From an uncultured archaeon (lineage in GTDB: Archaea > Nanobdellota > Nanobdellia > Pacearchaeales > GW2011-AR1): DNA of 50,617 nucleotides. Location: positions 1 through 50,617 of the forward strand of contig CAIKMX010000023.1 of assembly GCA_903828655.1 (NCBI GenBank), in the 5' to 3' direction. This document shows positions 1-50,617 of this stretch, piece after piece. Under the pieces are notes generated by a model. The model did no database searches. It was given only the letters and a program-made list of their open reading frames with translations, and was not told where the DNA came from. Position 1 is the stretch's first letter; each line of letters opens with the position of its first letter. A program made the translations under genes and the position numbers.

Positions 1-75
1 AAACACCAATTTCAAAGGAAAGTTGAACTTTAAGAAAACCTTGGTTGTCTTAAGTTTCTAAAAAGAAAAGAGTGA
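1..75 (+). repeat. Repeat module A (AAACACCAATT...TTCTAAAAAGAAAAGAGTGA) with a module F copy (16..54) nested in its left hairpin arm. It ends at the stop codon of 76..642.
   Basis: Flanks match module A at 18947..18996, 36164..36216 and (reverse) 48914..48967. The inner 39 nt matches F copies at 2863..2901 and 23786..23824. Confidence 0.75.
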
Positions 76-642
76 TTACATCCCCTCAATAAGCTTCGCG
101 TCATTAAACTTTCCTAAAGATTTGTAAATCTCAAGAAGCTTTTCCTTAACCTGTCTCTTCTCAAGCTCATCAAGGTTCATCTTTATTAGATGCTCATAAA
201 ATCTCATAGCATTTCCCCTCTTTCCCTTCCTTTCCAAATCTTGTGCAGCAAGCATATAGATATTCTTTCTTGCAAGTTTAACATTAGCTCTCTGAGGATC
301 ACTTGCTTCCCTCATTGCACGAACAAACATTTGCTCACTCTCATCAATTCTTCCAACTTTTGAATAAAGCTCAGCAGCCTTAAGATAGCTCTCAATTTTA
401 TCCTTATAAGTTATGTCAATCCCTGCACCATTCTCATAAGCCTTTGCAGCCTTATCCCACAACTTTTGTTCCTCATATAGCTCTCCAAGTGTCCTCCATA
501 AAAATCTCTTCACTTCGAATGTAAACGCCTTGTATCCCAGTGCACTCTCTAGATAAGAAATCTTGTTTAAAGGAGTGAGCATCGCTCTAAGTTTCTCTTT
601 TATCTCACCTACAGTAGTCTCTCTAACTTGTATCACCATCAC
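76..642 (-). CDS. TPR-like helical repeat protein (hypothetical)
   Basis: 188-aa ORF with repeated A/Y/L-rich helix pairs (WDKAAKAYE, AAELYSKVGRIDESEQMF, AMRFYEHLI). TTAAATA (minus sense of 661..667) lies about 20 nt upstream of the ATG. Confidence 0.55.
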   Translation of the reverse strand: MMVIQVRETTVGEIKEKLRAMLTPLNKISYLESALGYKAFTFEVKRFLWRTLGELYEEQKLWDKAAKAYENGAGIDITYKDKIESYLKAAELYSKVGRIDESEQMFVRAMREASDPQRANVKLARKNIYMLAAQDLERKGKRGNAMRFYEHLIKMNLDELEKRQVKEKLLEIYKSLGKFNDAKLIEGM

Positions 643-698
643 CTAGAAACTTTTAGTGGTTATTTAAGGATTTATGTTCTGCAGAACAACTATCTAGA

Positions 699-759
699 AG
701 GAAGGTGAAGCCAGTCATGTGACCGAAGTCTTGCATTATAAAAACCTTGGTTTCCTGGG
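699..759 (+). repeat. Repeat module F, extended variant (AGGAAGGTGAAG..GTGACCGAAGTC..AAAACCTTGGTTTCC)
   Basis: Same head and tail as other F copies. It also carries the same about 24-nt internal insert as 2191..2252, containing a GAC-CGAA-GTC mini-hairpin. Confidence 0.7.
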
Positions 760-830
760 CAAAGGATTTATGTGGTGAAATGCTATGGAGAAATATAAAA
801 ATGAAACAGAAAATAAGTTACCAACACGTT

Positions 831-899
831 AAGAACCACAAACATTCATAAAAAGTCAGATAAGAGCGAGGTGTCTTGACGAAGTCAGACATCGAGCGA
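831..899 (+). repeat. Repeat modules B + C. The C hairpin at 865..899 ends 4 nt from the stop of the RelE pseudogene.
   Basis: AAGAACCACAAACATTCATAAAAA, then AGCGAG-GTGTCT-T-GAC-GAA-GTC-AGACAT-CGAGCGA. Confidence 0.8.
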
Positions 900-902
900 A
901 GT

Positions 903-1169
903 TCATTTCCCATAAACTACATCATGGTGATCATAATCTAAAAGTCTTACAATCTTCAAGGGTTCAAGTATTTCATAAACTATGACAAAATGCCTTACAT
1001 GAACACCTCTCTGCCCCGCCATGTTTGCGGTTAGTGGCTCTCCAATTTGAGGATTTTCAAGAATTTCCTTGATCTTCCTGCTTAAAATTTCAAACTGCAG
1101 CCTATCTCTTTTAGAAATCTTAAAAAACAGTTTATCAAGATGTTTAGGAATTTAGACTCTATAACTCAT
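903..1169 (-). pseudogene. RelE/ParE-family toxin gene with an in-frame TAA at codon 6
   Basis: Minus-strand frame reads MSYRV*IPKHLDKLFFKISKRDRLQFEILSRKIKEILENPQIGEPLTANMAGQRGVHVRHFVIVYEILEPLKIVRLLDYDHHDVVYGK*. The ATG at 1169 is 8 nt after the antitoxin stop, and the TAA is the complement of 1152..1154. Size and layout are typical of RelE/ParE. Confidence 0.65.
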
Positions 1170-1176
1170 AGCAAGT

Positions 1177-1413
1177 CTATTTGTACCTCTTCTCAAAATC
1201 TGAGAAGCCACCAATATTGATAAATTTTCCCTTTCTTATAGAATCTAATCTTTGCAAATATTCCGCTCTTACTTTTGGCTTTTCTTCAATCTGTGCTTTT
1301 ATAAAAATATCAACCTGCTTGCTCATGCTCATACCATTCTGCTTGCAAAAATCAGAGAACTTCCTATAAGTTTCTTCTTCTATATTAAACGTTTTTAATA
1401 CCATAAATAACAT
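1177..1413 (-). CDS. Ribbon-helix-helix (CopG/RelB-like) antitoxin
   Basis: 78 aa. The N-terminal strand-helix-helix pattern KTFNIEEETYRKFSDFCKQNGMSMSKQVDIFIK lies directly upstream of the RelE-like frame. The true start may be the ATG at 1404. Confidence 0.6.
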   Translation of the reverse strand: MLFMVLKTFNIEEETYRKFSDFCKQNGMSMSKQVDIFIKAQIEEKPKVRAEYLQRLDSIRKGKFINIGGFSDFEKRYK

Positions 1414-1466
1414 TAAATAACATTATTTAAATAGTTTTCGGATGAAAAAGTCCTAGAGCGTAGATA

Positions 1467-1530
1467 GTTTGGTAATGTTCCAATCCGTTGACATACTTGT
1501 CCATTCAGTTTTAAGACCCGGCAACTTAAA
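1467..1530 (+). repeat. Repeat module D (GTTTGGTAATG..CAATCCGTTGACATACTTG..TTTTAAGAC..GGCAACTTAA)
   Basis: Core CAATCCGTTGACATACTTG is shared with 31590.., 32486.. and 49086... Confidence 0.8.
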
Positions 1531-1572
1531 ATGTTTTGAATAAAAAAAGCATTTTACATATAAAGAATTAAA

Positions 1573-1656
1573 CCCTACAAAGATGTTAAAATTTTAGCAC
1601 ATTCATAAAAATCGTCCATGCGAGCGCGAGAGCGACAGAGGAGCGGAGCGCGAGCA
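1573..1656 (+). repeat. Repeat modules B + C-prime (GCGAG-rich variant)
   Basis: GATGTTAAAATTTTAGCACATTCATAAAAA matches 22722.. and 23722... It is followed by GCGAGCGCGAGAGCGACAGAGGAGCGGAGCGCGAGCA, as at 23762../23829... Confidence 0.75.
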
Positions 1657-1712
1657 TCAATTACACCTTTCATCACAATAATTATTATAAACCTCATTCA
1701 ACTTACTAAAAG

Positions 1713-2114
1713 ATGCCCTATAAACCAACCCCCACAAGAGGAGAACAACTAGAAGACAATGGATTACAATTATTTCTTCAAACGGGTTTAGGCGAACTAG
1801 AACCGGGTAACCGCCCAAGAGAAGCCCTTCAAAAAATGGCTGAAGAACTAGAGAGATACGGTACCCAAAACCCAAGAAATTATGCATTTAAAGTTTTTAA
1901 CACATACCATTCTTTCTGTCATCTAAGAGGATTCGCAGAAAGACTAGGACAACCAAGACTGCAAAAAGTAGCAGAAGCATACAGAAGATTAGCTTCCGGA
2001 AAAAAATTAAACCCTGACTTAAGGAGAGTTAGAGAATTTGTTAAAGGACTTAGTAATTATATTGCTAACGGTTCTTGTTTTTCCGATGATTCTAGAAGAA
2101 AAGCAGTAGCGTAA
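1713..2114 (+). CDS. Hypothetical protein (Arg-rich orphan)
   Basis: 133-aa ORF between two repeat blocks. No recognisable motif. It was chosen over the overlapping minus ORF 1657..1887 because it is longer. Confidence 0.45.
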   Translation: MPYKPTPTRGEQLEDNGLQLFLQTGLGELEPGNRPREALQKMAEELERYGTQNPRNYAFKVFNTYHSFCHLRGFAERLGQPRLQKVAEAYRRLASGKKLNPDLRRVREFVKGLSNYIANGSCFSDDSRRKAVA

Positions 2115-2160
2115 AAAAATATTCTAAAAAGTCTTAACAAAAAAGTTGAACAAGTCGTTA

Positions 2161-2340
2161 AAGAATTAGCACATTCACAAACCATCTTAAAGGAAAGTTG
2201 AACCGGTGATTTTGACCGAGGTCTTGCTTTCTAAAACCTTGGTTTTCTTAGGAAAGCGAGCATCGTGACGAATGTCCGATGCGAGCGAAAATCGTTTAGT
2301 AACACTACAATTAGTTCACAATTCAACAGCTCCAAAATTA
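2161..2340 (+). repeat. Composite repeat B - F(extended, 2191..2252) - C (2255..2288) - D (2294..2340)
   Basis: AGCACATTCACAAACC; AGGAAAGTTGAAC..AAAACCTTGGTTTTCTTAGG; AGCGAG-CATCG-T-GAC-GAAT-GTC-CGATG-CGAGCGA; GTTTAGTAACAC. Confidence 0.8.
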
Positions 2341-2358
2341 ATCAAGCAAATACAGCAT

Positions 2359-2820
2359 CTACCTAGACTTTTTTTCTTGGATATATAATGCAACTTCTGC
2401 ATCAGACCCAGAATCCTTAATATTAGCCCGAATATAAGGATCAAAAGGTTGTGGAACAATTACCCAAGGATGACTGCCCCTAACCTTAACCTCTAATCGA
2501 CGCCCTCCATCTCCTTCAAAGATATAAGCACGCCTTCCCGGTTCAAGAGATTCCTTATCTGAATCTTCCCCTGCGATATGTGAAGCAGAAACTTTATACT
2601 TCCCATTACCTAACGCAAAACCAAAATCCCTGCAAGAACGACGAACTACTAAATTCGCTTGAATTTCTTGAGTGATTGGAACACGAGTAGAAGAGACCAT
2701 ACTACCCAGTCGATTCAATTCTCCCGCAATCTGTCCTAAGAGCGAATAATCATTCGTAGTATCCATACTTTCCGCAGTATTATTCAATTTATAAACTTTA
2801 TCCCAGAATTTCGTCACCAA
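2359..2820 (-). CDS. Hypothetical protein
   Basis: 153-aa ORF with no recognisable motif. It occupies the position downstream of tuf where many archaea encode S10, but it is not S10-like. Confidence 0.45.
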   Translation of the reverse strand: MVTKFWDKVYKLNNTAESMDTTNDYSLLGQIAGELNRLGSMVSSTRVPITQEIQANLVVRRSCRDFGFALGNGKYKVSASHIAGEDSDKESLEPGRRAYIFEGDGGRRLEVKVRGSHPWVIVPQPFDPYIRANIKDSGSDAEVALYIQEKKSR

Positions 2821-2862
2821 CCAGAAACAAAGTTCCCACTAATCATTCATTCCTACATTAAC

Positions 2863-2901
2863 AGGAGAGTTGACCTTCAAGAGAACCTTGGTTCTCTTAA
2901 G
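2863..2901 (+). repeat. Repeat module F (AGGAGAGTTGACCTTCAAGAGAACCTTGGTTCTCTTAAG)
   Basis: Contains a perfect AAGAGAACC/GGTTCTCTT inverted repeat. It aligns with 16..54 and 23786..23824. Confidence 0.8.
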
Positions 2902-2945
2902 AAAGAGATAGGATATAAATAAAAAAATATCCAAAATAAAAAAAA

Positions 2946-4241
2946 TTACTTAGTAATAAGCTTTTTCTCTACGAGAGACTTGCAAACGCCTGCAGCTACT
3001 GTAACACCAGCATCTCTAATAGCAAATCTTGACATGTTTGGATTGTCCACTGCGGTTTCCAAAACAAGATTTCCTATAGGCTTGATTCTTACAATCGCTA
3101 CATCTCCATTCTTCAAAAAGTCTGGATTTTGCTGAGCAACCTGTCCTGTAGCTGGATCTAGTCTTGCTTGTAGTTCTATGAACTGGCAAGGCACCTGAGC
3201 TGTATGTACATGAAATACCGGAGTATAGCCCTTAGCAATAACAGTTGGGTGATTGATTACTGCAATTTGTGCTGTAAACTCTTCAACTATCTTCGCTGGC
3301 TTTGTTGCATCGCAGATTACATCACCACGAGCAACGTCCTTCTTTCCAATACCTCGTAAGTTGATTCCAACATTGTCTCCAGCTTCAGCTTCTGATAATT
3401 GTTCGTGATGAGCTTCGATACTTCGAACTTCACCCTCAATTCCAGTTCCGCTTCTTCCGGGTAATACAATAACCTTCTGTCCAACTTTCATGGTACCAGT
3501 CTCAATTTTTCCAACAGGAACAGTTCCAATTCCAGTGATTTCATATACATCCTGGATTGGCATACGCAAAGGTAAGTTTGTTGGCTTAGATGGTGCAGGA
3601 AATTTATCTATCTGTTCGAAAACAGTAGGTCCCTTATACCAAGCCATATGCTCAGATCGTTTCTTAACGTTATCGCCTTTCAAAGCTGATGCTGCAACGA
3701 ATTCTGTAGTGTCAGGTTTATAACCTGCTTGCTTCAAAACTGCTGAAACATCTTCCTTGACTTTCTTATACTTAGCTTCATCATAGCCAACAACGTCCAT
3801 CTTGTTGACGATTACTGCCAAGTTTTTTACACCCATAGTTCTTAACAACCATACGTGTTCTTTTGTCTGTGGCTGGACTCCGCCATCAGCTGCGACAACT
3901 AAAAAAGCTGCATCTGCCTGTGAAGCACCTGTAATCATGTTCTTAACGAAGTCTTTGTGACCTGGAGCATCGATTATAGTAACTTCAAAGTTAGGTGTCA
4001 TGATTTTCTTGTAGGAAAGATTGATTGTAACTCCTCTCTCTCTTTCTTCCTTAAGATTATCCATGACGTAAGCAAACTCAAAACCAGCCTTATTGTGCTT
4101 TGCTGCCTCTTCCCTGTGTTTTGTCATTTCCTGTTCAGACACCATACCACTATCGTAGAAAAGTCTACCTATCATAGTAGATTTTCCATGGTCTACGTGC
4201 CCTACGAAAACGACATTCATTATTGGTTTTTGTTTCGCCAT
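2946..4241 (-). CDS. tuf: Translation elongation factor EF-1 alpha
   Basis: GHVDHGKST, DAPGH and NKMD GTPase motifs over the full length. The start is placed at ATG 4241 (MAKQKPIMNVVFVGHVDHGKST) because the track start at 4274 is TTG. Confidence 0.95.
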   Translation of the reverse strand: MAKQKPIMNVVFVGHVDHGKSTMIGRLFYDSGMVSEQEMTKHREEAAKHNKAGFEFAYVMDNLKEERERGVTINLSYKKIMTPNFEVTIIDAPGHKDFVKNMITGASQADAAFLVVAADGGVQPQTKEHVWLLRTMGVKNLAVIVNKMDVVGYDEAKYKKVKEDVSAVLKQAGYKPDTTEFVAASALKGDNVKKRSEHMAWYKGPTVFEQIDKFPAPSKPTNLPLRMPIQDVYEITGIGTVPVGKIETGTMKVGQKVIVLPGRSGTGIEGEVRSIEAHHEQLSEAEAGDNVGINLRGIGKKDVARGDVICDATKPAKIVEEFTAQIAVINHPTVIAKGYTPVFHVHTAQVPCQFIELQARLDPATGQVAQQNPDFLKNGDVAIVRIKPIGNLVLETAVDNPNMSRFAIRDAGVTVAAGVCKSLVEKKLITK

Positions 4242-4332
4242 TTGAATTATATTTAATTTAGTTATAATACACAATAAAGTGTATGAATATCAAGTGTAAT
4301 TGCCATTTAAAAATCTAATGGTTTTAAATTAA

Positions 4333-4503
4333 TCACATTCCTTCTAATGAGTCCCTTGCTTCTTTACATAAATCTCTTACTGAAACTACTTCGCCTCTTC
4401 CACGCATTAAAAATTGATCAGGCAAAAGTTCATCACCACCAACCCGAGAATCATCAATACCAAAATAACCGCTGCCCACACTGTTTTGATTATTATATTT
4501 CAT
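4333..4503 (-). CDS. Possible small ORF (56 aa) between EF-2 and EF-1 alpha
   Basis: My own translation is MKYNNQNSVGSGYFGIDDSRVGGDELLPDQFLMRGRGEVVSVRDLCKEARDSLEGM*. The ATG lies 6 nt after the fusA stop. It falls below the ORF-track size cutoff and I recognise no homolog. Confidence 0.3.
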   Translation of the reverse strand: MKYNNQNSVGSGYFGIDDSRVGGDELLPDQFLMRGRGEVVSVRDLCKEARDSLEGM

Positions 4504-4508
4504 TATAC

Positions 4509-6701
4509 CTACTGATTCTCCTCCAATCCTTTTCTCTCTCTAATTTGTTTTATAATTCTTGCTTGCAGTTCTCCAGGCAATTTCTTGAAATTCTGATCCA
4601 TCAAACTACTTATTCCACGACCTTCAGTAGCGCTTCTCAAATCAGAACTCCATCCCAACATTTCAGCAACAGGCAATTCTGCTTTTACTGTAACTCCAGA
4701 TTCTTCTTGTATAACATCTGCTAACATTCCTCTCTTCGTTGAAACTAATTGTGTAACTGTAGACATGAAATCATTTGGTGCTTCAATCTGATGAGTCTGT
4801 ACTGGCTCAAAAATTGCAGGTGTAGCCTTTGAGAATGCCTCTCTTATTGACTCTCTTATTGCAGGATAAACTTGAGCTGGCCCTCTATGAATTGCATCTT
4901 CGTGAAGTTTCATATCAACCATTGAAATCTTTAATCTATAACATGGCTCTCTTGCCAAAGGTCCTTGATCCATAACATTCTCAAATGAATCCAAAATCAA
5001 TTCGATAACCTCTCCGATATGAACTTCTCCTTTTGTTTTATCAAGGAAAACATTTCCTTTGTAAATATCTCTGTATTGCTGGGCTTCATCTCTTGAAATT
5101 CCTAATGAAACCAATGTCTCATCGAGCTTCTTATCTTTTTTCTTAATTCTTACTTCTGGCAAAGTTCCTTCATCAATAGCTTTTGTTATCGCTTCCTCTA
5201 ATGGCTCAACAACAATGTAGAACTTATTGTGCCCGTTAGGAGAACGTCCTTCCGCAGGGGGGGATTGTTTCATAACCGACTCTCGATAAACTACAATCGG
5301 AGCAGAAGTTTCTACTTCTAATCCCTTTTCAGTTTTAATTCTGTTCTCGATAATTTCAAGATGTAATTCACCCATGCCGGATATTAAAGATTCTCCAGTC
5401 TCCTCGTTAATATTAACTTCTAATGAAGGATCTTCCTTAGCTACCTTCTTCAATATCTCAATTAATTTGGGCAAATCTGCAGATCTCTTTACACTTATTG
5501 CCTTTGTAATAACTGGTTTGAAGATATGTTTTATTTCTTGGAAAGGAGTTTGTTCACTAATAGTTATAGTCTCTCCAACTTCCGAAACAATTCCAGAGAT
5601 GGCCAAAACATTTCCACAAGGAACATTCTCGACCTGTTCAGGTTTTACACCATCATAAACCAAAACCTGTTGTATTCTTTGATGTTTTTTAGCAAGATTA
5701 AGATAAACTTCCTGTCCAACCCTTAAGGTTCCAGAAAACAATCTTCCCGCAGAAATTTCTTTTCCAGAACGAGGATCAATAACAATTCGGGTGATAACAA
5801 AAGCTGTCTCGCCATTTGGATTGCAAGTCATCAAATCTTTTCCAAATGAACTATCTAAATCGCCCTTCCATATTTTTGGGATTCTATATTTTTGAGCTTC
5901 TAAAGGCGACGGCAAGTGTTTTACTACTACATCCATCATTACTTCAAACAATGAAGCATTTTTCCAAACCCAATCTTTTCTTTCTTCTTCAGATAATTTC
6001 TCATCATATATTTTATAGATATCTGCAAATGAAACTCCTTTCTTCTTCATATAAGGAATTGTTAAAGCCCAATTATCTCTTGCAGAACCGAATGCAACGC
6101 TTCCATCATTAACACTAGCCTGCCACTTTACTCTAAATTCTGGCTCCGCCAATTTTGTAACTAAAGTATTAAACTCATGTATAATCTTAACAAATCTTGC
6201 CTGCATCTGCTCCGGCGTAAGTTTCAATTCTTTAATCAGTCTATCAACTTTGTTAATAAAAAGTACGGGCTTTACTCTTTCCCTTAAAGCCTGTCTTAAA
6301 ACAGTTTCTGTCTGAGGCATTATTCCCTCTGAAGCACAAACTAAAACCATCGTTCCATCAATAGCTCTCATTGCTCTTGTAACATTTCCTGAAAAATCAA
6401 CGTGCCCGGGAGTATCAATCAAGTTGACGAGATACTCTTCTCCAGCAAAATCGTGAACCATAGATACATTCGCAGCATCTACCGTTAAAAGCCTCTCCTG
6501 TTCATCCGCATGCTGCCATGTCGCCATTCCTTCATCTAAATCCCCTGCATTTTTAGCCGCCAATTTTCCAGCAGCAGCAAGCAAGTTATCGGTAAAAGCA
6601 GTTTTTCCATGGTGAATATGAGCAGAAGTAGCGATGTTTCTGATATAGTTCTGATTCATAATAATTCTCTTTATTTTATCAAAGTTTTTTTCGCCTGCCA
6701 T
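4509..6701 (-). CDS. fusA: Translation elongation factor EF-2
   Basis: 730 aa with AHIHHGKT, DTPGH and NKVD motifs. The C-terminal region containing the diphthamide-site His is present (EDAIHRGPAQ). Confidence 0.95.
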   Translation of the reverse strand: MAGEKNFDKIKRIIMNQNYIRNIATSAHIHHGKTAFTDNLLAAAGKLAAKNAGDLDEGMATWQHADEQERLLTVDAANVSMVHDFAGEEYLVNLIDTPGHVDFSGNVTRAMRAIDGTMVLVCASEGIMPQTETVLRQALRERVKPVLFINKVDRLIKELKLTPEQMQARFVKIIHEFNTLVTKLAEPEFRVKWQASVNDGSVAFGSARDNWALTIPYMKKKGVSFADIYKIYDEKLSEEERKDWVWKNASLFEVMMDVVVKHLPSPLEAQKYRIPKIWKGDLDSSFGKDLMTCNPNGETAFVITRIVIDPRSGKEISAGRLFSGTLRVGQEVYLNLAKKHQRIQQVLVYDGVKPEQVENVPCGNVLAISGIVSEVGETITISEQTPFQEIKHIFKPVITKAISVKRSADLPKLIEILKKVAKEDPSLEVNINEETGESLISGMGELHLEIIENRIKTEKGLEVETSAPIVVYRESVMKQSPPAEGRSPNGHNKFYIVVEPLEEAITKAIDEGTLPEVRIKKKDKKLDETLVSLGISRDEAQQYRDIYKGNVFLDKTKGEVHIGEVIELILDSFENVMDQGPLAREPCYRLKISMVDMKLHEDAIHRGPAQVYPAIRESIREAFSKATPAIFEPVQTHQIEAPNDFMSTVTQLVSTKRGMLADVIQEESGVTVKAELPVAEMLGWSSDLRSATEGRGISSLMDQNFKKLPGELQARIIKQIRERKGLEENQ

Positions 6702-6736
6702 GTTAAATTAACTCAATATCAAAACAAACTCTAAGC

Positions 6737-7333
6737 TTATCTCGCAGCATCAGCCTGCTTCTCTAAATCATTCTTCTTAGAAATTGCGAAACTCTCTGAA
6801 GAATTTTCAGCAGCAAACATCAACTCTTTTGCAAGTGCCTCAGTCATTGTAGTTTTTTTATTGAATGCCTTATCATAAGCTCCATGAACAAAGAATCTCA
6901 AAACAAGATTTATTCTTCTTCTTGGTGAAATATCAACTGCCTGAGGATAACGAGCTCCGCCATATTCTATCGCAGTAACTTCTTCTCTTGGTGCAGCATT
7001 ATCCAATGCCTTAGCGAAAACTTCAATTGGATTCTTTCCAGTTTTCTTCTCAATCATCTTTAATGCTTCAATAACAATTTTGGCATTCTTAGAATAGTTT
7101 CCAGTTGCCCATCCAGTAATTATTTTATGTTTCTTTCCTCTACTTCCAGGAACTCCGACAAGATTAATCAATCTCTCAACAATATTTACTTTCTGTTTTG
7201 AAGGATCCCATTTAATTCTTCCATGAGACTTCAAAAGTAATTTAGAATCAAAATTAACAACTCTCTTCAACCCCGGATCTTCTACTCTTACCTTCGTAGA
7301 GTCAAACAAACCAAATACTTTCATCATTACCAT
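6737..7333 (-). CDS. rps7: 30S ribosomal protein S7 (uS7)
   Basis: 198 aa in the conserved position after S12. S7-like motifs are present (VERLINLVG..PGSRGKK, IEALKMIEKKTGKNPIEV, ARYPQAVDISPRRRINLVLR). Confidence 0.9.
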   Translation of the reverse strand: MVMMKVFGLFDSTKVRVEDPGLKRVVNFDSKLLLKSHGRIKWDPSKQKVNIVERLINLVGVPGSRGKKHKIITGWATGNYSKNAKIVIEALKMIEKKTGKNPIEVFAKALDNAAPREEVTAIEYGGARYPQAVDISPRRRINLVLRFFVHGAYDKAFNKKTTMTEALAKELMFAAENSSESFAISKKNDLEKQADAAR

Positions 7334-7340
7334 GTTATTT

Positions 7341-7571
7341 TTATAATGAAGCCTCTGCCATTACTTCCCTTCGACAAGCACTATTTAATTTGGATTCTCC
7401 AGTCAACCTTATTCTTTCAGCACTATCTCTTGGTCCCCTAAATACTTCATAAACTCCTCTAACAACGATACCCAAAGAATAAGCTGCCCTGCCAAGAACT
7501 CCTCTATCGGATAAATCTTCCTGAGGAACTAATCGACCCCTATAACTCCTTGAATCTGCAAATGCTATCAT
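7341..7571 (-). CDS. Hypothetical 76-aa Arg/Gly-rich ORF between S12 and S7
   Basis: The ATG overlaps the S12 stop (ATGA at 7568..7571) and the stop lies 7 nt before the S7 ATG. I recognise no motif. It could instead be structured RNA. Confidence 0.4.
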   Translation of the reverse strand: MIAFADSRSYRGRLVPQEDLSDRGVLGRAAYSLGIVVRGVYEVFRGPRDSAERIRLTGESKLNSACRREVMAEASL

Positions 7572-7990
7572 CTTCTACCCTTCTCAATGATTCCCTTCCA
7601 TAGTCTTCTCAATGGCTGGTCATTTACTTTAATTACTTGGAATCTAACTCCAGACAAATCTCCCTTTGTTTTTCCCTGTTGTCCACCGATTCTTTCAATT
7701 ATAACTTCGTCATGCTCATCAACAAATTTCTGTGCTAAATTTCCTGGAATAAATGCTGTAACCTCTCGTCCATTCTTAATCAACTGAACTCTGCAGCACT
7801 TTCTCATAGCAGAGTTAGGCTGCTTAGCTTCTTTTTGAATTTTCTTAATAACAATTCCTTTTGCTTGAGCAGACCCTCCAATTGAATCAAACTTCAAAGT
7901 AATTCCAAGTTTCTTTTTTCGATAAACCTTATTGTTCATCCTATTCTTTTCTCGGTTATTCTTCAACTTCCTAGCATTCATTAATCCCAT
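7568..7990 (-). CDS. rps12: 30S ribosomal protein S12 (uS12)
   Basis: 140 aa with PNSAMRKCCRVQLIKNG..VTAFIPG and GVRFQVIKVN motifs. Confidence 0.93.
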   Translation of the reverse strand: MGLMNARKLKNNREKNRMNNKVYRKKKLGITLKFDSIGGSAQAKGIVIKKIQKEAKQPNSAMRKCCRVQLIKNGREVTAFIPGNLAQKFVDEHDEVIIERIGGQQGKTKGDLSGVRFQVIKVNDQPLRRLWKGIIEKGRR

Positions 7991-8058
7991 GATTATTATT
8001 GTGAAAATTTGATTTAAAAATCTTTAGGTGATAACGTTAACCACCCAAAAAGCGAAAA

Positions 8059-8484
8059 TCAGGCAACTCTTAACCCCTTTACGTTAAAAAGTACCTTTAG
8101 AACGTTCGAAAGCTCTTTTTCTCTTGTTCTTCCCCGACCAATCAAAGCAGCCTTATTAGCTCTTCCAGCACTAATTACAACGAACCCTTCTCTTATCTCA
8201 ATTTTATTAAATGTTATTGGGTCAACAACGTCCGAAACAAATTTTTGTAAATCTGCATCCTCATGAGCAATTGCAACAACCTTTACTCTTCTTCTTAATA
8301 TCTCTGCAAGTCTCTTCATATTCACGCCCTCCTTACCAACAGCCTTTGAAATCATAGGTTTAGGTACGGCAAAAACAATAACGTTGTTATAGATAAAACA
8401 ATTTTTTGTAGAAACACCAGAAACTCTTTCAAATAAGTTGATATATCTCATCAACCTCATATCAATTGTGTTTATCATTCCCAT
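8059..8484 (-). CDS. nusA: Archaeal NusA-like KH-domain transcription termination factor
   Basis: 141 aa with two KH-like segments (GKEGVNMKRL, ALIGRGRTREKEL). It sits in the conserved position between L30e and S12. Confidence 0.85.
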   Translation of the reverse strand: MGMINTIDMRLMRYINLFERVSGVSTKNCFIYNNVIVFAVPKPMISKAVGKEGVNMKRLAEILRRRVKVVAIAHEDADLQKFVSDVVDPITFNKIEIREGFVVISAGRANKAALIGRGRTREKELSNVLKVLFNVKGLRVA

Positions 8485-8485
8485 C

Positions 8486-8737
8486 TTACTTTAAAGAAAA
8501 AACTTCACAGTCAAAATCCAAATTTAAATCGTGCTTCACAGTCACTCGATCCTTCAACATTTCAAACTCGATTTTAGAATCACCAAGTTTTTTCAAAGTT
8601 TCAGGTCTAGCATCTTTAACAACAAAAAGTTTCTTTATCTTTCCCTTGCTCTTGCCAGAAGAATGTTTGAAAAACTCTTTCAATCCAAACAAAACTTTCC
8701 CTTCATTTATTCCCTCTTCAATTTCTTTTAAGCTCAT
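8486..8737 (-). CDS. rpl30e: 50S ribosomal protein L30e (short form)
   Basis: 83 aa in the conserved position after rpoA. The pattern is L7Ae/L30e-like (GKVLFGLKE...KLFVVKDARPE). Confidence 0.7.
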   Translation of the reverse strand: MSLKEIEEGINEGKVLFGLKEFFKHSSGKSKGKIKKLFVVKDARPETLKKLGDSKIEFEMLKDRVTVKHDLNLDFDCEVFSLK

Positions 8738-8844
8738 TTTAATATTTTTTTAGTAATTTTAACTTTATTTCCCGATGATTAATGTTGACTTTAATCATTT
8801 TTAAATGTTCGTAAATAACAACCAAAACTTTTGAGTTGCCAATA

Positions 8845-8910
8845 CGATTCCTCCACAAGAGATACCAAACCAGTTAGGTATCCTCTCATCCGTTGACATA
8901 ATTAATAGCA
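8845..8910 (+). repeat. Repeat modules E (CGATTCCTCCACAAGAGATACCAAACCA) + D, inside the rpoA-L30e spacer
   Basis: E recurs at 36043..36071 and 42714..42740. The D core is TCATCCGTTGACATAA. Confidence 0.8.
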
Positions 8911-8951
8911 TAGTTTATTTTAATAGCAAATAGATTTATACAAAAAAACGT

Positions 8952-11900
8952 TTACTTCTTCTCCTTTTTAACTTCAGCTTTTTTAACCTTAACAACAAGT
9001 TTTCCAGATTTATCTTTCTGATCTGCCAAAGGTCCAGTAACTTTTACTAACAATCCTGGCAATCCTGTTCCAACTGGAACGGGTTGATTTAATATTATAT
9101 TTTCTATAACACTCGCCAACTTATCTTTCTTACCTGTTCTTGTAGCATTTACAAAATGTTTAACTGGAGTCTCAAATGATGCTCTAGCCAAAACCGAACT
9201 CTTGTCAGATATAATCCCCATTCTTGTTATACCCTTAACAATTCCTGAAGTGGTCATTGTATCTGCAACAAGCATTAAATGTCTTATGTTAATATCAGAA
9301 CCTTGTGAAGAAATAACTTTCTTTATCTCTTCAATTATCGCCTGTCTTGCAGCCTCAACTCCTAAAACGGAAGAAATCTCATGTAAGTCATTTGTGAATA
9401 CCTTATCAGGATTAACTCCCTTGAAATTTAATATATCCTTTAAGTTTGAACCTGCAGTTAAAACAACATAATCTCTTTCTTTCTTAACAACTAAAACTTG
9501 AGAGATTCCTTTAACTCCCGATAAAATAACTTCCTTTATCTTTTCCTTTGTTTTGTATATCTCTTTGTAAGTTTCATTTGCAGAATCAACAGAAATTCCG
9601 TCGCTCTTCTTCTTCACATTGAATCCTTTGTCTTTCAAAACTTCAATAACCGTATCTAAATTGATATGAACTCTCTTCAAAGCCTCATCATCAATAGCAA
9701 TATTAATTCTTTTATTTGTAAAATCAATAGCAATTTCAGACATAATATTCTTCAACTTTACTTCCTTTATCTTTTCAGCAATAACTCTTGAGTCCTTTTC
9801 ATTGTTTGACTTACCTTCCAAATAAATCTCCATACTTGGAGTTGAAGGAGTCTTTCTAGCATCGAGAATTTCAATAATTCTTGGAAGACCTTGTGTAACC
9901 TGCATCTCAGCGACTCCTGCGGAGTGGAATACGTTCAGTACCATTTGTGTTGAAGATTCTCCAAATGATTGTGCAGTAACAACTCCAATTGCCTCTCCAG
10001 AAGCAATCTTCTGTCCCTTATGCTCATTTGTAACATCAACACCATCAACACCATAAACAAACTGGACAACATCATTTGAAGCGTCTCTTACAGTTCCATC
10101 ATAAGCAATAATCAGGTCCTGTAATGCATTAGCCAATCTTCTGTATAAATAACCTGATTTAGGTGTTCTCAAAGCAGTATCCATAAGTCCATCTCTTCCT
10201 GTTATCGCTCCAAAGAAAAATTCTTCAGGTCTCAATCCCTTCAAGAATGAATTATAGATAAATCCCTTAGATATTGGAGATAGATCGCCTTTCTTGAATG
10301 TAGATAATGTTCTTCCAGTATAACCAAAATCAATTCTTCTTCCATTAAGTACCTGCTGCCCTACGGAACAAGCAATCTGTGTAATATTCATCATACTTCC
10401 TCTAGATCCAGAACTAATCATCTTATTAACCGGATTATCTTTTGGAAATTCTTTCTTAACTGCCTCACCAATCTTTGTTCTAACTTCATTTAAAGATTGT
10501 AAAATTCTAATTTCTCTGGTCTCTTCCATTGTCTTTCCAGGAAGCTGCTCAAGTGTTCCGTCATAAAATTCTTCAATAAACTTTTGTGTTTTCTTTTCTG
10601 CCTCTTCTATAATAGTTTCTGTCATTTGTTTAACATGTTTAGGTACGTCTAAATCAGAAACTGAAATTGTAAATCCTGTTCTGGATAAGAAAGTTACACC
10701 AAGAGTATAAACTGTTTTTAAAACATCAATTGTAGTTCGTCTGTCATATTCTTTATCTATCTTCTTTATCATCTCTCCCTCTTCAACACCGAAAGTTTTT
10801 GCGCCTAAAGAAGCAAATTTCATTGACTGCATTTCTTTAGGTAACGCTTTAGCCCAAACATCCTTTCCAGAATTTTCCTTATTCAATGAAACATGCATAA
10901 CTCCAGCCTCATGTAAAAGTTGTATCGCATCTGCTTTGCTCAATTCGCTTTCACCAAGAACAAAATTTCCGGTAATAGCATCGTCGTTACATCCAACAAG
11001 ATTCATATTATTCTTAGGAGAAAAGATATTTTGTTCTACGTTCAATAAAACTTCAGCTTCAGCTCTTGCTTCTTCAGTTTGAGGTCCGTGAATATTCATT
11101 TCATCTCCATCAAAATCCGCGTTGTAAGGATTACAAACAGAAGGATGCATTCTAAATGTCCTATAAGGTAAAACTTTAACATAATGTGCCATTAATGATG
11201 CACGATGCAAGGAAGGATGTCTGTTGAACAAAACAATATCTCCATCAACAAGATGTCTCTCAACAATATACCCTGTGTCTATCTCTTCAGAAAGTTCACT
11301 TCTCAAATCAGCGGTAATTCTTTTTCTCTTCCCATCAGGTCTTATAATATAATTTGCAGCAGGATATTCTTCTTTCAAGATAATCTTTTTCAATCTTTCT
11401 TTATTTAACGTAGTAACCTTTTCAGCAACGGTAAGTATCTTTGCAATCTCAAATGGAATACCTACTTCATTTATCTTTAAGTTTGGATCTGGAGAAATAA
11501 CCGTTCTCGCAGAGAAATTAACTCTCTTACCGGCCAAATTCTTTCTTATTCTTCCTTCCTTACCCTTAATTCTTTCAGCGATAGTCTTTAATGGCTGTCC
11601 ACTTCTATGTCTTGCTGGAGGAATTCTAGCGATAGAGTTATCAAAGAAAGTTGTAACGTGATATTGCAATAAATCCCACAAGTCTTCAATAATAACTTCT
11701 GGTGCACCCGCATTCAAATTTTCCCATAATCTCTGATTCGCCCTAATAATATCAGACAACTTATGAGTTAAATCGTCCTCACTTCTCTCTCCTGTTTCAA
11801 GAGTAATACTAGGACGCACCGTTACTGGAGGAACAATAAGCAAAGTTAAAATTGCCCATTCCGGTCTTAAAGTTTTTCCATTAATTCCTAAAAGTTTCAA

Positions 11901-12422
11901 ATCATCATCAGAAACTTTAACAAGTCTCTCTCTTATTTCAGAAGGAAATAATCTTCTTCTTCCTATTCTAAATGTAGAAGGTTTTTCTAGTTTAACTTTT
12001 TCCTGAACAATACCACAGAAAGGACATTTCTTTATATCTCTTGATTTCTTTATTCTTGTCTTCAAATCTTTATCATAAAACTTTTGATCAAGTAAAATCT
12101 TCCCACAAGCTTCACAAGTTGAACGTAAAACTAAATCAATAATTGGTAAATATTTTATGTGTAAAGTAGGACGAGCCATCTCAATCATCCCCGGATGTCC
12201 GAGGCATTCTTTTAATCTTCCACCGCAAGTTCTACATCTTACCCCTGGATCGATAGCACCAAGTCTCAAATCCATCAAACCGCCGTCTACTGGATAACCA
12301 TCAACATCATATAATTCCGGCGTTACGATTTTAGCAACAGCCATCTTTTTGATTTGTTCTGGACTTGCAAGTACAAATCTCATTGCTTTCATCTGTTTTC
12401 TTATTGGTTTATTACTTGACAT
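8952..12422 (-). CDS. rpoA: DNA-directed RNA polymerase subunit A, unsplit (A-prime and A-double-prime regions in one 1156-aa ORF)
   Basis: N-terminal zinc motifs and NADFDGDEMN are present. The trigger-loop region GEAIGVVTAQSFGESSTQMVLNVFHSAGV, which normally lies near the start of A-double-prime, is in the same frame. Confidence 0.93.
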   Translation of the reverse strand: MSSNKPIRKQMKAMRFVLASPEQIKKMAVAKIVTPELYDVDGYPVDGGLMDLRLGAIDPGVRCRTCGGRLKECLGHPGMIEMARPTLHIKYLPIIDLVLRSTCEACGKILLDQKFYDKDLKTRIKKSRDIKKCPFCGIVQEKVKLEKPSTFRIGRRRLFPSEIRERLVKVSDDDLKLLGINGKTLRPEWAILTLLIVPPVTVRPSITLETGERSEDDLTHKLSDIIRANQRLWENLNAGAPEVIIEDLWDLLQYHVTTFFDNSIARIPPARHRSGQPLKTIAERIKGKEGRIRKNLAGKRVNFSARTVISPDPNLKINEVGIPFEIAKILTVAEKVTTLNKERLKKIILKEEYPAANYIIRPDGKRKRITADLRSELSEEIDTGYIVERHLVDGDIVLFNRHPSLHRASLMAHYVKVLPYRTFRMHPSVCNPYNADFDGDEMNIHGPQTEEARAEAEVLLNVEQNIFSPKNNMNLVGCNDDAITGNFVLGESELSKADAIQLLHEAGVMHVSLNKENSGKDVWAKALPKEMQSMKFASLGAKTFGVEEGEMIKKIDKEYDRRTTIDVLKTVYTLGVTFLSRTGFTISVSDLDVPKHVKQMTETIIEEAEKKTQKFIEEFYDGTLEQLPGKTMEETREIRILQSLNEVRTKIGEAVKKEFPKDNPVNKMISSGSRGSMMNITQIACSVGQQVLNGRRIDFGYTGRTLSTFKKGDLSPISKGFIYNSFLKGLRPEEFFFGAITGRDGLMDTALRTPKSGYLYRRLANALQDLIIAYDGTVRDASNDVVQFVYGVDGVDVTNEHKGQKIASGEAIGVVTAQSFGESSTQMVLNVFHSAGVAEMQVTQGLPRIIEILDARKTPSTPSMEIYLEGKSNNEKDSRVIAEKIKEVKLKNIMSEIAIDFTNKRINIAIDDEALKRVHINLDTVIEVLKDKGFNVKKKSDGISVDSANETYKEIYKTKEKIKEVILSGVKGISQVLVVKKERDYVVLTAGSNLKDILNFKGVNPDKVFTNDLHEISSVLGVEAARQAIIEEIKKVISSQGSDINIRHLMLVADTMTTSGIVKGITRMGIISDKSSVLARASFETPVKHFVNATRTGKKDKLASVIENIILNQPVPVGTGLPGLLVKVTGPLADQKDKSGKLVVKVKKAEVKKEKK

Positions 12423-12423
12423 T

Positions 12424-15400
12424 TTATTCGTATTTATTCTTTAATTCATATTTAGTTAAAACATGCAAACCTTGTAATTCCTCTGCAAGCAACTTGAATG
12501 CATATGAAATTTCAACAGGTTCAATTTGATTTGAATTACATAATGGGCATATAATCTTGTTGTGTATCTGGTCATCACAAGCAAGCGAGCCACATCTTGA
12601 ACAAACATGTAATATAACTTTATCAGAATCATATCTTTCCTTTAACAATAAAGCAGCGCCATGCCCAACTAATGCTTCCTGCTCCATCTCTCCAAGTCTC
12701 AAAGCACCACCACGAGAACGACCCTCAATAGGCTGTCTTGTTAATAATGCAATCTTACCTGAAGCTCTAGCGTGCATTTTATCTGCTACCATATACTTCA
12801 ACTTCAAATAATACATATTTCCAATGTAAATCTTAACAGGCATTTTCTTTCCCGTAATTCCATTATACATTATTTCCTTCCCATTATATCTAAATCCTAA
12901 CTTTCTCATATTATTTTCCAAACTATCCAATGTAGTTCCAGAGAATGCAGAAGCATCAACAATCGTTCCAGATAAAGAAGCAATCTTTCCAGATAACAAT
13001 TCTAACAAATAACCCACAGTCATACGAGATGGAATACCGTGAGGATTAAACATTAAGTCTGGCTTTATTCCTCTAGATGTAAATGGAATATCTGCTTCAG
13101 GTGCAATGAATCCCACAACTCCCTTCTGTCCGTGTGGTGTTGAAAACTTATCTCCTAATTCGGGGATTCTTAAATCTCTTAATCTAACCTGGACAATTCT
13201 GTTTCCTTCTTTATCATGTGTAATAAAAACTCCATCAACAATTCCCTTCTCTTCTTGCTTTACTGCAGAACTGTTTTCTTTCTTTGTCTGTATTGAAATA
13301 TCCCTGGCTTCAGACAAGAATTTTGGAGGAGAAACCTTTCCGATAACAACATCTCCCTCATTCATATCTGCTTCAGGATAAACAATTCCATCATCTTCCA
13401 AGAATCTATAACTCTCTTCTAGTCTATATCCAGAAACATCTTTCTCAGGTATAGAAATCTCATCTCTTAAACCGCCTGCATAATTCAATTCAACGGAAGT
13501 ATAAGGTCTAAATCTGGAGCTTCTTCCAAATCCTCTATCAACTGAAGCTCTATTCAAAACCAAAGCGTCCTCGATATTATATCCTTCATAAGGCATAATA
13601 GCAACAATAATATTCTGTCCAGAAGGATGTATATCCAAGGTATCATAAACAAAACTTCTAACAATAGGTTTTTGTGGATAGTGTAAAATTGAAACATCTG
13701 TGTCCATTCTTACAGGAAAATTAGCGGCATAAATACCCAAAGACTGTTTTTGAGTCTTGCTTCCACGCATAAGTCTAGCAGACTGATCGTGATTACTATA
13801 AGGTACAAGCGATGTAACTAATCCAAGACTTGCAACAGGATCAATTTCAACGTGAGTATGTTCAGGGGTAAGCTCATCTTCATACATTGCAATGAAACAA
13901 TCATCTTCTTCAGCAGCATCAATATACTCAATTACTCCTTCCTTAATCAAATCACTCCAATGCATATCTCCCTTTTCAACAAGTGCAATATGTTCTGGTT
14001 TTAATCTTGATACCCCGTTGTCAACAACTATAACAGGTCTCAATACTCTCCCAACTTCGCTTGATAAAAATACACTATTTAAAAAATCATCATGCTTAAC
14101 ACTGGTCTCCATTGAAAGCTTGCCCTCCCTTCTTGCTTCCTTAACTGCCCGTACAAAATCTTTTGTAGAATCTGTTCCGCCAATAAATCTTCCATTATAG
14201 AAAACATCTACCTTTCCTTCCTCATTCAATCCAATACCCTCTAAGATTTTAACAATAACTTCATAATCTGAAACAGAACGTGTTGAAATTCTAGCAAGCA
14301 ATGATAAATTTTTTCTTAAACCAATTTCAGTTCCTTCAGGAGATTCAACAGGACAAAATCTTCCATAATGTGTAGGATGTAAAGTTCTTGCAGGGAAATT
14401 TTCTTGTTCTCCAGGCAATGAAGAAGCAACTCTCTGTAGTTGAGATAAAATAGCAAGATAGTTTGTCTTATCCATATTCTGTGTAACTCCAGAACGCTCT
14501 CCAATCCAACTTCCAGTAGCAATAGCCGATTCAATTCTTCTTGAAAATAACGTAGACTTTGCAATAGTCTTTATTGAATAAAACTTTCTTCTCTTAACAG
14601 TCTTTTGCAAAGAATGCTGTATTTCTCTTAATAAAATATTCAAATGAACTCTAAATAAATCAGCCAATAAATCTCCAGACAATCTAACTCTCTTATTTGC
14701 ATAATGATCTTTATCAGTTATAGAATCTTCAGGATGCTCTTTTGCAACATAAAATTGTTTTATGAACTTGCAAAGTGTTCTTGCTTTCTCTATTCTATCT
14801 TCTTTTGTAAGTCCAATATGCGGCAAGAAATAAGAATCTATTCTCTGCTTTACTCTATCAAGCATCTCCTTAGCAGTTCCTTGCAAAGAACTTTTTTCAG
14901 CAATAGACATTAATGCTTCTTCAGATTTTCCTATTGTTGCATATTCATATAAATTAACAATCAAAGAATCATTCTGCTTTCCAATTAACTTAGATATTTC
15001 TGCATCAGATGTTAATCCTAATGCTTTCAATAAAACAATTGCCGGCAAATCTCTAAATCTTGAAAAGGAAACTTCTAAAATTCCTTCTTTATTCTCTGCC
15101 AAAGAAACAGGAATCTTATATGCTCCTCGTTGAGAAAACAATCTTAGCATTAATCTGTTTCTTGATTTCTGATGTTCAATAAATGCCTGATTAGATGCTA
15201 AATCCTCTGATAAAACCATAACTCTTTCATTCCCGTTAACAATAAAATAACCACCCTGATCCTTAGGGTCAATATAATTTTCAATCAACTCCTGCTCATT
15301 CATTCCTTCAAGATTACATGCCTTACTCTTAACAATAACTGGAATTCTTCCCAAATCAACTTCTGCGTTTTCAACCTGTCCTGCATAATTAATTGTAATC

Positions 15401-15717
15401 TCTATTTTAACTGGAGCAGAATAAGTTAAATCTCTCAGTCTAGCTTCAGCAGGGTTAATGAATTTTGTAGAACCATCAGCTTCAGTGATATTTGGTTTTC
15501 CTACAGAAATCTTTCCAAGTGAAATTTCAAAATCTTCTTTGGGTAAATTCGCAGAAAGATCATTAACAATTTCCTGCATTCTATTTTCAATAAAATCATT
15601 AAAAGAACGAATATTAGACTCAACAAGCGAATGACTTTTCAAGAAACTCTTAACAAGAGCGTGATTTACTTTTTTAACTTCACTCACCTTAGAACTAATC
15701 TTCTGTTCTGCCATCAT
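12424..15717 (-). CDS. rpoB: DNA-directed RNA polymerase subunit B (unsplit)
   Basis: 1097 aa with the GDKFSTPHGQKGV and LGEMEQEALVGHGAA motifs and a C-terminal Cys4 zinc ribbon. Confidence 0.95.
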   Translation of the reverse strand: MMAEQKISSKVSEVKKVNHALVKSFLKSHSLVESNIRSFNDFIENRMQEIVNDLSANLPKEDFEISLGKISVGKPNITEADGSTKFINPAEARLRDLTYSAPVKIEITINYAGQVENAEVDLGRIPVIVKSKACNLEGMNEQELIENYIDPKDQGGYFIVNGNERVMVLSEDLASNQAFIEHQKSRNRLMLRLFSQRGAYKIPVSLAENKEGILEVSFSRFRDLPAIVLLKALGLTSDAEISKLIGKQNDSLIVNLYEYATIGKSEEALMSIAEKSSLQGTAKEMLDRVKQRIDSYFLPHIGLTKEDRIEKARTLCKFIKQFYVAKEHPEDSITDKDHYANKRVRLSGDLLADLFRVHLNILLREIQHSLQKTVKRRKFYSIKTIAKSTLFSRRIESAIATGSWIGERSGVTQNMDKTNYLAILSQLQRVASSLPGEQENFPARTLHPTHYGRFCPVESPEGTEIGLRKNLSLLARISTRSVSDYEVIVKILEGIGLNEEGKVDVFYNGRFIGGTDSTKDFVRAVKEARREGKLSMETSVKHDDFLNSVFLSSEVGRVLRPVIVVDNGVSRLKPEHIALVEKGDMHWSDLIKEGVIEYIDAAEEDDCFIAMYEDELTPEHTHVEIDPVASLGLVTSLVPYSNHDQSARLMRGSKTQKQSLGIYAANFPVRMDTDVSILHYPQKPIVRSFVYDTLDIHPSGQNIIVAIMPYEGYNIEDALVLNRASVDRGFGRSSRFRPYTSVELNYAGGLRDEISIPEKDVSGYRLEESYRFLEDDGIVYPEADMNEGDVVIGKVSPPKFLSEARDISIQTKKENSSAVKQEEKGIVDGVFITHDKEGNRIVQVRLRDLRIPELGDKFSTPHGQKGVVGFIAPEADIPFTSRGIKPDLMFNPHGIPSRMTVGYLLELLSGKIASLSGTIVDASAFSGTTLDSLENNMRKLGFRYNGKEIMYNGITGKKMPVKIYIGNMYYLKLKYMVADKMHARASGKIALLTRQPIEGRSRGGALRLGEMEQEALVGHGAALLLKERYDSDKVILHVCSRCGSLACDDQIHNKIICPLCNSNQIEPVEISYAFKLLAEELQGLHVLTKYELKNKYE

Positions 15718-15962
15718 ATCACTACCCTGTAATAAACTTCTTCCACGTCGCCTTTTCTTTCAATTTTCACGACGTCGCCTTTCTCACAATTTTCCGGCAA
15801 AGCAGGATCTCTCTTCGCTATTTTAGGCAATTGCGACAAGGAAATATCAAACTTCTTTAGAATTTTCTGAACCTCTTCATCTTTCACCTTGGTATGTTTT
15901 GGTTGTAGCACGTGCATTTTATCTTCAGGTGGAAGGATAGCAGCATAAAGCAGAATATCCAT
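15714..15962 (-). CDS. rpoH: DNA-directed RNA polymerase subunit H
   Basis: 82 aa with HVLQPKHTKV..LPKI...DP......GDVVKIER....YYRVV. It overlaps the rpoB start by 4 nt. Confidence 0.85.
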   Translation of the reverse strand: MDILLYAAILPPEDKMHVLQPKHTKVKDEEVQKILKKFDISLSQLPKIAKRDPALPENCEKGDVVKIERKGDVEEVYYRVVI

Positions 15963-15986
15963 TACAATTTAGATACTAAATACATC

Positions 15987-16067
15987 AAAAAGTTGGTTTA
16001 AAAACCTTTTGATTTTCGCCATTATGTAGTGGTTTAGGGCGAAAACGGATGTTTTTAACCAACTTTT
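15987..16067. promoter_or_regulatory. About 80-bp imperfect palindrome carrying two outward-facing TTTAAAAAC TATA-like boxes upstream of rpoH
   Basis: Left arm AAAAGTTGGTTTAAAAACCTTTTGATTTTCGCC (15987..16020). Right arm GGCGAAAACGGATGTTTTTAACCAACTTTT (16038..16067). Confidence 0.5.
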
Positions 16068-16148
16068 ATGAATTTTATTAAATTTTCCAATTATCCTTGA
16101 AATCTCCGTATAAAACAAATTAAACCAAACCCTGGCAAATCACAAAAC

Positions 16149-16157
16149 TTTATAAAA
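16149..16157 (+). promoter_or_regulatory. TATA box candidate for tRNA-Lys
   Basis: TTTATAAAA ends 24 nt upstream of tRNA position 1. Confidence 0.5.
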
Positions 16158-16180
16158 CAAATTCGCCCCCATAAAATTGA

Positions 16181-16255
16181 GGCTCCGTAGCTCAGCCCGG
16201 TTAGAGTACTGGACTTTTAATCCAGGTGTCGCGGGTTCAAATCCCGTCGGAGCCA
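16181..16255 (+). tRNA. tRNA-Lys (anticodon UUU), no intron, CCA not encoded
   Basis: Acceptor GGCTCCG/CGGAGCC, D arm GCTC..GAGT, anticodon arm CTGGA-CTTTTAA-TCCAG, T arm GCGGG-TTCAAAT-CCCGT, discriminator A. Confidence 0.9.
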
Positions 16256-16307
16256 TAATGTTATTGAACAAAGTGAAATAACATTAATTCTGATTTGAAA
16301 ACGCGAC

Positions 16308-16394
16308 TGTCGCGGGCGAGTTTAGAGCTTTTTGACAATCTTAGAGTATATACAAAATGGTCTAGACGAGTAAAATCCACGTCGGAGCCATAAT
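16308..16394 (+). pseudogene. Degenerate duplicate of the tRNA-Lys 3' part, interrupted by about 56 nt
   Basis: TGTCGCGGG (16308..16316) equals tRNA 16227..16235. AAATCC-A-CGTCGGAGCCATAAT (16373..16394) equals tRNA plus trailer 16239..16259 except for one inserted A. No 5' half is present. Confidence 0.7.
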
Positions 16395-16466
16395 CGCAAT
16401 TCTATCATCCAGATATATATATCAAACAACAATAGTTTTTATAAAGCCCAATAATTAAAACAAAAC

Positions 16467-17483
16467 ATGGGTGATGAAGAGAAACCTTTTGATGGTGATA
16501 TTCCTACTATATCTGTTAGAGGCAATAGTCCTGCAGAAGCTTGGGAGAAATCTATACTTGCACTAAACCAGGGCGGAATATGGTATGCCCGAGGCGGTGA
16601 AAAGGACAAGGGCGGAATGCAAGTCGATTCTACAATGATTATTACTATAAAAGATCCCAGAGCAAGACACTTAATTCATAAATTTCCAAAGGTACCTACA
16701 GATAGTTTACTTGAATATGGTTATGAATTCTTGGGCGCAAAAGATGGACTCGTTGTCAATCCAGCTTATGGAGAATCTTTAGAAACGGACACTCGTTGGC
16801 CATATGATTATCATGGAAGACTTGTTGCATGGGGAAAGGACATAGGCCTACCCCCCGTTGATCAGATTGAAGAAGTAATAAACAGACTTGCAAATCATCC
16901 AGATAAAAGAAACGGACAAATGATAACTTGGCAGCCTCCAACAGATCTAGGATCTGCTGATCCCGCATGCATGCAAAGGGTTTGGTGTTTCTTAGTTCCA
17001 ATGCCCGATGGTTCATTTAGATTAAACACAAACTATAGTTTCAGAAGTAGAAATCCAATGACCGCCGCTCCAATGAATCTCTTCGGAGAATCAGTTTTAC
17101 AAGATTATATGGCTGAACAAATCGGCCTAAGAATGGGCAAGGTAGTTACTGCGGGAAGACTAGTAGACATGAGTGATTCCTACCACATCTCGAATCGTGA
17201 TCAACCCTTATTCCAGGATTTTCTAAGAATACATAGAGAAGATTTTGCTGCTGGAAAAACTATTGAAGATAGATCTTACGAGAGGGGTTGGGCATTCGGA
17301 TATATGGAAACAATAACTGAAGAAATAAATGCAAAGATAGCCGGACAAATAAAAGATAGACACGAAGAAAGATTAGTAAGAAATCCAGACAAAAGAGGAA
17401 GACTTGAAGAAGAGTTAGGAACACAAATGGGAAATCTAGGAAAAATACATGATTGGATGACTAAATACATCGCAAAAGGATAA
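16467..17483 (+). CDS. Thymidylate synthase (ThyA)-fold protein, archaeal type, with a C-terminal extension
   Basis: 338 aa. TS-fold landmarks: AWEKSILAL..GG, PYDYHGRL, DQIEEVINRL..HP..R, ITWQPP, DPACMQ (Cys in Pro-x-Cys context), FRSRN, PMN, DSYHISN. Confidence 0.75.
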   Translation: MGDEEKPFDGDIPTISVRGNSPAEAWEKSILALNQGGIWYARGGEKDKGGMQVDSTMIITIKDPRARHLIHKFPKVPTDSLLEYGYEFLGAKDGLVVNPAYGESLETDTRWPYDYHGRLVAWGKDIGLPPVDQIEEVINRLANHPDKRNGQMITWQPPTDLGSADPACMQRVWCFLVPMPDGSFRLNTNYSFRSRNPMTAAPMNLFGESVLQDYMAEQIGLRMGKVVTAGRLVDMSDSYHISNRDQPLFQDFLRIHREDFAAGKTIEDRSYERGWAFGYMETITEEINAKIAGQIKDRHEERLVRNPDKRGRLEEELGTQMGNLGKIHDWMTKYIAKG

Positions 17484-17484
17484 A

Positions 17485-18255
17485 ATGATAAGTAGAATAG
17501 AAATAACAAACAGATTTGGAATAAATGAACTCGACGCAAGACTTAGAAGAGTACAACTAAGAGGATTTCCAAACGTAAGAGCCTATGAAAAGTCCGATAT
17601 TACTATCCAAAGATTCACTCCCACGAGAATCGCATCAGAAGTTTTCACGCCACAACCTTCAGTTTACGCTCCAGAATTAAAAAAGGTAGAAGAAATAGCT
17701 GCATTATTCCAGCAGCAAGGAGTTGACATTTTCAGACTAGACGGTGGAGTTGATTATGTCGCATTTGATGAAAAAGGTGAAGCAACAGAATGGACGGTAG
17801 TCCCTCCAGTAGTTGAAGTTGCAAGAATAAGACACTTAGAAGGAATGGGCCTTGACTTTGATAGTTTCATCGGTCCAGAACTAAGAGCCGTAATGAGAGA
17901 AAAAGGTTACAGGCCAAATCCGGAACTAGGGCAATTAAATCATCCAGAATATCCAAACACCGGAGCAGCTACAGACGTTTTAGAAATTTGCGACGGCTCA
18001 CACAGAATTGAAGTCGCAAGAAGAAGAATAATCAACCAACATGTTTTAGTAATAGGAAACACTGCTCCAGGATTTCCATACTACGCAGCTCCAAAACCTT
18101 ACAGACTAGTTCACGTAGAACAAGTAAGAGACGAAGAAAGGCTCGATAAAACTCACATTCTAACTAACCCTGGACATAAAACTCTCTATAGAGTTTTCCC
18201 AACGGGCGGAATAAAAAGTGGAAATATTAGACCTACAAAAGAGAAGGTGGATTAA
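17485..18255 (+). CDS. ParB/sulfiredoxin-fold domain protein of unknown function
   Basis: 256 aa with VVPPVVEV followed by ICDGSHRIEVARRR (DGxHR core of the ParB/Srx/DndB-type fold). It starts 1 nt after the ThyA-like stop. Confidence 0.6.
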   Translation: MISRIEITNRFGINELDARLRRVQLRGFPNVRAYEKSDITIQRFTPTRIASEVFTPQPSVYAPELKKVEEIAALFQQQGVDIFRLDGGVDYVAFDEKGEATEWTVVPPVVEVARIRHLEGMGLDFDSFIGPELRAVMREKGYRPNPELGQLNHPEYPNTGAATDVLEICDGSHRIEVARRRIINQHVLVIGNTAPGFPYYAAPKPYRLVHVEQVRDEERLDKTHILTNPGHKTLYRVFPTGGIKSGNIRPTKEKVD

Positions 18256-18912
18256 ATGAATTCTCAAATTAGCGTTGTAGGATTAGATCTTGATGGAACG
18301 CTCTATCCTTCAACAGCAGAAACTCAAAAGAGGATTAGAGGAAAGATTTACGAAAAACTTGCAAAATATTTTAAGATCCCGGTACAAACTGCAACAGAAT
18401 TATTCGAACAAGGTTACTCAAGAACTTCCTCAGGTTCACAAACAATCGCAGAGATAGCAACAAATCTTCGGAGACCGTTGCCAAAAGAAGATATAGTTCA
18501 ACGTTCTCTTGAACAAGCAGACATTCTTGATTTAATACAACAAAATCCTGAACTTGCAGAAATGCTAAAAAGAATTTCAAAAAAAAGAAGATTAGATCTT
18601 CTTACCGGCTCAGCAAGAAAACTTGCAATCCAAAAATTAGAAAAAATAGGAATTTCTCAAGACACGTTCAACACTCTTTATACAGATGAAGATGGTTCAA
18701 AATCAAATGGAGATTTGTACAGAAAGTGGACAAGAGATACAAAAAAACCAAGAGACCAACATCTCTACGTCGGAGATAACAAGAAAACAGACATTGATGT
18801 TCCAAACGGATTAGGAATTAAAACGGCTTTTATTGGAGCATACAGCGCAGCAACAATTCAACTCGCAGGCATTCTAGATTTAGAAGAAGTTTTAATGAGA
18901 CAAAAAGAATAA
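18256..18912 (+). CDS. HAD-superfamily hydrolase (phosphatase-like)
   Basis: Motif I GLDLDGTLY, motif II LLTGS, motifs III/IV K...YVGDNKKTDI. There is no gap to the upstream gene. Confidence 0.8.
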   Translation: MNSQISVVGLDLDGTLYPSTAETQKRIRGKIYEKLAKYFKIPVQTATELFEQGYSRTSSGSQTIAEIATNLRRPLPKEDIVQRSLEQADILDLIQQNPELAEMLKRISKKRRLDLLTGSARKLAIQKLEKIGISQDTFNTLYTDEDGSKSNGDLYRKWTRDTKKPRDQHLYVGDNKKTDIDVPNGLGIKTAFIGAYSAATIQLAGILDLEEVLMRQKE

Positions 18913-18946
18913 AACTACTTTTTTATATTAATTTTATTTTGCTAAA

Positions 18947-18996
18947 TTAGTTTCTTTCGCCCACCAATTCTTTCTTTTCTAAAGAAAGAAGAGTGA
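18947..18996 (+). repeat. Repeat module A, ending 2 nt from the nrdJ stop codon
   Basis: TTAGTTTCTTTCGCCCACCAATTCTTTCTTTTCTAAAGAAAGAAGAGTGA, containing a 10-bp hairpin TTCTTTCTTT/AAAGAAAGAA. Confidence 0.8.
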
Positions 18997-18998
18997 AA

Positions 18999-21947
18999 CT
19001 ACCCGCCGCCACACTCACCCTTAATTTCTTGTTTACAACTTCCAGTACATCTCTTATCGCACTTTCCTGATTTGACTAAAGCACCGCCACAAACCTTACA
19101 AACACCAATTACCCCTTCCATTTTAGGAGAATCTGAATTGGACGCTCCGTTAGTCCCATTTTGCGTCGCCTGGTCATGCACATCACTAACATCATCATGA
19201 TGATTTTTTCCATTCTTTTTTCCCTCAACAAAATGATCTCCTATCCAATGGAATATATAATCAATTACTGAAGTCGCATCGTTAATAGTTTCAAATCCTT
19301 CTTCTAAGGATCCGCGATCTTTTGAATTGTTAGTCCATCCTTGAGGATCAAACTTTTGGAATCTAAACTTAGATACTAAGTCCTCTAAAGGAACACCATA
19401 CTGCAAGTTCAAACTAATTGACGTTCCAAACGCATCCATAACTCCTCCCATAAAACCTCCTTCCTTAGACATACTTACAAAAAGCTCTCCAGGAGTACCA
19501 TCATCATAAAGCCCGACGTGAATATAACCCTCATGACCTGCCACATCAAACTTATGCCTTATAGTAGATGCAGTTTGAGGAAGCTTTCTTCGATAAGGTT
19601 TACCAACAACTCCTTGCGCACCCCCTACTTTTCCTTCAAGGCCCTTTACATCTTTTTGTTCCTTTGTATTAAGAGGCTGTATCTTTTTACTATTATTTCT
19701 ATAGATTGCAACTGCCTTTAAACCCATTCTCCATCCGTCCATGTAGATATCTGAAATTTCCTTCACAGTAGTTTCTTCAGGAACATTAACCGTCTTAGAA
19801 ATGGCCCCAGACAAAAATGGTTGGGCAGCCTGCATCATTCTCAAATGCCCCTTGTAGTGTATACTTCTTTTTCCATTATCTGGTTTGAAAGAGCAATCAA
19901 AAACTGGAAGATGTTCCTCCCTCAGATGTGGAGCACCCTCGATAGTTCCTGTTTTCTGCATATGTTCAATCATAGAATCCACCTGAGCAGGAGTATACCC
20001 CAGGGTACTAAGAGCTAGAGGAACAGTTTGATTAACAAGTTTCATTCCTCCTCCTCCAACAAGTTGTTTATATTTAATCAATGCAATATCCGGCTCTATT
20101 CCAGTAGTATCACAATCCATAAAGAATCCTATAGTTCCTGTAGGAGCAAGAACTGTTGACTGAGCATTTCTAAATCCAACCTTCGCCCCTTCAGAAACAA
20201 CATAACTCCAATTTTCCGCAACAACTCTCTTAAGATCTTTGTTAACGCCAAGCCTAGAGTCATCTATTCCCCCGACAGCATCCTTATGCATAACCATTAC
20301 TTCAAGCATTGATTTTTTATTTTCTTCAAATCGATTAAAAGTTCCAAGATGTCTAGCAATGTCAATAGATGCTTTGTAAGCCTCCGAGGTCAAAAGGGCA
20401 GTCACAGCCGAACCAACTGCCCTTGCTTCATCAGAGTCATAAGGTAAACCTAAAGACATCACTAAAGCACCAAGATTACCATACCCCAAACCAAGAGGAC
20501 GGAACTCGTGAGAATTTAGAGCAACCTTTCGAGAAGGATAACTCCCTGCATCAACAAGAATATCCTGCGCAATGATAAATGTTCTCGCAGCCCTGGCCAT
20601 TCTCCCATGATCTATTCTTCCATCTGGAAGTCTAAACTTCATCAAGTTTAGCGAAGCAAGATTACAAGCTGAATCGTTCAAGAACATATATTCCGAGCAA
20701 GGATTAGAAGCCATAATCTCTCCAGAAGTCTTACAAGTATGCCATCTGTTTATTGTAGTATGATACTGCATTCCAGGATCGCCGCACAAATGAGCCGCTG
20801 CGGCGATAGCGTCCATCATATCTGGAGCAGGCCAGTGAGGCATCACATCTGCTAAATCCTTGCTATGAACGGGAGTAGTCTGCCACTCTTTCTTTTCTTC
20901 AACAGCTTTCATAAATTCATCAGTCGCTCTAACAGAAAGATTTGCATTCTGCAAACCAACAGAAGAATAAGCTTCACCACCAAAACTACCATCAACACCA
21001 CCAGCAATAAGTATATGCGCAAGTTCCTCCTGCCTTTTCTTAGCACCAATAAATTTCATTATATCTGGATGAGAGGTAAGCAAACTGAACATTTCTGCAG
21101 CTCTTCTTGTTTTCCCTCCAGATTTAACAACACCCCCAATAACATCATAAATATTAAGAAAAGACATAGGCCCCGAAGGATTTCCTCCCCCCTCAAGTCT
21201 TTCATGCGAACTTCTTAAGGGCGAAAGATCAATACCAGAACCAGAACCCCCCTTAAACAACATTGCCTGCTCTTTAGCAACATCCATTATTCTGTCCATA
21301 CTGTCCTCTTCACCTAAAATAAAACACGCAGAAGGTTGAGGGAACTCATACGACTCTCCTCTCTCCATCTCAACAACTTTTTCAAGTTTGTTATCCCATC
21401 TATAATGTCCCCTGCTTCCAGAACGAACACCATACTCATGAAATATCCCCGCATTAAACAACGTGGGAGAATTAAAACATCCGACTTGATTAACCATCAA
21501 AACTTCAACATCATCTCTAAATCTATCAGCATCTTCCTGTGTTGCAAAATATCCCATTTCTTGTCCCCTCTGAGAAATAAACTTGGCAACTCTTCCAACA
21601 ACTTGCTTTAATGAACGCTCTCTTTCTTGAGGCTTATCAACATCCCCATAAAAATATTTTCCTGCAAGAACGTTAGTTGCATTCAAGCTCCATGAAGCTG
21701 GAACCTCCACATCTTTTTGCTCTACTTTACGTTCCTCCTCTCCTCTATGAAATGTTGCAGTTCTTAATTCATATTCAAGAGGACTTCCATCAGTATAATT
21801 TGTATGAAAAGGATCCTGCCCATCTCTAGAAAAAAGTCTATCCCATTTCATCCCTCTTCTTTCCGCAGCCCCAGTAGGCATTATCGCCCCGCCACCAGCA
21901 CCCGAACTTGTAGGATAAGCATCTCCAACACCATCACCGGTTACCAT
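18999..21947 (-). CDS. nrdJ: Ribonucleotide reductase, class II (adenosylcobalamin-dependent) type
   Basis: 982 aa. Active-site block NPCSEYMFLNDSACNLASLNL, N-terminal WSLNATNVLAGKYFYG, and a Cys-rich C-terminal tail CKVCGG...CDKRCTGSC. Confidence 0.85.
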   Translation of the reverse strand: MVTGDGVGDAYPTSSGAGGGAIMPTGAAERRGMKWDRLFSRDGQDPFHTNYTDGSPLEYELRTATFHRGEEERKVEQKDVEVPASWSLNATNVLAGKYFYGDVDKPQERERSLKQVVGRVAKFISQRGQEMGYFATQEDADRFRDDVEVLMVNQVGCFNSPTLFNAGIFHEYGVRSGSRGHYRWDNKLEKVVEMERGESYEFPQPSACFILGEEDSMDRIMDVAKEQAMLFKGGSGSGIDLSPLRSSHERLEGGGNPSGPMSFLNIYDVIGGVVKSGGKTRRAAEMFSLLTSHPDIMKFIGAKKRQEELAHILIAGGVDGSFGGEAYSSVGLQNANLSVRATDEFMKAVEEKKEWQTTPVHSKDLADVMPHWPAPDMMDAIAAAAHLCGDPGMQYHTTINRWHTCKTSGEIMASNPCSEYMFLNDSACNLASLNLMKFRLPDGRIDHGRMARAARTFIIAQDILVDAGSYPSRKVALNSHEFRPLGLGYGNLGALVMSLGLPYDSDEARAVGSAVTALLTSEAYKASIDIARHLGTFNRFEENKKSMLEVMVMHKDAVGGIDDSRLGVNKDLKRVVAENWSYVVSEGAKVGFRNAQSTVLAPTGTIGFFMDCDTTGIEPDIALIKYKQLVGGGGMKLVNQTVPLALSTLGYTPAQVDSMIEHMQKTGTIEGAPHLREEHLPVFDCSFKPDNGKRSIHYKGHLRMMQAAQPFLSGAISKTVNVPEETTVKEISDIYMDGWRMGLKAVAIYRNNSKKIQPLNTKEQKDVKGLEGKVGGAQGVVGKPYRRKLPQTASTIRHKFDVAGHEGYIHVGLYDDGTPGELFVSMSKEGGFMGGVMDAFGTSISLNLQYGVPLEDLVSKFRFQKFDPQGWTNNSKDRGSLEEGFETINDATSVIDYIFHWIGDHFVEGKKNGKNHHDDVSDVHDQATQNGTNGASNSDSPKMEGVIGVCKVCGGALVKSGKCDKRCTGSCKQEIKGECGGG

Positions 21948-21953
21948 ATTTTA

Positions 21954-22394
21954 CTATTTCAACTCCTTTAATTCTTTTTTAAAATCCTCAATGTCTGCGA
22001 ACTCTCTATACACACTTGCGAACCTTATGTATGCAATCTTATCAACCATTTTTAGTTTTGCCATCACAATTTCCCCAATTTTATCTGAAGCTATCTCCTT
22101 ATCTTTTGCAACCCTATGAATCTTAGCTTCAACCTCCGAAACAACCTGATCAATCTTCTCAACACTCACGGGCCTCTTTTCAAATGCTTTTTCAACGCCT
22201 ACCTTAAGTTTATCGCGATCAAACTTTTGTCTGCGTCCGTCTTTTTTAACAACAGTCAAATCAAACTCAACTCGCTCATATGTTGTAAACCTTTTTTCGC
22301 ACTTTAAGCACTCTCTTCTACGTCTTGTAACGCCTTCGCTATCACGTTTATCAGTAACTTTCGTCTCAGCATGACCGCAGTATGGACATAGCAT
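21954..22394 (-). CDS. nrdR: NrdR transcriptional repressor (zinc ribbon + ATP-cone)
   Basis: MLCPYCGHAETKVTDKRDSEGVTRRRRECLKCEKRFTTYERVE is the canonical NrdR N-terminus. The protein is 146 aa and ends 6 nt upstream of nrdJ. Confidence 0.9.
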   Translation of the reverse strand: MLCPYCGHAETKVTDKRDSEGVTRRRRECLKCEKRFTTYERVEFDLTVVKKDGRRQKFDRDKLKVGVEKAFEKRPVSVEKIDQVVSEVEAKIHRVAKDKEIASDKIGEIVMAKLKMVDKIAYIRFASVYREFADIEDFKKELKELK

Positions 22395-22405
22395 TTATTC
22401 AACAC

Positions 22406-22421
22406 ATACAATATATTGTAT
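22406..22421. promoter_or_regulatory. NrdR-box candidate 1 (perfect 16-bp palindrome ATACAATATATTGTAT)
   Basis: Lies 12 nt upstream of the nrdR ATG. It fits the A/T-rich palindromic NrdR-box pattern acaCwAtATaTwGtgt. Confidence 0.6.
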
Positions 22422-22440
22422 ACTGTACCTCTTTTTAACA

Positions 22441-22456
22441 CAACTAGTGGTAGTTG
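22441..22456. promoter_or_regulatory. NrdR-box candidate 2 (CAACTAGTGGTAGTTG)
   Basis: The 6-bp arms CAACTA/TAGTTG are palindromic. The centre is 35 bp from box 1. This is a weaker match. Confidence 0.35.
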
Positions 22457-22716
22457 CAAACCATTACAAAAAAAGGGGCTATTTAAATATTTCTGTGATG
22501 AAGTATATAATTGAAAATTTTAAAAAATAAAAATAAAAATAAAAAATAATTTTCAAGAATCAACATTTACTTTTTCAAAATGACATAATAAGCGCAATCC
22601 AATTTACGCTCGCCCTGATTTTGATGCACGATTGCATCTTGCAAGTTAGAGGCTCGCTTTTAGGTAACTGCACTGTCCAAGGTTGTGGCAAAGCAGAACA
22701 TAAACAGTAAAATGCA

Positions 22717-22792
22717 GCCAAGATGTTAAAATTTAACACATTACCAAAATAAAAAAGAGCGGAGCATCGTGACGAAGTCCGATGCATAGCGA
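22717..22792 (+). repeat. Repeat modules B + C. C (22758..22792) ends 4 nt from the stop of 22796..23632.
   Basis: GCCAAGATGTTAAAATTTAACACATTACCAAAA, then AGCGGA-GCATCG-T-GAC-GAA-GTC-CGATGC-ATAGCGA. Confidence 0.8.
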
Positions 22793-22795
22793 CAA

Positions 22796-23632
22796 CTAAT
22801 CACACTCTCTAAAACTTTCAAATATCTTGCAAGCATTGCAAACATTTCCTGTAGAGGGCTCACCACAAACATCACACTTCTTTATCTCAAATCCTTCTTC
22901 TGCTCTCTTGCTTCTTAGCTTAGGCGCAATCTTTTGAAAGTTATTAACAATCTTTAGCTTTTGTTTAGCAGATAAATCCAGGGCTTTCAACCACGCCCTT
23001 GTATCAGTTCTATAAGTTTCAAAGGCACAAGGACATTTATCATAATTTATTTTAAATTTCTTTTTCAAAGAATAACTTCTAATCTCTTCTTCAGGAATGA
23101 AGAACAACGGCTTAACTCTCTGAACAAAGCCAATTTGTTTAACTCCCGTAGACGGCGCAGAATTAGCTCCAAGTAAAATATTTCCCTTAAGAAAGTTCAT
23201 CAAAACATTTTGAACCTCATCATCAAGGTTATGGCCCGTAACTAACACGTCAGCCCCAAGCTTCTTAGCATATTTATTTAATATCCACCTCTTAATAATT
23301 CCACAAACAGTACATCCCGTAAGATTTTTCTTTTTCTTCAGAACAGCCTTGATAAAACAAATCCCTTGCCCAAGCTCTTTCTTCAGATCTACTATATGCA
23401 ACTTAACACGAAGATTAGAACAAAACTCTACCATATTCTTCAAGTGAAGTTTACTCCACTCCCCAAGATGCAAATCAATCATCAATCCCTCAACGTTATA
23501 TCCAAGCTTGTGCAATATATACAATACGGAAGTAGAATCCTTTCCACCAGATAAGGCTACAAAAACTCTATCTTCCTTGCTAAAAAGTTTATACTTCACA
23601 ATTGTCTCGGATACTTTCTTCTCAATGTCCAT
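22796..23632 (-). CDS. PP-loop ATP pyrophosphatase, TtuA/NcsA/TtcA-like tRNA thiolation enzyme
   Basis: SGGKDS PP-loop, CTVCGIIKR...VTGHNLDDEVQNVLMNFLKG, and C-terminal Cys pairs CPCA and CDVCGEPSTGNVCNAC. Confidence 0.8.
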   Translation of the reverse strand: MDIEKKVSETIVKYKLFSKEDRVFVALSGGKDSTSVLYILHKLGYNVEGLMIDLHLGEWSKLHLKNMVEFCSNLRVKLHIVDLKKELGQGICFIKAVLKKKKNLTGCTVCGIIKRWILNKYAKKLGADVLVTGHNLDDEVQNVLMNFLKGNILLGANSAPSTGVKQIGFVQRVKPLFFIPEEEIRSYSLKKKFKINYDKCPCAFETYRTDTRAWLKALDLSAKQKLKIVNNFQKIAPKLRSKRAEEGFEIKKCDVCGEPSTGNVCNACKIFESFRECD

Positions 23633-23710
23633 AATATAATTTAGAATTACAACTTTTTAAAGATGAAGGAGAAAGAAAAAATAAACTGCTCCTAACAAAT
23701 TTAAACAAAA

Positions 23711-23840
23711 AACTTAGCCCACGATGTTAAAACATAGCACATTCACAAAACTCGCCCGTGCGAGCGCGGGAGTCTAACTTAACAGGAAGGTTGAACTTCA
23801 AGGGAACCTTGGTGCCCTTAAGGAACGGAGCGCGAGCAAC
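23711..23840 (+). repeat. Composite repeat: B, then C-prime split by a nested F copy (23786..23824)
   Basis: GCGAGCGCGGGAGTC (23762..23776), then F, then GGAGCGCGAGCA (29..40 of 238xx). Compare the uninterrupted C-prime at 1619..1656. Confidence 0.75.
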
Positions 23841-23848
23841 ACATACAA

Positions 23849-24238
23849 TCATTGATCTCTAACCGAATCCGCAATATCCCTATAAGAATCAAAATCTTTA
23901 TCATAAACTCCAAGTTCTCTTTTCAAAGCAATCTCCACCTTCTGAATTTCAAGCCGAAGCTTTCTAGTTTTTTCATCTGAATGAGAATATTCTTCAGATT
24001 GCTTAGGGGACATAATGGTTAATCCATGAATGACCCAACGGATATCATACATCCTCAATCCGACATCAACACCATAAAGTATTCCATAAGAAGAATCCAT
24101 ATTTTGCAGAGACTCAAAAAAAGTTTTAATCTTCTTTGAATCAATACTATCAAATTGTATCTCTTTTATGAAATTACTCAACACCCTATATAAAGAACTA
24201 TAGGCCTCCAACCTCTTTTCAAAAATCTTCTCTTCCAT
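23849..24238 (-). CDS. Hypothetical protein
   Basis: The ORF extends to 24307. The internal ATG at 24238 (MEEKIFEKRLE) has TTTATAAG about 30 nt upstream, so the shorter form is preferred. Confidence 0.45.
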   Translation of the reverse strand: MEEKIFEKRLEAYSSLYRVLSNFIKEIQFDSIDSKKIKTFFESLQNMDSSYGILYGVDVGLRMYDIRWVIHGLTIMSPKQSEEYSHSDEKTRKLRLEIQKVEIALKRELGVYDKDFDSYRDIADSVRDQ

Positions 24239-24335
24239 ATAACAAAAAAGATTATAGAACTTATAAACATTTTTAATAAAAATAAATGAACTAAACTTCC
24301 ACAACATTTATAAATACCCCAAAATAAAACATTAC

Positions 24336-25316
24336 ATGGCTGATGATGATGCAAAAAAAGCAGGCAAGGAAGTTAAAAAATTCTTTAGAAACTACTGGGC
24401 TATTGCTGCTGTTGTTCTAGCTATATTACTTGCACTTTCTTATTTCATTGGTCCTTTTGGAAACATTAGTGGAAAATCCGCAGGACAAAAGATTGTTGAT
24501 TTTGCTAAATCCCAAGGAGTCGATGCACAAGTCGTTAACGTTACAAGTCAAGGAAGCCTATATGAAGTGATTGTATCTATCGGAAATCAGACAGTTCCAA
24601 CTTATATCACAAAAGACGGAAAATATTTTATTTCCGCGCAAGGGATGGTTCCTCTAAGTGAAATATCTAGTCCAACAGATACTTCAGACAGTTCAACTTC
24701 AACTACCGAAATTCCTCAAACTGATAAACCTAAAGTAGAGCTATATGTATTCAGCTACTGCCCTTATGGAACTCAATCAGAAAAAGGATTAATCCCTGCA
24801 GCAAAATTACTAGGCGACAAGATAGACTTTAAGATAAGACAAATAGGAGCAATGCATGGAGAATTTGAAGCAATTGAAGCTCAAAGACAACTATGTATTG
24901 AACAAAACTATCCTACAAAATACCTCGACTATGCTCTTAAGTTTGCACTTGATGCAGGCGTTGGAACATGCGGCGGAGAAGCAACATGTGTAGCACCAAA
25001 GATAAATGCGATATACACAAGCTTAAGCATTGACAAGAACAAGATAGATTCATGTATGAACAAGAACGGAGCAGCATTATATTCTGCAGAAGAAGCAAAC
25101 GCACAAGCAAAGAGCGTCAGCGGCTCACCTACATTAATAATAAACGGTGTTGATGCACAAGCAGGAAGAGATTCCGCTTCATATCTTAAAGCTATCTGTT
25201 CTGCATTCACAACAGCACCCGCAGAGTGTTCACAAACACTTTCAGCAGTACAACCTTCAGCAGGATTTGGTTCATCCACATCTTCTGATGCGGCAAGTGC
25301 AGCTAGCTGCGGTTAA
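24336..25316 (+). CDS. Membrane-anchored DsbA/thioredoxin-fold protein with a monothiol CPYG site
   Basis: N-terminal TM segment (WAIAAVVLAILLALSYFIG), Ser/Thr-rich linker, YVFSYCPYGTQ at 24759..24770, and a cis-Pro region GSPTLIINGV. Confidence 0.65.
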   Translation: MADDDAKKAGKEVKKFFRNYWAIAAVVLAILLALSYFIGPFGNISGKSAGQKIVDFAKSQGVDAQVVNVTSQGSLYEVIVSIGNQTVPTYITKDGKYFISAQGMVPLSEISSPTDTSDSSTSTTEIPQTDKPKVELYVFSYCPYGTQSEKGLIPAAKLLGDKIDFKIRQIGAMHGEFEAIEAQRQLCIEQNYPTKYLDYALKFALDAGVGTCGGEATCVAPKINAIYTSLSIDKNKIDSCMNKNGAALYSAEEANAQAKSVSGSPTLIINGVDAQAGRDSASYLKAICSAFTTAPAECSQTLSAVQPSAGFGSSTSSDAASAASCG

Positions 25317-25432
25317 AAAGAATTTTTTAATTTTTAAAAAAGTTAATTGAACTGTCAATAGGACATTTGTATGTTTTAATGTATATTTTACAAAACAATA
25401 ATCCTTAATAAGTCTTTTAAGATAAGAACTAC

Positions 25433-25843
25433 ATGTCATTGAAAAGAGTAACCTATTATGCCGCGGATTTCTTAGGAACAGTAGTCCATGAAATGAGAGA
25501 CCCTCACCGAGAAAGAGCAAATAATGATAAAACCCGTGAATGGATGACTGAAAATGCAAGGGGAACGTATGAGGAAGATATTTATAATTTTAGTGGAGAA
25601 AATGGAGCACAATGCGAAATAAGACTTATTGGAGAAGCAGAAACGGGAGATATAATGAGTATAAGCCATCAAATTGAGCAAAATCCCAAAGCAAGAATCC
25701 CTGCCCCTTATTCAAAAGTTATTTGCATCGACTCCCAACCAGCAAAACTTCCTATCCCCGATGAACTCGTTAGAGGACTAACCGATCTGGGATTTAAGGA
25801 AATCCCCAAAGATAGCAAATTAATCAGAATGGCACGTGGCTAA
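25433..25843 (+). CDS. Hypothetical protein
   Basis: 136-aa ORF with no recognisable motif. Confidence 0.4.
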   Translation: MSLKRVTYYAADFLGTVVHEMRDPHRERANNDKTREWMTENARGTYEEDIYNFSGENGAQCEIRLIGEAETGDIMSISHQIEQNPKARIPAPYSKVICIDSQPAKLPIPDELVRGLTDLGFKEIPKDSKLIRMARG

Positions 25844-25850
25844 AAATCCG

Positions 25851-27050
25851 TTACACCGCCAGCGGTTTCTCTAAATATTCTATTTCCTCGTCAGAGATTT
25901 TAAGCCTTTTACGAATATCATCGCCCTTCAAAAGAATTCTAATCATAAGCCAGTCTTTCATTGCTTGTTTTGTTGAAATATGTGTATGCTTTGCAAACTT
26001 CTCACATATAGTTTTCTTTTTTTTCGCGCGTTGATTCTGCAACCAGATTTTTAAAATTCTCGTTGGTTTCTTATAAGAGGTCCATCCCGCACGATTATAT
26101 TTTTTAACCCCCGCAATTCCCCCACTTAAAAAAAAGTTTTCATAAACCAAAAACCTCCAGTGTCTCTGCCTCATAATCCTCCCACGGAAAACATCTGCCT
26201 TACTTAATGCCTCAAAAGCCTTAAACAGCTCCTCTCCTTTATACTCCGTAGGAATATTTTCCTCAACCCATAAAAATATTTCATCGATAGGCATATTCAC
26301 CTCATCATATATTTTAGTCATCTTATCATCAATCTTTGAATTCTTGAATACATACTGCAATGCAGCAAAGATACTTTGTTCTTTATTTCTCTCTCCAATC
26401 TCCCTTATAAGCTGCGGAGAGTCCATTTTAGAAAGTATCTGCAAGTCATTTAACGCTGCCCTTATATCTCCCCTAGCCTTTATCGCAATACTTGTTAGTA
26501 TATCTCTAGAAACAACAATATTCTCTTTTCTGCAGATATCATCCATCAAGGTTAAAACAACCTTATAATCCACATCTTTCAATTGAACCATCTCCGCCTT
26601 TTGTCTAAGCAATCCAAACTTCTGCTGCCATATATCGTTTGCAGTGATAATAACCGGAAAAGCAGTCTTCTCAATTACAACTAACAATTCTCCCAATCCT
26701 CCTCGGTCAGAACCAGAAATCCCATCGACTTCATCAACGAGAATTATTTTGTTCTTTCTAAATAAACTTCTTTGTTGCGAAGCAGGCCCAATTATTTCAG
26801 CAATCTTTTGCTTATCTCTTAAGTCAGATGCATTCAATTCCAATATCTCCGCATCCATCTCAAATGCAATTGCATAAGCAAGTGAAGTTTTACCCGTTCC
26901 CGGCCCACCATAAAGAATTACAGACTTCTTCTTTGGAAAACTTCTCAAGAATAGTTTAACCTTGTCTATCGCAAGCTCCTGTCCTTTCACGTCAGCAAAA
27001 CAGCTCGCCCTATGTTTCTCACACCAAGGCATGTTTTCTTGATTTATCAT
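25851..27050 (-). CDS. rfcL: Replication factor C large subunit
   Basis: MPWCEKHR..F.DV.GQ, Walker A GGPGTGKTS, and DEVD. 399 aa. Confidence 0.88.
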   Translation of the reverse strand: MINQENMPWCEKHRASCFADVKGQELAIDKVKLFLRSFPKKKSVILYGGPGTGKTSLAYAIAFEMDAEILELNASDLRDKQKIAEIIGPASQQRSLFRKNKIILVDEVDGISGSDRGGLGELLVVIEKTAFPVIITANDIWQQKFGLLRQKAEMVQLKDVDYKVVLTLMDDICRKENIVVSRDILTSIAIKARGDIRAALNDLQILSKMDSPQLIREIGERNKEQSIFAALQYVFKNSKIDDKMTKIYDEVNMPIDEIFLWVEENIPTEYKGEELFKAFEALSKADVFRGRIMRQRHWRFLVYENFFLSGGIAGVKKYNRAGWTSYKKPTRILKIWLQNQRAKKKKTICEKFAKHTHISTKQAMKDWLMIRILLKGDDIRKRLKISDEEIEYLEKPLAV

Positions 27051-27409
27051 CTTCGTTCATCTCCATCCACACCAACACGAGCATAGCTTTCAAACTGAAT
27101 CGTTGGATCTTTAGGATCAAAAACTTCTACAACTTCATAAAACCCAAAAGTAGTGGGCTTTCCCTTGAATAATTGGTGAGTATATTCACAAATTACAATA
27201 CTTGCCAAAGGTCTGGATAATCTTTGCCTACCTTTTGTTTCTAAAAGAGGAACCTCTCCCTCTAACCAATAATTTCTTTGTCCAGATTTCATAAACTCAT
27301 AACTCCTTCCTTTTTCTAATTTTTCTGGAAGACACTCATTATCCATACGACCACGAGTTCCAAAAACTCTTAAGGCTAAATCAGGATTAAACTCTACAGA
27401 AATTCCCAT
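27047..27409 (-). CDS. Hypothetical 120-aa protein embedded between rfcS and rfcL
   Basis: Starts 2 nt after the rfcS stop and its stop overlaps the rfcL ATG (ATGA). I recognise no motif. Confidence 0.5.
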   Translation of the reverse strand: MGISVEFNPDLALRVFGTRGRMDNECLPEKLEKGRSYEFMKSGQRNYWLEGEVPLLETKGRQRLSRPLASIVICEYTHQLFKGKPTTFGFYEVVEVFDPKDPTIQFESYARVGVDGDERR

Positions 27410-27411
27410 CC

Positions 27412-28407
27412 CTACACACCTCCAAGAGTTGTAGACTTTCCTTCCCCCGCCAAAACAAAACTAGCTAATAAAGATTCTAATTGTATAAATTCATCACTTC
27501 CTTCAACTAATCTAAACTCAATCTCTCCTGTCTTCTCTGTTAAACGCACTTTCAAAGAATTATCAATTGGTAACGTCCATATCTCTTTTTGTATAGCTTT
27601 TATAACATCTTGCCCTGAAATAGACTCTTTCAGCATTATATCTAACAACTTGCCTCTAGCCCCATTAAAGTCTCCTGCAAGAGCATAATCTAAAACAATC
27701 TTTATATCACTCGGCTTTGCCCTCGCTACAATCGTATTAATCAAATCAGGAGTTATATTCGGAGATATTGATGAAGTTGCCTGTAATAGGTTTATAACCC
27801 TTCTACAATCGCCCTCCGAGGACTCGTGCAATACATCAAACGCCTCCGGCGTTATAGTTAAACCCTCATTTCTAGCAATTAAATCAATTCTTCTCTTAAT
27901 ATCTTTCTTTTCCAAAAGCTGAAATCTAAAAACTACACATCTAGATTGAATCGGATCTAAAATCTTAGAAGAATAGTTACAGGACAAAATAAATCTACAT
28001 GTAGAAGTATAATTCTCCATAGTTCTTCTTAATGCCTGTTGTGCCTCTCTCGTAAGAGCATCTGCCTCATCTAAGAATATAACTTTGAAAGGAACATTCC
28101 CTATAGCCTTAGTTCTAGCGAAGTCTTTAACTTTTTGTCTTACAACATCAATTCCTCTCTCATCAGAAGCATTCAATTCCAAGTAGTTTTCTCTCCAAGA
28201 CTCTCCAAAAAGCTGATGAACAACAATTAAAGCAAGAGTAGACTTCCCCGTTCCAGCAGGTCCAGCAAACAATAAATGGGGGATATTATTTGAATTAGTA
28301 AGAGCTTTCACTCTCTTAAGAACTTCCTCTTGCCCAACCATATCTTCAAATTTCTTAGGCCTATACCTCTCGGTCCACACCTCAGAATTAAACTCACCAT
28401 CTGCCAT
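27412..28407 (-). CDS. rfcS: Replication factor C small subunit
   Basis: WTERYRPKKFEDMVGQ, GPAGTGKST, DEAD and SRC motifs. 331 aa with no intein. Confidence 0.92.
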   Translation of the reverse strand: MADGEFNSEVWTERYRPKKFEDMVGQEEVLKRVKALTNSNNIPHLLFAGPAGTGKSTLALIVVHQLFGESWRENYLELNASDERGIDVVRQKVKDFARTKAIGNVPFKVIFLDEADALTREAQQALRRTMENYTSTCRFILSCNYSSKILDPIQSRCVVFRFQLLEKKDIKRRIDLIARNEGLTITPEAFDVLHESSEGDCRRVINLLQATSSISPNITPDLINTIVARAKPSDIKIVLDYALAGDFNGARGKLLDIMLKESISGQDVIKAIQKEIWTLPIDNSLKVRLTEKTGEIEFRLVEGSDEFIQLESLLASFVLAGEGKSTTLGGV

Positions 28408-28478
28408 ATAGGGGTATCATAAATTTGGTTTATAAGGATTTATGTTGTAAAATATACATAACCATAAACTACAAGTTC

Positions 28479-28970
28479 TCAACCACCTAAAGCTGAAACT
28501 AAGTTTCTAAAGAATCCTTTTTTCTTAGGTGGCCTCATGGGGGGTTTTCTACCCAGCATTTCCCTCGCAACCCTGTCCAATGCACTCTCTTCTCTAATCT
28601 CTCTCTTATGATCATCATATTCACAAATAATTCTGTCAAAAGACTCTCTAACTAATCGCTTGTATTTTCCAAAGCAAAAAAACTCCGCCTCAATCAAAAC
28701 CTGCATCGCCTCGGCCCAATCTTTTCTTGCTTCTTCAGAAACATAAGGACTATTTGAGTTAAACATCGCAGAAAAATAATGACTTCCCAAACAAATTTCT
28801 TCTTGATCCTCTATAGAAATCTCCCCGCACCCAGATTTATTTCTAACCCTCTCAATACTCTCCGCTAATTTTGCATAAGCTTCCCAGGTAGGATGATCAT
28901 AAAAAGAACCTTCAAATCTAAATCTACTCTTTATTCTATCCAAATCTGAACCCATAAAAATACTAATCAA
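28479..28970 (-). CDS. Hypothetical protein
   Basis: 163-aa ORF with no recognisable motif. Confidence 0.4.
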   Translation of the reverse strand: MISIFMGSDLDRIKSRFRFEGSFYDHPTWEAYAKLAESIERVRNKSGCGEISIEDQEEICLGSHYFSAMFNSNSPYVSEEARKDWAEAMQVLIEAEFFCFGKYKRLVRESFDRIICEYDDHKREIREESALDRVAREMLGRKPPMRPPKKKGFFRNLVSALGG

Positions 28971-29013
28971 AGCTCCTTTATAAAAATTTAGATTATATTT
29001 TTCTACTACAGAA

Positions 29014-29124
29014 CTATCTACTTCTCTTAAGTTTTCTTTTCCTTTTTTCTTTCTTTAATCTTTTACGTTGCCACTTCCATCTCATTTGGCCTTTCTTCTT
29101 CCAACGTCTAGAACTTCTTTTCAT
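29014..29124 (-). CDS. rpl41e: Probable ribosomal protein L41e (eL41), 36 aa, not in the ORF track
   Basis: My own translation is MKRSSRRWKKKGQMRWKWQRKRLKKEKRKRKLKRSR*. The RRWKKKG.MRWKW.RKR pattern matches archaeal L41e as I remember it. TTTTATA (minus sense of 29149..29155) lies about 25 nt upstream. Confidence 0.55.
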   Translation of the reverse strand: MKRSSRRWKKKGQMRWKWQRKRLKKEKRKRKLKRSR

Positions 29125-29148
29125 AGTTATTCAATTCAAAAATTGGTT

Positions 29149-29219
29149 TATAAAACTTCCGATGAAGGTTTATATAAGACGTTTTTGAACGTCGCCATAT
29201 AAAACTTCCGATGAAGGTT
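29149..29219 (-). promoter_or_regulatory. Tandem duplication of a 22-nt promoter-like unit (minus sense AACCTTCATCGGAAGTTTTATA) flanking a small hairpin
   Basis: Perfect direct repeats at 29149..29170 and 29198..29219. The hairpin GACGTT-TTTG-AACGTC lies at 29178..29193. Confidence 0.55.
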
Positions 29220-29227
29220 ATCTAAAG

Positions 29228-29506
29228 CTATCTTCCACTCGCAGAACGGTCCTTATGCATAAGTTTTGAAGGTTTATAGATCAAATCATAGATCCCTGCA
29301 GCTCTGTAGAATTCATCTAAATGCTCTTTAGAAGCATAAGGCAAACCAATGTTGCTCTGTACACCCCGACCCTCAAGAACTCTTTGACCACATCCACAAC
29401 TGCAAGTTGCAATCTCTCCACGAATAAAAGGCATATTGAAACCGTCCACAGAACAAGCCAAATCTTCCCTAGTTATTTCGGTTTTTTCATTAATATTTGT
29501 AGGCAT
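29228..29506 (-). CDS. Hypothetical Cys-containing protein
   Basis: 92-aa ORF containing CSCGCG. Not otherwise recognisable. Confidence 0.4.
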   Translation of the reverse strand: MPTNINEKTEITREDLACSVDGFNMPFIRGEIATCSCGCGQRVLEGRGVQSNIGLPYASKEHLDEFYRAAGIYDLIYKPSKLMHKDRSASGR

Positions 29507-29589
29507 AAATGGAGCCTCTCATTAAAAACAAAAAATCCTTTTTAAGCATTTAGATTATCCAGGATATAGTTCAATATACAAAAAGGTAA

Positions 29590-29697
29590 ATAGCCCCGCC
29601 AGGATTCGAACCTGGGTCACCGGCTTCAGAGGCCAGTATCCATAGTCTCCATTACACCTTTATTGGCTTCATGAATTTGACCGCTAGACTACAGGGC
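29590..29697 (-). tRNA. tRNA-Gln (anticodon CUG) with an about 35-nt intron at a non-canonical D-arm position
   Basis: Minus-strand read: AGCCCTG-TA-GTCT-AGCGGTCAA-[ATTCATGAAGCCAATAAAGGTGTAATGGAGACTAT]-GGAT-A-CTGGC-CTCTGAA-GCCGG-TGAC-CCAGG-TTCGAAT-CCTGG-CGGGGCT-A. The anticodon and T arms are canonical. The exact intron borders are uncertain. Confidence 0.7.
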
Positions 29698-29955
29698 TAG
29701 ACCTGCTTACGCAGATAAAACATCTCTAGTCTATGAAGATGCTTCAAACTAACGAACCTGACTAGTTTTAAAAATCTTGCTAATTCAAACTTTTTAGTAA
29801 TGTAACACCACCCTTAACATCTTGGCAACATTAACAAAGTAGTTTAGGCAAAATTGTGAGTGAATTTATGAGCGGAGATTTTGCTATTAAAATACTCATC
29901 TTTCAAAGTTTTTTATTTTAAAAAACTTTATAACTACAAAATTCATCAATTAATC

Positions 29956-30483
29956 ATGGTAACAGAAAAAATAGCTGCAAACCTTATTGGGGATAGGATA
30001 TTCTCAAACTCCAAAGAAGCTCAAAACCTTTTTGCAAGTCAAAGATTCGGAGAGCAAATTGGAGAGAAAATATTCTATTCAATGTCTGAAGCACTCTTCC
30101 TAGTTGAACAAGGAAAGATGCAAATAAACGATTTTAAGAACAAGAAAATATCTCAAAAGGATTTAATGACAAAACTTCAAAGGATAGATAAAAAATTTAA
30201 AACAAAATACATGGTTTTCAAAGATCTAAGAGAAAAGGGATACATTGTAAAAACCGCATTAAAGTTCGGAGCAGAGTTTCGTGTCTACGAGAAAGGAAAA
30301 TCAATAGGAAAAGATCACGCGAAGTGGATTTTATTTCCAGTCTCAGAAACCGAACAATTGACCTGGCATGATTTTTCCGCGAAAAATCGTGTAGCCCATA
30401 GCACAAAGAAAAACCTTCTAATCGCAATAGCCGATGACGAAGGCGACGTTTCTTACTATGAAGTCAAATGGATAAGGCCGTAA
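29956..30483 (+). CDS. endA: tRNA-splicing endonuclease
   Basis: C-terminal catalytic domain LKFGAEFRVYEKG....DHAKWILFPV....W.DF....RVAHSTKKNLLIAI.D..GDVSYYEVKWIRP. The start is placed at ATG 29956 because the track start at 29881 is TTG. Confidence 0.88.
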   Translation: MVTEKIAANLIGDRIFSNSKEAQNLFASQRFGEQIGEKIFYSMSEALFLVEQGKMQINDFKNKKISQKDLMTKLQRIDKKFKTKYMVFKDLREKGYIVKTALKFGAEFRVYEKGKSIGKDHAKWILFPVSETEQLTWHDFSAKNRVAHSTKKNLLIAIADDEGDVSYYEVKWIRP

Positions 30484-30547
30484 ATATGAATTTTTCATAA
30501 TCCCCCACAACATAAATATTTAAAATCTTAATATTCCCTCAAATTAG

Positions 30548-31561
30548 ATGATTGACGTACAAGAGGTAAAACAGAAAATACTAAAGCTTCTGGATGAAAA
30601 GGGGCCAAGTCTTCCAATGCATTTATCCAAAGATGTCCAGCTATCCACGATATTTACATCAGCAATTCTAGCAGAACTTATTCATGAAAAGAAGGTAAGT
30701 CTATCAAAACTAAGAATCGGCTCATCACACCTATACCTCCTTCCAGGTCAAGAAAAGAAACTAGAAGAATTCTCAGACAATCTTTCAGGAGTAGAAAAAG
30801 AAGCCTACATGATACTAAAAGAAAGAAGGGTTTTAGATGATGAAAAACAAACCCCTGCAATCCGTGTCGCCCTTAGAGCAATAAAAGATTTTGCCACACC
30901 ATTAAGATATCAAGAAAAGATAGTTTGGAAGTACACTTTCGCACCAACAGAAGAAATACAAGAAATCCTTAAGAACAGAAAACCTGCGCAACAAGAAATT
31001 CCCCGAGAAAAAATAACTCCCCCCACTAATGAACAATTACCTCAAGATCCTATTCCAGCAATAATTGAAAAACCCGCTATCGAAGAAAAAGCAGAAAAAG
31101 AGATTGAAAAAATAGTAGAAGTTATTGAGAAACCTTTGGAGAAAAAAATTGAGCAAATCTTCGAAAAGCCAATTGAAACAAAAATCCACATAGAAAAACT
31201 AACTCAAAGGAAAGGTGAACTTCAGGAAAACCTTGGTTTGCATAAGAAGGACAAAAAATCAATTAACTTCCTTGAAGAAATCCGCGCTTACTTATATGGG
31301 AAAAACATCGAAATGCTCAACACTTTAGACATAAAAAAGGACGAGATAACTGCAATAATAAGGCAAAAAGAACGAGAACACCTCCTTGTAGCATATAATA
31401 GAAAGAGGGTATCTGAAAAAGACATTCTAAAGGCATACAAAAAAGCCCAATCCCTTAACCTCCCATATTATATACTTTTCAAGGGTTCTACAACAAAAAA
31501 GATGCTTGACACGATTAATGCCTATAAACAACTACTTGAAATCGATAACCTGGAACCCTAG
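30548..31561 (+). CDS. Winged-helix-like protein with an IEKP-rich low-complexity linker (hypothetical)
   Basis: 337 aa. The N-terminal region (ILKLLDEKGPSLPMHLSKDV...SHLYLLPGQE) looks wH-like. The central linker is EKPAIEEKAEKEIEKIVEVIEKPLEKKIEQIFEKPIE. The function is not recognised. Confidence 0.6.
   Translation: MIDVQEVKQKILKLLDEKGPSLPMHLSKDVQLSTIFTSAILAELIHEKKVSLSKLRIGSSHLYLLPGQEKKLEEFSDNLSGVEKEAYMILKERRVLDDEKQTPAIRVALRAIKDFATPLRYQEKIVWKYTFAPTEEIQEILKNRKPAQQEIPREKITPPTNEQLPQDPIPAIIEKPAIEEKAEKEIEKIVEVIEKPLEKKIEQIFEKPIETKIHIEKLTQRKGELQENLGLHKKDKKSINFLEEIRAYLYGKNIEMLNTLDIKKDEITAIIRQKEREHLLVAYNRKRVSEKDILKAYKKAQSLNLPYYILFKGSTTKKMLDTINAYKQLLEIDNLEP
31208..31246 (+). repeat. Repeat module F copy lying in frame inside CDS 30548..31561
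   Basis: AGGAAAGGTGAACTTCAGGAAAACCTTGGTTTGCATAAG aligns with the intergenic F copies and is translated as RKGELQENLGLHK. Confidence 0.7.
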
Positions 31562-31576
31562 AACATACTGCTAATT

Positions 31577-31749
31577 TTAGGTAACAACACAATCCGTTAA
31601 CATACTTGGCAATATAATTTTAAAGACTTAGCAATTCAGCATATTAAGCATATCATATACAAATAAAACATTGCCAAGCCATCAAACCACAACACATTAC
31701 CTAATCGTCCGTAAAGCGAGGCATCTTGACAAAGTCAGATGCCGAGCAG
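31577..31749 (+). repeat. Composite repeat D - spacer - B - C
   Basis: TAGGTAACAACACAATCCGTTAACATACTTGGCAAT..TTTTAAAGACTTAGCAAT; AACATTGCCAAGCC..ACATTACC; AGCGAG-GCATCT-T-GAC-AAA-GTC-AGATGC-CGAGCAG. Confidence 0.8.
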
Positions 31750-31801
31750 CAAAACCAATAACAATAATCTTTAAAAACCATCATTCTTAACCTATCTTAA
31801 G

Positions 31802-32005
31802 ATGGGACGTATTAAAATAATGCTTGCAAAGAGAACCTCAAGAAGACTCATAGAGAAATCTTCAGATTCATTTGCAAAGACTTTTGACCAGAACAAGAAG
31901 GTACTTGGAAGTACGATGCCCAGCAAGAGAATGAGGAATATTATCGCAGGATATATAACTCGACTCAAAAGAAACGCAAAGACAATAATCAGTGACACTC
32001 AATAA
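31802..32005 (+). CDS. rps17e: 30S ribosomal protein S17e
   Basis: MGRIK....KR..R.LIEK......F..NK........PSKRMRN.IAGYITRL. 67 aa. Confidence 0.85.
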   Translation: MGRIKIMLAKRTSRRLIEKSSDSFAKTFDQNKKVLGSTMPSKRMRNIIAGYITRLKRNAKTIISDTQ

Positions 32006-32026
32006 CTAAATTAAAACAGAGGACAA

Positions 32027-32353
32027 ATGACAACAGAGACTAATATAAGTGAAAAATCTAAATCGTCAAACAAGATGGATGATGGAATTGTTTTCATAGG
32101 CGCAAAGCCTTTTATGAACTATGTTACGGGAGTAGTTGTTCAATTTAACAACAATATTGCCAAAGAAGTAACTATCAAAGCAAGAGGAAAATTCATCTCC
32201 AAGGCTGTAGACGTAGCAGAAGTAGTAAGAAGAAAGTTCCTAAAAGAACAAGGCGTTTCTATTGGTAAAATCAAGATAGAAAGTGAAGAGTTCGAAAATA
32301 AAGAAGGAAAGCAAGTTAACGTTTCCACAATTGAAATAACACTTAAGAAATGA
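32027..32353 (+). CDS. albA: Alba DNA/RNA-binding protein
   Basis: IVFIGAKPFMNYVTGVVVQFNN..AKEVTIKARGKFISKAVDVAEVVRRKF...VSTIEITL. The start may instead be the internal ATG at 32075. Confidence 0.85.
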   Translation: MTTETNISEKSKSSNKMDDGIVFIGAKPFMNYVTGVVVQFNNNIAKEVTIKARGKFISKAVDVAEVVRRKFLKEQGVSIGKIKIESEEFENKEGKQVNVSTIEITLKK

Positions 32354-32365
32354 TTGCTTCTAGAA

Positions 32366-32533
32366 AATCCGTTAATTGAATAAAATTGCCCACAACAGTG
32401 TAAAAAAGTTGTGCAGTTACCAAAAAAGCCGTAAAGCGAGAAACTGCGGCGAAGCCCAGTTTCGAGCATAGTTTAGTAACATCTCAATCCGTTGACAGTA
32501 TTGTCCATTTAATTTTAAGACTTAGCAACTTAA
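32366..32533 (+). repeat. Composite repeat B-like - C (32435..32468) - D (32471..32533), ending at the stop codon of 32534..32848
   Basis: GTTACCAAAAAA; AGCGAG-AAACTG-C-GGC-GAA-GCC-CAGTTT-CGAGCA; GTTTAGTAACATCTCAATCCGTTGACAGTATTGTCCATTTAATTTTAAGACTTAGCAACTTAATT. Confidence 0.85.
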
Positions 32534-32848
32534 TTACTTCTTCTTATCCTTACTTAATTTATCAGAAGATCTTTTTCCGAGAAGCCTATCCAGCTTATCA
32601 TCAATTTCATCTAATCTTTGCTCAATATTCTTCAAGCGATTTCTATCTTTAATAGACACTATACCTCTCCAGATTCTATAAATCACATAAATTAAAACAA
32701 TAACCCCTACAGTCTTAAACACGGTAGTAAACGGCTTAAGCTGATCAAGTAAATATGACCACGCCTGCCCCGTCAAATCCTTACTAACGCTCGCAGTTGC
32801 TTCAACAGTTTTGTTCGCAATTTCCTGCAAAGACTCATTTATCACCAT
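32534..32848 (-). CDS. Small membrane protein with a C-terminal charged helix (hypothetical)
   Basis: 104 aa with one clear TM segment (FTTVFKTVGVIVLIYVIYRIW). Confidence 0.5.
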   Translation of the reverse strand: MVINESLQEIANKTVEATASVSKDLTGQAWSYLLDQLKPFTTVFKTVGVIVLIYVIYRIWRGIVSIKDRNRLKNIEQRLDEIDDKLDRLLGKRSSDKLSKDKKK

Positions 32849-32911
32849 TAAAGCACAAGGAACTTGTGCTTTTTAATTGTTTTCACATGCATGCTATCAC
32901 CTAGACAAAGA

Positions 32912-33058
32912 GACTTAGCCAAAAACATTAAAACCCCTCACATTCGAAAAAAGTCTGGGAAGCGAAGCGCCGTGACGAAGTCCGGCGCGGAGCGGTAGTA
33001 AGTAATACCCCCCTGCTTTCACATCATTGGCAACTTAAATTAAAGGTATTGGCAACAC
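32912..33058 (+). repeat. Composite repeat B - C (32961..32995) - D
   Basis: GACTTAGCCAAAAACATTAAAACCCCTCACATTCGAAAAAA; AGCGAA-GCGCCG-T-GAC-GAA-GTC-CGGCGC-GGAGCGG; ..CATCATTGGCAACTTAAATTAAAGGTATTGGCAAC. Confidence 0.8.
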
Positions 33059-33109
33059 ATCACCAGCTTTTCAATAAACTTTTAAACCGACTAAAATAAG
33101 AAATATGAA

Positions 33110-33181
33110 GGCTGCATAGCTCAGTGGTAGAGCGCCTGTCTCATAAGCAGGAGGTCCCGAGCTCAATTCTCGGTGCAGCCA
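33110..33181 (+). tRNA. tRNA-Met (anticodon CAU; elongator or Ile2-type), with atypical T-loop CTCAATT
   Basis: GGCTGCA-TA-GCTC-AGTGGTA-GAGC-G-CCTGT-CTCATAA-GCAGG-AGGTC-CCGAG-CTCAATT-CTCGG-TGCAGCC-A. Confidence 0.85.
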
Positions 33182-33831
33182 TAATACCTCCCTAGTTTTT
33201 CTATTTGTTTAGGATTTATGAATCCAATTTCTTTAACAAATTTTTTGAGATTTTCTTTTCCATTCATTTGGAGTCTATACTGGTCTTGACGCATAAGAGG
33301 ATTCCCAAGTCCATCAAACTTGCGACGTTTAGATTTATAGAATTTACAATTGATTCCTCTAGAATTAAGAAAAATGCCTATTTCATTAATCAACCTTCTT
33401 GCGATACCATTAGCCTCAACCCGGGGATAAAGAGTTCCATTATTATCCGTTAAAACCAAAGAACCATCCGTAGCAAAAAACCCACTAATTACATACTTCA
33501 CAAGATTTTTTTCATAAAAAACTTTAGGGATAAATAACTTGTCTCCTTTCTTTCCAATAGGAAATCCAAAACTAGAAACAAAATCAAATAAAGAGTTTTT
33601 TATAAAGTGTAGATTAATAGCCCCCATCGAGGGTCTAAATCTGATTGGAATATCTTTGTCTATCAGTTTTTTTACACAAGGAATAAGCACCTCTTCAAAA
33701 AAAGGGATATCATCAGCCATACTACCTGCAACAAATACGGTCTTCCTCCTCTTACAGCCCAAACTCAAACAGCCATCTCCCAGCATTACCCCATAAAAAA
33801 ACGCAAAGTTTTTAGTTAATTTAAGAGACAT
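33163..33831 (-). CDS. Free-standing double-motif LAGLIDADG homing endonuclease
   Basis: Two LAGLIDADG motifs (FFYGVMLGDGCL and VISGFFATDGSL). 222 aa. The last 6 codons overlap the 3' end of tRNA-Met on the opposite strand. Confidence 0.8.
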   Translation of the reverse strand: MSLKLTKNFAFFYGVMLGDGCLSLGCKRRKTVFVAGSMADDIPFFEEVLIPCVKKLIDKDIPIRFRPSMGAINLHFIKNSLFDFVSSFGFPIGKKGDKLFIPKVFYEKNLVKYVISGFFATDGSLVLTDNNGTLYPRVEANGIARRLINEIGIFLNSRGINCKFYKSKRRKFDGLGNPLMRQDQYRLQMNGKENLKKFVKEIGFINPKQIEKLGRYYGCTEN

Positions 33832-33904
33832 ACTAAATAAAATACCCTTAAGTATAAATACTTTGCGCTCATAAACATCGAAGACAAAAAGTTAAAAATC
33901 ATAA

Positions 33905-34053
33905 GGCAGAGGTCGGGAGCGAGCTTTTAGGTCTGGACAAAAGTTCAGTGCAAGATTCTCACAGACCTAAATGCGAGTCGGCACCGAGCAATTCGCTTTG
34001 AGCGACTAGAGAATTAAGATAATCGCGAAATGCAAATTGCGAGACCCAGAGCC
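33905..34053 (+). other. G+C-enriched, helix-rich about 150-nt segment. Candidate structured RNA or an expanded module C derivative.
   Basis: Closing pairs GGC..GGTC (33905..33914) with GACC..GCC (34043..34053). There is a perfect 10-bp stem TTTAGGTCTG (33926..33935) / CAGACCTAAA (33962..33971). AGCGAG and CGAG motifs flank the stem. Confidence 0.3.
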
Positions 34054-34103
34054 ATTTAGCATACCGAAGATATAATTATAAACCTCAAAACTCAATAATC
34101 TGT

Positions 34104-34475
34104 ATGTTAAAAGACGAGGCGACAAGCTCAAATAGATTTGCCAAGATAATTCTTTTATTAACAATTATACTCTATATTGTAACTTTTGGATACAGCCTTT
34201 ATTATACCGAAGATTTTTCAGGGATAATAGTAGGATTTACCGCCCTTTCTATATTCAAACCTTTATTTGCAGTAATCGTTCTGGGAATAAATGTAACACT
34301 CCTTACCATGTCCATAGTCTATATAGTAAAACTCAAAAGACAAAATCAAAAAACCAAGATAACCAAAATATCTCTTATACTGAATATTATCCTTTTCTTG
34401 TTTGTGACTATTTCGCTAGCCCTAGGAATCTACATAATAAAACATTTCAAACAGATTTCTCCATTTTTCTCATAA
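34104..34475 (+). CDS. Small integral membrane protein (hypothetical)
   Basis: 123 aa with 3-4 hydrophobic segments. Confidence 0.5.
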   Translation: MLKDEATSSNRFAKIILLLTIILYIVTFGYSLYYTEDFSGIIVGFTALSIFKPLFAVIVLGINVTLLTMSIVYIVKLKRQNQKTKITKISLILNIILFLFVTISLALGIYIIKHFKQISPFFS

Positions 34476-34495
34476 CATCAATAATCCAAAAATAG

Positions 34496-34843
34496 CTAAA
34501 CTCTCGTATTAAACCCGTCTCCCTCTTTTCTTGGAAGAACATGCAAGTGAGCATGCATCACAACTTGCCCTGCAACAGGATTGTTATTCATCATTAAATT
34601 AAAGCCTTCCGAGGAAGTTTCTTCCATTAACTTCAAAGAAACATTTTTTGCCGTCTCAAGCAATTCCTTATTCAAATAAGCAGGAATGTCCAAAAGATTC
34701 TTGTAATGCTCTTTAGGAATAATAAGTGAATGCCCTTCGGTTTTAGGATTAACATCCCTTATAGCAATAAAATTTTCAGTTTCAAGAATCTTTTCAGCAG
34801 GTATCTCTCCCTTAACGATTTTGCAAAAAATACAGTTTTCCAT
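34496..34843 (-). CDS. HIT-family (histidine triad) nucleotide hydrolase
   Basis: CIFCKI at the N-terminus and the HAHLHVLPR triad. 115 aa. Confidence 0.88.
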   Translation of the reverse strand: MENCIFCKIVKGEIPAEKILETENFIAIRDVNPKTEGHSLIIPKEHYKNLLDIPAYLNKELLETAKNVSLKLMEETSSEGFNLMMNNNPVAGQVVMHAHLHVLPRKEGDGFNTRV

Positions 34844-34895
34844 TTTAATTTTTATTAAAATGTATGGATGTCTTTACGACATACTTCCATTTTAT

Positions 34896-35639
34896 TTATC
34901 TCAAAACTAAAACAGGTTTATAATCATTTCTCCAAGGTTTTTCTGGCGGAATTGGAGGAAGAGGAATCACCGGTTGAGCGGGCGGAATCTGCTTTGGAGG
35001 CAAGGGCAAAAGATCTCTAGGCCTAGTTTGTGGTATCAGAAAATCCAACTTCTTTTCAACATAAGGCTCTCCATTTTTATTGTTAACATAGTGCATCATC
35101 ATCCTATAATTCAGCCAAGTTTTAGGATCTATGGGCATTCTTCGAGAATCTACATAAGACACAACAGAATTTTTAGTATCAAAATTAACCCGCAAGGGAA
35201 AATTTAGAGGCACTCCCTTTATCTCATTTATCTCATTTCCAGAACGATCAAAAATTTTAGTTTTAAACGGATACAATTCCCCCTTATCTATAACAGAATA
35301 AGTTTCAAACCCCCATAGTTGAGATCTATCCATCCCCCGCACATCAACTCTTACTCGGGCCTGTTTAGCCAAAAAGTCAATTTTGGCATGGACTCCAAAA
35401 GAAGCCAAAACTCGCGTCTTTTCAAGATTTGTTAAATCATGATCCGCGTCATACCATCCATTAAGAGGAGTAGTATAGGGCCCTCTATAAGAAAACCTCT
35501 CAATCTCAGAATCAAATCTTCCCCCACATCCCCCAACTCCAGAACTCAAACCAACAGCACCAGCACAAAGCGCCGCAGACAATGCCAATCCTCTTGCAGT
35601 TTTTTTAACTAACTCAACCAATCCCATAAAAAAGCACAC
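34896..35639 (-). CDS. Putative lipoprotein/secreted protein with a Pro-rich C-terminus
   Basis: N-terminus MGLVELVKKTARGLALSAALCAGAVGLSSGVGGC (signal plus Cys) and C-terminal LPLPPKQIPPAQPVIPLPPIPPEKP. The start could be GTG 35639 or ATG 35627. Confidence 0.55.
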   Translation of the reverse strand: MCFFMGLVELVKKTARGLALSAALCAGAVGLSSGVGGCGGRFDSEIERFSYRGPYTTPLNGWYDADHDLTNLEKTRVLASFGVHAKIDFLAKQARVRVDVRGMDRSQLWGFETYSVIDKGELYPFKTKIFDRSGNEINEIKGVPLNFPLRVNFDTKNSVVSYVDSRRMPIDPKTWLNYRMMMHYVNNKNGEPYVEKKLDFLIPQTRPRDLLPLPPKQIPPAQPVIPLPPIPPEKPWRNDYKPVLVLR

Positions 35640-35666
35640 ATCAAGAATTATTTAAACATTATGATA

Positions 35667-35963
35667 CTAATCTTCCTTTATAAGATTCCCTTTTGAATCA
35701 TAATTTTCAACCCTCGTCTTAACCTCTCCAGTAATCCCATTATACTCCCCTATCTCTTTTCTAATAACCCGATTACTTTTCTCATTTTCATAAGTTTCCA
35801 AAATAGCACCACCCATCCAAACAGTCGCTCTAGTGTCACCTTGCCTCACAGAAATACATCCAGATTGAGTTGCAGCAACGGGGAGATAAAAAGCGCCAGC
35901 CAAAGCTAAACCTCTTCCAAAATTTTTAAGTTTATCAACCAAACTCATAAAACAAAGAAACAT
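35667..35963 (-). CDS. Putative small lipoprotein, N-terminally paralogous to 34896..35639
   Basis: MSLVDKLKNFGRGLALAGAFYLPVAATQSGC shares the LV[ED]..K...RGLAL signature with the neighbouring gene. Confidence 0.5.
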   Translation of the reverse strand: MFLCFMSLVDKLKNFGRGLALAGAFYLPVAATQSGCISVRQGDTRATVWMGGAILETYENEKSNRVIRKEIGEYNGITGEVKTRVENYDSKGNLIKED

Positions 35964-36042
35964 TAAGCATATTTAAAGATTATTGTACCCAAGAATACAA
36001 ATCAAAACCCTCATTAAAAATTAAAAAAATACTCCTACCAGT

Positions 36043-36216
36043 GCGATTCCTCCACAAGAGATACCAAACCATTATCGCTCGCCCTTCGGGCTCGCTTCTC
36101 AGTATCGTCTCACTCCCTTAACATCTTTGTCCATTCAGAATTTAAAGCATTGGCAACACTAACTTAGTTTCTTTCTTGAAACACCAATTCTTTCTTTTCT
36201 AAAGAAAGAAGAGTGA
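36043..36216 (+). repeat. Composite repeat E - C(minimal, reverse orientation, 36075..36096) - D - A, ending at the stop codon of 36217..37083
   Basis: GCGATTCCTCCACAAGAGATACCAAACCA; TCGCTCGCCCTTCGGGCTCGCT; ..CCTTAACATCTTTGTCCATTCAGAATTTAAAGCATTGGCAAC; CTTAGTTTCTTTCTTGAAACACCAATTCTTTCTTTTCTAAAGAAAGAAGAGTGA. Confidence 0.85.
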
Positions 36217-37083
36217 TCACATCTGCTCTTCATACATATTCTGTCTCATTATTTCTCTATTAACCTCTTCTTTCTTGAACAAATCTCTGAATGGCAGCAA
36301 TCTATCAAAAAATCCTCTTGGCTTTTCTGGCGTTCCGCATAAAGCAGAAGCAAAATTTCTTATTTCATGAGAAATAACATTACCTTCATCATGAATCGTC
36401 ATAGGCTCTTTATGATAAGTTGCCGCAGCAATTTTATCATGATCTTTTATTCTTGCAACAACAGGAATTCCAGAAGCTTTTTCTATTTCATCCAAATCCA
36501 TCTCGTGTTTAGGACTTCTTATTCTATTTACAATAATTCCCGCAACAGGCGTTTGCTGTTGCCTCGCAATCTTTGCAGCCTTCAAGGAAGTAATAAGTGT
36601 CGGTTCATCAGGAGTCGTAACAACAAATACCTTATCAGCAGCCGCAATTATTGGTTTCATCTCCTCATAATTTGGTGAAGAATCAAGTATTATAAAATCA
36701 TACCTATACCTCATTTTATTCAAAATCTTCTCGAGTCTATAAACGTCAATATCGTTCTTATACTCTTGAGCAGCAGGAACTACATCAAATCCATGAGACT
36801 CATAAATAGCATTGTGCAATCCAACACCAAAAAGTGCGTCATGTAATGTAACATCGTACCTATCTTTATCCGTTAAATCAAGATAAAGCCCAATAGTCGG
36901 AGCAGAAAAGTTTCCATCAACCAATAAAACTCGCTTCCCAAAATGATTAGCAAGTGAAGACGCAGTTTCAATTGCAAGTGTCGTTTTACCGACGCCCCCC
37001 TTTATAGAAACAAACGCAAGGATAGGAGCTTTTTTTACACTTTTTACACTCTCTTTTTCATCAAATTCCTGAATATAATTCAT
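36217..37083 (-). CDS. ParA/MinD-family P-loop ATPase
   Basis: Deviant Walker A SIKGGVGKTT and the DG..S..T region. 288 aa. Confidence 0.85.
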   Translation of the reverse strand: MNYIQEFDEKESVKSVKKAPILAFVSIKGGVGKTTLAIETASSLANHFGKRVLLVDGNFSAPTIGLYLDLTDKDRYDVTLHDALFGVGLHNAIYESHGFDVVPAAQEYKNDIDVYRLEKILNKMRYRYDFIILDSSPNYEEMKPIIAAADKVFVVTTPDEPTLITSLKAAKIARQQQTPVAGIIVNRIRSPKHEMDLDEIEKASGIPVVARIKDHDKIAAATYHKEPMTIHDEGNVISHEIRNFASALCGTPEKPRGFFDRLLPFRDLFKKEEVNREIMRQNMYEEQM

Positions 37084-37153
37084 TCTTTCTCATCACCTCA
37101 AGATAACTAACAAATCTGAATATATAAAGATTACTTTAAGAAAAAAACTATTC

Positions 37154-38947
37154 TTACTCACAAACTTCTTCGCCTTTCACTCTCGTCTCAACAACTTTTC
37201 CAGCCTTCTCAAACTTCAACTCTCCAGATATCATCTTCCTAAAAACATCTCTCAACTCAGAGATTTTAACACGAATCTGTTTCGTGCTATCCCGATCTCT
37301 AATTGTTACATCCTTTCCAGCAAATGAATCAGAATCAATTGTAACACAATATGGTGTCCCCAACTCATCATTTCTTGCATATCTTCTTCCAACGCTTCCA
37401 CTCTCGTCGTACAAAACACTCCAATCTTCCCGAAGCATTTCATAAACTTCTCTAGACATTTTAACAAGAACTTTATCATTCTTAACTAATGGAAAAACTG
37501 CCGCTTTTATTGGTGCAAGTCTTGGATTCAATTTTAAAATAATATTCTGCCTCTTCTCATCAAAATGATAAGCATCAAACATAAAAACCAAAAATGCTCT
37601 TTCAACTCCAAGTGAAGGCTCAGCAACCACCATCGGCAAAATCTTTCTTGGCTTCTGCCCAGGTTCTCCAGATTCTTCAACAACCTTCAAATCCTTCCCC
37701 GAAAATTTCTCATGTTGAGATAAATCATACGTGCCACGATCTGCAACTCCTTGTAACTCCTGCCATCCAAATGGAAACTTATACTGAACATCCCAAGTAT
37801 CTGTCGCATAATGGCTTCTCTCTTCAGGAAGATGTTGTCTTACCCTTAGTTTTTCAGGATTAGCACCTAGACTCAAAAAGAACTTTGTTTCATTAGCCAA
37901 CCAATATCCATGCCATCCAAGTTTTATTATTCCTTTTTTTAATGCATCACGAACTTTCATTCTCTCCATTTCCTTTTCATGTTTCTGCATATCTGCAGAG
38001 TAAACATTCAATTCAAAGTCCTCAACCTCATCAAGATAAGGACACTCATCTTTTTTATCCGGATCAATAAAATATTCAATCTCCATCTGTTCAAACTCTC
38101 TACTTCTAAATAAAAAGTTTCTTGGAGCAATTTCATTTCTAAATGATTTTCCCATTTGGGCAATTCCAAAAGGCAATTTTAATCTTGCATTCTCAACAAC
38201 CTGCTTAAAATCAGCGAATATTAACTGTGCAGTTTCAGGCCTAAGATAAGCTTCCGTAGAATCACTCTTCACAGGCCCAACTTGAGTTGTAAACATCGGA
38301 TTAAACTCTCCTTTATCTTCCCACTCTCCACCGCACTTTTCACATCTCGCATCACCTTTTTTTAATTCAAACTTATCCACTTTAGATTTATTCTTGCATT
38401 TTTTACAAACAACAGCAACATCAACAAAAGAATCCACATGTCCCGAAGCTTTCCAAACTTTTGGATTAGTTATAATAGAACCATCAATACCAACAATATC
38501 TTCTCTAGATTGTATGTGATATTTCCACCAAGCATCTTTCAAGTTCTTCTTCATCTCGCTACCATAAGGCCCAAAATCCCAAAAGCCAGCCAATCCTCCA
38601 TACAATTCACCCGAAGCATAAACAAATCCCTTTCTCTTACAAAAGTTCGCCATCTCATCTATAGAAATTTCACTTAAATTTTTCTTTTCATTTCCTTTTT
38701 CCTTTTTATCACTCATATTTATCTCTGATTTTACCGGTTTATTAACTTTATCACTATTTTTAACACCTGTAGTTTTATTCAAAATCTCTTTCATTTTTCT
38801 CTCCGCCTCAGATTTAGTTTTGCCAAGATAAGCAATAGTCTTCGCAACAACTCTTCCCTTTTTATCTCCTTTAGATTTCTCTCTCTTCGATTCCCTAAGA
38901 TAATAATATTCTTTCCCAGAAATTTTCTTCTTAACAATAAATGCCAT
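37154..38947 (-). CDS. glyS: Glycyl-tRNA synthetase (archaeal/eukaryotic alpha2 type) with an about 95-aa N-terminal extension
   Basis: ELYGGLAGFWDFGPYG, FRNEIAPR and class II motifs. An inserted Cys4 ribbon is present (CKKCKN...CEKCGG). The N-terminal residues 1-95 are Lys-rich and contain GKEYYYLRES...IAYLGK. Confidence 0.88.
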   Translation of the reverse strand: MAFIVKKKISGKEYYYLRESKREKSKGDKKGRVVAKTIAYLGKTKSEAERKMKEILNKTTGVKNSDKVNKPVKSEINMSDKKEKGNEKKNLSEISIDEMANFCKRKGFVYASGELYGGLAGFWDFGPYGSEMKKNLKDAWWKYHIQSREDIVGIDGSIITNPKVWKASGHVDSFVDVAVVCKKCKNKSKVDKFELKKGDARCEKCGGEWEDKGEFNPMFTTQVGPVKSDSTEAYLRPETAQLIFADFKQVVENARLKLPFGIAQMGKSFRNEIAPRNFLFRSREFEQMEIEYFIDPDKKDECPYLDEVEDFELNVYSADMQKHEKEMERMKVRDALKKGIIKLGWHGYWLANETKFFLSLGANPEKLRVRQHLPEERSHYATDTWDVQYKFPFGWQELQGVADRGTYDLSQHEKFSGKDLKVVEESGEPGQKPRKILPMVVAEPSLGVERAFLVFMFDAYHFDEKRQNIILKLNPRLAPIKAAVFPLVKNDKVLVKMSREVYEMLREDWSVLYDESGSVGRRYARNDELGTPYCVTIDSDSFAGKDVTIRDRDSTKQIRVKISELRDVFRKMISGELKFEKAGKVVETRVKGEEVCE

Positions 38948-39036
38948 TCCTCATTAATACTTCCTTATATCTTACCCACTACAAAATACTATTTAAATCT
39001 TTCTTTAGGCACTACGGAAGAACTTCAAGAAATAAA

Positions 39037-39107
39037 AGCAGACACCAGGAATTGCACCTGGGATCAGAGGGTTGCAGCCTCTTGCCTTACTACTTGGCTA
39101 TGCCTGC
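39037..39107 (-). tRNA. tRNA-Cys (anticodon GCA), discriminator U, with atypical T-loop TGCAATT
   Basis: Minus-strand read: GCAGGCA-TA-GCC..GGC-A-AGAGG-CTGCAAC-CCTCT-GATC-CCAGG-TGCAATT-CCTGG-TGTCTGC-T. Confidence 0.75.
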
Positions 39108-39170
39108 GACGTGTCAATGCAATTGACTTGCATACGACCTAAGTTTTGGTGGTTGTTAGACTTTTTAAGA

Positions 39171-39467
39171 TTATTTGTTCTGTACTTTCAACCATATCAC
39201 CTTATATTTGTTACCGCTATACTTCTTTCCAAGTTTTATGCTTTCCTTCATTTGCTTCGTTAATAATCTATAAAATGGATGTTCCGAAAGGTTTTCATAA
39301 GTTTTTATCTTCACAACCTTAAGATTTAGTCTCTTAAACTTATACGCTCGACCTAATTTAAACCTAACAAATTCTTTTGCCGTCCTGGTTGTTGTAATCA
39401 TCCCGTCCTTTTCCAATATCCTTAGAACTTTTTTCTCTTCATTTTTTGGAAATTTTATAGAATCCAT
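39171..39467 (-). CDS. Hypothetical 98-aa basic protein sandwiched between tRNA-Arg and tRNA-Cys
   Basis: ORF only. No motif recognised. Confidence 0.4.
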   Translation of the reverse strand: MDSIKFPKNEEKKVLRILEKDGMITTTRTAKEFVRFKLGRAYKFKRLNLKVVKIKTYENLSEHPFYRLLTKQMKESIKLGKKYSGNKYKVIWLKVQNK

Positions 39468-39479
39468 TTTAGCAACACA

Positions 39480-39598
39480 CGCCCATGACAGGATTTGAAC
39501 CTGCGACCCCTGACTTTCTTTGTTCTACGAACGAAGAACGAGCGAACTCGCTTCGCACTTAGAAGGCCAGTGCTCTATCCAGGCTGAGCTACACGGGC
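39480..39598 (-). tRNA. tRNA-Arg (anticodon UCU) with a 44-nt intron at the canonical 37/38 position
   Basis: Minus-strand read: GCCCGTG-TA-GCTC-AGCCTGGATA-GAGC-A-CTGGC-CTTCTAA-[GTGCGAAGCGAGTTCGCTCGTTCTTCGTTCGTAGAACAAAGAAA]-GTCAG-GGGTC-GCAGG-TTCAAAT-CCTGT-CATGGGC-G. Confidence 0.85.
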
Positions 39599-39677
39599 AT
39601 GAATATAATTGGTTTTGATGGGTTTTAAAGTTTTGTTATTTCGATAGAAATAAAAAGCAGAACAATAAGAAACAAAC

Positions 39678-39989
39678 ATGAATGAACAACAATTCGATGA
39701 AGCATATGCACAAAGAAGATTAAGAGACGTTTCAAGAGCTCTTAGAATGTTTCGAGATCTTGGATTAGAATATCAAAATCCAGAAAGAGTTGATTGTCTA
39801 AGCATAGATATCGGAGAATCTGTTCTCATACATAAAATGGCAAAAACAACAGGCATAGCAGAGGATTTAGACAATCATGCAAAAAGTGTTCAGACATTTG
39901 AAGAATTAAGACAAAGAGAGCCAGAAGCATACCAAAGTGTAAGAACAGATATAATGAAATTTCATAATGATTATCATTTCAGAGGATAG
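39678..39989 (+). CDS. Hypothetical protein
   Basis: 103-aa ORF with no motif recognised. Confidence 0.4.
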   Translation: MNEQQFDEAYAQRRLRDVSRALRMFRDLGLEYQNPERVDCLSIDIGESVLIHKMAKTTGIAEDLDNHAKSVQTFEELRQREPEAYQSVRTDIMKFHNDYHFRG

Positions 39990-40037
39990 TCATCACTCAA
40001 AACAAATAAAAACCCCCTTCTCTTTCTATTAACAATC

Positions 40038-40955
40038 ATGGAAAAAATTAAGCTGACTTTTTTAGGAACTGGAAGCGCGATTCCAACATCAAGAAGGAAT
40101 CACACAGCCATGCTTCTATCATACAAGGATGAAAACATTTTATTTGATTGCGGTGAAGGAACTCAAAGACAGTTCAGACATGCAAGACTAAATCCCTGCA
40201 AAGTTACAAAAATCTTTATCACACACTGGCACGCAGATCACGTCCTAGGAATTCCTGGTCTATTGCAAACACTAATGCTAAATGGCTACAATAAAACCCT
40301 TAAAATTTATGGTCCAGAAGGAACAAAAAGAATGATGCAGTTATACATAGGATTATTTGCACATAAAGGAACTAATTTTCCAATTGAAGTTCACGAAGTC
40401 TTATCAGGCAAACAACCCGTAATTGAAGAAAAAGAATTCAAAATAGAAGCACAACAAATGTCTCATGACACCCCAACACTGGCATATTCTTTCATTATAA
40501 AAGAAAAAAACAGAATAGACAAAGACAAACTCAAAAAGTTAAAGATAGAAAACTCCCCTCTAATTGGAGAACTTGCGAAGGGAAAAACAGTTACAATTGC
40601 AGGAAAAAAGATAGACGGTAAAAAACTGATCTATAGAGAAGAACAAAGAAAGTTAACTTTCGTTTTAGACACAAGAGAAAATGCAAATGCAATAAGCTTA
40701 GCAAAAGATTCAGACTTGTTAGTCTGCGAATCAAGTTATTCTGCAGAGGAAACCGAACTTGCAAAAGAACATGCACATCTTACATCTGCACAAGCAGCAG
40801 ATATTGCAAAGAAATCAAAATCAAAAAAGTTAATTTTGACTCATCTAAGTCAAAGATACGAAACAAAAGCCCAATCAAAGCAAATTCTGGAAGAAGCAAA
40901 AAAAGTCTTCAAGAACACCGAACTAGCCGAAGATCTAATGAGTCTAGAGATTTAA
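40038..40955 (+). CDS. rnz: Ribonuclease Z (tRNA 3' endonuclease, metallo-beta-lactamase fold)
   Basis: LGTGSAIPT and ITHWHADHVLGIPGLL (HxHxDH), with C-terminal LTHLSQRY. 305 aa. Confidence 0.88.
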   Translation: MEKIKLTFLGTGSAIPTSRRNHTAMLLSYKDENILFDCGEGTQRQFRHARLNPCKVTKIFITHWHADHVLGIPGLLQTLMLNGYNKTLKIYGPEGTKRMMQLYIGLFAHKGTNFPIEVHEVLSGKQPVIEEKEFKIEAQQMSHDTPTLAYSFIIKEKNRIDKDKLKKLKIENSPLIGELAKGKTVTIAGKKIDGKKLIYREEQRKLTFVLDTRENANAISLAKDSDLLVCESSYSAEETELAKEHAHLTSAQAADIAKKSKSKKLILTHLSQRYETKAQSKQILEEAKKVFKNTELAEDLMSLEI

Positions 40956-41377
40956 GCTTGTGAAGGATTTCTATCAAAAGCTAATTCAATTAACTTTTTT
41001 GCGGGAAATAAAACATTAATCCCTGCTACCTTCTTAGGCCTCAAATACTTTCTTTGTGTCAAAGACCCATAATCCCACGTCTTTCCAAAAAGACAACGAG
41101 TGCTAAAATAGCTAGATTTTCCAATGTTAAGCAAATCTTCCTGATCAAAACCCACAACATTTCTAACAAGATGGCACACTCTAATTATAGAATCTGCAGC
41201 AGTTTCTAACTCGGTCTCACCCAAACCCCCAATTCTCCTTGGAGGAGCACCTAGACTGTAGGCCGCACTCAATGCCTGAGAAGCATCATCAACATAAAGA
41301 TGCGAAAAGAAAGGAACAATTATCACATGATTTCCATCTTCATCCTGCCACTCCCCTTTAGCTCTTACATCTTCCAT
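40952..41377 (-). CDS. Hypothetical protein
   Basis: 141-aa ORF. Its stop overlaps the rnz stop region (convergent). No motif recognised. Confidence 0.4.
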   Translation of the reverse strand: MEDVRAKGEWQDEDGNHVIIVPFFSHLYVDDASQALSAAYSLGAPPRRIGGLGETELETAADSIIRVCHLVRNVVGFDQEDLLNIGKSSYFSTRCLFGKTWDYGSLTQRKYLRPKKVAGINVLFPAKKLIELAFDRNPSQA

Positions 41378-41551
41378 CTCAATCCAATTGCTATACAGTT
41401 TTTAAACACATAACAAACTCAAAAGTATATGTTTCACTTAATCCGGAGAGTTACCAAAAGTTTAGTATCTACATTCCCTCTTGGAAAAGTTCAACATTAT
41501 TTTTAAGTAAAATATTTTTTTGGTTTAAAAAATTAAAAGTTACCACAATGT

Positions 41552-41622
41552 CAAGAACCCAAAACATTACCAAAAAAAGTTCCGTAAAGCGAAGCATTGT
41601 GACGAAGTCCAATGCGGAGCGA
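41552..41622 (+). repeat. Repeat modules B + C. C (41588..41622) ends 4 nt from the stop of 41626..42060.
   Basis: CAAGAACCCAAAACATTACCAAAAAAA, then AGCGAA-GCATTG-T-GAC-GAA-GTC-CAATGC-GGAGCGA. Confidence 0.85.
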
Positions 41623-41625
41623 CAA

Positions 41626-42060
41626 TTATTCTTTATCTCTTTGAGGTTTAGATTGAAAACGCACCGTCATAACAGAACCCGCCAAGAGATTTCTAGTCGG
41701 AGGAATTTCTCCAGCACGAATAGAATAATTTTGAAGCAGTGCCGCTGTTTTGTTTGGCCCGCGTTTTGTTCCAGAATGTTCCCTCAACCATTCAACCTTC
41801 CCAGGAACAGGTTCAAAATCCTCATCGCGAGGGATAGATAAACCCTGATGGTAAGGTCTCGAAGAATCATAAACAACGTCTCTAGAAGAATACCTGCACG
41901 GAAAAACAAGCCCTTCTGCCAAATGAGCAGTACAACACGTCACTACCTCCCCAACCTTATAATCTCTAAAAACACCACTCTTATCATCATTAACCGCATT
42001 CATCTGACATTTGCACCAAAAATCTCCTGAATCTATCTTTGTTTTTCCATCAACCATCAT
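41626..42060 (-). CDS. Hypothetical Cys-rich protein
   Basis: 144-aa ORF (WCKCQ, TCCTAH). No motif recognised. Confidence 0.4.
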   Translation of the reverse strand: MMVDGKTKIDSGDFWCKCQMNAVNDDKSGVFRDYKVGEVVTCCTAHLAEGLVFPCRYSSRDVVYDSSRPYHQGLSIPRDEDFEPVPGKVEWLREHSGTKRGPNKTAALLQNYSIRAGEIPPTRNLLAGSVMTVRFQSKPQRDKE

Positions 42061-42120
42061 TTCAGTATAAGATTAAAGATTATAAAGATTTAGATAACAA
42101 AGAATATAATAAACAACTCA

Positions 42121-42238
42121 CCAAGTATGCCAAAGAACCCCGGGTATTACCAAAAAGTTCCGTGAAGCGAGCATCGTGGCAAAGCCCGATGCGAGCGACA
42201 TTTAGTCTCTCCACTCTCCAAGATTTAAGCAACTTAGG
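42121..42238 (+). repeat. Composite repeat B - C (42166..42198) - D-like, with a further truncated B/C fragment at about 42290..42325
   Basis: CCAAAGAACCCCGGGTATTACCAAAAA; AGCGAG-CATCG-T-GGC-AAA-GCC-CGATG-CGAGCGA; ATTTAGTCTCTCC..AGATTTAAGCAACTTAGG. Confidence 0.8.
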
Positions 42239-42345
42239 TTTTATACATTTTAGGTTTTCGCACAAACAGAGTTCACACTAATATCATTAACACCAAGAAC
42301 CCGGTGCCGTAGCGAAAACCAAAACGACTAACGCTATTACTCTTA

Positions 42346-42588
42346 TTATTCTTTTACAGCTGAAGGGCTAATGAAGATTATTGTATCTCCACGCAAAAAA
42401 GTCAGGCCATAGCTTCTTGTCTGTTCTCCGTTTTCTACTTCCTTTGCGCTGTCTAATACCACATTAATGTGGATATCAAAAGCTAGCAAAGTTCCAACAA
42501 GTTGCTTACCGCTTTTCAACTGTACAAGAATCTCTTTACCCTTGGCTGAATTCAGCAAATCAAGTGGTCTTTCTATTCCATGTACCAT
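42346..42588 (-). CDS. Sm-like (LSm/SmAP) RNA-binding protein
   Basis: The Sm1/Sm2 pattern ILVQLKSGKQLVGTLLAFDIHINVVLDSAKEV......YGLTFLRGDTIIFISP. 80 aa. Confidence 0.88.
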   Translation of the reverse strand: MVHGIERPLDLLNSAKGKEILVQLKSGKQLVGTLLAFDIHINVVLDSAKEVENGEQTRSYGLTFLRGDTIIFISPSAVKE

Positions 42589-42713
42589 AAAGATAACTAA
42601 TAGAACTAGTTTTTAAACCTTCCTAAAAATAAAATTATCGACGGAGAAATAGACAAAAAGAAAAAACTTAAAATAAAAAACTTAGCCAAGGACAACAACT
42701 GCTCCTAAAACAA

Positions 42714-42800
42714 CGACTCCTCCACAAGAGATACCGAACAGTTTAGTAACAATCAAAGCGTTTACACACTTGGCAATTCAAATTTTAAGCATTGGCAGAT
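42714..42800 (+). repeat. Repeat modules E + D, ending about 12 nt from the stop of 42813..46235
   Basis: CGACTCCTCCACAAGAGATACCGAACA, then GTTTAGTAACAATCAAAGCGTTTACACACTTGGCAATTCAAATTTTAAGCATTGGCAG. Confidence 0.8.
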
Positions 42801-42812
42801 TAATCAAAATTA

Positions 42813-45800
42813 TCAATTAAATAACATCTTCGCTTTTCTCTGTATTTCCTGTTCAAGTGCAACCTTCTTAGCATCCAACTCAGCTTCCTTCTTCTTCATC
42901 TCAGTCTTAAGTTTATCCTTATACTCTTCTCTCAATTCCTCTTTAAGCTTAATCGCTCTCTCCCCCAACTCTCTTCTTATCTGCGCTTCCTTTTCAGCCT
43001 CAAGTTTTGCTCTCAAAGCAGTCTCTTTAAATCCTAACTCTTCAACTTTGTTATCAACTTCCTTTTTCTTTCTATCATAATCTTCCTTAAGTGAATTTTT
43101 CAAGAACAAATATGCCTCATTATGTTTCTGTTTCATCTTATCAAACTCTCCTTTTTCTTGAGCAACCGTTCCCTCTATCTCCTTTTCTTTTTCCTTCAAA
43201 ACCTTTTTTAATTTTTCTTGTTCTTCCAACATCTTTTGAACTCTTCTCTTTAGAAGCATTTCTTTAAAACCCAAACTCTTTTTCTTTTCCAAAATCTTCA
43301 TCATAGACATCCTCTCACGAGCGTCCTCTCTTCTTTCTCTCATCTTAACCGCCCGAATCATTTCCCTCTCCACGGCTTTTTTATGCGCCTGCTCTCTCAT
43401 CTTTCTAATCTCCGCACTCTTCATCATTGCCTGCTCCTTTTCAGCGAGCTTCTTTTTGAGATGCTCTTCTCCCTCAGCGAGCTTCTTTTTGAACGTTTTT
43501 TCTTCTTCAGCAATTTTTTTATTCAATGCTTCGTGTTCCTCCGCAGATTTTTTTCTAATTTCCTCTCTTCTCTTCTCAAGTTCATTAATCTTCTTTTGAA
43601 CCTCTTCATGCAATGCCTTTTTCCTGCCTAAAACAACCTTATCCATCTTATCCCCTTTCTTCCTTGCCTCTTCCTCTGCTTCTTTCTTTATATTTTGAGC
43701 TTCATCTATCTCCTTAGCAACTTTGCTATTGAGTTCTTTTTCTTTTTCTCTCAAATCAGTTTTTAACTTTTCTTGATCATCTAACATCTTCTTTACTTTC
43801 TTTTTAAGAAGATTTTCTTTAAGAATCAAATTTTTCTTTTGTTCTATGATTTTTCTCATAGAAGTCCTTTCATGAACCTCTTCATGTTTCTTCATCGCAA
43901 CAAAATCCCTCATCATCTCCTTTTCTCTTACCGAAAGATCTTTTCTAAGCCCCTCTTCTCTTTCTGCAAAACTCTCCCTCAAGGCTTCCTCTTTCTCTGC
44001 AAGACTCTTTCTAAACTCTCTTTCTTCCTCGGCCAACTTTATACTCAATGCTTCGTGTTCCTCCGCAGATTTTTTCCTTGCCTCCAATTTTTCTTTCTGA
44101 AGCTCTTCTACTTTTCTTTTAACCTGTTCTTCAAGTTCATTAATCCTATGAGAAATAACCTTCTGCGCTTCCCTTTCAGCTCCCGCCTTCACTCTTCTAG
44201 CATCTTCAATCTCAAGAGCCATCCTTCTCTCAAGTTCAATCTCTTTCTCTTTAGAAGCCCTTTTTAGTCTAGCCTGCTCCTCTAATATTTTTTTAACTCT
44301 TCTCTTTAGAAGCATTTCTTTCAGACCCAAATTTTTTTTCTTTTCCAAAATCTTCATCATAGACATCTTCTTAAGAATATGCTCTTTTTTCTTCTCTATT
44401 TCAAGAGCTTTCATCATTTTCTGTTCTTTTCTTGCAAGATCTTCTTTGGCTATTCTTTCTTCCTTAGAAAGTTTCTCCATAAATGCTTTTTCTTTTTCTT
44501 TAGAATCCTTTTCCTGGGATGAAAGACCCTTCTTCATCTCAATTTGTTTCTTTAAAAATTCGGCCCTTATCTTACTCTCTTCATTTGAAAGACCCTCTCT
44601 CATCTTCTTCTCTTCTTCAGATTTTTTCCTTTCAAGCTCTTTTTCTTCTTCCAAAAGTTTTTTCTTAAATTCTTTCTCCTCTACGGCAAGCTTTCTCTCA
44701 AGAATCTCATGCTCGGAAGCAAACTTTTTCTTTGCCTCTTCCTTCTCATTCTCTATACGAGCTTTTGTTTTCTTAATCCTTTCTTCAAGTTCTTTTTCCT
44801 TATGGGAAGAAATCTTCCTTGCCTCCTCCTCCGCCTGTTTCTTTATCCTCTCGGCTCTCTCTTTCACACTAACAATATGCATCTCAAGCTCTTTTTCTTT
44901 TTCCTTTAAAGCTTTCTTTAATTTTTTCTGCGCATCCTCACGTAGTTTAATAGAATCAGAATTTTTCCTAACTTCATTCTCTTTCTCCATAATCTTCTTT
45001 CTCAAGATTTCTTCTTTTTCAAACAACTCTCTTCTAAACCCTCTTTCTTCTTCAGCTAACTTCTTATTCAACGCGTTATGCTCCGCAGCAGATTTTTTTC
45101 TCACTTCCAATTTCTCCTTTTCAAGCTCAGAAAGCCTCTTTTGAATCTGTTCCTCGATTTCTCTTTTTTTCTGAAGAACTATCTCATTAAGTCTCTCATT
45201 TTTCTTTCTCGAGTTCTCTTCAGCTTCCCTTTTTACTTTATGAGCCTCCCGTATCTCCCTATCAACTTGCTCATTAAGTTGCTTCTCTCGATTATAATGA
45301 AGTTTATTTAATCTTGCAACTTCCAAGGCAATCTCCTTCTCAAATCTCTCATGTAACTCATTCTTATGCAACAAGGATTCTTCATCAAACTTCTGCCTTA
45401 ATTTCTTTCTTTCATCAGTCAATTCTTGGACCATTCTCTTTTTCAAAGCAACTTTTGCATCCTCAAACTCTTTTTCTGCACGATGTCTAAGAATTGTTGT
45501 CTCTTCCTTTGTAAGCTTAACCTTTTGATCTTTCAATGCTTTATCCAATAAACTCTTAAATCTCCTCTCAACATCTTTCTTCAAAGTAGTTTCAACTCTA
45601 TTTTCATAATCCTCATGATACTTCTGTTCTAATGCACGATATTTTTCATTAAAGATTTTTTCATTAGAGATTAAATCTTCATGCAACTGCTTCTGAATCA
45701 TAGACTCTTTATTTTTTATTTTATCAGATAATGCAATCTTTATGTCATTTAATGACATATCAAAAGCTTCATTAGTAAGCAAATTAACTGAAGGATCTAT

Positions 45801-46235
45801 TCTCTTAAGGATTTCCTTCTTTCTCTCCTCCTCCCCCTTATGAGCCTCTAATTCCCTATGAAGCTTATTTAATTCCGAATGCAACAAATCCATTTCCTTC
45901 TCATAAGCTTTATTTTTAACGCTAACATGTTTTTTATTCTCAATCTCTTCTTTTAATGCCCTTATTTTCTTATCTACTTCAAGTTTAACATTAACAGTTT
46001 TCCTATGTTTTGGTTTATATCTTCCAGAAATTTTAGCTTTTAGAATTTTAAGCTCTCTCTCAATAATAGGAATATCAGAAACACTCTTTAATCTCGAACG
46101 AATCACTGACGCCTCAGCTTCATGCCCTCTAACGTTCAGCCCATTCAACTCTACCTTTAATTCCTCAAGTCTCTGAACGCCCTTACTAAAGATTTCAAAG
46201 TCCTTCCTCAAACTAGATTCAGCAGTTTTCACCAT
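42813..46235 (-). CDS. 1140-aa Glu/Lys-rich coiled-coil protein with 3-4 long internal tandem repeats
   Basis: No TM segment or NTPase motif is seen. Repeated blocks include KKSAEEHEALNKK[LI]AEEE..F.K.L.E.EE (four copies) and MSMMKILEKKK.LG.KEMLLKRRV.K.LEEQ (three copies). Confidence 0.8.
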   Translation of the reverse strand: MVKTAESSLRKDFEIFSKGVQRLEELKVELNGLNVRGHEAEASVIRSRLKSVSDIPIIERELKILKAKISGRYKPKHRKTVNVKLEVDKKIRALKEEIENKKHVSVKNKAYEKEMDLLHSELNKLHRELEAHKGEEERKKEILKRIDPSVNLLTNEAFDMSLNDIKIALSDKIKNKESMIQKQLHEDLISNEKIFNEKYRALEQKYHEDYENRVETTLKKDVERRFKSLLDKALKDQKVKLTKEETTILRHRAEKEFEDAKVALKKRMVQELTDERKKLRQKFDEESLLHKNELHERFEKEIALEVARLNKLHYNREKQLNEQVDREIREAHKVKREAEENSRKKNERLNEIVLQKKREIEEQIQKRLSELEKEKLEVRKKSAAEHNALNKKLAEEERGFRRELFEKEEILRKKIMEKENEVRKNSDSIKLREDAQKKLKKALKEKEKELEMHIVSVKERAERIKKQAEEEARKISSHKEKELEERIKKTKARIENEKEEAKKKFASEHEILERKLAVEEKEFKKKLLEEEKELERKKSEEEKKMREGLSNEESKIRAEFLKKQIEMKKGLSSQEKDSKEKEKAFMEKLSKEERIAKEDLARKEQKMMKALEIEKKKEHILKKMSMMKILEKKKNLGLKEMLLKRRVKKILEEQARLKRASKEKEIELERRMALEIEDARRVKAGAEREAQKVISHRINELEEQVKRKVEELQKEKLEARKKSAEEHEALSIKLAEEEREFRKSLAEKEEALRESFAEREEGLRKDLSVREKEMMRDFVAMKKHEEVHERTSMRKIIEQKKNLILKENLLKKKVKKMLDDQEKLKTDLREKEKELNSKVAKEIDEAQNIKKEAEEEARKKGDKMDKVVLGRKKALHEEVQKKINELEKRREEIRKKSAEEHEALNKKIAEEEKTFKKKLAEGEEHLKKKLAEKEQAMMKSAEIRKMREQAHKKAVEREMIRAVKMRERREDARERMSMMKILEKKKSLGFKEMLLKRRVQKMLEEQEKLKKVLKEKEKEIEGTVAQEKGEFDKMKQKHNEAYLFLKNSLKEDYDRKKKEVDNKVEELGFKETALRAKLEAEKEAQIRRELGERAIKLKEELREEYKDKLKTEMKKKEAELDAKKVALEQEIQRKAKMLFN

Positions 46236-46290
46236 CTTTTATTTATCACTATTAACAAGTATTTTTATTTTATAAATCTTCTCAATATCC

Positions 46291-47520
46291 TCAATTCTTC
46301 AGCACACTAGTATCATATCCCTTTTTCTTCCACATATTAATCTGCCTTCTAATATCTCCTACATCAGGTATCTTTGTCTCTCCCTGCAAGACCGAAGTAT
46401 TATAACCCTCATTCTTCCATTTTTCAATTTGAGACTTCATTGTATCAACAGGCTTCTTCGCCTTCTTCATCTGTTTATATTTTTTGACTCTCTCAACATG
46501 AAGTTTTTTTATCGCCTTCACTCTTTCCTTCTTAACTTTAGCAAATATCTTCTTGCTTACCTTCTTCTCTTCAGGAGTTTTAAGCTTAACCTCTACAGTA
46601 TGTTCCTTCTCATGGATATAATCAACCTGCCTTCTCAATTCATTTCTATATTGATTCTTTAGTTCATCGAGTAACTTATCTCTTGAAAAAACCGAATAGA
46701 AAACAAATAATAACAGAACTAAAACCAAGGCTGCGAATATTAGCAAAACAAAAAAGTACATATTATCAAAAGCCCCCGCAAATAAAGGCTTCTTTTCAAC
46801 GCTAAAAAATGAACTAGATGTTCCAGTAGAATTATTATATCTTACAATGGCCCCAAATACATAATCCTGTTGCTTTGCACCTTTAGGGATCTCAAAAGAC
46901 TTTGTAAATGAAGTGTCTTTATCAACCGGAACAGTCTCTTTTTCAGAAAAGATTTTTCCACCATAAAAGTCTCTCACAAAATATTCAAACTCAACAACTG
47001 CCGAGCCTAAAAAAGTTAAATCATTTACTTTTATTTCAGCATTAACCCTCTCACCAGGCTGAACAACTCCCGAAGGAAATAAAGATACACTATTATCAAA
47101 TAAAACCTTATCAGACTCAATCTCTAAAATTATAGGAAGAGTTTTCTTTTCATCTCCAGATGAAACTTCTAAAACCCCCACATAAATTCCCTCACTAACA
47201 CTCAAATTAACAAAAGAAACCTTTATCGCCTTAGTTTCGTAGGCCGATAAAACAAGCTCTTGTGTTATCGGTTCAGTTAAGCCCTGAACGTCAGAAAGAA
47301 ACATATTCACCTTATTCTCAGAATCTTTCAAATTCGTCACTCTAACGTCAGTTTCATAACTGCCACCAATTTTTATGTTAGACTTTATCAAAATAGAATC
47401 AACATCAAAATTTGGAGAATTTTTTGGACTAAAGTAAGAATAACTCCCCCAACCCGCAAGACCTAAAAAAACTAAAACTAAAACAATAATAACAATTTTC
47501 TTAGTTTTACTAATTGCCAT
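46291..47520 (-). CDS. Bitopic membrane protein: N-terminal anchor, two beta-rich ectodomains, TM segment, Lys-rich cytoplasmic tail with a duplicated WK..GY.TSVL motif
   Basis: The ATG at 47520 overlaps the upstream stop (ATGA). TM segments are IVIIVLVLVFLGLAGW and MYFFVLLIFAALVLVLLLFVFYSVF. The ectodomain is paralogous to that of 47520..48854. Confidence 0.7.
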   Translation of the reverse strand: MAISKTKKIVIIVLVLVFLGLAGWGSYSYFSPKNSPNFDVDSILIKSNIKIGGSYETDVRVTNLKDSENKVNMFLSDVQGLTEPITQELVLSAYETKAIKVSFVNLSVSEGIYVGVLEVSSGDEKKTLPIILEIESDKVLFDNSVSLFPSGVVQPGERVNAEIKVNDLTFLGSAVVEFEYFVRDFYGGKIFSEKETVPVDKDTSFTKSFEIPKGAKQQDYVFGAIVRYNNSTGTSSSFFSVEKKPLFAGAFDNMYFFVLLIFAALVLVLLLFVFYSVFSRDKLLDELKNQYRNELRRQVDYIHEKEHTVEVKLKTPEEKKVSKKIFAKVKKERVKAIKKLHVERVKKYKQMKKAKKPVDTMKSQIEKWKNEGYNTSVLQGETKIPDVGDIRRQINMWKKKGYDTSVLKN

Positions 47521-48854
47521 CAAGCTCTCCTTAAAATAATTTTCTTCTTCTTTCCAATTCTAATAATAAAATAAACTATAAGTCCCATAACTACCACGCT
47601 AGCCACAATAAGACTTATTAATATAGTCTTAAAACTTATAGGGATATTCTCCGCTATCTCAAAATGAGAACTAGACGTGGCCACGCCATTAGGATAAACT
47701 AATTCCAAACCAAGAATATAGTTTCCTGTAGGCAAATCCTTAGTATAAAATTGTTTCTTAAAACTCTTCTGTTGATCTACCAAAACGGTCTCACTCTCCT
47801 TCAAATAAACCTTCCCATTATAGTCTTTTACAATGTAATTTAAGGTAACGTCAACTCGAGGATTATCTCCCATAGGGATAAGAGTAACTTGAGCATTTAC
47901 CTTACTATTCGGTTTTATCTGCTTGCTAGAGTCAGGAATAACAATCATCGCATCAAATAGTAACTTCTGTGATTTAACATTCACCGCAAGAAGAATTTCC
48001 TTTCCACCAATGTTCAACTTTCCAGTAAGAATCTCTGCTTTATCTCCCCCAGAAATGAATATCTTCAAGTCTTTACTCTCTCCAGGTTTCAAAACAAAAG
48101 ATTTATCCGCAAACACAACCTTCTCACCAAAATCCCCCGAAGAAGTTTCAATCTTTGCATCAGCAGTTCCAGTGTTTGTAACTCTTATAACTTTCTCCCT
48201 TATAGAACTAACAACCATATCAAGAGTTATCTCATTAGTATCAAGCTCCAAACCTGTTATAACAGGAATAACAACCGTGGGTGCGCCGCCACCGCCTCCG
48301 CCGCCACCGCCACCGGCACCGCCAACGACTTTACAGTCGGCAGAACAAGTTGCCGTAGTCTCGCCCCCATTACAAGTTCCATCACCGCAATAAGTTCCAC
48401 CACCACAAGTTCCACAATCTGTAACACAAGTTGAACAATTCTCCACCCCGTTACAACTACGGTCTCCACAATAAGTGTAATCAATAGAATACGAAAGCCC
48501 AGCATTATCAATAAACGTCGCATAAGTCAAATTCAACGCGCCATCATGGGTTACCGTAAACAAAGTCCCAGAACCACTTACTCCAGTTTTAGAAGAGTCA
48601 AGTTTAGATTCATAAACATAAAAGATAGTATTTTTTGTGTTGGTTCCAGAAGAAGTTGTTCCACCTAAAAAGGTTCCAAAGCTCGCGCTCGCACTCCCCG
48701 TATAATCAAATTGGACTTCATATGCATAAAGGTTTTCAGCTCCACTAACCGAAGTAACTCCCGCATCAGAAACGCTAACACTAGGACTTGCAGAAACAAA
48801 ACTAGCTAAAAATACTAATACAAAAACGCCAACAAACACCCTCTTTTCTAACAT
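47520..48854 (-). CDS. Secreted/anchored surface protein: signal peptide, cohesin-like domain, CGDxxCNG Cys-rich repeats, poly-Gly linker, two beta-sandwich domains, C-terminal TM anchor
   Basis: MLEKRVFVGVFVLVFLASFVSASPS; CGDRSCNGVENCSTCVTDCGTCGGGTYCGDGTCNGGETTATCSADC; GGAGGGGGGGGGGAP; C-terminal ILISLIVASVVVMGLIVYFII-RIGKKKK. The start is placed at ATG 48854 because the track start is TTG. Confidence 0.7.
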   Translation of the reverse strand: MLEKRVFVGVFVLVFLASFVSASPSVSVSDAGVTSVSGAENLYAYEVQFDYTGSASASFGTFLGGTTSSGTNTKNTIFYVYESKLDSSKTGVSGSGTLFTVTHDGALNLTYATFIDNAGLSYSIDYTYCGDRSCNGVENCSTCVTDCGTCGGGTYCGDGTCNGGETTATCSADCKVVGGAGGGGGGGGGGAPTVVIPVITGLELDTNEITLDMVVSSIREKVIRVTNTGTADAKIETSSGDFGEKVVFADKSFVLKPGESKDLKIFISGGDKAEILTGKLNIGGKEILLAVNVKSQKLLFDAMIVIPDSSKQIKPNSKVNAQVTLIPMGDNPRVDVTLNYIVKDYNGKVYLKESETVLVDQQKSFKKQFYTKDLPTGNYILGLELVYPNGVATSSSHFEIAENIPISFKTILISLIVASVVVMGLIVYFIIRIGKKKKIILRRA

Positions 48855-48913
48855 AAAAAACAAAGTAATTCAAACTATTTAAATCTTAACATCGAACAAT
48901 ACCGACGAGAAAA

Positions 48914-49115
48914 TCACTCTTTTCTTTTTAGAAAAAAGAAAATTGGTGTTTCAAAAGAAAAACTAAGATAGCAAAACAAAAAACATTGCCAAGCCACCAA
49001 AGAACCAGACATATTACCAAAAATTTAGGCAAGAGCGAGCATTGTGACGAATGTCCGATTTCGAGCGACAGTTTGGTATCCTCTCAATCCGTTGACATAC
49101 TTGGCAACTCAAATA
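48914..49115 (+). repeat. Composite repeat A (reverse orientation) - B - C (49034..49068) - D
   Basis: TCACTCTTTTCTTTTTAGAAAAAAGAAAATTGGTGTTTC; AACATTGCCAAGCCACCAAAGAACCAGACATATTACCAAAAA; AGCGAG-CATTG-T-GAC-GAAT-GTC-CGATT-T-CGAGCGA; GTTTGGTATCCTCTCAATCCGTTGACATACTTGGCAAC. Confidence 0.85.
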
Positions 49116-49183
49116 AATAATAAACCAAAAAGTTTAAATACACACCTTTACTTTAACTAACATAAATACTTGAAGGAGTCAAA

Positions 49184-49354
49184 ATGCCTAAAATCACAAT
49201 ATCTGTTCCAAATGAGTTATTAGCAAAATTTAAAGAAGAATTTCCTGAGATAAACGTAGCAGAAGTAGCCCGTAGAGTAATAAAAAAGAAGATTGAGGAA
49301 CTTAAAAAGCTTGAAGAACTAAGTCCCAAGGAAGAGTATAAATGGCATCAATAA
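49184..49354 (+). CDS. Ribbon-helix-helix antitoxin-like protein (56 aa, not in the ORF track)
   Basis: My own translation is MPKITISVPNELLAKFKEEFPEINVAEVARRVIKKKIEELKKLEELSPKEEYKWHQ*. GGAG lies 7 nt upstream. It overlaps the next ORF by 13 nt. Confidence 0.55.
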   Translation: MPKITISVPNELLAKFKEEFPEINVAEVARRVIKKKIEELKKLEELSPKEEYKWHQ

Positions 49355-49641
49355 CTTTCGCAATAGATGAAGAATTGAACAAAGAAATAAAAAAGTTTCT
49401 ATGGCTGAATCTATCCGCATTAGTTAAACAGGAGTTATTGAGAAGACATGAATTGCTTGAGAAATTAAAGAAACAGCTGAATTCAAAAGAAGAACAGGAC
49501 TTAGTCAGATGGTCTGTTGAACTTGGAAGAAGAGCAAAAAAAGGAAGATTCAAAAAACTACTATCTGAGCTTTCTCCTGAAAAAAGAGAAGAATTACTAA
49601 GATCTATATCTTCTGAAAAAAAAGAAAAATTATTAAACTAA
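49342..49641 (+). CDS. Second RHH-like antitoxin candidate (VapB-like)
   Basis: ITFAIDEELNKEIKKF strand-helix start followed by a charged helical tail. 99 aa, directly upstream of the PIN gene. Confidence 0.5.
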   Translation: MASITFAIDEELNKEIKKFLWLNLSALVKQELLRRHELLEKLKKQLNSKEEQDLVRWSVELGRRAKKGRFKKLLSELSPEKREELLRSISSEKKEKLLN

Positions 49642-49659
49642 TTCTTCCTAACGAGTAAA

Positions 49660-50076
49660 ATGAGGGTGATATTAGATAATAACATATTCTTTTCATTAAT
49701 GAACCCTAACTCGGTAGCTTCATATATATTCTCAATTATGGATGTTGACTTCTTTGCTCCCGAGTACATAAAACAGGAGTTAAAAGAGCATAGAGAAGAG
49801 TGCATGATTAAATCCAAACTCTCAGAGCATGAATTTGAGCTTAGGCAGACAGAGGTTGAAGAACTTATTAAGTTCATTAAATCTTCAGACTATGAAAATT
49901 TTCTTAAACAATCCGCAGACTTAATATCGGACATTGATGATATTGATTTTCTGGCATTGGCACTATCACTTAATGCTTCAATCTGGTCCAACGACCAGCA
50001 TCTTAGAGAACAATCATTAGTTGAGGTATACAAAACAGAAGATTTATTTAACATGATGTTGAATAAGGGATTATAA
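49660..50076 (+). CDS. PIN-domain (VapC-like) toxin
   Basis: MRVILDNNIFF (first acidic residue), E at about position 40, and DDIDFLALALSLNASIWSNDQH (distal acidic residues). 138 aa. Confidence 0.7.
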   Translation: MRVILDNNIFFSLMNPNSVASYIFSIMDVDFFAPEYIKQELKEHREECMIKSKLSEHEFELRQTEVEELIKFIKSSDYENFLKQSADLISDIDDIDFLALALSLNASIWSNDQHLREQSLVEVYKTEDLFNMMLNKGL

Positions 50077-50204
50077 GCTCTCTCCCAGAACTCTCTTCAC
50101 AACTTCAGTTCAAGCCCGCTTTGCTTTGTTCTTCCAGCCATCCTTCTCTTTCCAAGTACAGCAAGACCAATTCCGCCGATTAGAACAGATATGAAATAAG
50201 TATC

Positions 50205-50537
50205 TCAATTACTTCTTATCTTCTCAATTTCTCTTTTAAGATGAGGCAAATCCTTTTCCAATACATTCCAAACTCTTTCTAAATCCACACCAAAATAATG
50301 ATGCACTAGTTTGTCTCTAAATCCTGCAATAAGCCTCCATTCAACAGCCCCATATTTATTTTTAAAATCCTCAGAAAGATTTTTACTTGCCTCCCCTATA
50401 ACTTCCAGTTCTCTAATAATCGCGCTTTGTCTCATCTTGTCTCCTATAATCTCTTCTTTAGAGACTCCCTTCGAAAATTCTTCTATATTTTTTATAGAAT
50501 CCAAAATATGCCCTATGAATATCATATCGTCTTTCAT
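50205..50537 (-). CDS. HEPN (DUF86/HepT-like) toxin
   Basis: RDKLVHHY is the Rx4-6H HEPN motif. 110 aa. The ATG overlaps the stop of the upstream partial gene. Confidence 0.8.
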   Translation of the reverse strand: MKDDMIFIGHILDSIKNIEEFSKGVSKEEIIGDKMRQSAIIRELEVIGEASKNLSEDFKNKYGAVEWRLIAGFRDKLVHHYFGVDLERVWNVLEKDLPHLKREIEKIRSN

Positions 50538-50617
50538 ATTATTCTAGCCTCCTCTTTCAAAACCCTTTCTCTTAAAAGAGGATGCAAGGCAGAATACTCT
50601 ACTAAATCTACTTTCTT
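50534..50617 (-). CDS. Nucleotidyltransferase (MNT-like) antitoxin, C-terminal fragment cut by the window edge
   Basis: Minus frame reads ..KKVDLVEYSALHPLLRERVLKEEARII*, with its TGA overlapping the HEPN ATG. This is a typical MNT C-terminus and a typical MNT-HEPN gene order. Confidence 0.6.
   Translation of the reverse strand, partial: KKVDLVEYSALHPLLRERVLKEEARII

Follow-up and report, generated by a model that had tools for sequence, protein, structure and literature searches.

Module C, an element of about 35 nt that recurs across a contig of a Pacearchaeota (DPANN) archaeon, folds into a hairpin whose stem is free in sequence and whose loop, bulge and flanks are fixed. The compensated stems support selection on module C as a folded single strand, RNA or ssDNA, as had been proposed from a reading of the letters, rather than on primary sequence. 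We favor, at a probability a little short of even (about 0.45), the reading that module C is the structured core of a new REP/BIME-like family of dispersed mosaic repeats, in which a protein would recognize the hairpin in its folded, single-stranded form and the hairpin would be co-transcribed into 3' UTRs.

Module C occurs ten times in the window

The window, that is the whole stretch of 50.6 kb (50,617 nt) under analysis, holds ten copies of module C, a density of about 10 copies per 50 kb, and all ten lie within non-coding gaps, nine on the plus strand and a minimal one on the minus strand. Each copy listed in the original prediction is present where it was placed. A covariance model (R1) built from nine window copies and two L040 copies, searched against the window with filters off, matched exactly these ten: the nine plus-strand copies scored 50-61 bits and the minus-strand copy (36071-36100) 21.9 bits, while the next-best match in the window reached 9.7 bits (E=1.2). 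The flank pattern AGCGR-N20-26-GAGCR occurs nine times, against 0.64 +/- 0.90 in shuffles, and eight of these nine occurrences are module C copies.

The copy at 865-899 (plus strand, 54.6 bits) has the basal stem GGTGTCT/AGACATC with one G.T pair, a bulged T and a GAC-GAA-GTC apex, and a RelE/ParE-like minus-strand ORF has its stop codon (903-905) 3 nt from the end of the core. The stem GCATCG/CGATGC is found in three plus-strand copies. The one at 2255-2288 (51.6 bits, loop GAAT) lies between the convergent genes 1713-2114 (plus) and 2359-2820 (minus), with a module F hairpin abutting its 5' side. The second, at 22758-22792 (51.2 bits), has the variant flanks AGCGGA/ATAGCGA; the PP-loop ATPase gene 22796-23632 (minus) has its stop codon 3 nt away, and on the minus strand CTTTTTTATTTTGG comes after the hairpin. 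The third, at 42166-42198 (51.1 bits, GGC-AAA-GCC), is located between Lsm (42346-42588, minus) and the orphan gene 41626-42060, at a point where the contig of another assembly terminates. At 31715-31749 (plus, 55.3 bits), a stem GGCATCT/AGATGCC carries the loop AAA and the 3' flank CGAGCAG; this copy is flanked by plus-strand genes (a 337-aa ORF and the rps17e-like 31802-32005) and is without a T-run module.

The index copy, 32435-32468 (plus, 50.2 bits), combines the stem GAAACTG/CAGTTTC with a bulged C and GGC-GAA-GCC, and stands 82 nt downstream of alba (32027-32353, plus) and 65 nt downstream of the minus-strand gene 32534-32848. Between the start of that latter gene and tRNA-Met (33110, plus) is the copy at 32961-32995 (plus, 54.5 bits), in which the stem GCGCCG/CGGCGC has an A.G closing pair, as does the stem GCATTG/CAATGC of the copy at 41588-41622 (plus, 61.4 bits). 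The latter is 3 nt from the stop codon of the orphan gene 41626-42060 (minus), and the same sequence is present in two other assemblies. The copy at 49034-49068 (plus, 50.0 bits, loop GAAT), previously described as imperfect, indeed contains mismatches, namely two G.T and one C.T; it lies between divergent genes, adjoins an RHH/PIN toxin-antitoxin locus and is flanked by inverted arm modules (TTGCCAAG...ATTACCAAA and TTTGGTAT...CTTGGCAA). The minimal copy, 36075-36096, reads AGCGAG-CCC-GAA-GGG-CGAGCGA on the minus strand (21.9 bits), and it lacks the basal stem and the bulge, which are thus general to full copies and not to all copies as had been supposed. Its neighboring D5/D15 modules are in the usual orientation, with the hairpin and its flanks inverted.

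Fold anatomy

Read from the outside in, the predicted fold opens with two G-C pairs, which are followed by an internal loop of tandem G.A/A.G (5'-GCGAG over 5'-CGAGC). A stem of 6-7 bp, free in sequence, comes next, then a single bulged base, in most copies T. The apical stem, G(A/G)C, has 3 bp and carries a GAA or AAA triloop. The identical fold is predicted for all 17 copies available to us (see below). The flanks had been regarded as conserved sequence alone; instead, the 5' and 3' flanks base-pair with each other (G-C, C-G and tandem G.A/A.G) and lengthen the hairpin in 17/17 copies. The bulge and the tandem G.A mismatches are kept in all 16 full copies, from three lineages, and the G-C pairs outside them are invariant. 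Flanks and loop are far better conserved than the stem sequence, although AGCGAG and CGAGCGA, said to be common to all copies, are both exact in about half of them, the rest varying (AGCGAA/GGAGCGA, AGCGGA/ATAGCGA, CGAGCAG, CGAGCAT). Likewise, the bulged base is a pyrimidine, as predicted, in most copies, and an A in two copies from other genomes. The core measures 33, 34 or 35 nt, which rules out coding through the hairpin.

The two strands are not equivalent. On the AGCGAG strand the stem wobbles are five G.T and no A.C, in a small sample, and this strand folds more stably in 17/17 copies, by a mean of 2.85 kcal/mol; a constant advantage of 2 kcal/mol stems from one conserved motif and so is not independent evidence per copy. 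The modeled asymmetry fits recognition of a single strand.

Several resemblances were followed up and set aside. The tandem G.A is a symmetric 2x2 loop between G-C pairs, with no 3-nt bulge in any copy, unlike the L7Ae-binding kink-turn. Nor is the fold an archaeal bulge-helix-bulge, having one 1-nt bulge and one 2x2 loop and no alternative register that gives 3-4-3. The GAC-CGAR-GTC mini-hairpins reported in module F exist, at the corrected positions 721-730 (GACCGAAGTC) and 2214-2223 (GACCGAGGTC). The GCGAAGCGAG..CGCTCG stretch of the tRNA-Arg intron exists as well, without the CGAGCGA flank and without the fold; since it shares hexamers only, we treat it as unrelated.

The stems covary

For the covariation analysis the ten window copies were joined by seven more, drawn from another Nanoarchaeota MAG and from one JGI sample (n=17, three lineages). 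In a gapless alignment of the ten copies with a 7-bp stem, 95.8% of cells are paired, and in 7/12 pairs both partners have changed (24 cells). Covariation scores 0.554, compared with 0.243 +/- 0.040 in shuffles, none of 500 shuffles scoring as high; when the partners were slid by 1-3 columns as a control, the score was at most 0.104. The alignment of all 17 copies gives the same picture. With the seven further copies included, covariation was strong. The apical stem, also predicted to covary, switches between A-T and G-C inside two different basal-stem subfamilies.

Module C is embedded in a mosaic of flanking modules

The copies share 50-100 nt of flanking "arm" modules, which makes them homologous dispersed repeats. 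Arm, D4/D5, D15 and F modules surround module C in varying combinations and recur both with and without it (units at 1464, 8858 and 42735), and a different hairpin takes its place between GCGAG-type flanks at 23753-23848 and 33918-33990. A recognizable arm module stands beside 13/17 copies, and most copies are one-armed. An example of an arm, 5' of module C on the AGCGAG strand, is 41540-41587 (plus; GTTACCACAATGTCAAGAACCCAAAACATTACCAAAAAAAGTTCCGTAA), and its complement yields the conserved run CTTTTT(T)GGTAATGT. On the complementary strand this run begins 6-9 nt past the hairpin in 13/17 copies, often with a second T-run (CTTGGCWAWGTTTTTT) next. On the 3' side, the D5/D4 module at 32469-32533 (plus) reads GTCTTAAAATTAAA-TGGACAATACTGTCAACGGATTGAGATGTTACTAAACTA on the minus strand, a TATA-like box plus an inverted arm copy (families D4, D5 and D9). 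An unrelated hairpin module (TTCTTTCTTTAGAAAAGAAAGAA) abuts stop codons at 18999 and 36217, suggesting that post-stop hairpins are a habit of this genome. A small-protein reading, raised by "FGISCGG" on the minus strand of three modules (a 31-aa leaderless ORF in unit 8858), was rejected because the frame is lost in the other two units.

Module C copies often follow genes and accompany inserted genes

Six copies start 3-8 nt past the stop codon of a gene on the strand complementary to AGCGAG, compared with 0.52 expected within 8 nt (P about 5e-6), and these must therefore be transcribed into the mRNA of that gene. Read on the same strand, a co-directional gene ends just upstream in 11/17 copies. 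Orientation is uniform within a contig (9/10 in the window, 2/2 in L223) and is not fixed relative to transcription, the AGCGAG strand being antisense to most genes in the window and sense in L223. GC skew was discarded as an argument about replication strands because it tracks the coding strand via purine loading and allows no leading or lagging assignment.

Module C copies accompany lineage-specific insertions of orphan and toxin-antitoxin genes. The distance from Lsm to tRNase Z is 200 nt in L124 and 1.4 kb in the window, where the gap contains a module C copy, an orphan gene, a second copy and a 141-aa gene. EF-1alpha and the TPR gene are separated by a gap that varies; in the window it contains a copy, an orphan gene, an RHH/RelE pair and another copy. 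Toxin-antitoxin loci adjoin the copies at 865, 49034 and L188, and the orphan protein encoded at 41626-42060 has no homologue among 5.8 billion proteins.

Module C is patchily distributed

Beyond the window, module C is present in the Nanoarchaeota MAG P6-18 and in the JGI sample Ga0194044. It is missing from about 110 kb of relatives (seven loci, EF-2 78-80% identical) and from the orthologous PspC-trx gap of a relative whose DNA ligase is 82% identical. A scan of a genome collection was dominated by chance matches from high-G+C genomes, and among the matches listed L040 alone was useful. No orthologous pair of copies was found, the orphan protein 41626-42060 having no homologue and the relatives chosen by EF-2 being free of copies. 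The 161-nt unit had no match in phage and plasmid collections, and exact-protein look-ups for strain variants returned identical short contigs or no match. Against Rfam 15, module C was unmatched even at E<=1; the only matches at gathering score were tRNAs, as was also the case for the related loci. In the literature searched, no paper reported such repeats from DPANN archaea. Across the sequences compared, module C thus appears lineage-specific and patchy.

Relation to known repeat families

Module C looks like an archaeal equivalent of the REP/BIME or BOX elements known from bacteria. Like the REP/BIME sequences of Enterobacteria and Pseudomonas (with their RAYTs and REPINs), it is an imperfect palindrome of short length (20-40 nt) in which a mismatch or bulge is fixed and to which a conserved non-palindromic flank lends polarity; its numerous copies are extragenic, mainly right after genes where they would be co-transcribed into 3' UTRs, and form a mosaic with other short motifs, and the stems of its subfamilies differ yet stay paired. 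Unlike them, its host is an archaeon (DPANN), its flank AGCGAG/CGAGCGA forms a tandem G.A and is not GTAG, its copy number is known from the window alone, at 10 per 50 kb, and its mobility is putative. Indeed, the REP hallmark GTAG (GT(A/G)G) is at neither foot, the flanks being AAAGCGAG and CGAGCGA(C)A, and the roughly 70 kb covered by the window and L223 contain no RAYT (Y1 HUH) gene, of which one per genome would be expected.

With the subterminal hairpins of IS200/IS605 elements and PATEs, module C has in common a hairpin with an extrahelical base (T in IS608). In that family folded single-stranded DNA is recognized on one strand, via conserved bases at the hairpin foot; a bias in orientation along the replichore is expected, and the module C hairpins that abut stop codons are the very end of the repeated unit. 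In contrast to these elements, no TnpA/TnpB, no distinct left and right ends and no conserved cleavage tetranucleotide were identified around module C. The modular arm-hairpin-arm build with optional modules recalls BOX (Streptococcus pneumoniae), Correia (Neisseria) and MITE-like repeats, as do the inverted arms (TTGCCAAG...ATTACCAAA vs TTTGGTAAT...CTTGGCAA), the intergenic location, the promoter- and terminator-like sequences inside the repeat and the assembly breaks. By MITE criteria, inverted arms ending in TTGCCAAG and CTTGGCAA flank copy 49034, and partly others, with no duplication recognized. Module C differs from these families in being mostly one-armed and strongly biased in orientation rather than random, with no target-site duplication seen and with conserved non-palindromic flanks round the central hairpin.

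In the mechanism that we propose, the family would have spread via a copying process at the DNA level. The nucleotides and the bulge are fixed and the stem is free, from which we infer that a protein reads the folded single strand, perhaps as RAYT or IS200/IS605 Y1 transposases do with REP and IS-end hairpins. Spread or persistence may be limited to fold-competent copies, and many settled copies would be transcribed within the 3' UTR of the neighboring gene, where an RNA 3' end could be defined or protected with help from the hairpin and from the U-run that begins 6-9 nt past it. Some evidence weighs on the other side. The ORFs of the 50.6-kb window and of 20 kb of L223 include no transposase or recombinase of any kind, and a search for a target-site duplication or a pair of filled and empty sites found none. 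Moreover, nearly all stems are intact, while dead selfish copies should decay; this points to selection per locus, that is to a host function, and counts against the REP-like reading, for which the evidence base is 17 copies from three lineages.

Alternative explanations

Of the alternatives to a REP-like family, the one to take most seriously, possible if doubtful, is a dedicated host RNA element: a 3'-UTR or transcript-end structure that acts as a terminator helper, as a shield against 3'-exonuclease or as the site of an RNA-binding protein. The acting strand would then be the complement of AGCGAG (UCGCUCG-hairpin-CUCGCU, then a U-run), and the element would have spread by reuse of the whole "terminator cassette". 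The T-runs past the hairpin, the six copies just behind stop codons, the gene ends upstream of 11/17 copies, the second hairpin module at 18999 and 36217 and the intact stems all agree with this, but every strand-specific feature favors the opposite strand (tandem G.A rather than C.U, GAA triloop, five G.T vs no A.C). Nor does position always suit a transcript end, since L040a lies in sense orientation between two co-directional genes, copy 31715 between plus-strand genes, and copies 32961, 49034 and L188 between divergent gene starts, where no upstream transcript arrives. Archaeal RNA polymerase terminates at oligo-T and requires no hairpin, and the relatives with 78-80% identical EF-2 manage without module C. 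Like Rho-independent terminators, module C presents on the complementary strand a G+C-rich hairpin just past a stop codon with a T-run downstream; its conserved flanks, loop and bulge are not terminator features. The bacterial-type intrinsic terminator was rejected because it needs a T-tract 0-2 nt past the stem, and the T-run here is 6-9 nt past CTCGCT in most copies; a consensus scan of 31000-50617 gave seven sites, none of them a module C copy. We consider it unlikely that some copies are instead genes for a small non-coding RNA of about 90 nt on that same strand, laid out as a TATA-like box (GTCTTAAAAYTRAA), then, about 25-30 nt further downstream, a conserved 5' segment (AUGUCAACGGAUUGAGAGGAUACCAAACUG), and after it the hairpin and an oligo-U stop. 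A D4/D5 module with the box at constant spacing does precede the hairpin in 32435, 49034 and L143, and more weakly in 2255, 42166 and 32961, and this box resembles the tRNA and gene promoters of the genome (AAAACTTTAAAAC), yet it is without the purine-rich BRE of the tRNA promoters. Such units also occur between divergent genes (49034, 32961), where no other transcript would supply them, and similarly built units that have no hairpin finish in T-runs (8858, 42735, 36097). Against this, at least seven copies come directly after a stop codon with no D4/D5 module, the L040 copies have none of these modules, Rfam is silent, and the putative U-run terminator also makes up the 3' arm of the inverted repeat ATTACCAAAAA / TTTGGTAAT, whose pairing would be impossible in an RNA ending there.

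Recombination offers another explanation. It is rather improbable that an as yet undescribed archaeal system of recombination or transposition uses the hairpins as folded ssDNA substrates and moves "gene plus hairpin" units (orphan genes, toxin-antitoxin pairs) into gaps of the streamlined DPANN genome; to the same slight degree, such a system could be functionally like integron cassettes or REP/RAYT, with a new type of site (tandem G.A foot, bulged T, GAA triloop) and a putative enzyme. The specific version in which module C brackets gene cassettes, each a gene plus its downstream hairpin, as an attC analogue with another core, strikes us as very unlikely. It would account for the orphan gene 41626-42060, which has a direct copy on either side, one of them 3 nt from its stop codon, and for the RHH/RelE pair and orphan gene between copies 865 and 2255, both segments being insertions relative to related genomes. 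Integrons with attC arrays have also been reported in Nanoarchaeota (PMC9668308), and module C resembles attC in its conserved fold with free stem sequence, extrahelical bases and strand selectivity, in its place directly after cassette ORFs in one shared orientation, and in the toxin-antitoxin cassettes common nearby. It differs in length (35 nt vs 55-141 nt for attC) and in the core boxes RYYYAAC/GTTRRRY, missing on both strands. Canonical attC was accordingly discarded: R''/R' boxes are absent from the core +/-15 nt on both strands, and the nearest strings, GTTCCGT and ACGGAAC, violate the consensus. No IntI, nor any other tyrosine recombinase, was seen in 70 kb. Apart from the two segments bracketed by direct copies, the copies are scattered over 50 kb with no array, dispersed among housekeeping genes (alba, rps17e, PP-loop ATPase, thioredoxin and rps19e adjoin copies), and the bracketed genes possess their own promoters. 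The most skeptical reading, disfavored and to our minds scarcely credible, takes the hairpins for palindromic debris that is neutral, has no function and no recognizing protein, and owes its "perfect" pairing only to intrastrand template switching (quasipalindrome correction). Even where selection is absent, template switching can change the two arms of a palindrome in step, and the nested mini-hairpins in other modules (721-730, 2214-2223) would fit, but such correction would erase the bulge and the tandem G.A, which every full copy keeps, and flanks and loop are much better conserved than stems.

Implications

The genomes of DPANN archaea, about 1 Mb in size, are regarded as reduced to essentials. 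In the genome sampled here, about 250 nt of each gap nevertheless go to conserved repeat modules arranged as a mosaic, and at least one module is a hairpin under clear structural constraint. Since contigs from other assemblies end at copies, the repeat explains the fragmentation of short-read assemblies in these organisms. If module C is REP-like and read by an enzyme specific for single strands, REP biology would extend to DPANN archaea, and the element would help to study the entry of orphan and toxin-antitoxin genes into such genomes. Should it instead signal RNA 3' ends, module C would be an archaeal transcript-end element that depends on a hairpin, in a domain where oligo-T alone is regarded as sufficient for termination. 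On either reading, module C would be a compact and testable, if putative, motif of protein-nucleic acid recognition.

Structure and covariation of module C

The original prediction placed ten copies of module C, a ~35-nt hairpin repeat, in the window (copies are named here by start coordinate). A covariance model (R1, filters off) recovered exactly these ten at the predicted positions, nine on the + strand (50-61 bits) and one minimal copy on the - strand (21.9 bits), with a next-best score of at most 9.7 bits. The bare flank pattern occurs nine times in the window, against 0.64 expected from shuffles. The hairpins cannot be put down to an assembly artefact: four further ENA assemblies contain identical sequences. 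Same-strain short contigs from these assemblies (L001, L002, L221, and L222, compared with window 41380-42165 and 31755-32471) start or stop within a few bases of copies 31715, 32435, and 42166; short-read assemblies are broken by the repeats or their hairpins.

When species-representative genomes were scanned for the pattern, chance matches in high-G+C genomes dominated; the matches listed include at least one true relative, the Nanoarchaeota MAG P6-18, with two copies. A metagenome scan added five copies on short contigs (~34% G+C) of JGI sample Ga0194044, which share the window's flanking modules. The resulting 17 copies carry 11 distinct basal stems (GCATCG, GCATTG, GCATCT, GTGTCT, GCGCCG, GCGCTT, AAACTG, GCACCT, GAACTT, GAATCG, and GCCC). 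In a gapless alignment of the ten copies with 7-bp stems, 95.8% of cells are paired and both sides have changed in seven of 12 pairs (24 cells). The covariation score was 0.554 versus 0.243 ± 0.040 for shuffled alignments, with none of 500 shuffles reaching the observed value, and sliding the partners by 1-3 columns gave at most 0.104. The 17-copy model alignment agrees, though it misregisters the 6-bp copies, and RNAalifold recovered the inner helix and outer G-C pairs unaided. Thus, the predicted compensatory stem replacement holds with seven copies added. The apical A-T/G-C switch, also foreseen, is found in both the AAACTG and GCATCG subfamilies and so occurred more than once. We conclude that the finding is real and that the inference of structural selection stands.

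The flanks themselves belong to the fold, with 5'-GCGAG opposite 5'-CGAGC as G-C, C-G, tandem G.A/A.G, and G-C. The element thus comprises two G-C pairs, a 2x2 purine loop, a 6-7 bp stem of free sequence, a 1-base bulge, a 3-bp G(A/G)C stem, and a GAA, AAA, or GAAT loop, a shape that minimum-free-energy folding predicts for all 17 copies. Three copies have A.G or A.A in place of the closing G-C, which lengthens the purine stack. AGCGAG and CGAGCGA had been described as common to all copies; these flanks are conserved, but both motifs are letter-perfect in only about half. When both strands were folded, as originally proposed, the AGCGAG strand was the more stable in 17 of 17 copies (mean 2.85 kcal/mol). 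It is also favoured by its purine loop and GAA triloop, and its stems hold five G.T wobbles (865; 49034 twice; L143 from Ga0194044; L040b from P6-18) and no A.C. This suggests, but does not decide, that the AGCGAG strand would be the folding one, given the limited number of copies and a single shared motif that accounts for ~2 kcal/mol of the difference.

Flanking modules and distribution

As repeats, the copies are homologous; their hairpins did not arise by convergence. On the AGCGAG strand, a ~50-nt 'arm', (TT)GCCAAG..AAGAACC..ACATTACCAAAAAGT, lies 5' of the hairpin, and an inverted arm copy with a TATA-like box (the D4/D5 modules) often follows 3'. The same modules form units lacking module C (1464, 8858, and 42735), carry it flipped (36075), or have another hairpin in its place between GCGAG-type flanks (23753-23848 and 33918-33990). 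D4/D5 modules (1464-1529, 8858-8900, 31573-31638, 32468-32533, 33011-33054, 36097-36160, 42735-42800, and 49068-49133) read, on the - strand, a TATA-like box (GTCTTAAAAYTRAA), then TTGCCAAG/TGGACAAG, then ATGTCAACGGATTGAGAGGATACCAAACTG, in the same orientation in all nine. Three run on into a conserved GGTATCTCTTGTGGAGGAATCG segment (8825-8870, 36024-36069, and 42694-42739), which base-pairs with the unit itself. These modules may be promoters of small transcripts.

Module C orientation is uniform per contig (9 of 10 copies in the window, 2 of 2 in 20 kb of P6-18) and, relative to the main coding strand, opposite in the window genome and P6-18. Distribution is patchy: no copy occurs in ~110 kb around EF-2 at seven loci (EF-2 78-80% identical), nor, in a relative whose ligase is 82% identical, at the orthologous gap between PspC and thioredoxin. 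Lsm and tRNase Z, adjacent in a relative (L124), are separated in the window by 1.4 kb holding a copy, an orphan gene, a second copy, and a 141-aa gene, and the variable EF-1alpha/TPR gene gap contains a copy, an orphan gene, an RHH/RelE pair, and another copy. A search of 5.8 billion sequences gave no homologue of a 144-aa protein bracketed by copies. Three copies have a toxin-antitoxin locus as neighbour: an RHH protein with a RelE/ParE-like ORF bearing an in-frame stop near its start (903-1413, -), an RHH-like pair with a PIN-like protein (49184-50076, +), and a RelE-like pair on a Ga0194044 contig (L188 988-1576).

Other repeats and genes

Module F is a second hairpin family, with a conserved CCTTGG loop, a preceding AGGAAAGTTGAAC, and stems that differ yet pair (AAGAGAA/TTCTCTT, AAGGGAA/TGCCCTT, and AAAA/TTTT). 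Its copies (6-57, 693-765, 2186-2253, 2853-2904, 23774-23825, and 31198-31249) are all in + orientation, and one falls within a predicted 337-aa ORF (30548-31561). The mini-hairpin predicted inside extended copies is present, GAC-CGAR-GTC lying in a 25-nt insert of two, with coordinates corrected to 721-730 and 2214-2223. A further repeat, TCACTCTTCTTTCTTTAGAAAAGAAAGAATTGGTG, forms a 9-bp A/T-rich hairpin (18962-18996, 36182-36216, and 48912-48934; L143 980-1038, a JGI relative's contig, at 93% identity) beginning 0-2 nt past the stops of a ribonucleotide reductase gene (18999) and a ParA/MinD-like gene (36217).

GCGAG-rich variants of the module C flanks lie at 1620-1657, 23753-23848, and 33918-33990: one is hairpin-less (GCGAGCGCGAGAGCGACAGAGGAGCGGAGCGCGAGCA); in another, 10 nt past a stop codon, CGAGCGCGGGAG and GGAGCGCGAGCA flank a module F hairpin; and in the third, AGCGAG and CGAGCA enclose a 10-bp stem (TTTAGGTCTG/CAGACCTAAA) capped by a 26-nt loop. 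Contigs of 41-44% G+C from other samples (L133 5743-5781, L200, L193, and L167 4476-4514) carry GGAGGAGCGAG-CCTCCGAC-GAA-GTCGGGCG-CGAGCGACGGGGGA adjoining a tRNA gene and the duplicated 3' end of a tRNA; one compensated change, C-G to T-A, separates L133 from L167. The motif may be distantly related to module C, or else an element of separate origin occupying a tRNA integration site.

The host is a DPANN archaeon of the Pacearchaeota/Nanoarchaeota group. The window spans one entire 50.6-kb contig of it (~36% G+C), with genes for archaeal RNA polymerase subunits, aEF-1alpha, aEF-2, class II ribonucleotide reductase, RFC, Alba, Lsm, and a tRNA-splicing endonuclease; the top outside EF-2 match is 80% identical, and named matches are Candidatus Pacearchaeota and Nanoarchaeota MAGs. 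The - strand carries about three quarters of the genes, and GC skew tracks the coding strand. RNA polymerase has its largest subunit in a single 1156-aa ORF (8952-12422, -) with Rpb1 domains 1-5, rather than in separate A' and A'' parts as in most archaea; a relative (L123, 1139 aa) shares this undivided form. A tRNA-Arg(TCT) gene (39480-39598, -), found by Rfam and missed by ARAGORN, has a ~46-nt intron after the anticodon loop, with a matching intron-containing tRNA in a Ga0194044 relative (L145 133-261). About 200 nt away from the gene for the tRNA-splicing endonuclease (29881-30483, +), a sub-threshold tRNA match (29597-29700, -; 26.7 bits, model positions 6-65) may represent a tRNA that is split, permuted, or interrupted by an intron. 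A free-standing 222-aa LAGLIDADG-domain ORF (33163-33831, -), resembling intein endonuclease domains, overlaps at its 3' end the opposite-strand tRNA-Met (33110-33181, +) by 19 nt. A 1140-aa protein without a Pfam match (42813-46235, -) has internal DNA repeats of ~500-555 nt (43147-44419 and beyond); it is probably of the long coiled-coil repeat type.

Known families and possible roles

Neither Rfam 15, even at E<=1, nor phage and plasmid collections matched module C. A kink-turn was rejected for want of a 3-nt bulge, a bulge-helix-bulge on anatomy, and a bacterial-type terminator because the T-run is too distant from the stem and a scan flags no copy. The nearest analogy is REP/BIME: both are short, imperfect palindromes with polarity and a fixed irregularity, both occur in numerous extragenic copies directly behind genes and in mosaics with other motifs, and both have subfamilies whose stems differ yet pair. 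This is a likeness only; we do not claim membership, since the hallmark GTAG is absent and the ~70 kb covered shows no transposase, RAYT or other.

Might module C be a dedicated host 3'-end RNA element? Six copies start 3-8 nt past the stop codon of a complementary-strand gene (0.52 expected, P ~5e-6), and on that strand CTTTTT(T)GGTAATGT follows the hairpin by 6-9 nt in 13 of 17 copies. However, copies 32961, 49034, and L188 lie between divergent gene starts, and 31715, L040a (P6-18), and 36075 lie downstream of a gene in sense orientation, which contradicts a simple 3'-end role. As a whole, this reading is rather unlikely. That some copies are small-RNA genes is less probable still. Integrons have been reported in Nanoarchaeota archaea (PMC9668308); module C is without the RYYYAAC/GTTRRRY boxes of attC, which was rejected on these grounds, and a cassette recombination site is a distinctly improbable identity for it. 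Functionless palindromes are the least credible reading of all, since every full copy retains the bulge and G.A loop, against mere palindrome correction.

We tentatively favour, at a probability of about 0.45, a new REP/BIME-like mosaic repeat family of a DPANN archaeon, whose hairpin would be read in folded, single-stranded form and which would leave many of its copies in 3' UTRs. Such a family may be mobile, its hairpin may be bound by a protein, and it may act as RNA.

What the first reader, a model, noticed from the sequence alone, without database searches (positions are those of the whole stretch)
42813..48863. Three-gene operon linking two paralogous surface/membrane proteins to a giant cytoplasmic coiled-coil protein
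Minus-strand order:
1. A 444-aa exported protein: signal peptide, cohesin-like module, CGDxxCNG Cys-rich repeats, G13 linker, two beta-sandwich domains and a C-terminal TM anchor.
2. A 409-aa bitopic paralog, with an ATGA start/stop overlap. It has two related beta-sandwich domains (compare LFDAMIVIP..VNAQV..YIVKDYNGK..ETVLVD..SF.K.F....TSSSHFEI with LFDNSVSLFP..VNAEI..YFVRDFYGG..ETVPVD..SFTKSF....TSSSFFSV), a TM segment and a 130-aa basic cytoplasmic tail.
3. After a 55-nt gap, a 1140-aa Glu/Lys coiled-coil protein without a TM segment or NTPase motifs.

The architecture suggests a trans-envelope assembly in which extracellular adhesin-like domains are coupled, through the basic tail, to an intracellular filament or scaffold. 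That would be relevant to host attachment or cell shape in a DPANN-type symbiont. I do not recognise it as a described system.
Basis: partly seen in the sequence, partly recalled or inferred. Interest (0 to 1): 0.65.

Follow-up and report, generated by a model that had tools for sequence, protein, structure and literature searches.

The report
Conserved archaeal adhesin-anchor-helical rod operon
A three-gene operon in a tiny symbiotic-type (DPANN) archaeon, widespread among its relatives, pairs a variable surface protein with a related membrane adaptor and a long helical cytoplasmic protein, so it may link the cell surface to an internal scaffold; no function has been tested.

Summary
The three minus-strand genes are real:
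- P1: 47520-48854, 444 aa.
- P2: 46291-47520, 409 aa.
- P3: 42813-46235, 1140 aa.

P1 and P2 share a two-domain Ig-like module followed by a membrane helix (BLASTP E 2e-9).

The order P1, P2, P3 is conserved in Pacearchaeota/Nanoarchaeota-type metagenomic loci. All 29 distinct P2 genes with enough downstream sequence are followed by a P3 gene. P3 is intact in relatives (270-896 aa), with a conserved head and tail and a variable repeat rod.

A C-terminal P2 motif (W-K-K-x-G-Y-D-T-S-V-L-E) tracks with P3. P2-like proteins without the motif lack P3, and some carry long Lys/Glu-rich helical tails on the same chain. One lineage fuses an adhesin head onto a P2 body.

None of the three proteins reaches a curated threshold in Pfam or NCBIfam, and PHROGs, PADLOC and PDB sequence searches gave no meaningful match.

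- The P1/P2 junction is TGATG, not ATGA.
- "Cohesin-like" is unsupported.
- The P3 rod has a hydrophobic period of 3.65-3.75 residues, not the heptad 3.5.
- P2 has two hydrophobic segments.

Best reading: a trans-membrane adhesin-adaptor-scaffold module. This rests on genomic context only; binding and function are untested.

The parts
48876..48883 (-). TATA-like box (TTTAAATA) about 25 nt upstream of the P1 ATG. This spacing fits a leaderless or near-leaderless archaeal transcript.
   Evidence: Read directly from the sequence. Function is inferred.
47520..48854 (-). P1: 444-aa exported, C-terminally membrane-anchored surface protein. An alternative TTG start lies at 48863.
48333..48470 (-). 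P1 Cys-rich region (aa 129-174) with two CGDxxCNG repeats and 10 Cys.
48285..48323 (-). P1 poly-Gly linker (GGA+G10, aa 178-190). A poly-Gly/Ser linker sits at the same place in relatives.
47523..48284 (-). P1 conserved anchor module (aa 191-444): two Ig-like beta-sandwiches, a membrane helix (aa 403-435) and a short basic end. It is the paralog of the P2 ectodomain.
   Evidence: Anchor HMM E 2e-94. BLASTP to P2 E 2e-9. Pfam HYDIN-type Ig domain below threshold at 22 bits.
46291..47520 (-). P2: 409-aa membrane adaptor. Its ATG overlaps the P1 stop (TGATG), and a GGAG lies 8-10 nt upstream.
47431..47496 (-). P2 N-terminal hydrophobic helix (aa 9-30). It is either a signal anchor or a signal peptide.
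46798..47409 (-). P2 ectodomain (aa 38-241): two tandem Ig/FnIII-like beta-sandwiches.
   Evidence: AlphaFold2 pLDDT about 85-93 in this part. Foldseek best match is RbmA at E 4e-12.
46690..46767 (-). P2 second membrane helix (aa 252-277). It continues into a long cytoplasmic helix.
46294..46689 (-). P2 basic cytoplasmic tail (aa 278-409, pI 10.0).
46384..46419 (-). P2 tail motif copy 1: WKNEGYNTSVLQ (aa 368-379).
46297..46332 (-). P2 tail motif copy 2: WKKKGYDTSVLK (aa 397-408).
46236..46290 (-). 55-nt P2-P3 spacer. It carries an AT-rich TATA-like stretch and AGTGAT about 10 nt before the P3 ATG.
   Evidence: Function is inferred.
42813..46235 (-). P3: 1140-aa cytoplasmic all-helical Lys/Glu-rich protein with a head-rod-tail layout.
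45996..46235 (-). P3 conserved head (aa 1-80), predicted as three helices. It defines the P3 family.
45456..45995 (-). P3 conserved proximal helical region (aa 81-260).
43218..45338 (-). P3 variable rod (aa 300-1006), made of diverged repeats of about 175-180 aa.
   Evidence: Repeat unit aa 620-800 against 790-985 (45% identity, E 2e-24) and against 300-425 (E 6e-20).
42816..43088 (-). P3 conserved C-terminal region (aa 1050-1140), ending ...QRKAKMLFN.

Best explanation
**Proposal.** The operon encodes a trans-membrane surface-display and anchoring module of Pacearchaeota/Woesearchaeota-type DPANN archaea.

**P1** is the variable outward-facing protein.
- Its head is lineage-specific. It is small and Cys-rich here; in relatives it is a LamG-rich giant of up to 3544 aa or more.
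- A poly-Gly linker hangs the head on a conserved stalk of one or two Ig-like domains plus a membrane helix.

**P2** is a paralog of that stalk.
- I propose it pairs with the P1 stalk at the membrane.
- It carries into the cytoplasm a basic helix of about 100 residues, which ends in one or two W-K-K-x-G-Y-D-T-S-V-L-E motifs.

**P3** is cytoplasmic, with a conserved three-helix head, a repeat-built amphipathic helical rod of variable length, and a conserved tail.
- I propose its head docks on the P2 motif.
- I propose the rods self-associate under the membrane. This would cluster or mechanically anchor the surface protein, for example at a contact site with a host cell.

**Shown:** gene structure, paralogy, predicted topology and folds, strict synteny, co-occurrence of motif and P3, and natural fusions.

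**Inferred:** P1-P2 pairing, tail-head docking, rod self-assembly, and any role in attachment.
For: - **Synteny.** P1-like, P2 and P3 lie in the same order and on the same strand in relatives. All 29 distinct P2 genes with at least 400 nt downstream are followed by a gene with the P3 head. A P1-type anchor gene is upstream in about 24 of 26.
- **Translational coupling.** P1 and P2 overlap by 1 nt in the window and by 4 nt in five relatives.
- **Motif specificity.** Among all ORFs of 51 sources, the tail motif occurs only at the C-termini of P2 proteins.
- **Motif tracks with P3.** P2-like proteins without the motif (L035/L036/L039, L042/L044, L037/L038) have no P3 gene.
- **Fusions.**
  - L043 is a 1440-aa protein: adhesin head, Gly/Ser linker, two Ig domains, membrane helix and two motifs. 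A P3 of 876 aa follows it.
  - L037 894-7457 is a 2187-aa protein: membrane helix, two Ig domains, membrane helix, then about 1840 aa of Lys/Glu/Gln-rich helix.
  - L035 (578 aa), L039 (586 aa) and P0075 (1448 aa) are similar.
- **Structure predictions.** The P2 model has pLDDT 80.6, with two beta-sandwiches between two membrane helices and a long cytoplasmic helix. The P3 head and proximal rod are all helical at pLDDT 82.5.
- **P3 layout.** Head and tail are conserved and the rod varies from 270 to 1140 aa.
- **Abundance.** The P2 profile finds 1087 representatives at E<=1e-30 among 1.84 billion proteins. The best 150 are nearly all about 400 aa and most align over almost the whole profile.
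- **Location.** The window is chromosomal and housekeeping: EF1A, EF2, RNA polymerase A and B, RFC, RNR.
Against: - There is no direct evidence of any protein-protein contact.
- The Lys/Glu-rich tails of the fusion proteins are not detectably homologous to P3. They support the architecture, not orthology.
- P3 lacks heptad periodicity, so filament-type coiled-coil assembly is not assured.
- Both the P2 tail and P3 are basic (pI 10.0 and 9.5), so charge attraction does not explain docking.
- A few loci show no P1-type gene upstream (L017, L040).
- No expression or localisation data exist.
Confidence: 0.5

Rival explanations
1. It is a general envelope or S-layer system rather than an adhesin system. 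P1 would be the main surface-layer protein. P2 would be its membrane stalk partner, in the way SlaB serves SlaA. P3 would be a sub-membrane skeleton that sets cell shape or envelope stability, with no specific role in host contact.
For: - The module sits in a housekeeping chromosomal context.
- It is very widespread, apparently as one module per locus.
- P1 is only 444 aa in this genome.
- C-terminal membrane anchoring is usual for archaeal surface-layer proteins (general knowledge).
Against: - P1 heads are extremely variable in size and content (about 360 to more than 3500 aa, some LamG-rich). This is more typical of adhesins than of a lattice-forming protein.
- No lattice-forming domain was recognised.
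Confidence: 0.2
2. P3 is only co-transcribed and is not physically coupled. It would be an independent cytoplasmic helical protein, acting for example in division, chromosome organisation or stress protection. The P2 tail would have its own function.
For: - No contact has been demonstrated.
- The P2-P3 spacer (23-336 nt, and 1111 nt in L010) may hold its own promoter.
- P3 is basic.
Against: - P3 follows P2 in 29 of 29 cases, across P2 identities down to about 25-30%.
- P3 is absent exactly where the tail motif is absent.
- Membrane-anchored P2-like proteins carry comparable helical regions on the same chain.
Confidence: 0.12
3. The P2 tail, and perhaps P3, binds nucleic acid and so tethers the nucleoid or RNA to the envelope module. 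The G-Y-D motif would be a GapR-like DNA-binding element.
For: - Eight of 13 tails give sub-threshold matches to Pfam GapR_DNA-bd (best E 2.7e-4, 20.9 bits against a cut-off of 22.6).
- The profile gives a weak PDB match to a UPF0335/GapR-type protein (E 0.25).
- The tail and P3 are both basic.
Against: - The matches cover only about 20 of 72 profile positions and fall below the curated cut-off.
- Equally weak matches go to LPD34, BTRD1 and ribosomal S13/S15 N-terminal domains. This points to a generic short helix-turn motif.
- DPANN proteomes are Lys-rich in general (my own knowledge, not tested here).
Confidence: 0.08
4. The P3 ORF is a low-complexity artefact: a chance open frame in Lys/Glu-coding repeats, or an assembly artefact.
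For: - Composition is extreme at 51% charged residues.
- Long spurious ORFs lie on the opposite strand.
Against: - More than 30 relatives have an intact ORF with conserved head, proximal region and tail.
- The repeats are diverged (about 45% identity at protein level), and no long-period DNA tandem repeat was found.
- An independent assembly matches.
Confidence: 0.01

Closest known systems
Mycoplasma pneumoniae attachment (terminal) organelle: membrane adhesins such as P1 and P30 coupled to an internal core that includes the giant coiled-coil protein HMW2. This comparison is from my own knowledge and was not tested here.
   Same: - A reduced-genome, host-attached cell.
- Membrane adhesins paired with large cytoplasmic helical proteins.
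- It is the nearest example of how this module may work.
   Different: - Bacterial, with no sequence or family relationship detected.
- It has many more components, and its genes are not arranged as this three-gene operon.
- HMW2 is a heptad coiled coil, whereas the P3 rod has a period of 3.65-3.75.
SPEARE-type giant surface proteins of Nanohaloarchaeota (PMC10266531)
   Same: DPANN surface proteins with tandem Ig-like ectodomains, a membrane helix, and a cytoplasmic part that ends in a coiled coil.
   Different: - A single polypeptide of about 9000 aa with a cytoplasmic VirB4/TraG-like ATPase.
- The module here has no ATPase and is split into three genes.
Coiled-coil proteins (CCPs) in type IV pilus loci of cluster 2 DPANN (Hamm et al. 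2024, PMC11291902)
   Same: - Conserved coiled-coil proteins of unknown function, reported in the Pacearchaeota, Woesearchaeota and Nanoarchaeota lineages.
- In L001/L002, the module lies about 4 kb from a pilus ATPase and platform genes.
   Different: - CCPs are defined by adjacency to pilus genes. Here a pilus ATPase lies within the flanks in only two distinct loci (L001/L002 and L031) and not in the window.
Bacterial intermediate-filament-like, coiled-coil-rich proteins (crescentin, FilP, Scy). This comparison is from my own knowledge.
   Same: A head-rod-tail layout with conserved ends and a long helical rod, and membrane-proximal scaffolding as the proposed role.
   Different: - No homology.
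- P3 does not show heptad periodicity.
- Filament formation is untested.
Vibrio cholerae RbmA, and ASH/HYDIN-type Ig domains
   Same: Best structural matches of the P2 ectodomain are tandem FnIII/Ig-like beta-sandwiches (Foldseek E 4e-12).
   Different: - The similarity is a generic fold at 15% identity.
- RbmA is a secreted biofilm matrix protein with no membrane helices or cytoplasmic tail.
Sulfolobales S-layer pair SlaA/SlaB. This comparison is from my own knowledge.
   Same: A large outer surface protein paired with a smaller membrane-anchored partner that has beta-sandwich domains and a helical stalk.
   Different: - No sequence match.
- Here both partners are membrane-anchored paralogs.
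- A dedicated cytoplasmic protein is part of the operon.

Membership tests
   The P1 head (aa 26-180) gives 0 Pfam families even at E<=10. Whole P1 matches only a sub-threshold Ig-like domain.
Tandem Ig/FnIII-like beta-sandwich ectodomain | Two beta-sandwich folds with significant structural matches. | tested here: met
   The AlphaFold2 model has strands through aa 38-241. Foldseek against the PDB gave 980 matches at E<=0.001, the best being RbmA at 4e-12. Pfam HYDIN/VesB Ig scored 20-22 bits against a cut-off of 25.5.
Canonical left-handed (heptad) coiled coil | Hydrophobic periodicity of 3.5 residues, with a/d positions occupied. | tested here: not met
   - In the window P3, windowed spectral power peaks at 3.6-3.67 and exceeds all shuffles.
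- Power at 3.5 (0.278) stays below the shuffle maximum (0.311).
- a/d occupancy is 0.46 against 0.42 in shuffles.
- All 21 P3 homologs peak at 3.65-3.80.
SMC/Rad50-type coiled-coil ATPases | Walker A/B ATPase head domains flanking the coiled coil. | tested here: not met
   P3 has no Walker A motif and no Pfam or NCBIfam match.
GapR-like DNA-binding domain (PF10073), for the P2 tail motif | Score at or above the Pfam gathering threshold over the domain. | tested here: not met
   The best score is 20.9 bits against a cut-off of 22.6, and only about 20 of 72 profile positions align.
DPANN CCP / type IV pilus loci (Hamm et al. 2024) | The coiled-coil gene is adjacent to pilus ATPase and platform genes. 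| tested here: not met
   A pilus ATPase homolog lies within the flanks only in L001/L002 and L031, and there is none in the window.
DPANN CCP / type IV pilus loci (Hamm et al. 2024) | Sequence homology to the published CCP profiles. | not testable with these tools
   The CCP sequences and profiles are not in the held text or supplements.
SPEARE giant proteins | A cytoplasmic VirB4/TraG-like ATPase domain on the same chain as the Ig-rich ectodomain. | tested here: not met
   None of P1, P2 or P3 has an ATPase family match.
Intermediate-filament-like / coiled-coil-rich scaffold proteins | Conserved head and tail flanking a variable helical rod. | tested here: met
   The head, proximal region and C-terminal region are conserved. 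Complete lengths run from 270 to 1140 aa.
Intermediate-filament-like / coiled-coil-rich scaffold proteins | Self-assembly into filaments or lattices. | not testable with these tools
   This needs purified protein and electron microscopy.
Phage or defence-system protein families | Match to PHROGs or PADLOC models. | tested here: not met
   All three proteins give 0 families.

The most novel reading that the evidence does not exclude
This would be an archaeal adhesin-to-cytoskeleton linkage built from unrelated parts, a prokaryotic counterpart of integrin-talin or LINC-type coupling and of the Mycoplasma attachment organelle. Hypervariable giant adhesins would be plugged, through a paralogous Ig-stalk adaptor and a short C-terminal docking motif, into a non-heptad helical sub-membrane scaffold. 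That scaffold would organise the host-contact site of Pacearchaeota/Woesearchaeota-type DPANN cells.
Probability: 0.3. Interest if true: 0.85.

Novelty: new variant of a known kind. Interest (0 to 1): 0.62.

Why it matters
**What is unknown.**
- Almost nothing is known about how uncultivated Pacearchaeota/Woesearchaeota-type DPANN archaea hold on to other cells or organise their envelope.
- Their giant variable surface proteins are usually discussed alone.

**What this module adds.**
- It gives those proteins a conserved stalk, a dedicated membrane adaptor and a dedicated cytoplasmic partner.
- It is common: more than 1000 sequence clusters of the adaptor at E<=1e-30.

**What becomes testable.**
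- A short docking motif and a small head domain can be tested for binding.
- A rod protein can be tested for self-assembly.
- The three-gene marker can be used to find and compare adhesin cassettes in metagenomes.

**If the coupling is real.** It would be a new, convergent solution to linking the cell surface to an internal scaffold in a minimal cell.

The novelty rating is tentative. The protein families are new, but the proposed kind of system has analogues.

Tried and rejected
- **Locus search with the 17-sequence P2 alignment.** It failed for lack of a conserved stretch. A 7-sequence subset worked.
- **Word-indexed protein searches with the P3 head.** They returned only 5 and 16 hits, mostly fragments, so they say little about distribution.
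- **Structure prediction of paired P2 tail-linker-P3 head fusions.** The tool turned it away. Tail-head docking therefore has no structural support.
- **Profile-profile comparison of the tail motif with the P3 head.** It aligned the G-Y motifs as I had guessed by eye, but weakly (E 0.013, probability 3%). I treat this as inconclusive.
- **The cytoplasmic part of the L037 fusion against P3.** No detectable homology.
- **P3 head and proximal rod against the PDB.** Foldseek's best E was 2.5. Sequence searches were not significant.
- **Pfam scans of 27 P3 heads.** No consistent family.
- **Type IV pilus linkage.** Rejected as a general feature.
- **Rfam over the operon.** Nothing relevant.
- **The repeated intergenic element as a structured RNA.** Its fold energies are no better than shuffles (z about -0.3 to -0.4), and it is absent from all related loci.
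- **Alignment A7.** It contained three sequences in which I had filled linker residues by hand. I discarded it and used A8, which holds only sequences printed.


Full report
**1. Observation**

The minus strand carries three consecutive ORFs:
- P1: 47520..48863, with the ATG at 48854 giving 444 aa.
- P2: 46291..47523, with the ATG at 47520 giving 409 aa.
- P3: 42813..46235, 1140 aa.

An independent ENA assembly has the identical P1 (444 aa) and P2 (409 aa), followed by the start of P3.

The P1 stop and the P2 ATG overlap as TGATG, with GGAG 8-10 nt upstream. This is a 1-nt overlap, or TTGA if the TTG start is used. It is not ATGA. Five relatives have a 4-nt overlap.

A TTTAAATA box lies about 25 nt upstream of the P1 ATG. 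The P2-P3 gap is 55 nt.

The window is archaeal and chromosomal:
- It has an intron-containing tRNA and an Sm-like gene.
- It encodes EF1A, EF2, RNA polymerase A and B, RFC and RNR.
- Related loci come from Nanoarchaeota and Pacearchaeota MAGs.

**2. The proteins**

*P1*
- A signal-peptide-like N-terminus.
- A head of about 100 aa with no family match.
- Two CGDxxCNG repeats with 10 Cys.
- A GGA+G10 linker.
- A conserved module of two beta-sandwiches plus a membrane helix (aa 403-435) and a short basic end.

*P2*
- An N-terminal hydrophobic helix.
- Two beta-sandwiches at aa 38-241.
- A second membrane helix running into a long cytoplasmic helix (aa 248-353).
- Two short helical W-K-K-x-G-Y-D-T-S-V-L-E motifs at the C-terminus.
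- The AlphaFold2 model has pLDDT 80.6.
- The 132-aa tail has pI 10.0.
- Foldseek finds only generic tandem Ig/FnIII folds: RbmA at E 4e-12, ASH/HYDIN, and transglutaminase and macroglobulin domains.

*P1 and P2 are paralogs.* BLASTP gives E 2e-9. The P1-anchor HMM hits P2 at 3e-41.

*P3*
- No hydrophobic segment and no Walker A motif.
- 20% Lys and 20% Glu, only 3 Pro, pI 9.5.
- Its first 260 residues are predicted all helical at pLDDT 82.5, with a three-helix head at aa 4-70.
- The rod is built from diverged repeats of about 175-180 aa. No DNA-level long tandem repeat was found.
- The hydrophobic periodicity is 3.65-3.75 residues in the window protein and in all 21 homologs tested. It is not 3.5.
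- The rod is therefore an amphipathic helix of hendecad or pentadecad type. That points to a right-handed or unsupercoiled bundle, or to a surface-binding helix, rather than a classical heptad coiled coil.

*Database searches.* No protein reaches a curated threshold in Pfam or NCBIfam. PHROGs and PADLOC gave nothing. PDB sequence searches gave no meaningful match.

**3. Conservation**

A P2 search found 18 homologs. Context look-ups and collection scans gave 50 loci. I called ORFs in all of them and searched with the window proteins and with HMMs.

- All 29 distinct P2 genes with at least 400 nt of downstream sequence are followed, on the same strand, by a gene with the conserved P3 head. The spacer is usually 23-336 nt and is 1111 nt in L010.
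- A P1-type anchor gene lies upstream in about 24 of 26.
- P1 heads range from about 360 aa to more than 3500 aa and are often LamG-rich. Yet they share the Gly-rich linker and the anchor module.
- Complete P3 proteins are 270-1140 aa, and the window's is the longest. The head, the proximal region and a C-terminal region of about 70-90 aa are conserved.
- A full HMMER scan of 1.84 billion representative proteins with the P2 profile gave 4083 hits at E<=1e-3 and 1087 at E<=1e-30. The best 150 are nearly all about 400 aa, and most align over almost the whole profile.
- The only names found are "hypothetical protein" from archaeon or Pacearchaeota MAGs.

**4. Evidence for coupling**

- The tail motif occurs only at P2 C-termini among all ORFs of all loci.
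- P2-like proteins that lack the motif have no P3 gene (L035/L036/L039, L042/L044, L037/L038).
- Several of those carry a long Lys/Glu-rich helical region on the same chain:
  - L037 894-7457 is 2187 aa: membrane helix, two Ig domains, membrane helix, then about 1840 aa with 21% Lys and 21% Glu.
  - L035 and L039 are 578-586 aa.
  - P0075 is a 1448-aa tandem version.
- In L043, an adhesin head, a Gly/Ser linker, two Ig domains, one membrane helix and two tail motifs form a single 1440-aa protein. A P3 of 876 aa follows it.

These fusions support the architecture ectodomain, membrane, cytoplasmic helical rod. They also support P1 and P2 acting together.

The limits are as follows:
- The fused helical regions are not detectably homologous to P3.
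- The tail motif resembles part of the P3 head only weakly (E 0.013, probability 3%).

**5. Mechanism and rivals**

The best-supported model, at about 0.5, has three parts:
- P1 displays a variable head on a conserved stalk.
- P2, its stalk paralog, pairs with it and carries the docking motif into the cytoplasm.
- The P3 head docks there, and P3 rods form a sub-membrane scaffold that anchors or clusters the surface protein.

The rivals are:
- A general S-layer or envelope skeleton (0.2).
- P3 merely co-transcribed (0.12).
- A nucleic-acid tether (0.08). This is suggested by sub-threshold GapR-like matches of the motif, best 20.9 bits against a cut-off of 22.6.
- An artefact (0.01).

**6. Comparison with known systems**

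- By function, the nearest analogue is the Mycoplasma attachment organelle (my own knowledge).
- Among DPANN archaea, the nearest are the SPEARE giant proteins (PMC10266531) and the coiled-coil proteins next to type IV pilus genes (PMC11291902).
- The module has no ATPase.
- A pilus ATPase is nearby in only two distinct loci.
- Homology to the published coiled-coil proteins could not be tested.
- I found no paper describing this three-gene module.

**7. Verdict**

- The protein families are new. The proposed kind of system has analogues, so I rate it a new variant of a known kind.
- Interest is 0.62.

Noticed in passing
window 1486-1503, 31595-31612, 42759-42776, 49090-49107 (all minus strand): - A core of about 50 nt (TTAAAAnTGAATTGCCAAGTATGTCAACGGATTG...GTTACCAAACTGTC) occurs four times, against 0.02 expected by chance.
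- Two copies flank the operon: one is about 236 nt upstream of the P1 ATG and the other is just after the P3 stop.
- It gives no Rfam match, folds no better than shuffled sequence, and is absent from all 50 related loci.
- Its nature is unexplained. It could be a small RNA gene, a regulatory site or a genome-specific repeat.
   Followed up: partly
window 39480-39598 (-): A 119-nt tRNA match in Rfam (50.9 bits) that ARAGORN did not report. It is probably an intron-containing archaeal tRNA.
   Followed up: no
window 8952-12422 (-): A single 1156-aa ORF covers RNA polymerase Rpb1 domains 1 to 5. The largest subunit therefore appears unsplit, whereas archaea usually encode it as separate A' and A'' genes (my own knowledge).
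   Followed up: no
window about 41380-42345: About 1 kb holds only overlapping, unconvincing ORFs on both strands. Rfam gave no match at E<=1 from 41300 onward. It may be an unrecognised non-coding RNA or a degraded gene.
   Followed up: no
window 49174-50537: Small genes diverge from the operon:
- A short ORF that looks RHH-type; an independent assembly annotates it PF26688 RHH_12.
- A 99-aa ORF.
- A 138-aa ORF that looks PIN-like.
- A 110-aa ORF on the other strand that looks HEPN/DUF86-like.

The last two calls are by eye. This is probably a toxin-antitoxin cluster.
   Followed up: no
L037 894-7457 (also L038): The 2187-aa fusion protein contains four copies of a helical hairpin motif of about 50 aa (for example CNFLFEDIRDSISKNKVYKAEKKYDKLRRVYVSLPEDIRSSVYKKV) spaced along its Lys/Glu-rich region. 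The next gene, on the opposite strand, looks like Orc1/Cdc6 by eye.
   Followed up: no
L003, L006, L031 and JGI contig GkCTvv0N, downstream of P3: An ERCC4-type nuclease gene and a DEAD/Hef-like helicase gene recur a few kb downstream of the module in four loci. This is probably conserved local gene order rather than part of the module.
   Followed up: partly
L010 3076-4186; L050 1531-2543: L010 has a 1.1-kb insertion between P2 and P3. In L050, P3 is split into two adjacent ORFs (170 aa and 161 aa), which suggests a frameshift or an assembly error.
   Followed up: no
L001 13853-20662: About 1.5-4 kb downstream of the module there is a run of small ORFs (candidate pilins), then a T2SSE-type ATPase and two T2SSF platform genes. 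This is a type IV pilus-like locus of the kind discussed by Hamm et al. 2024.
   Followed up: partly
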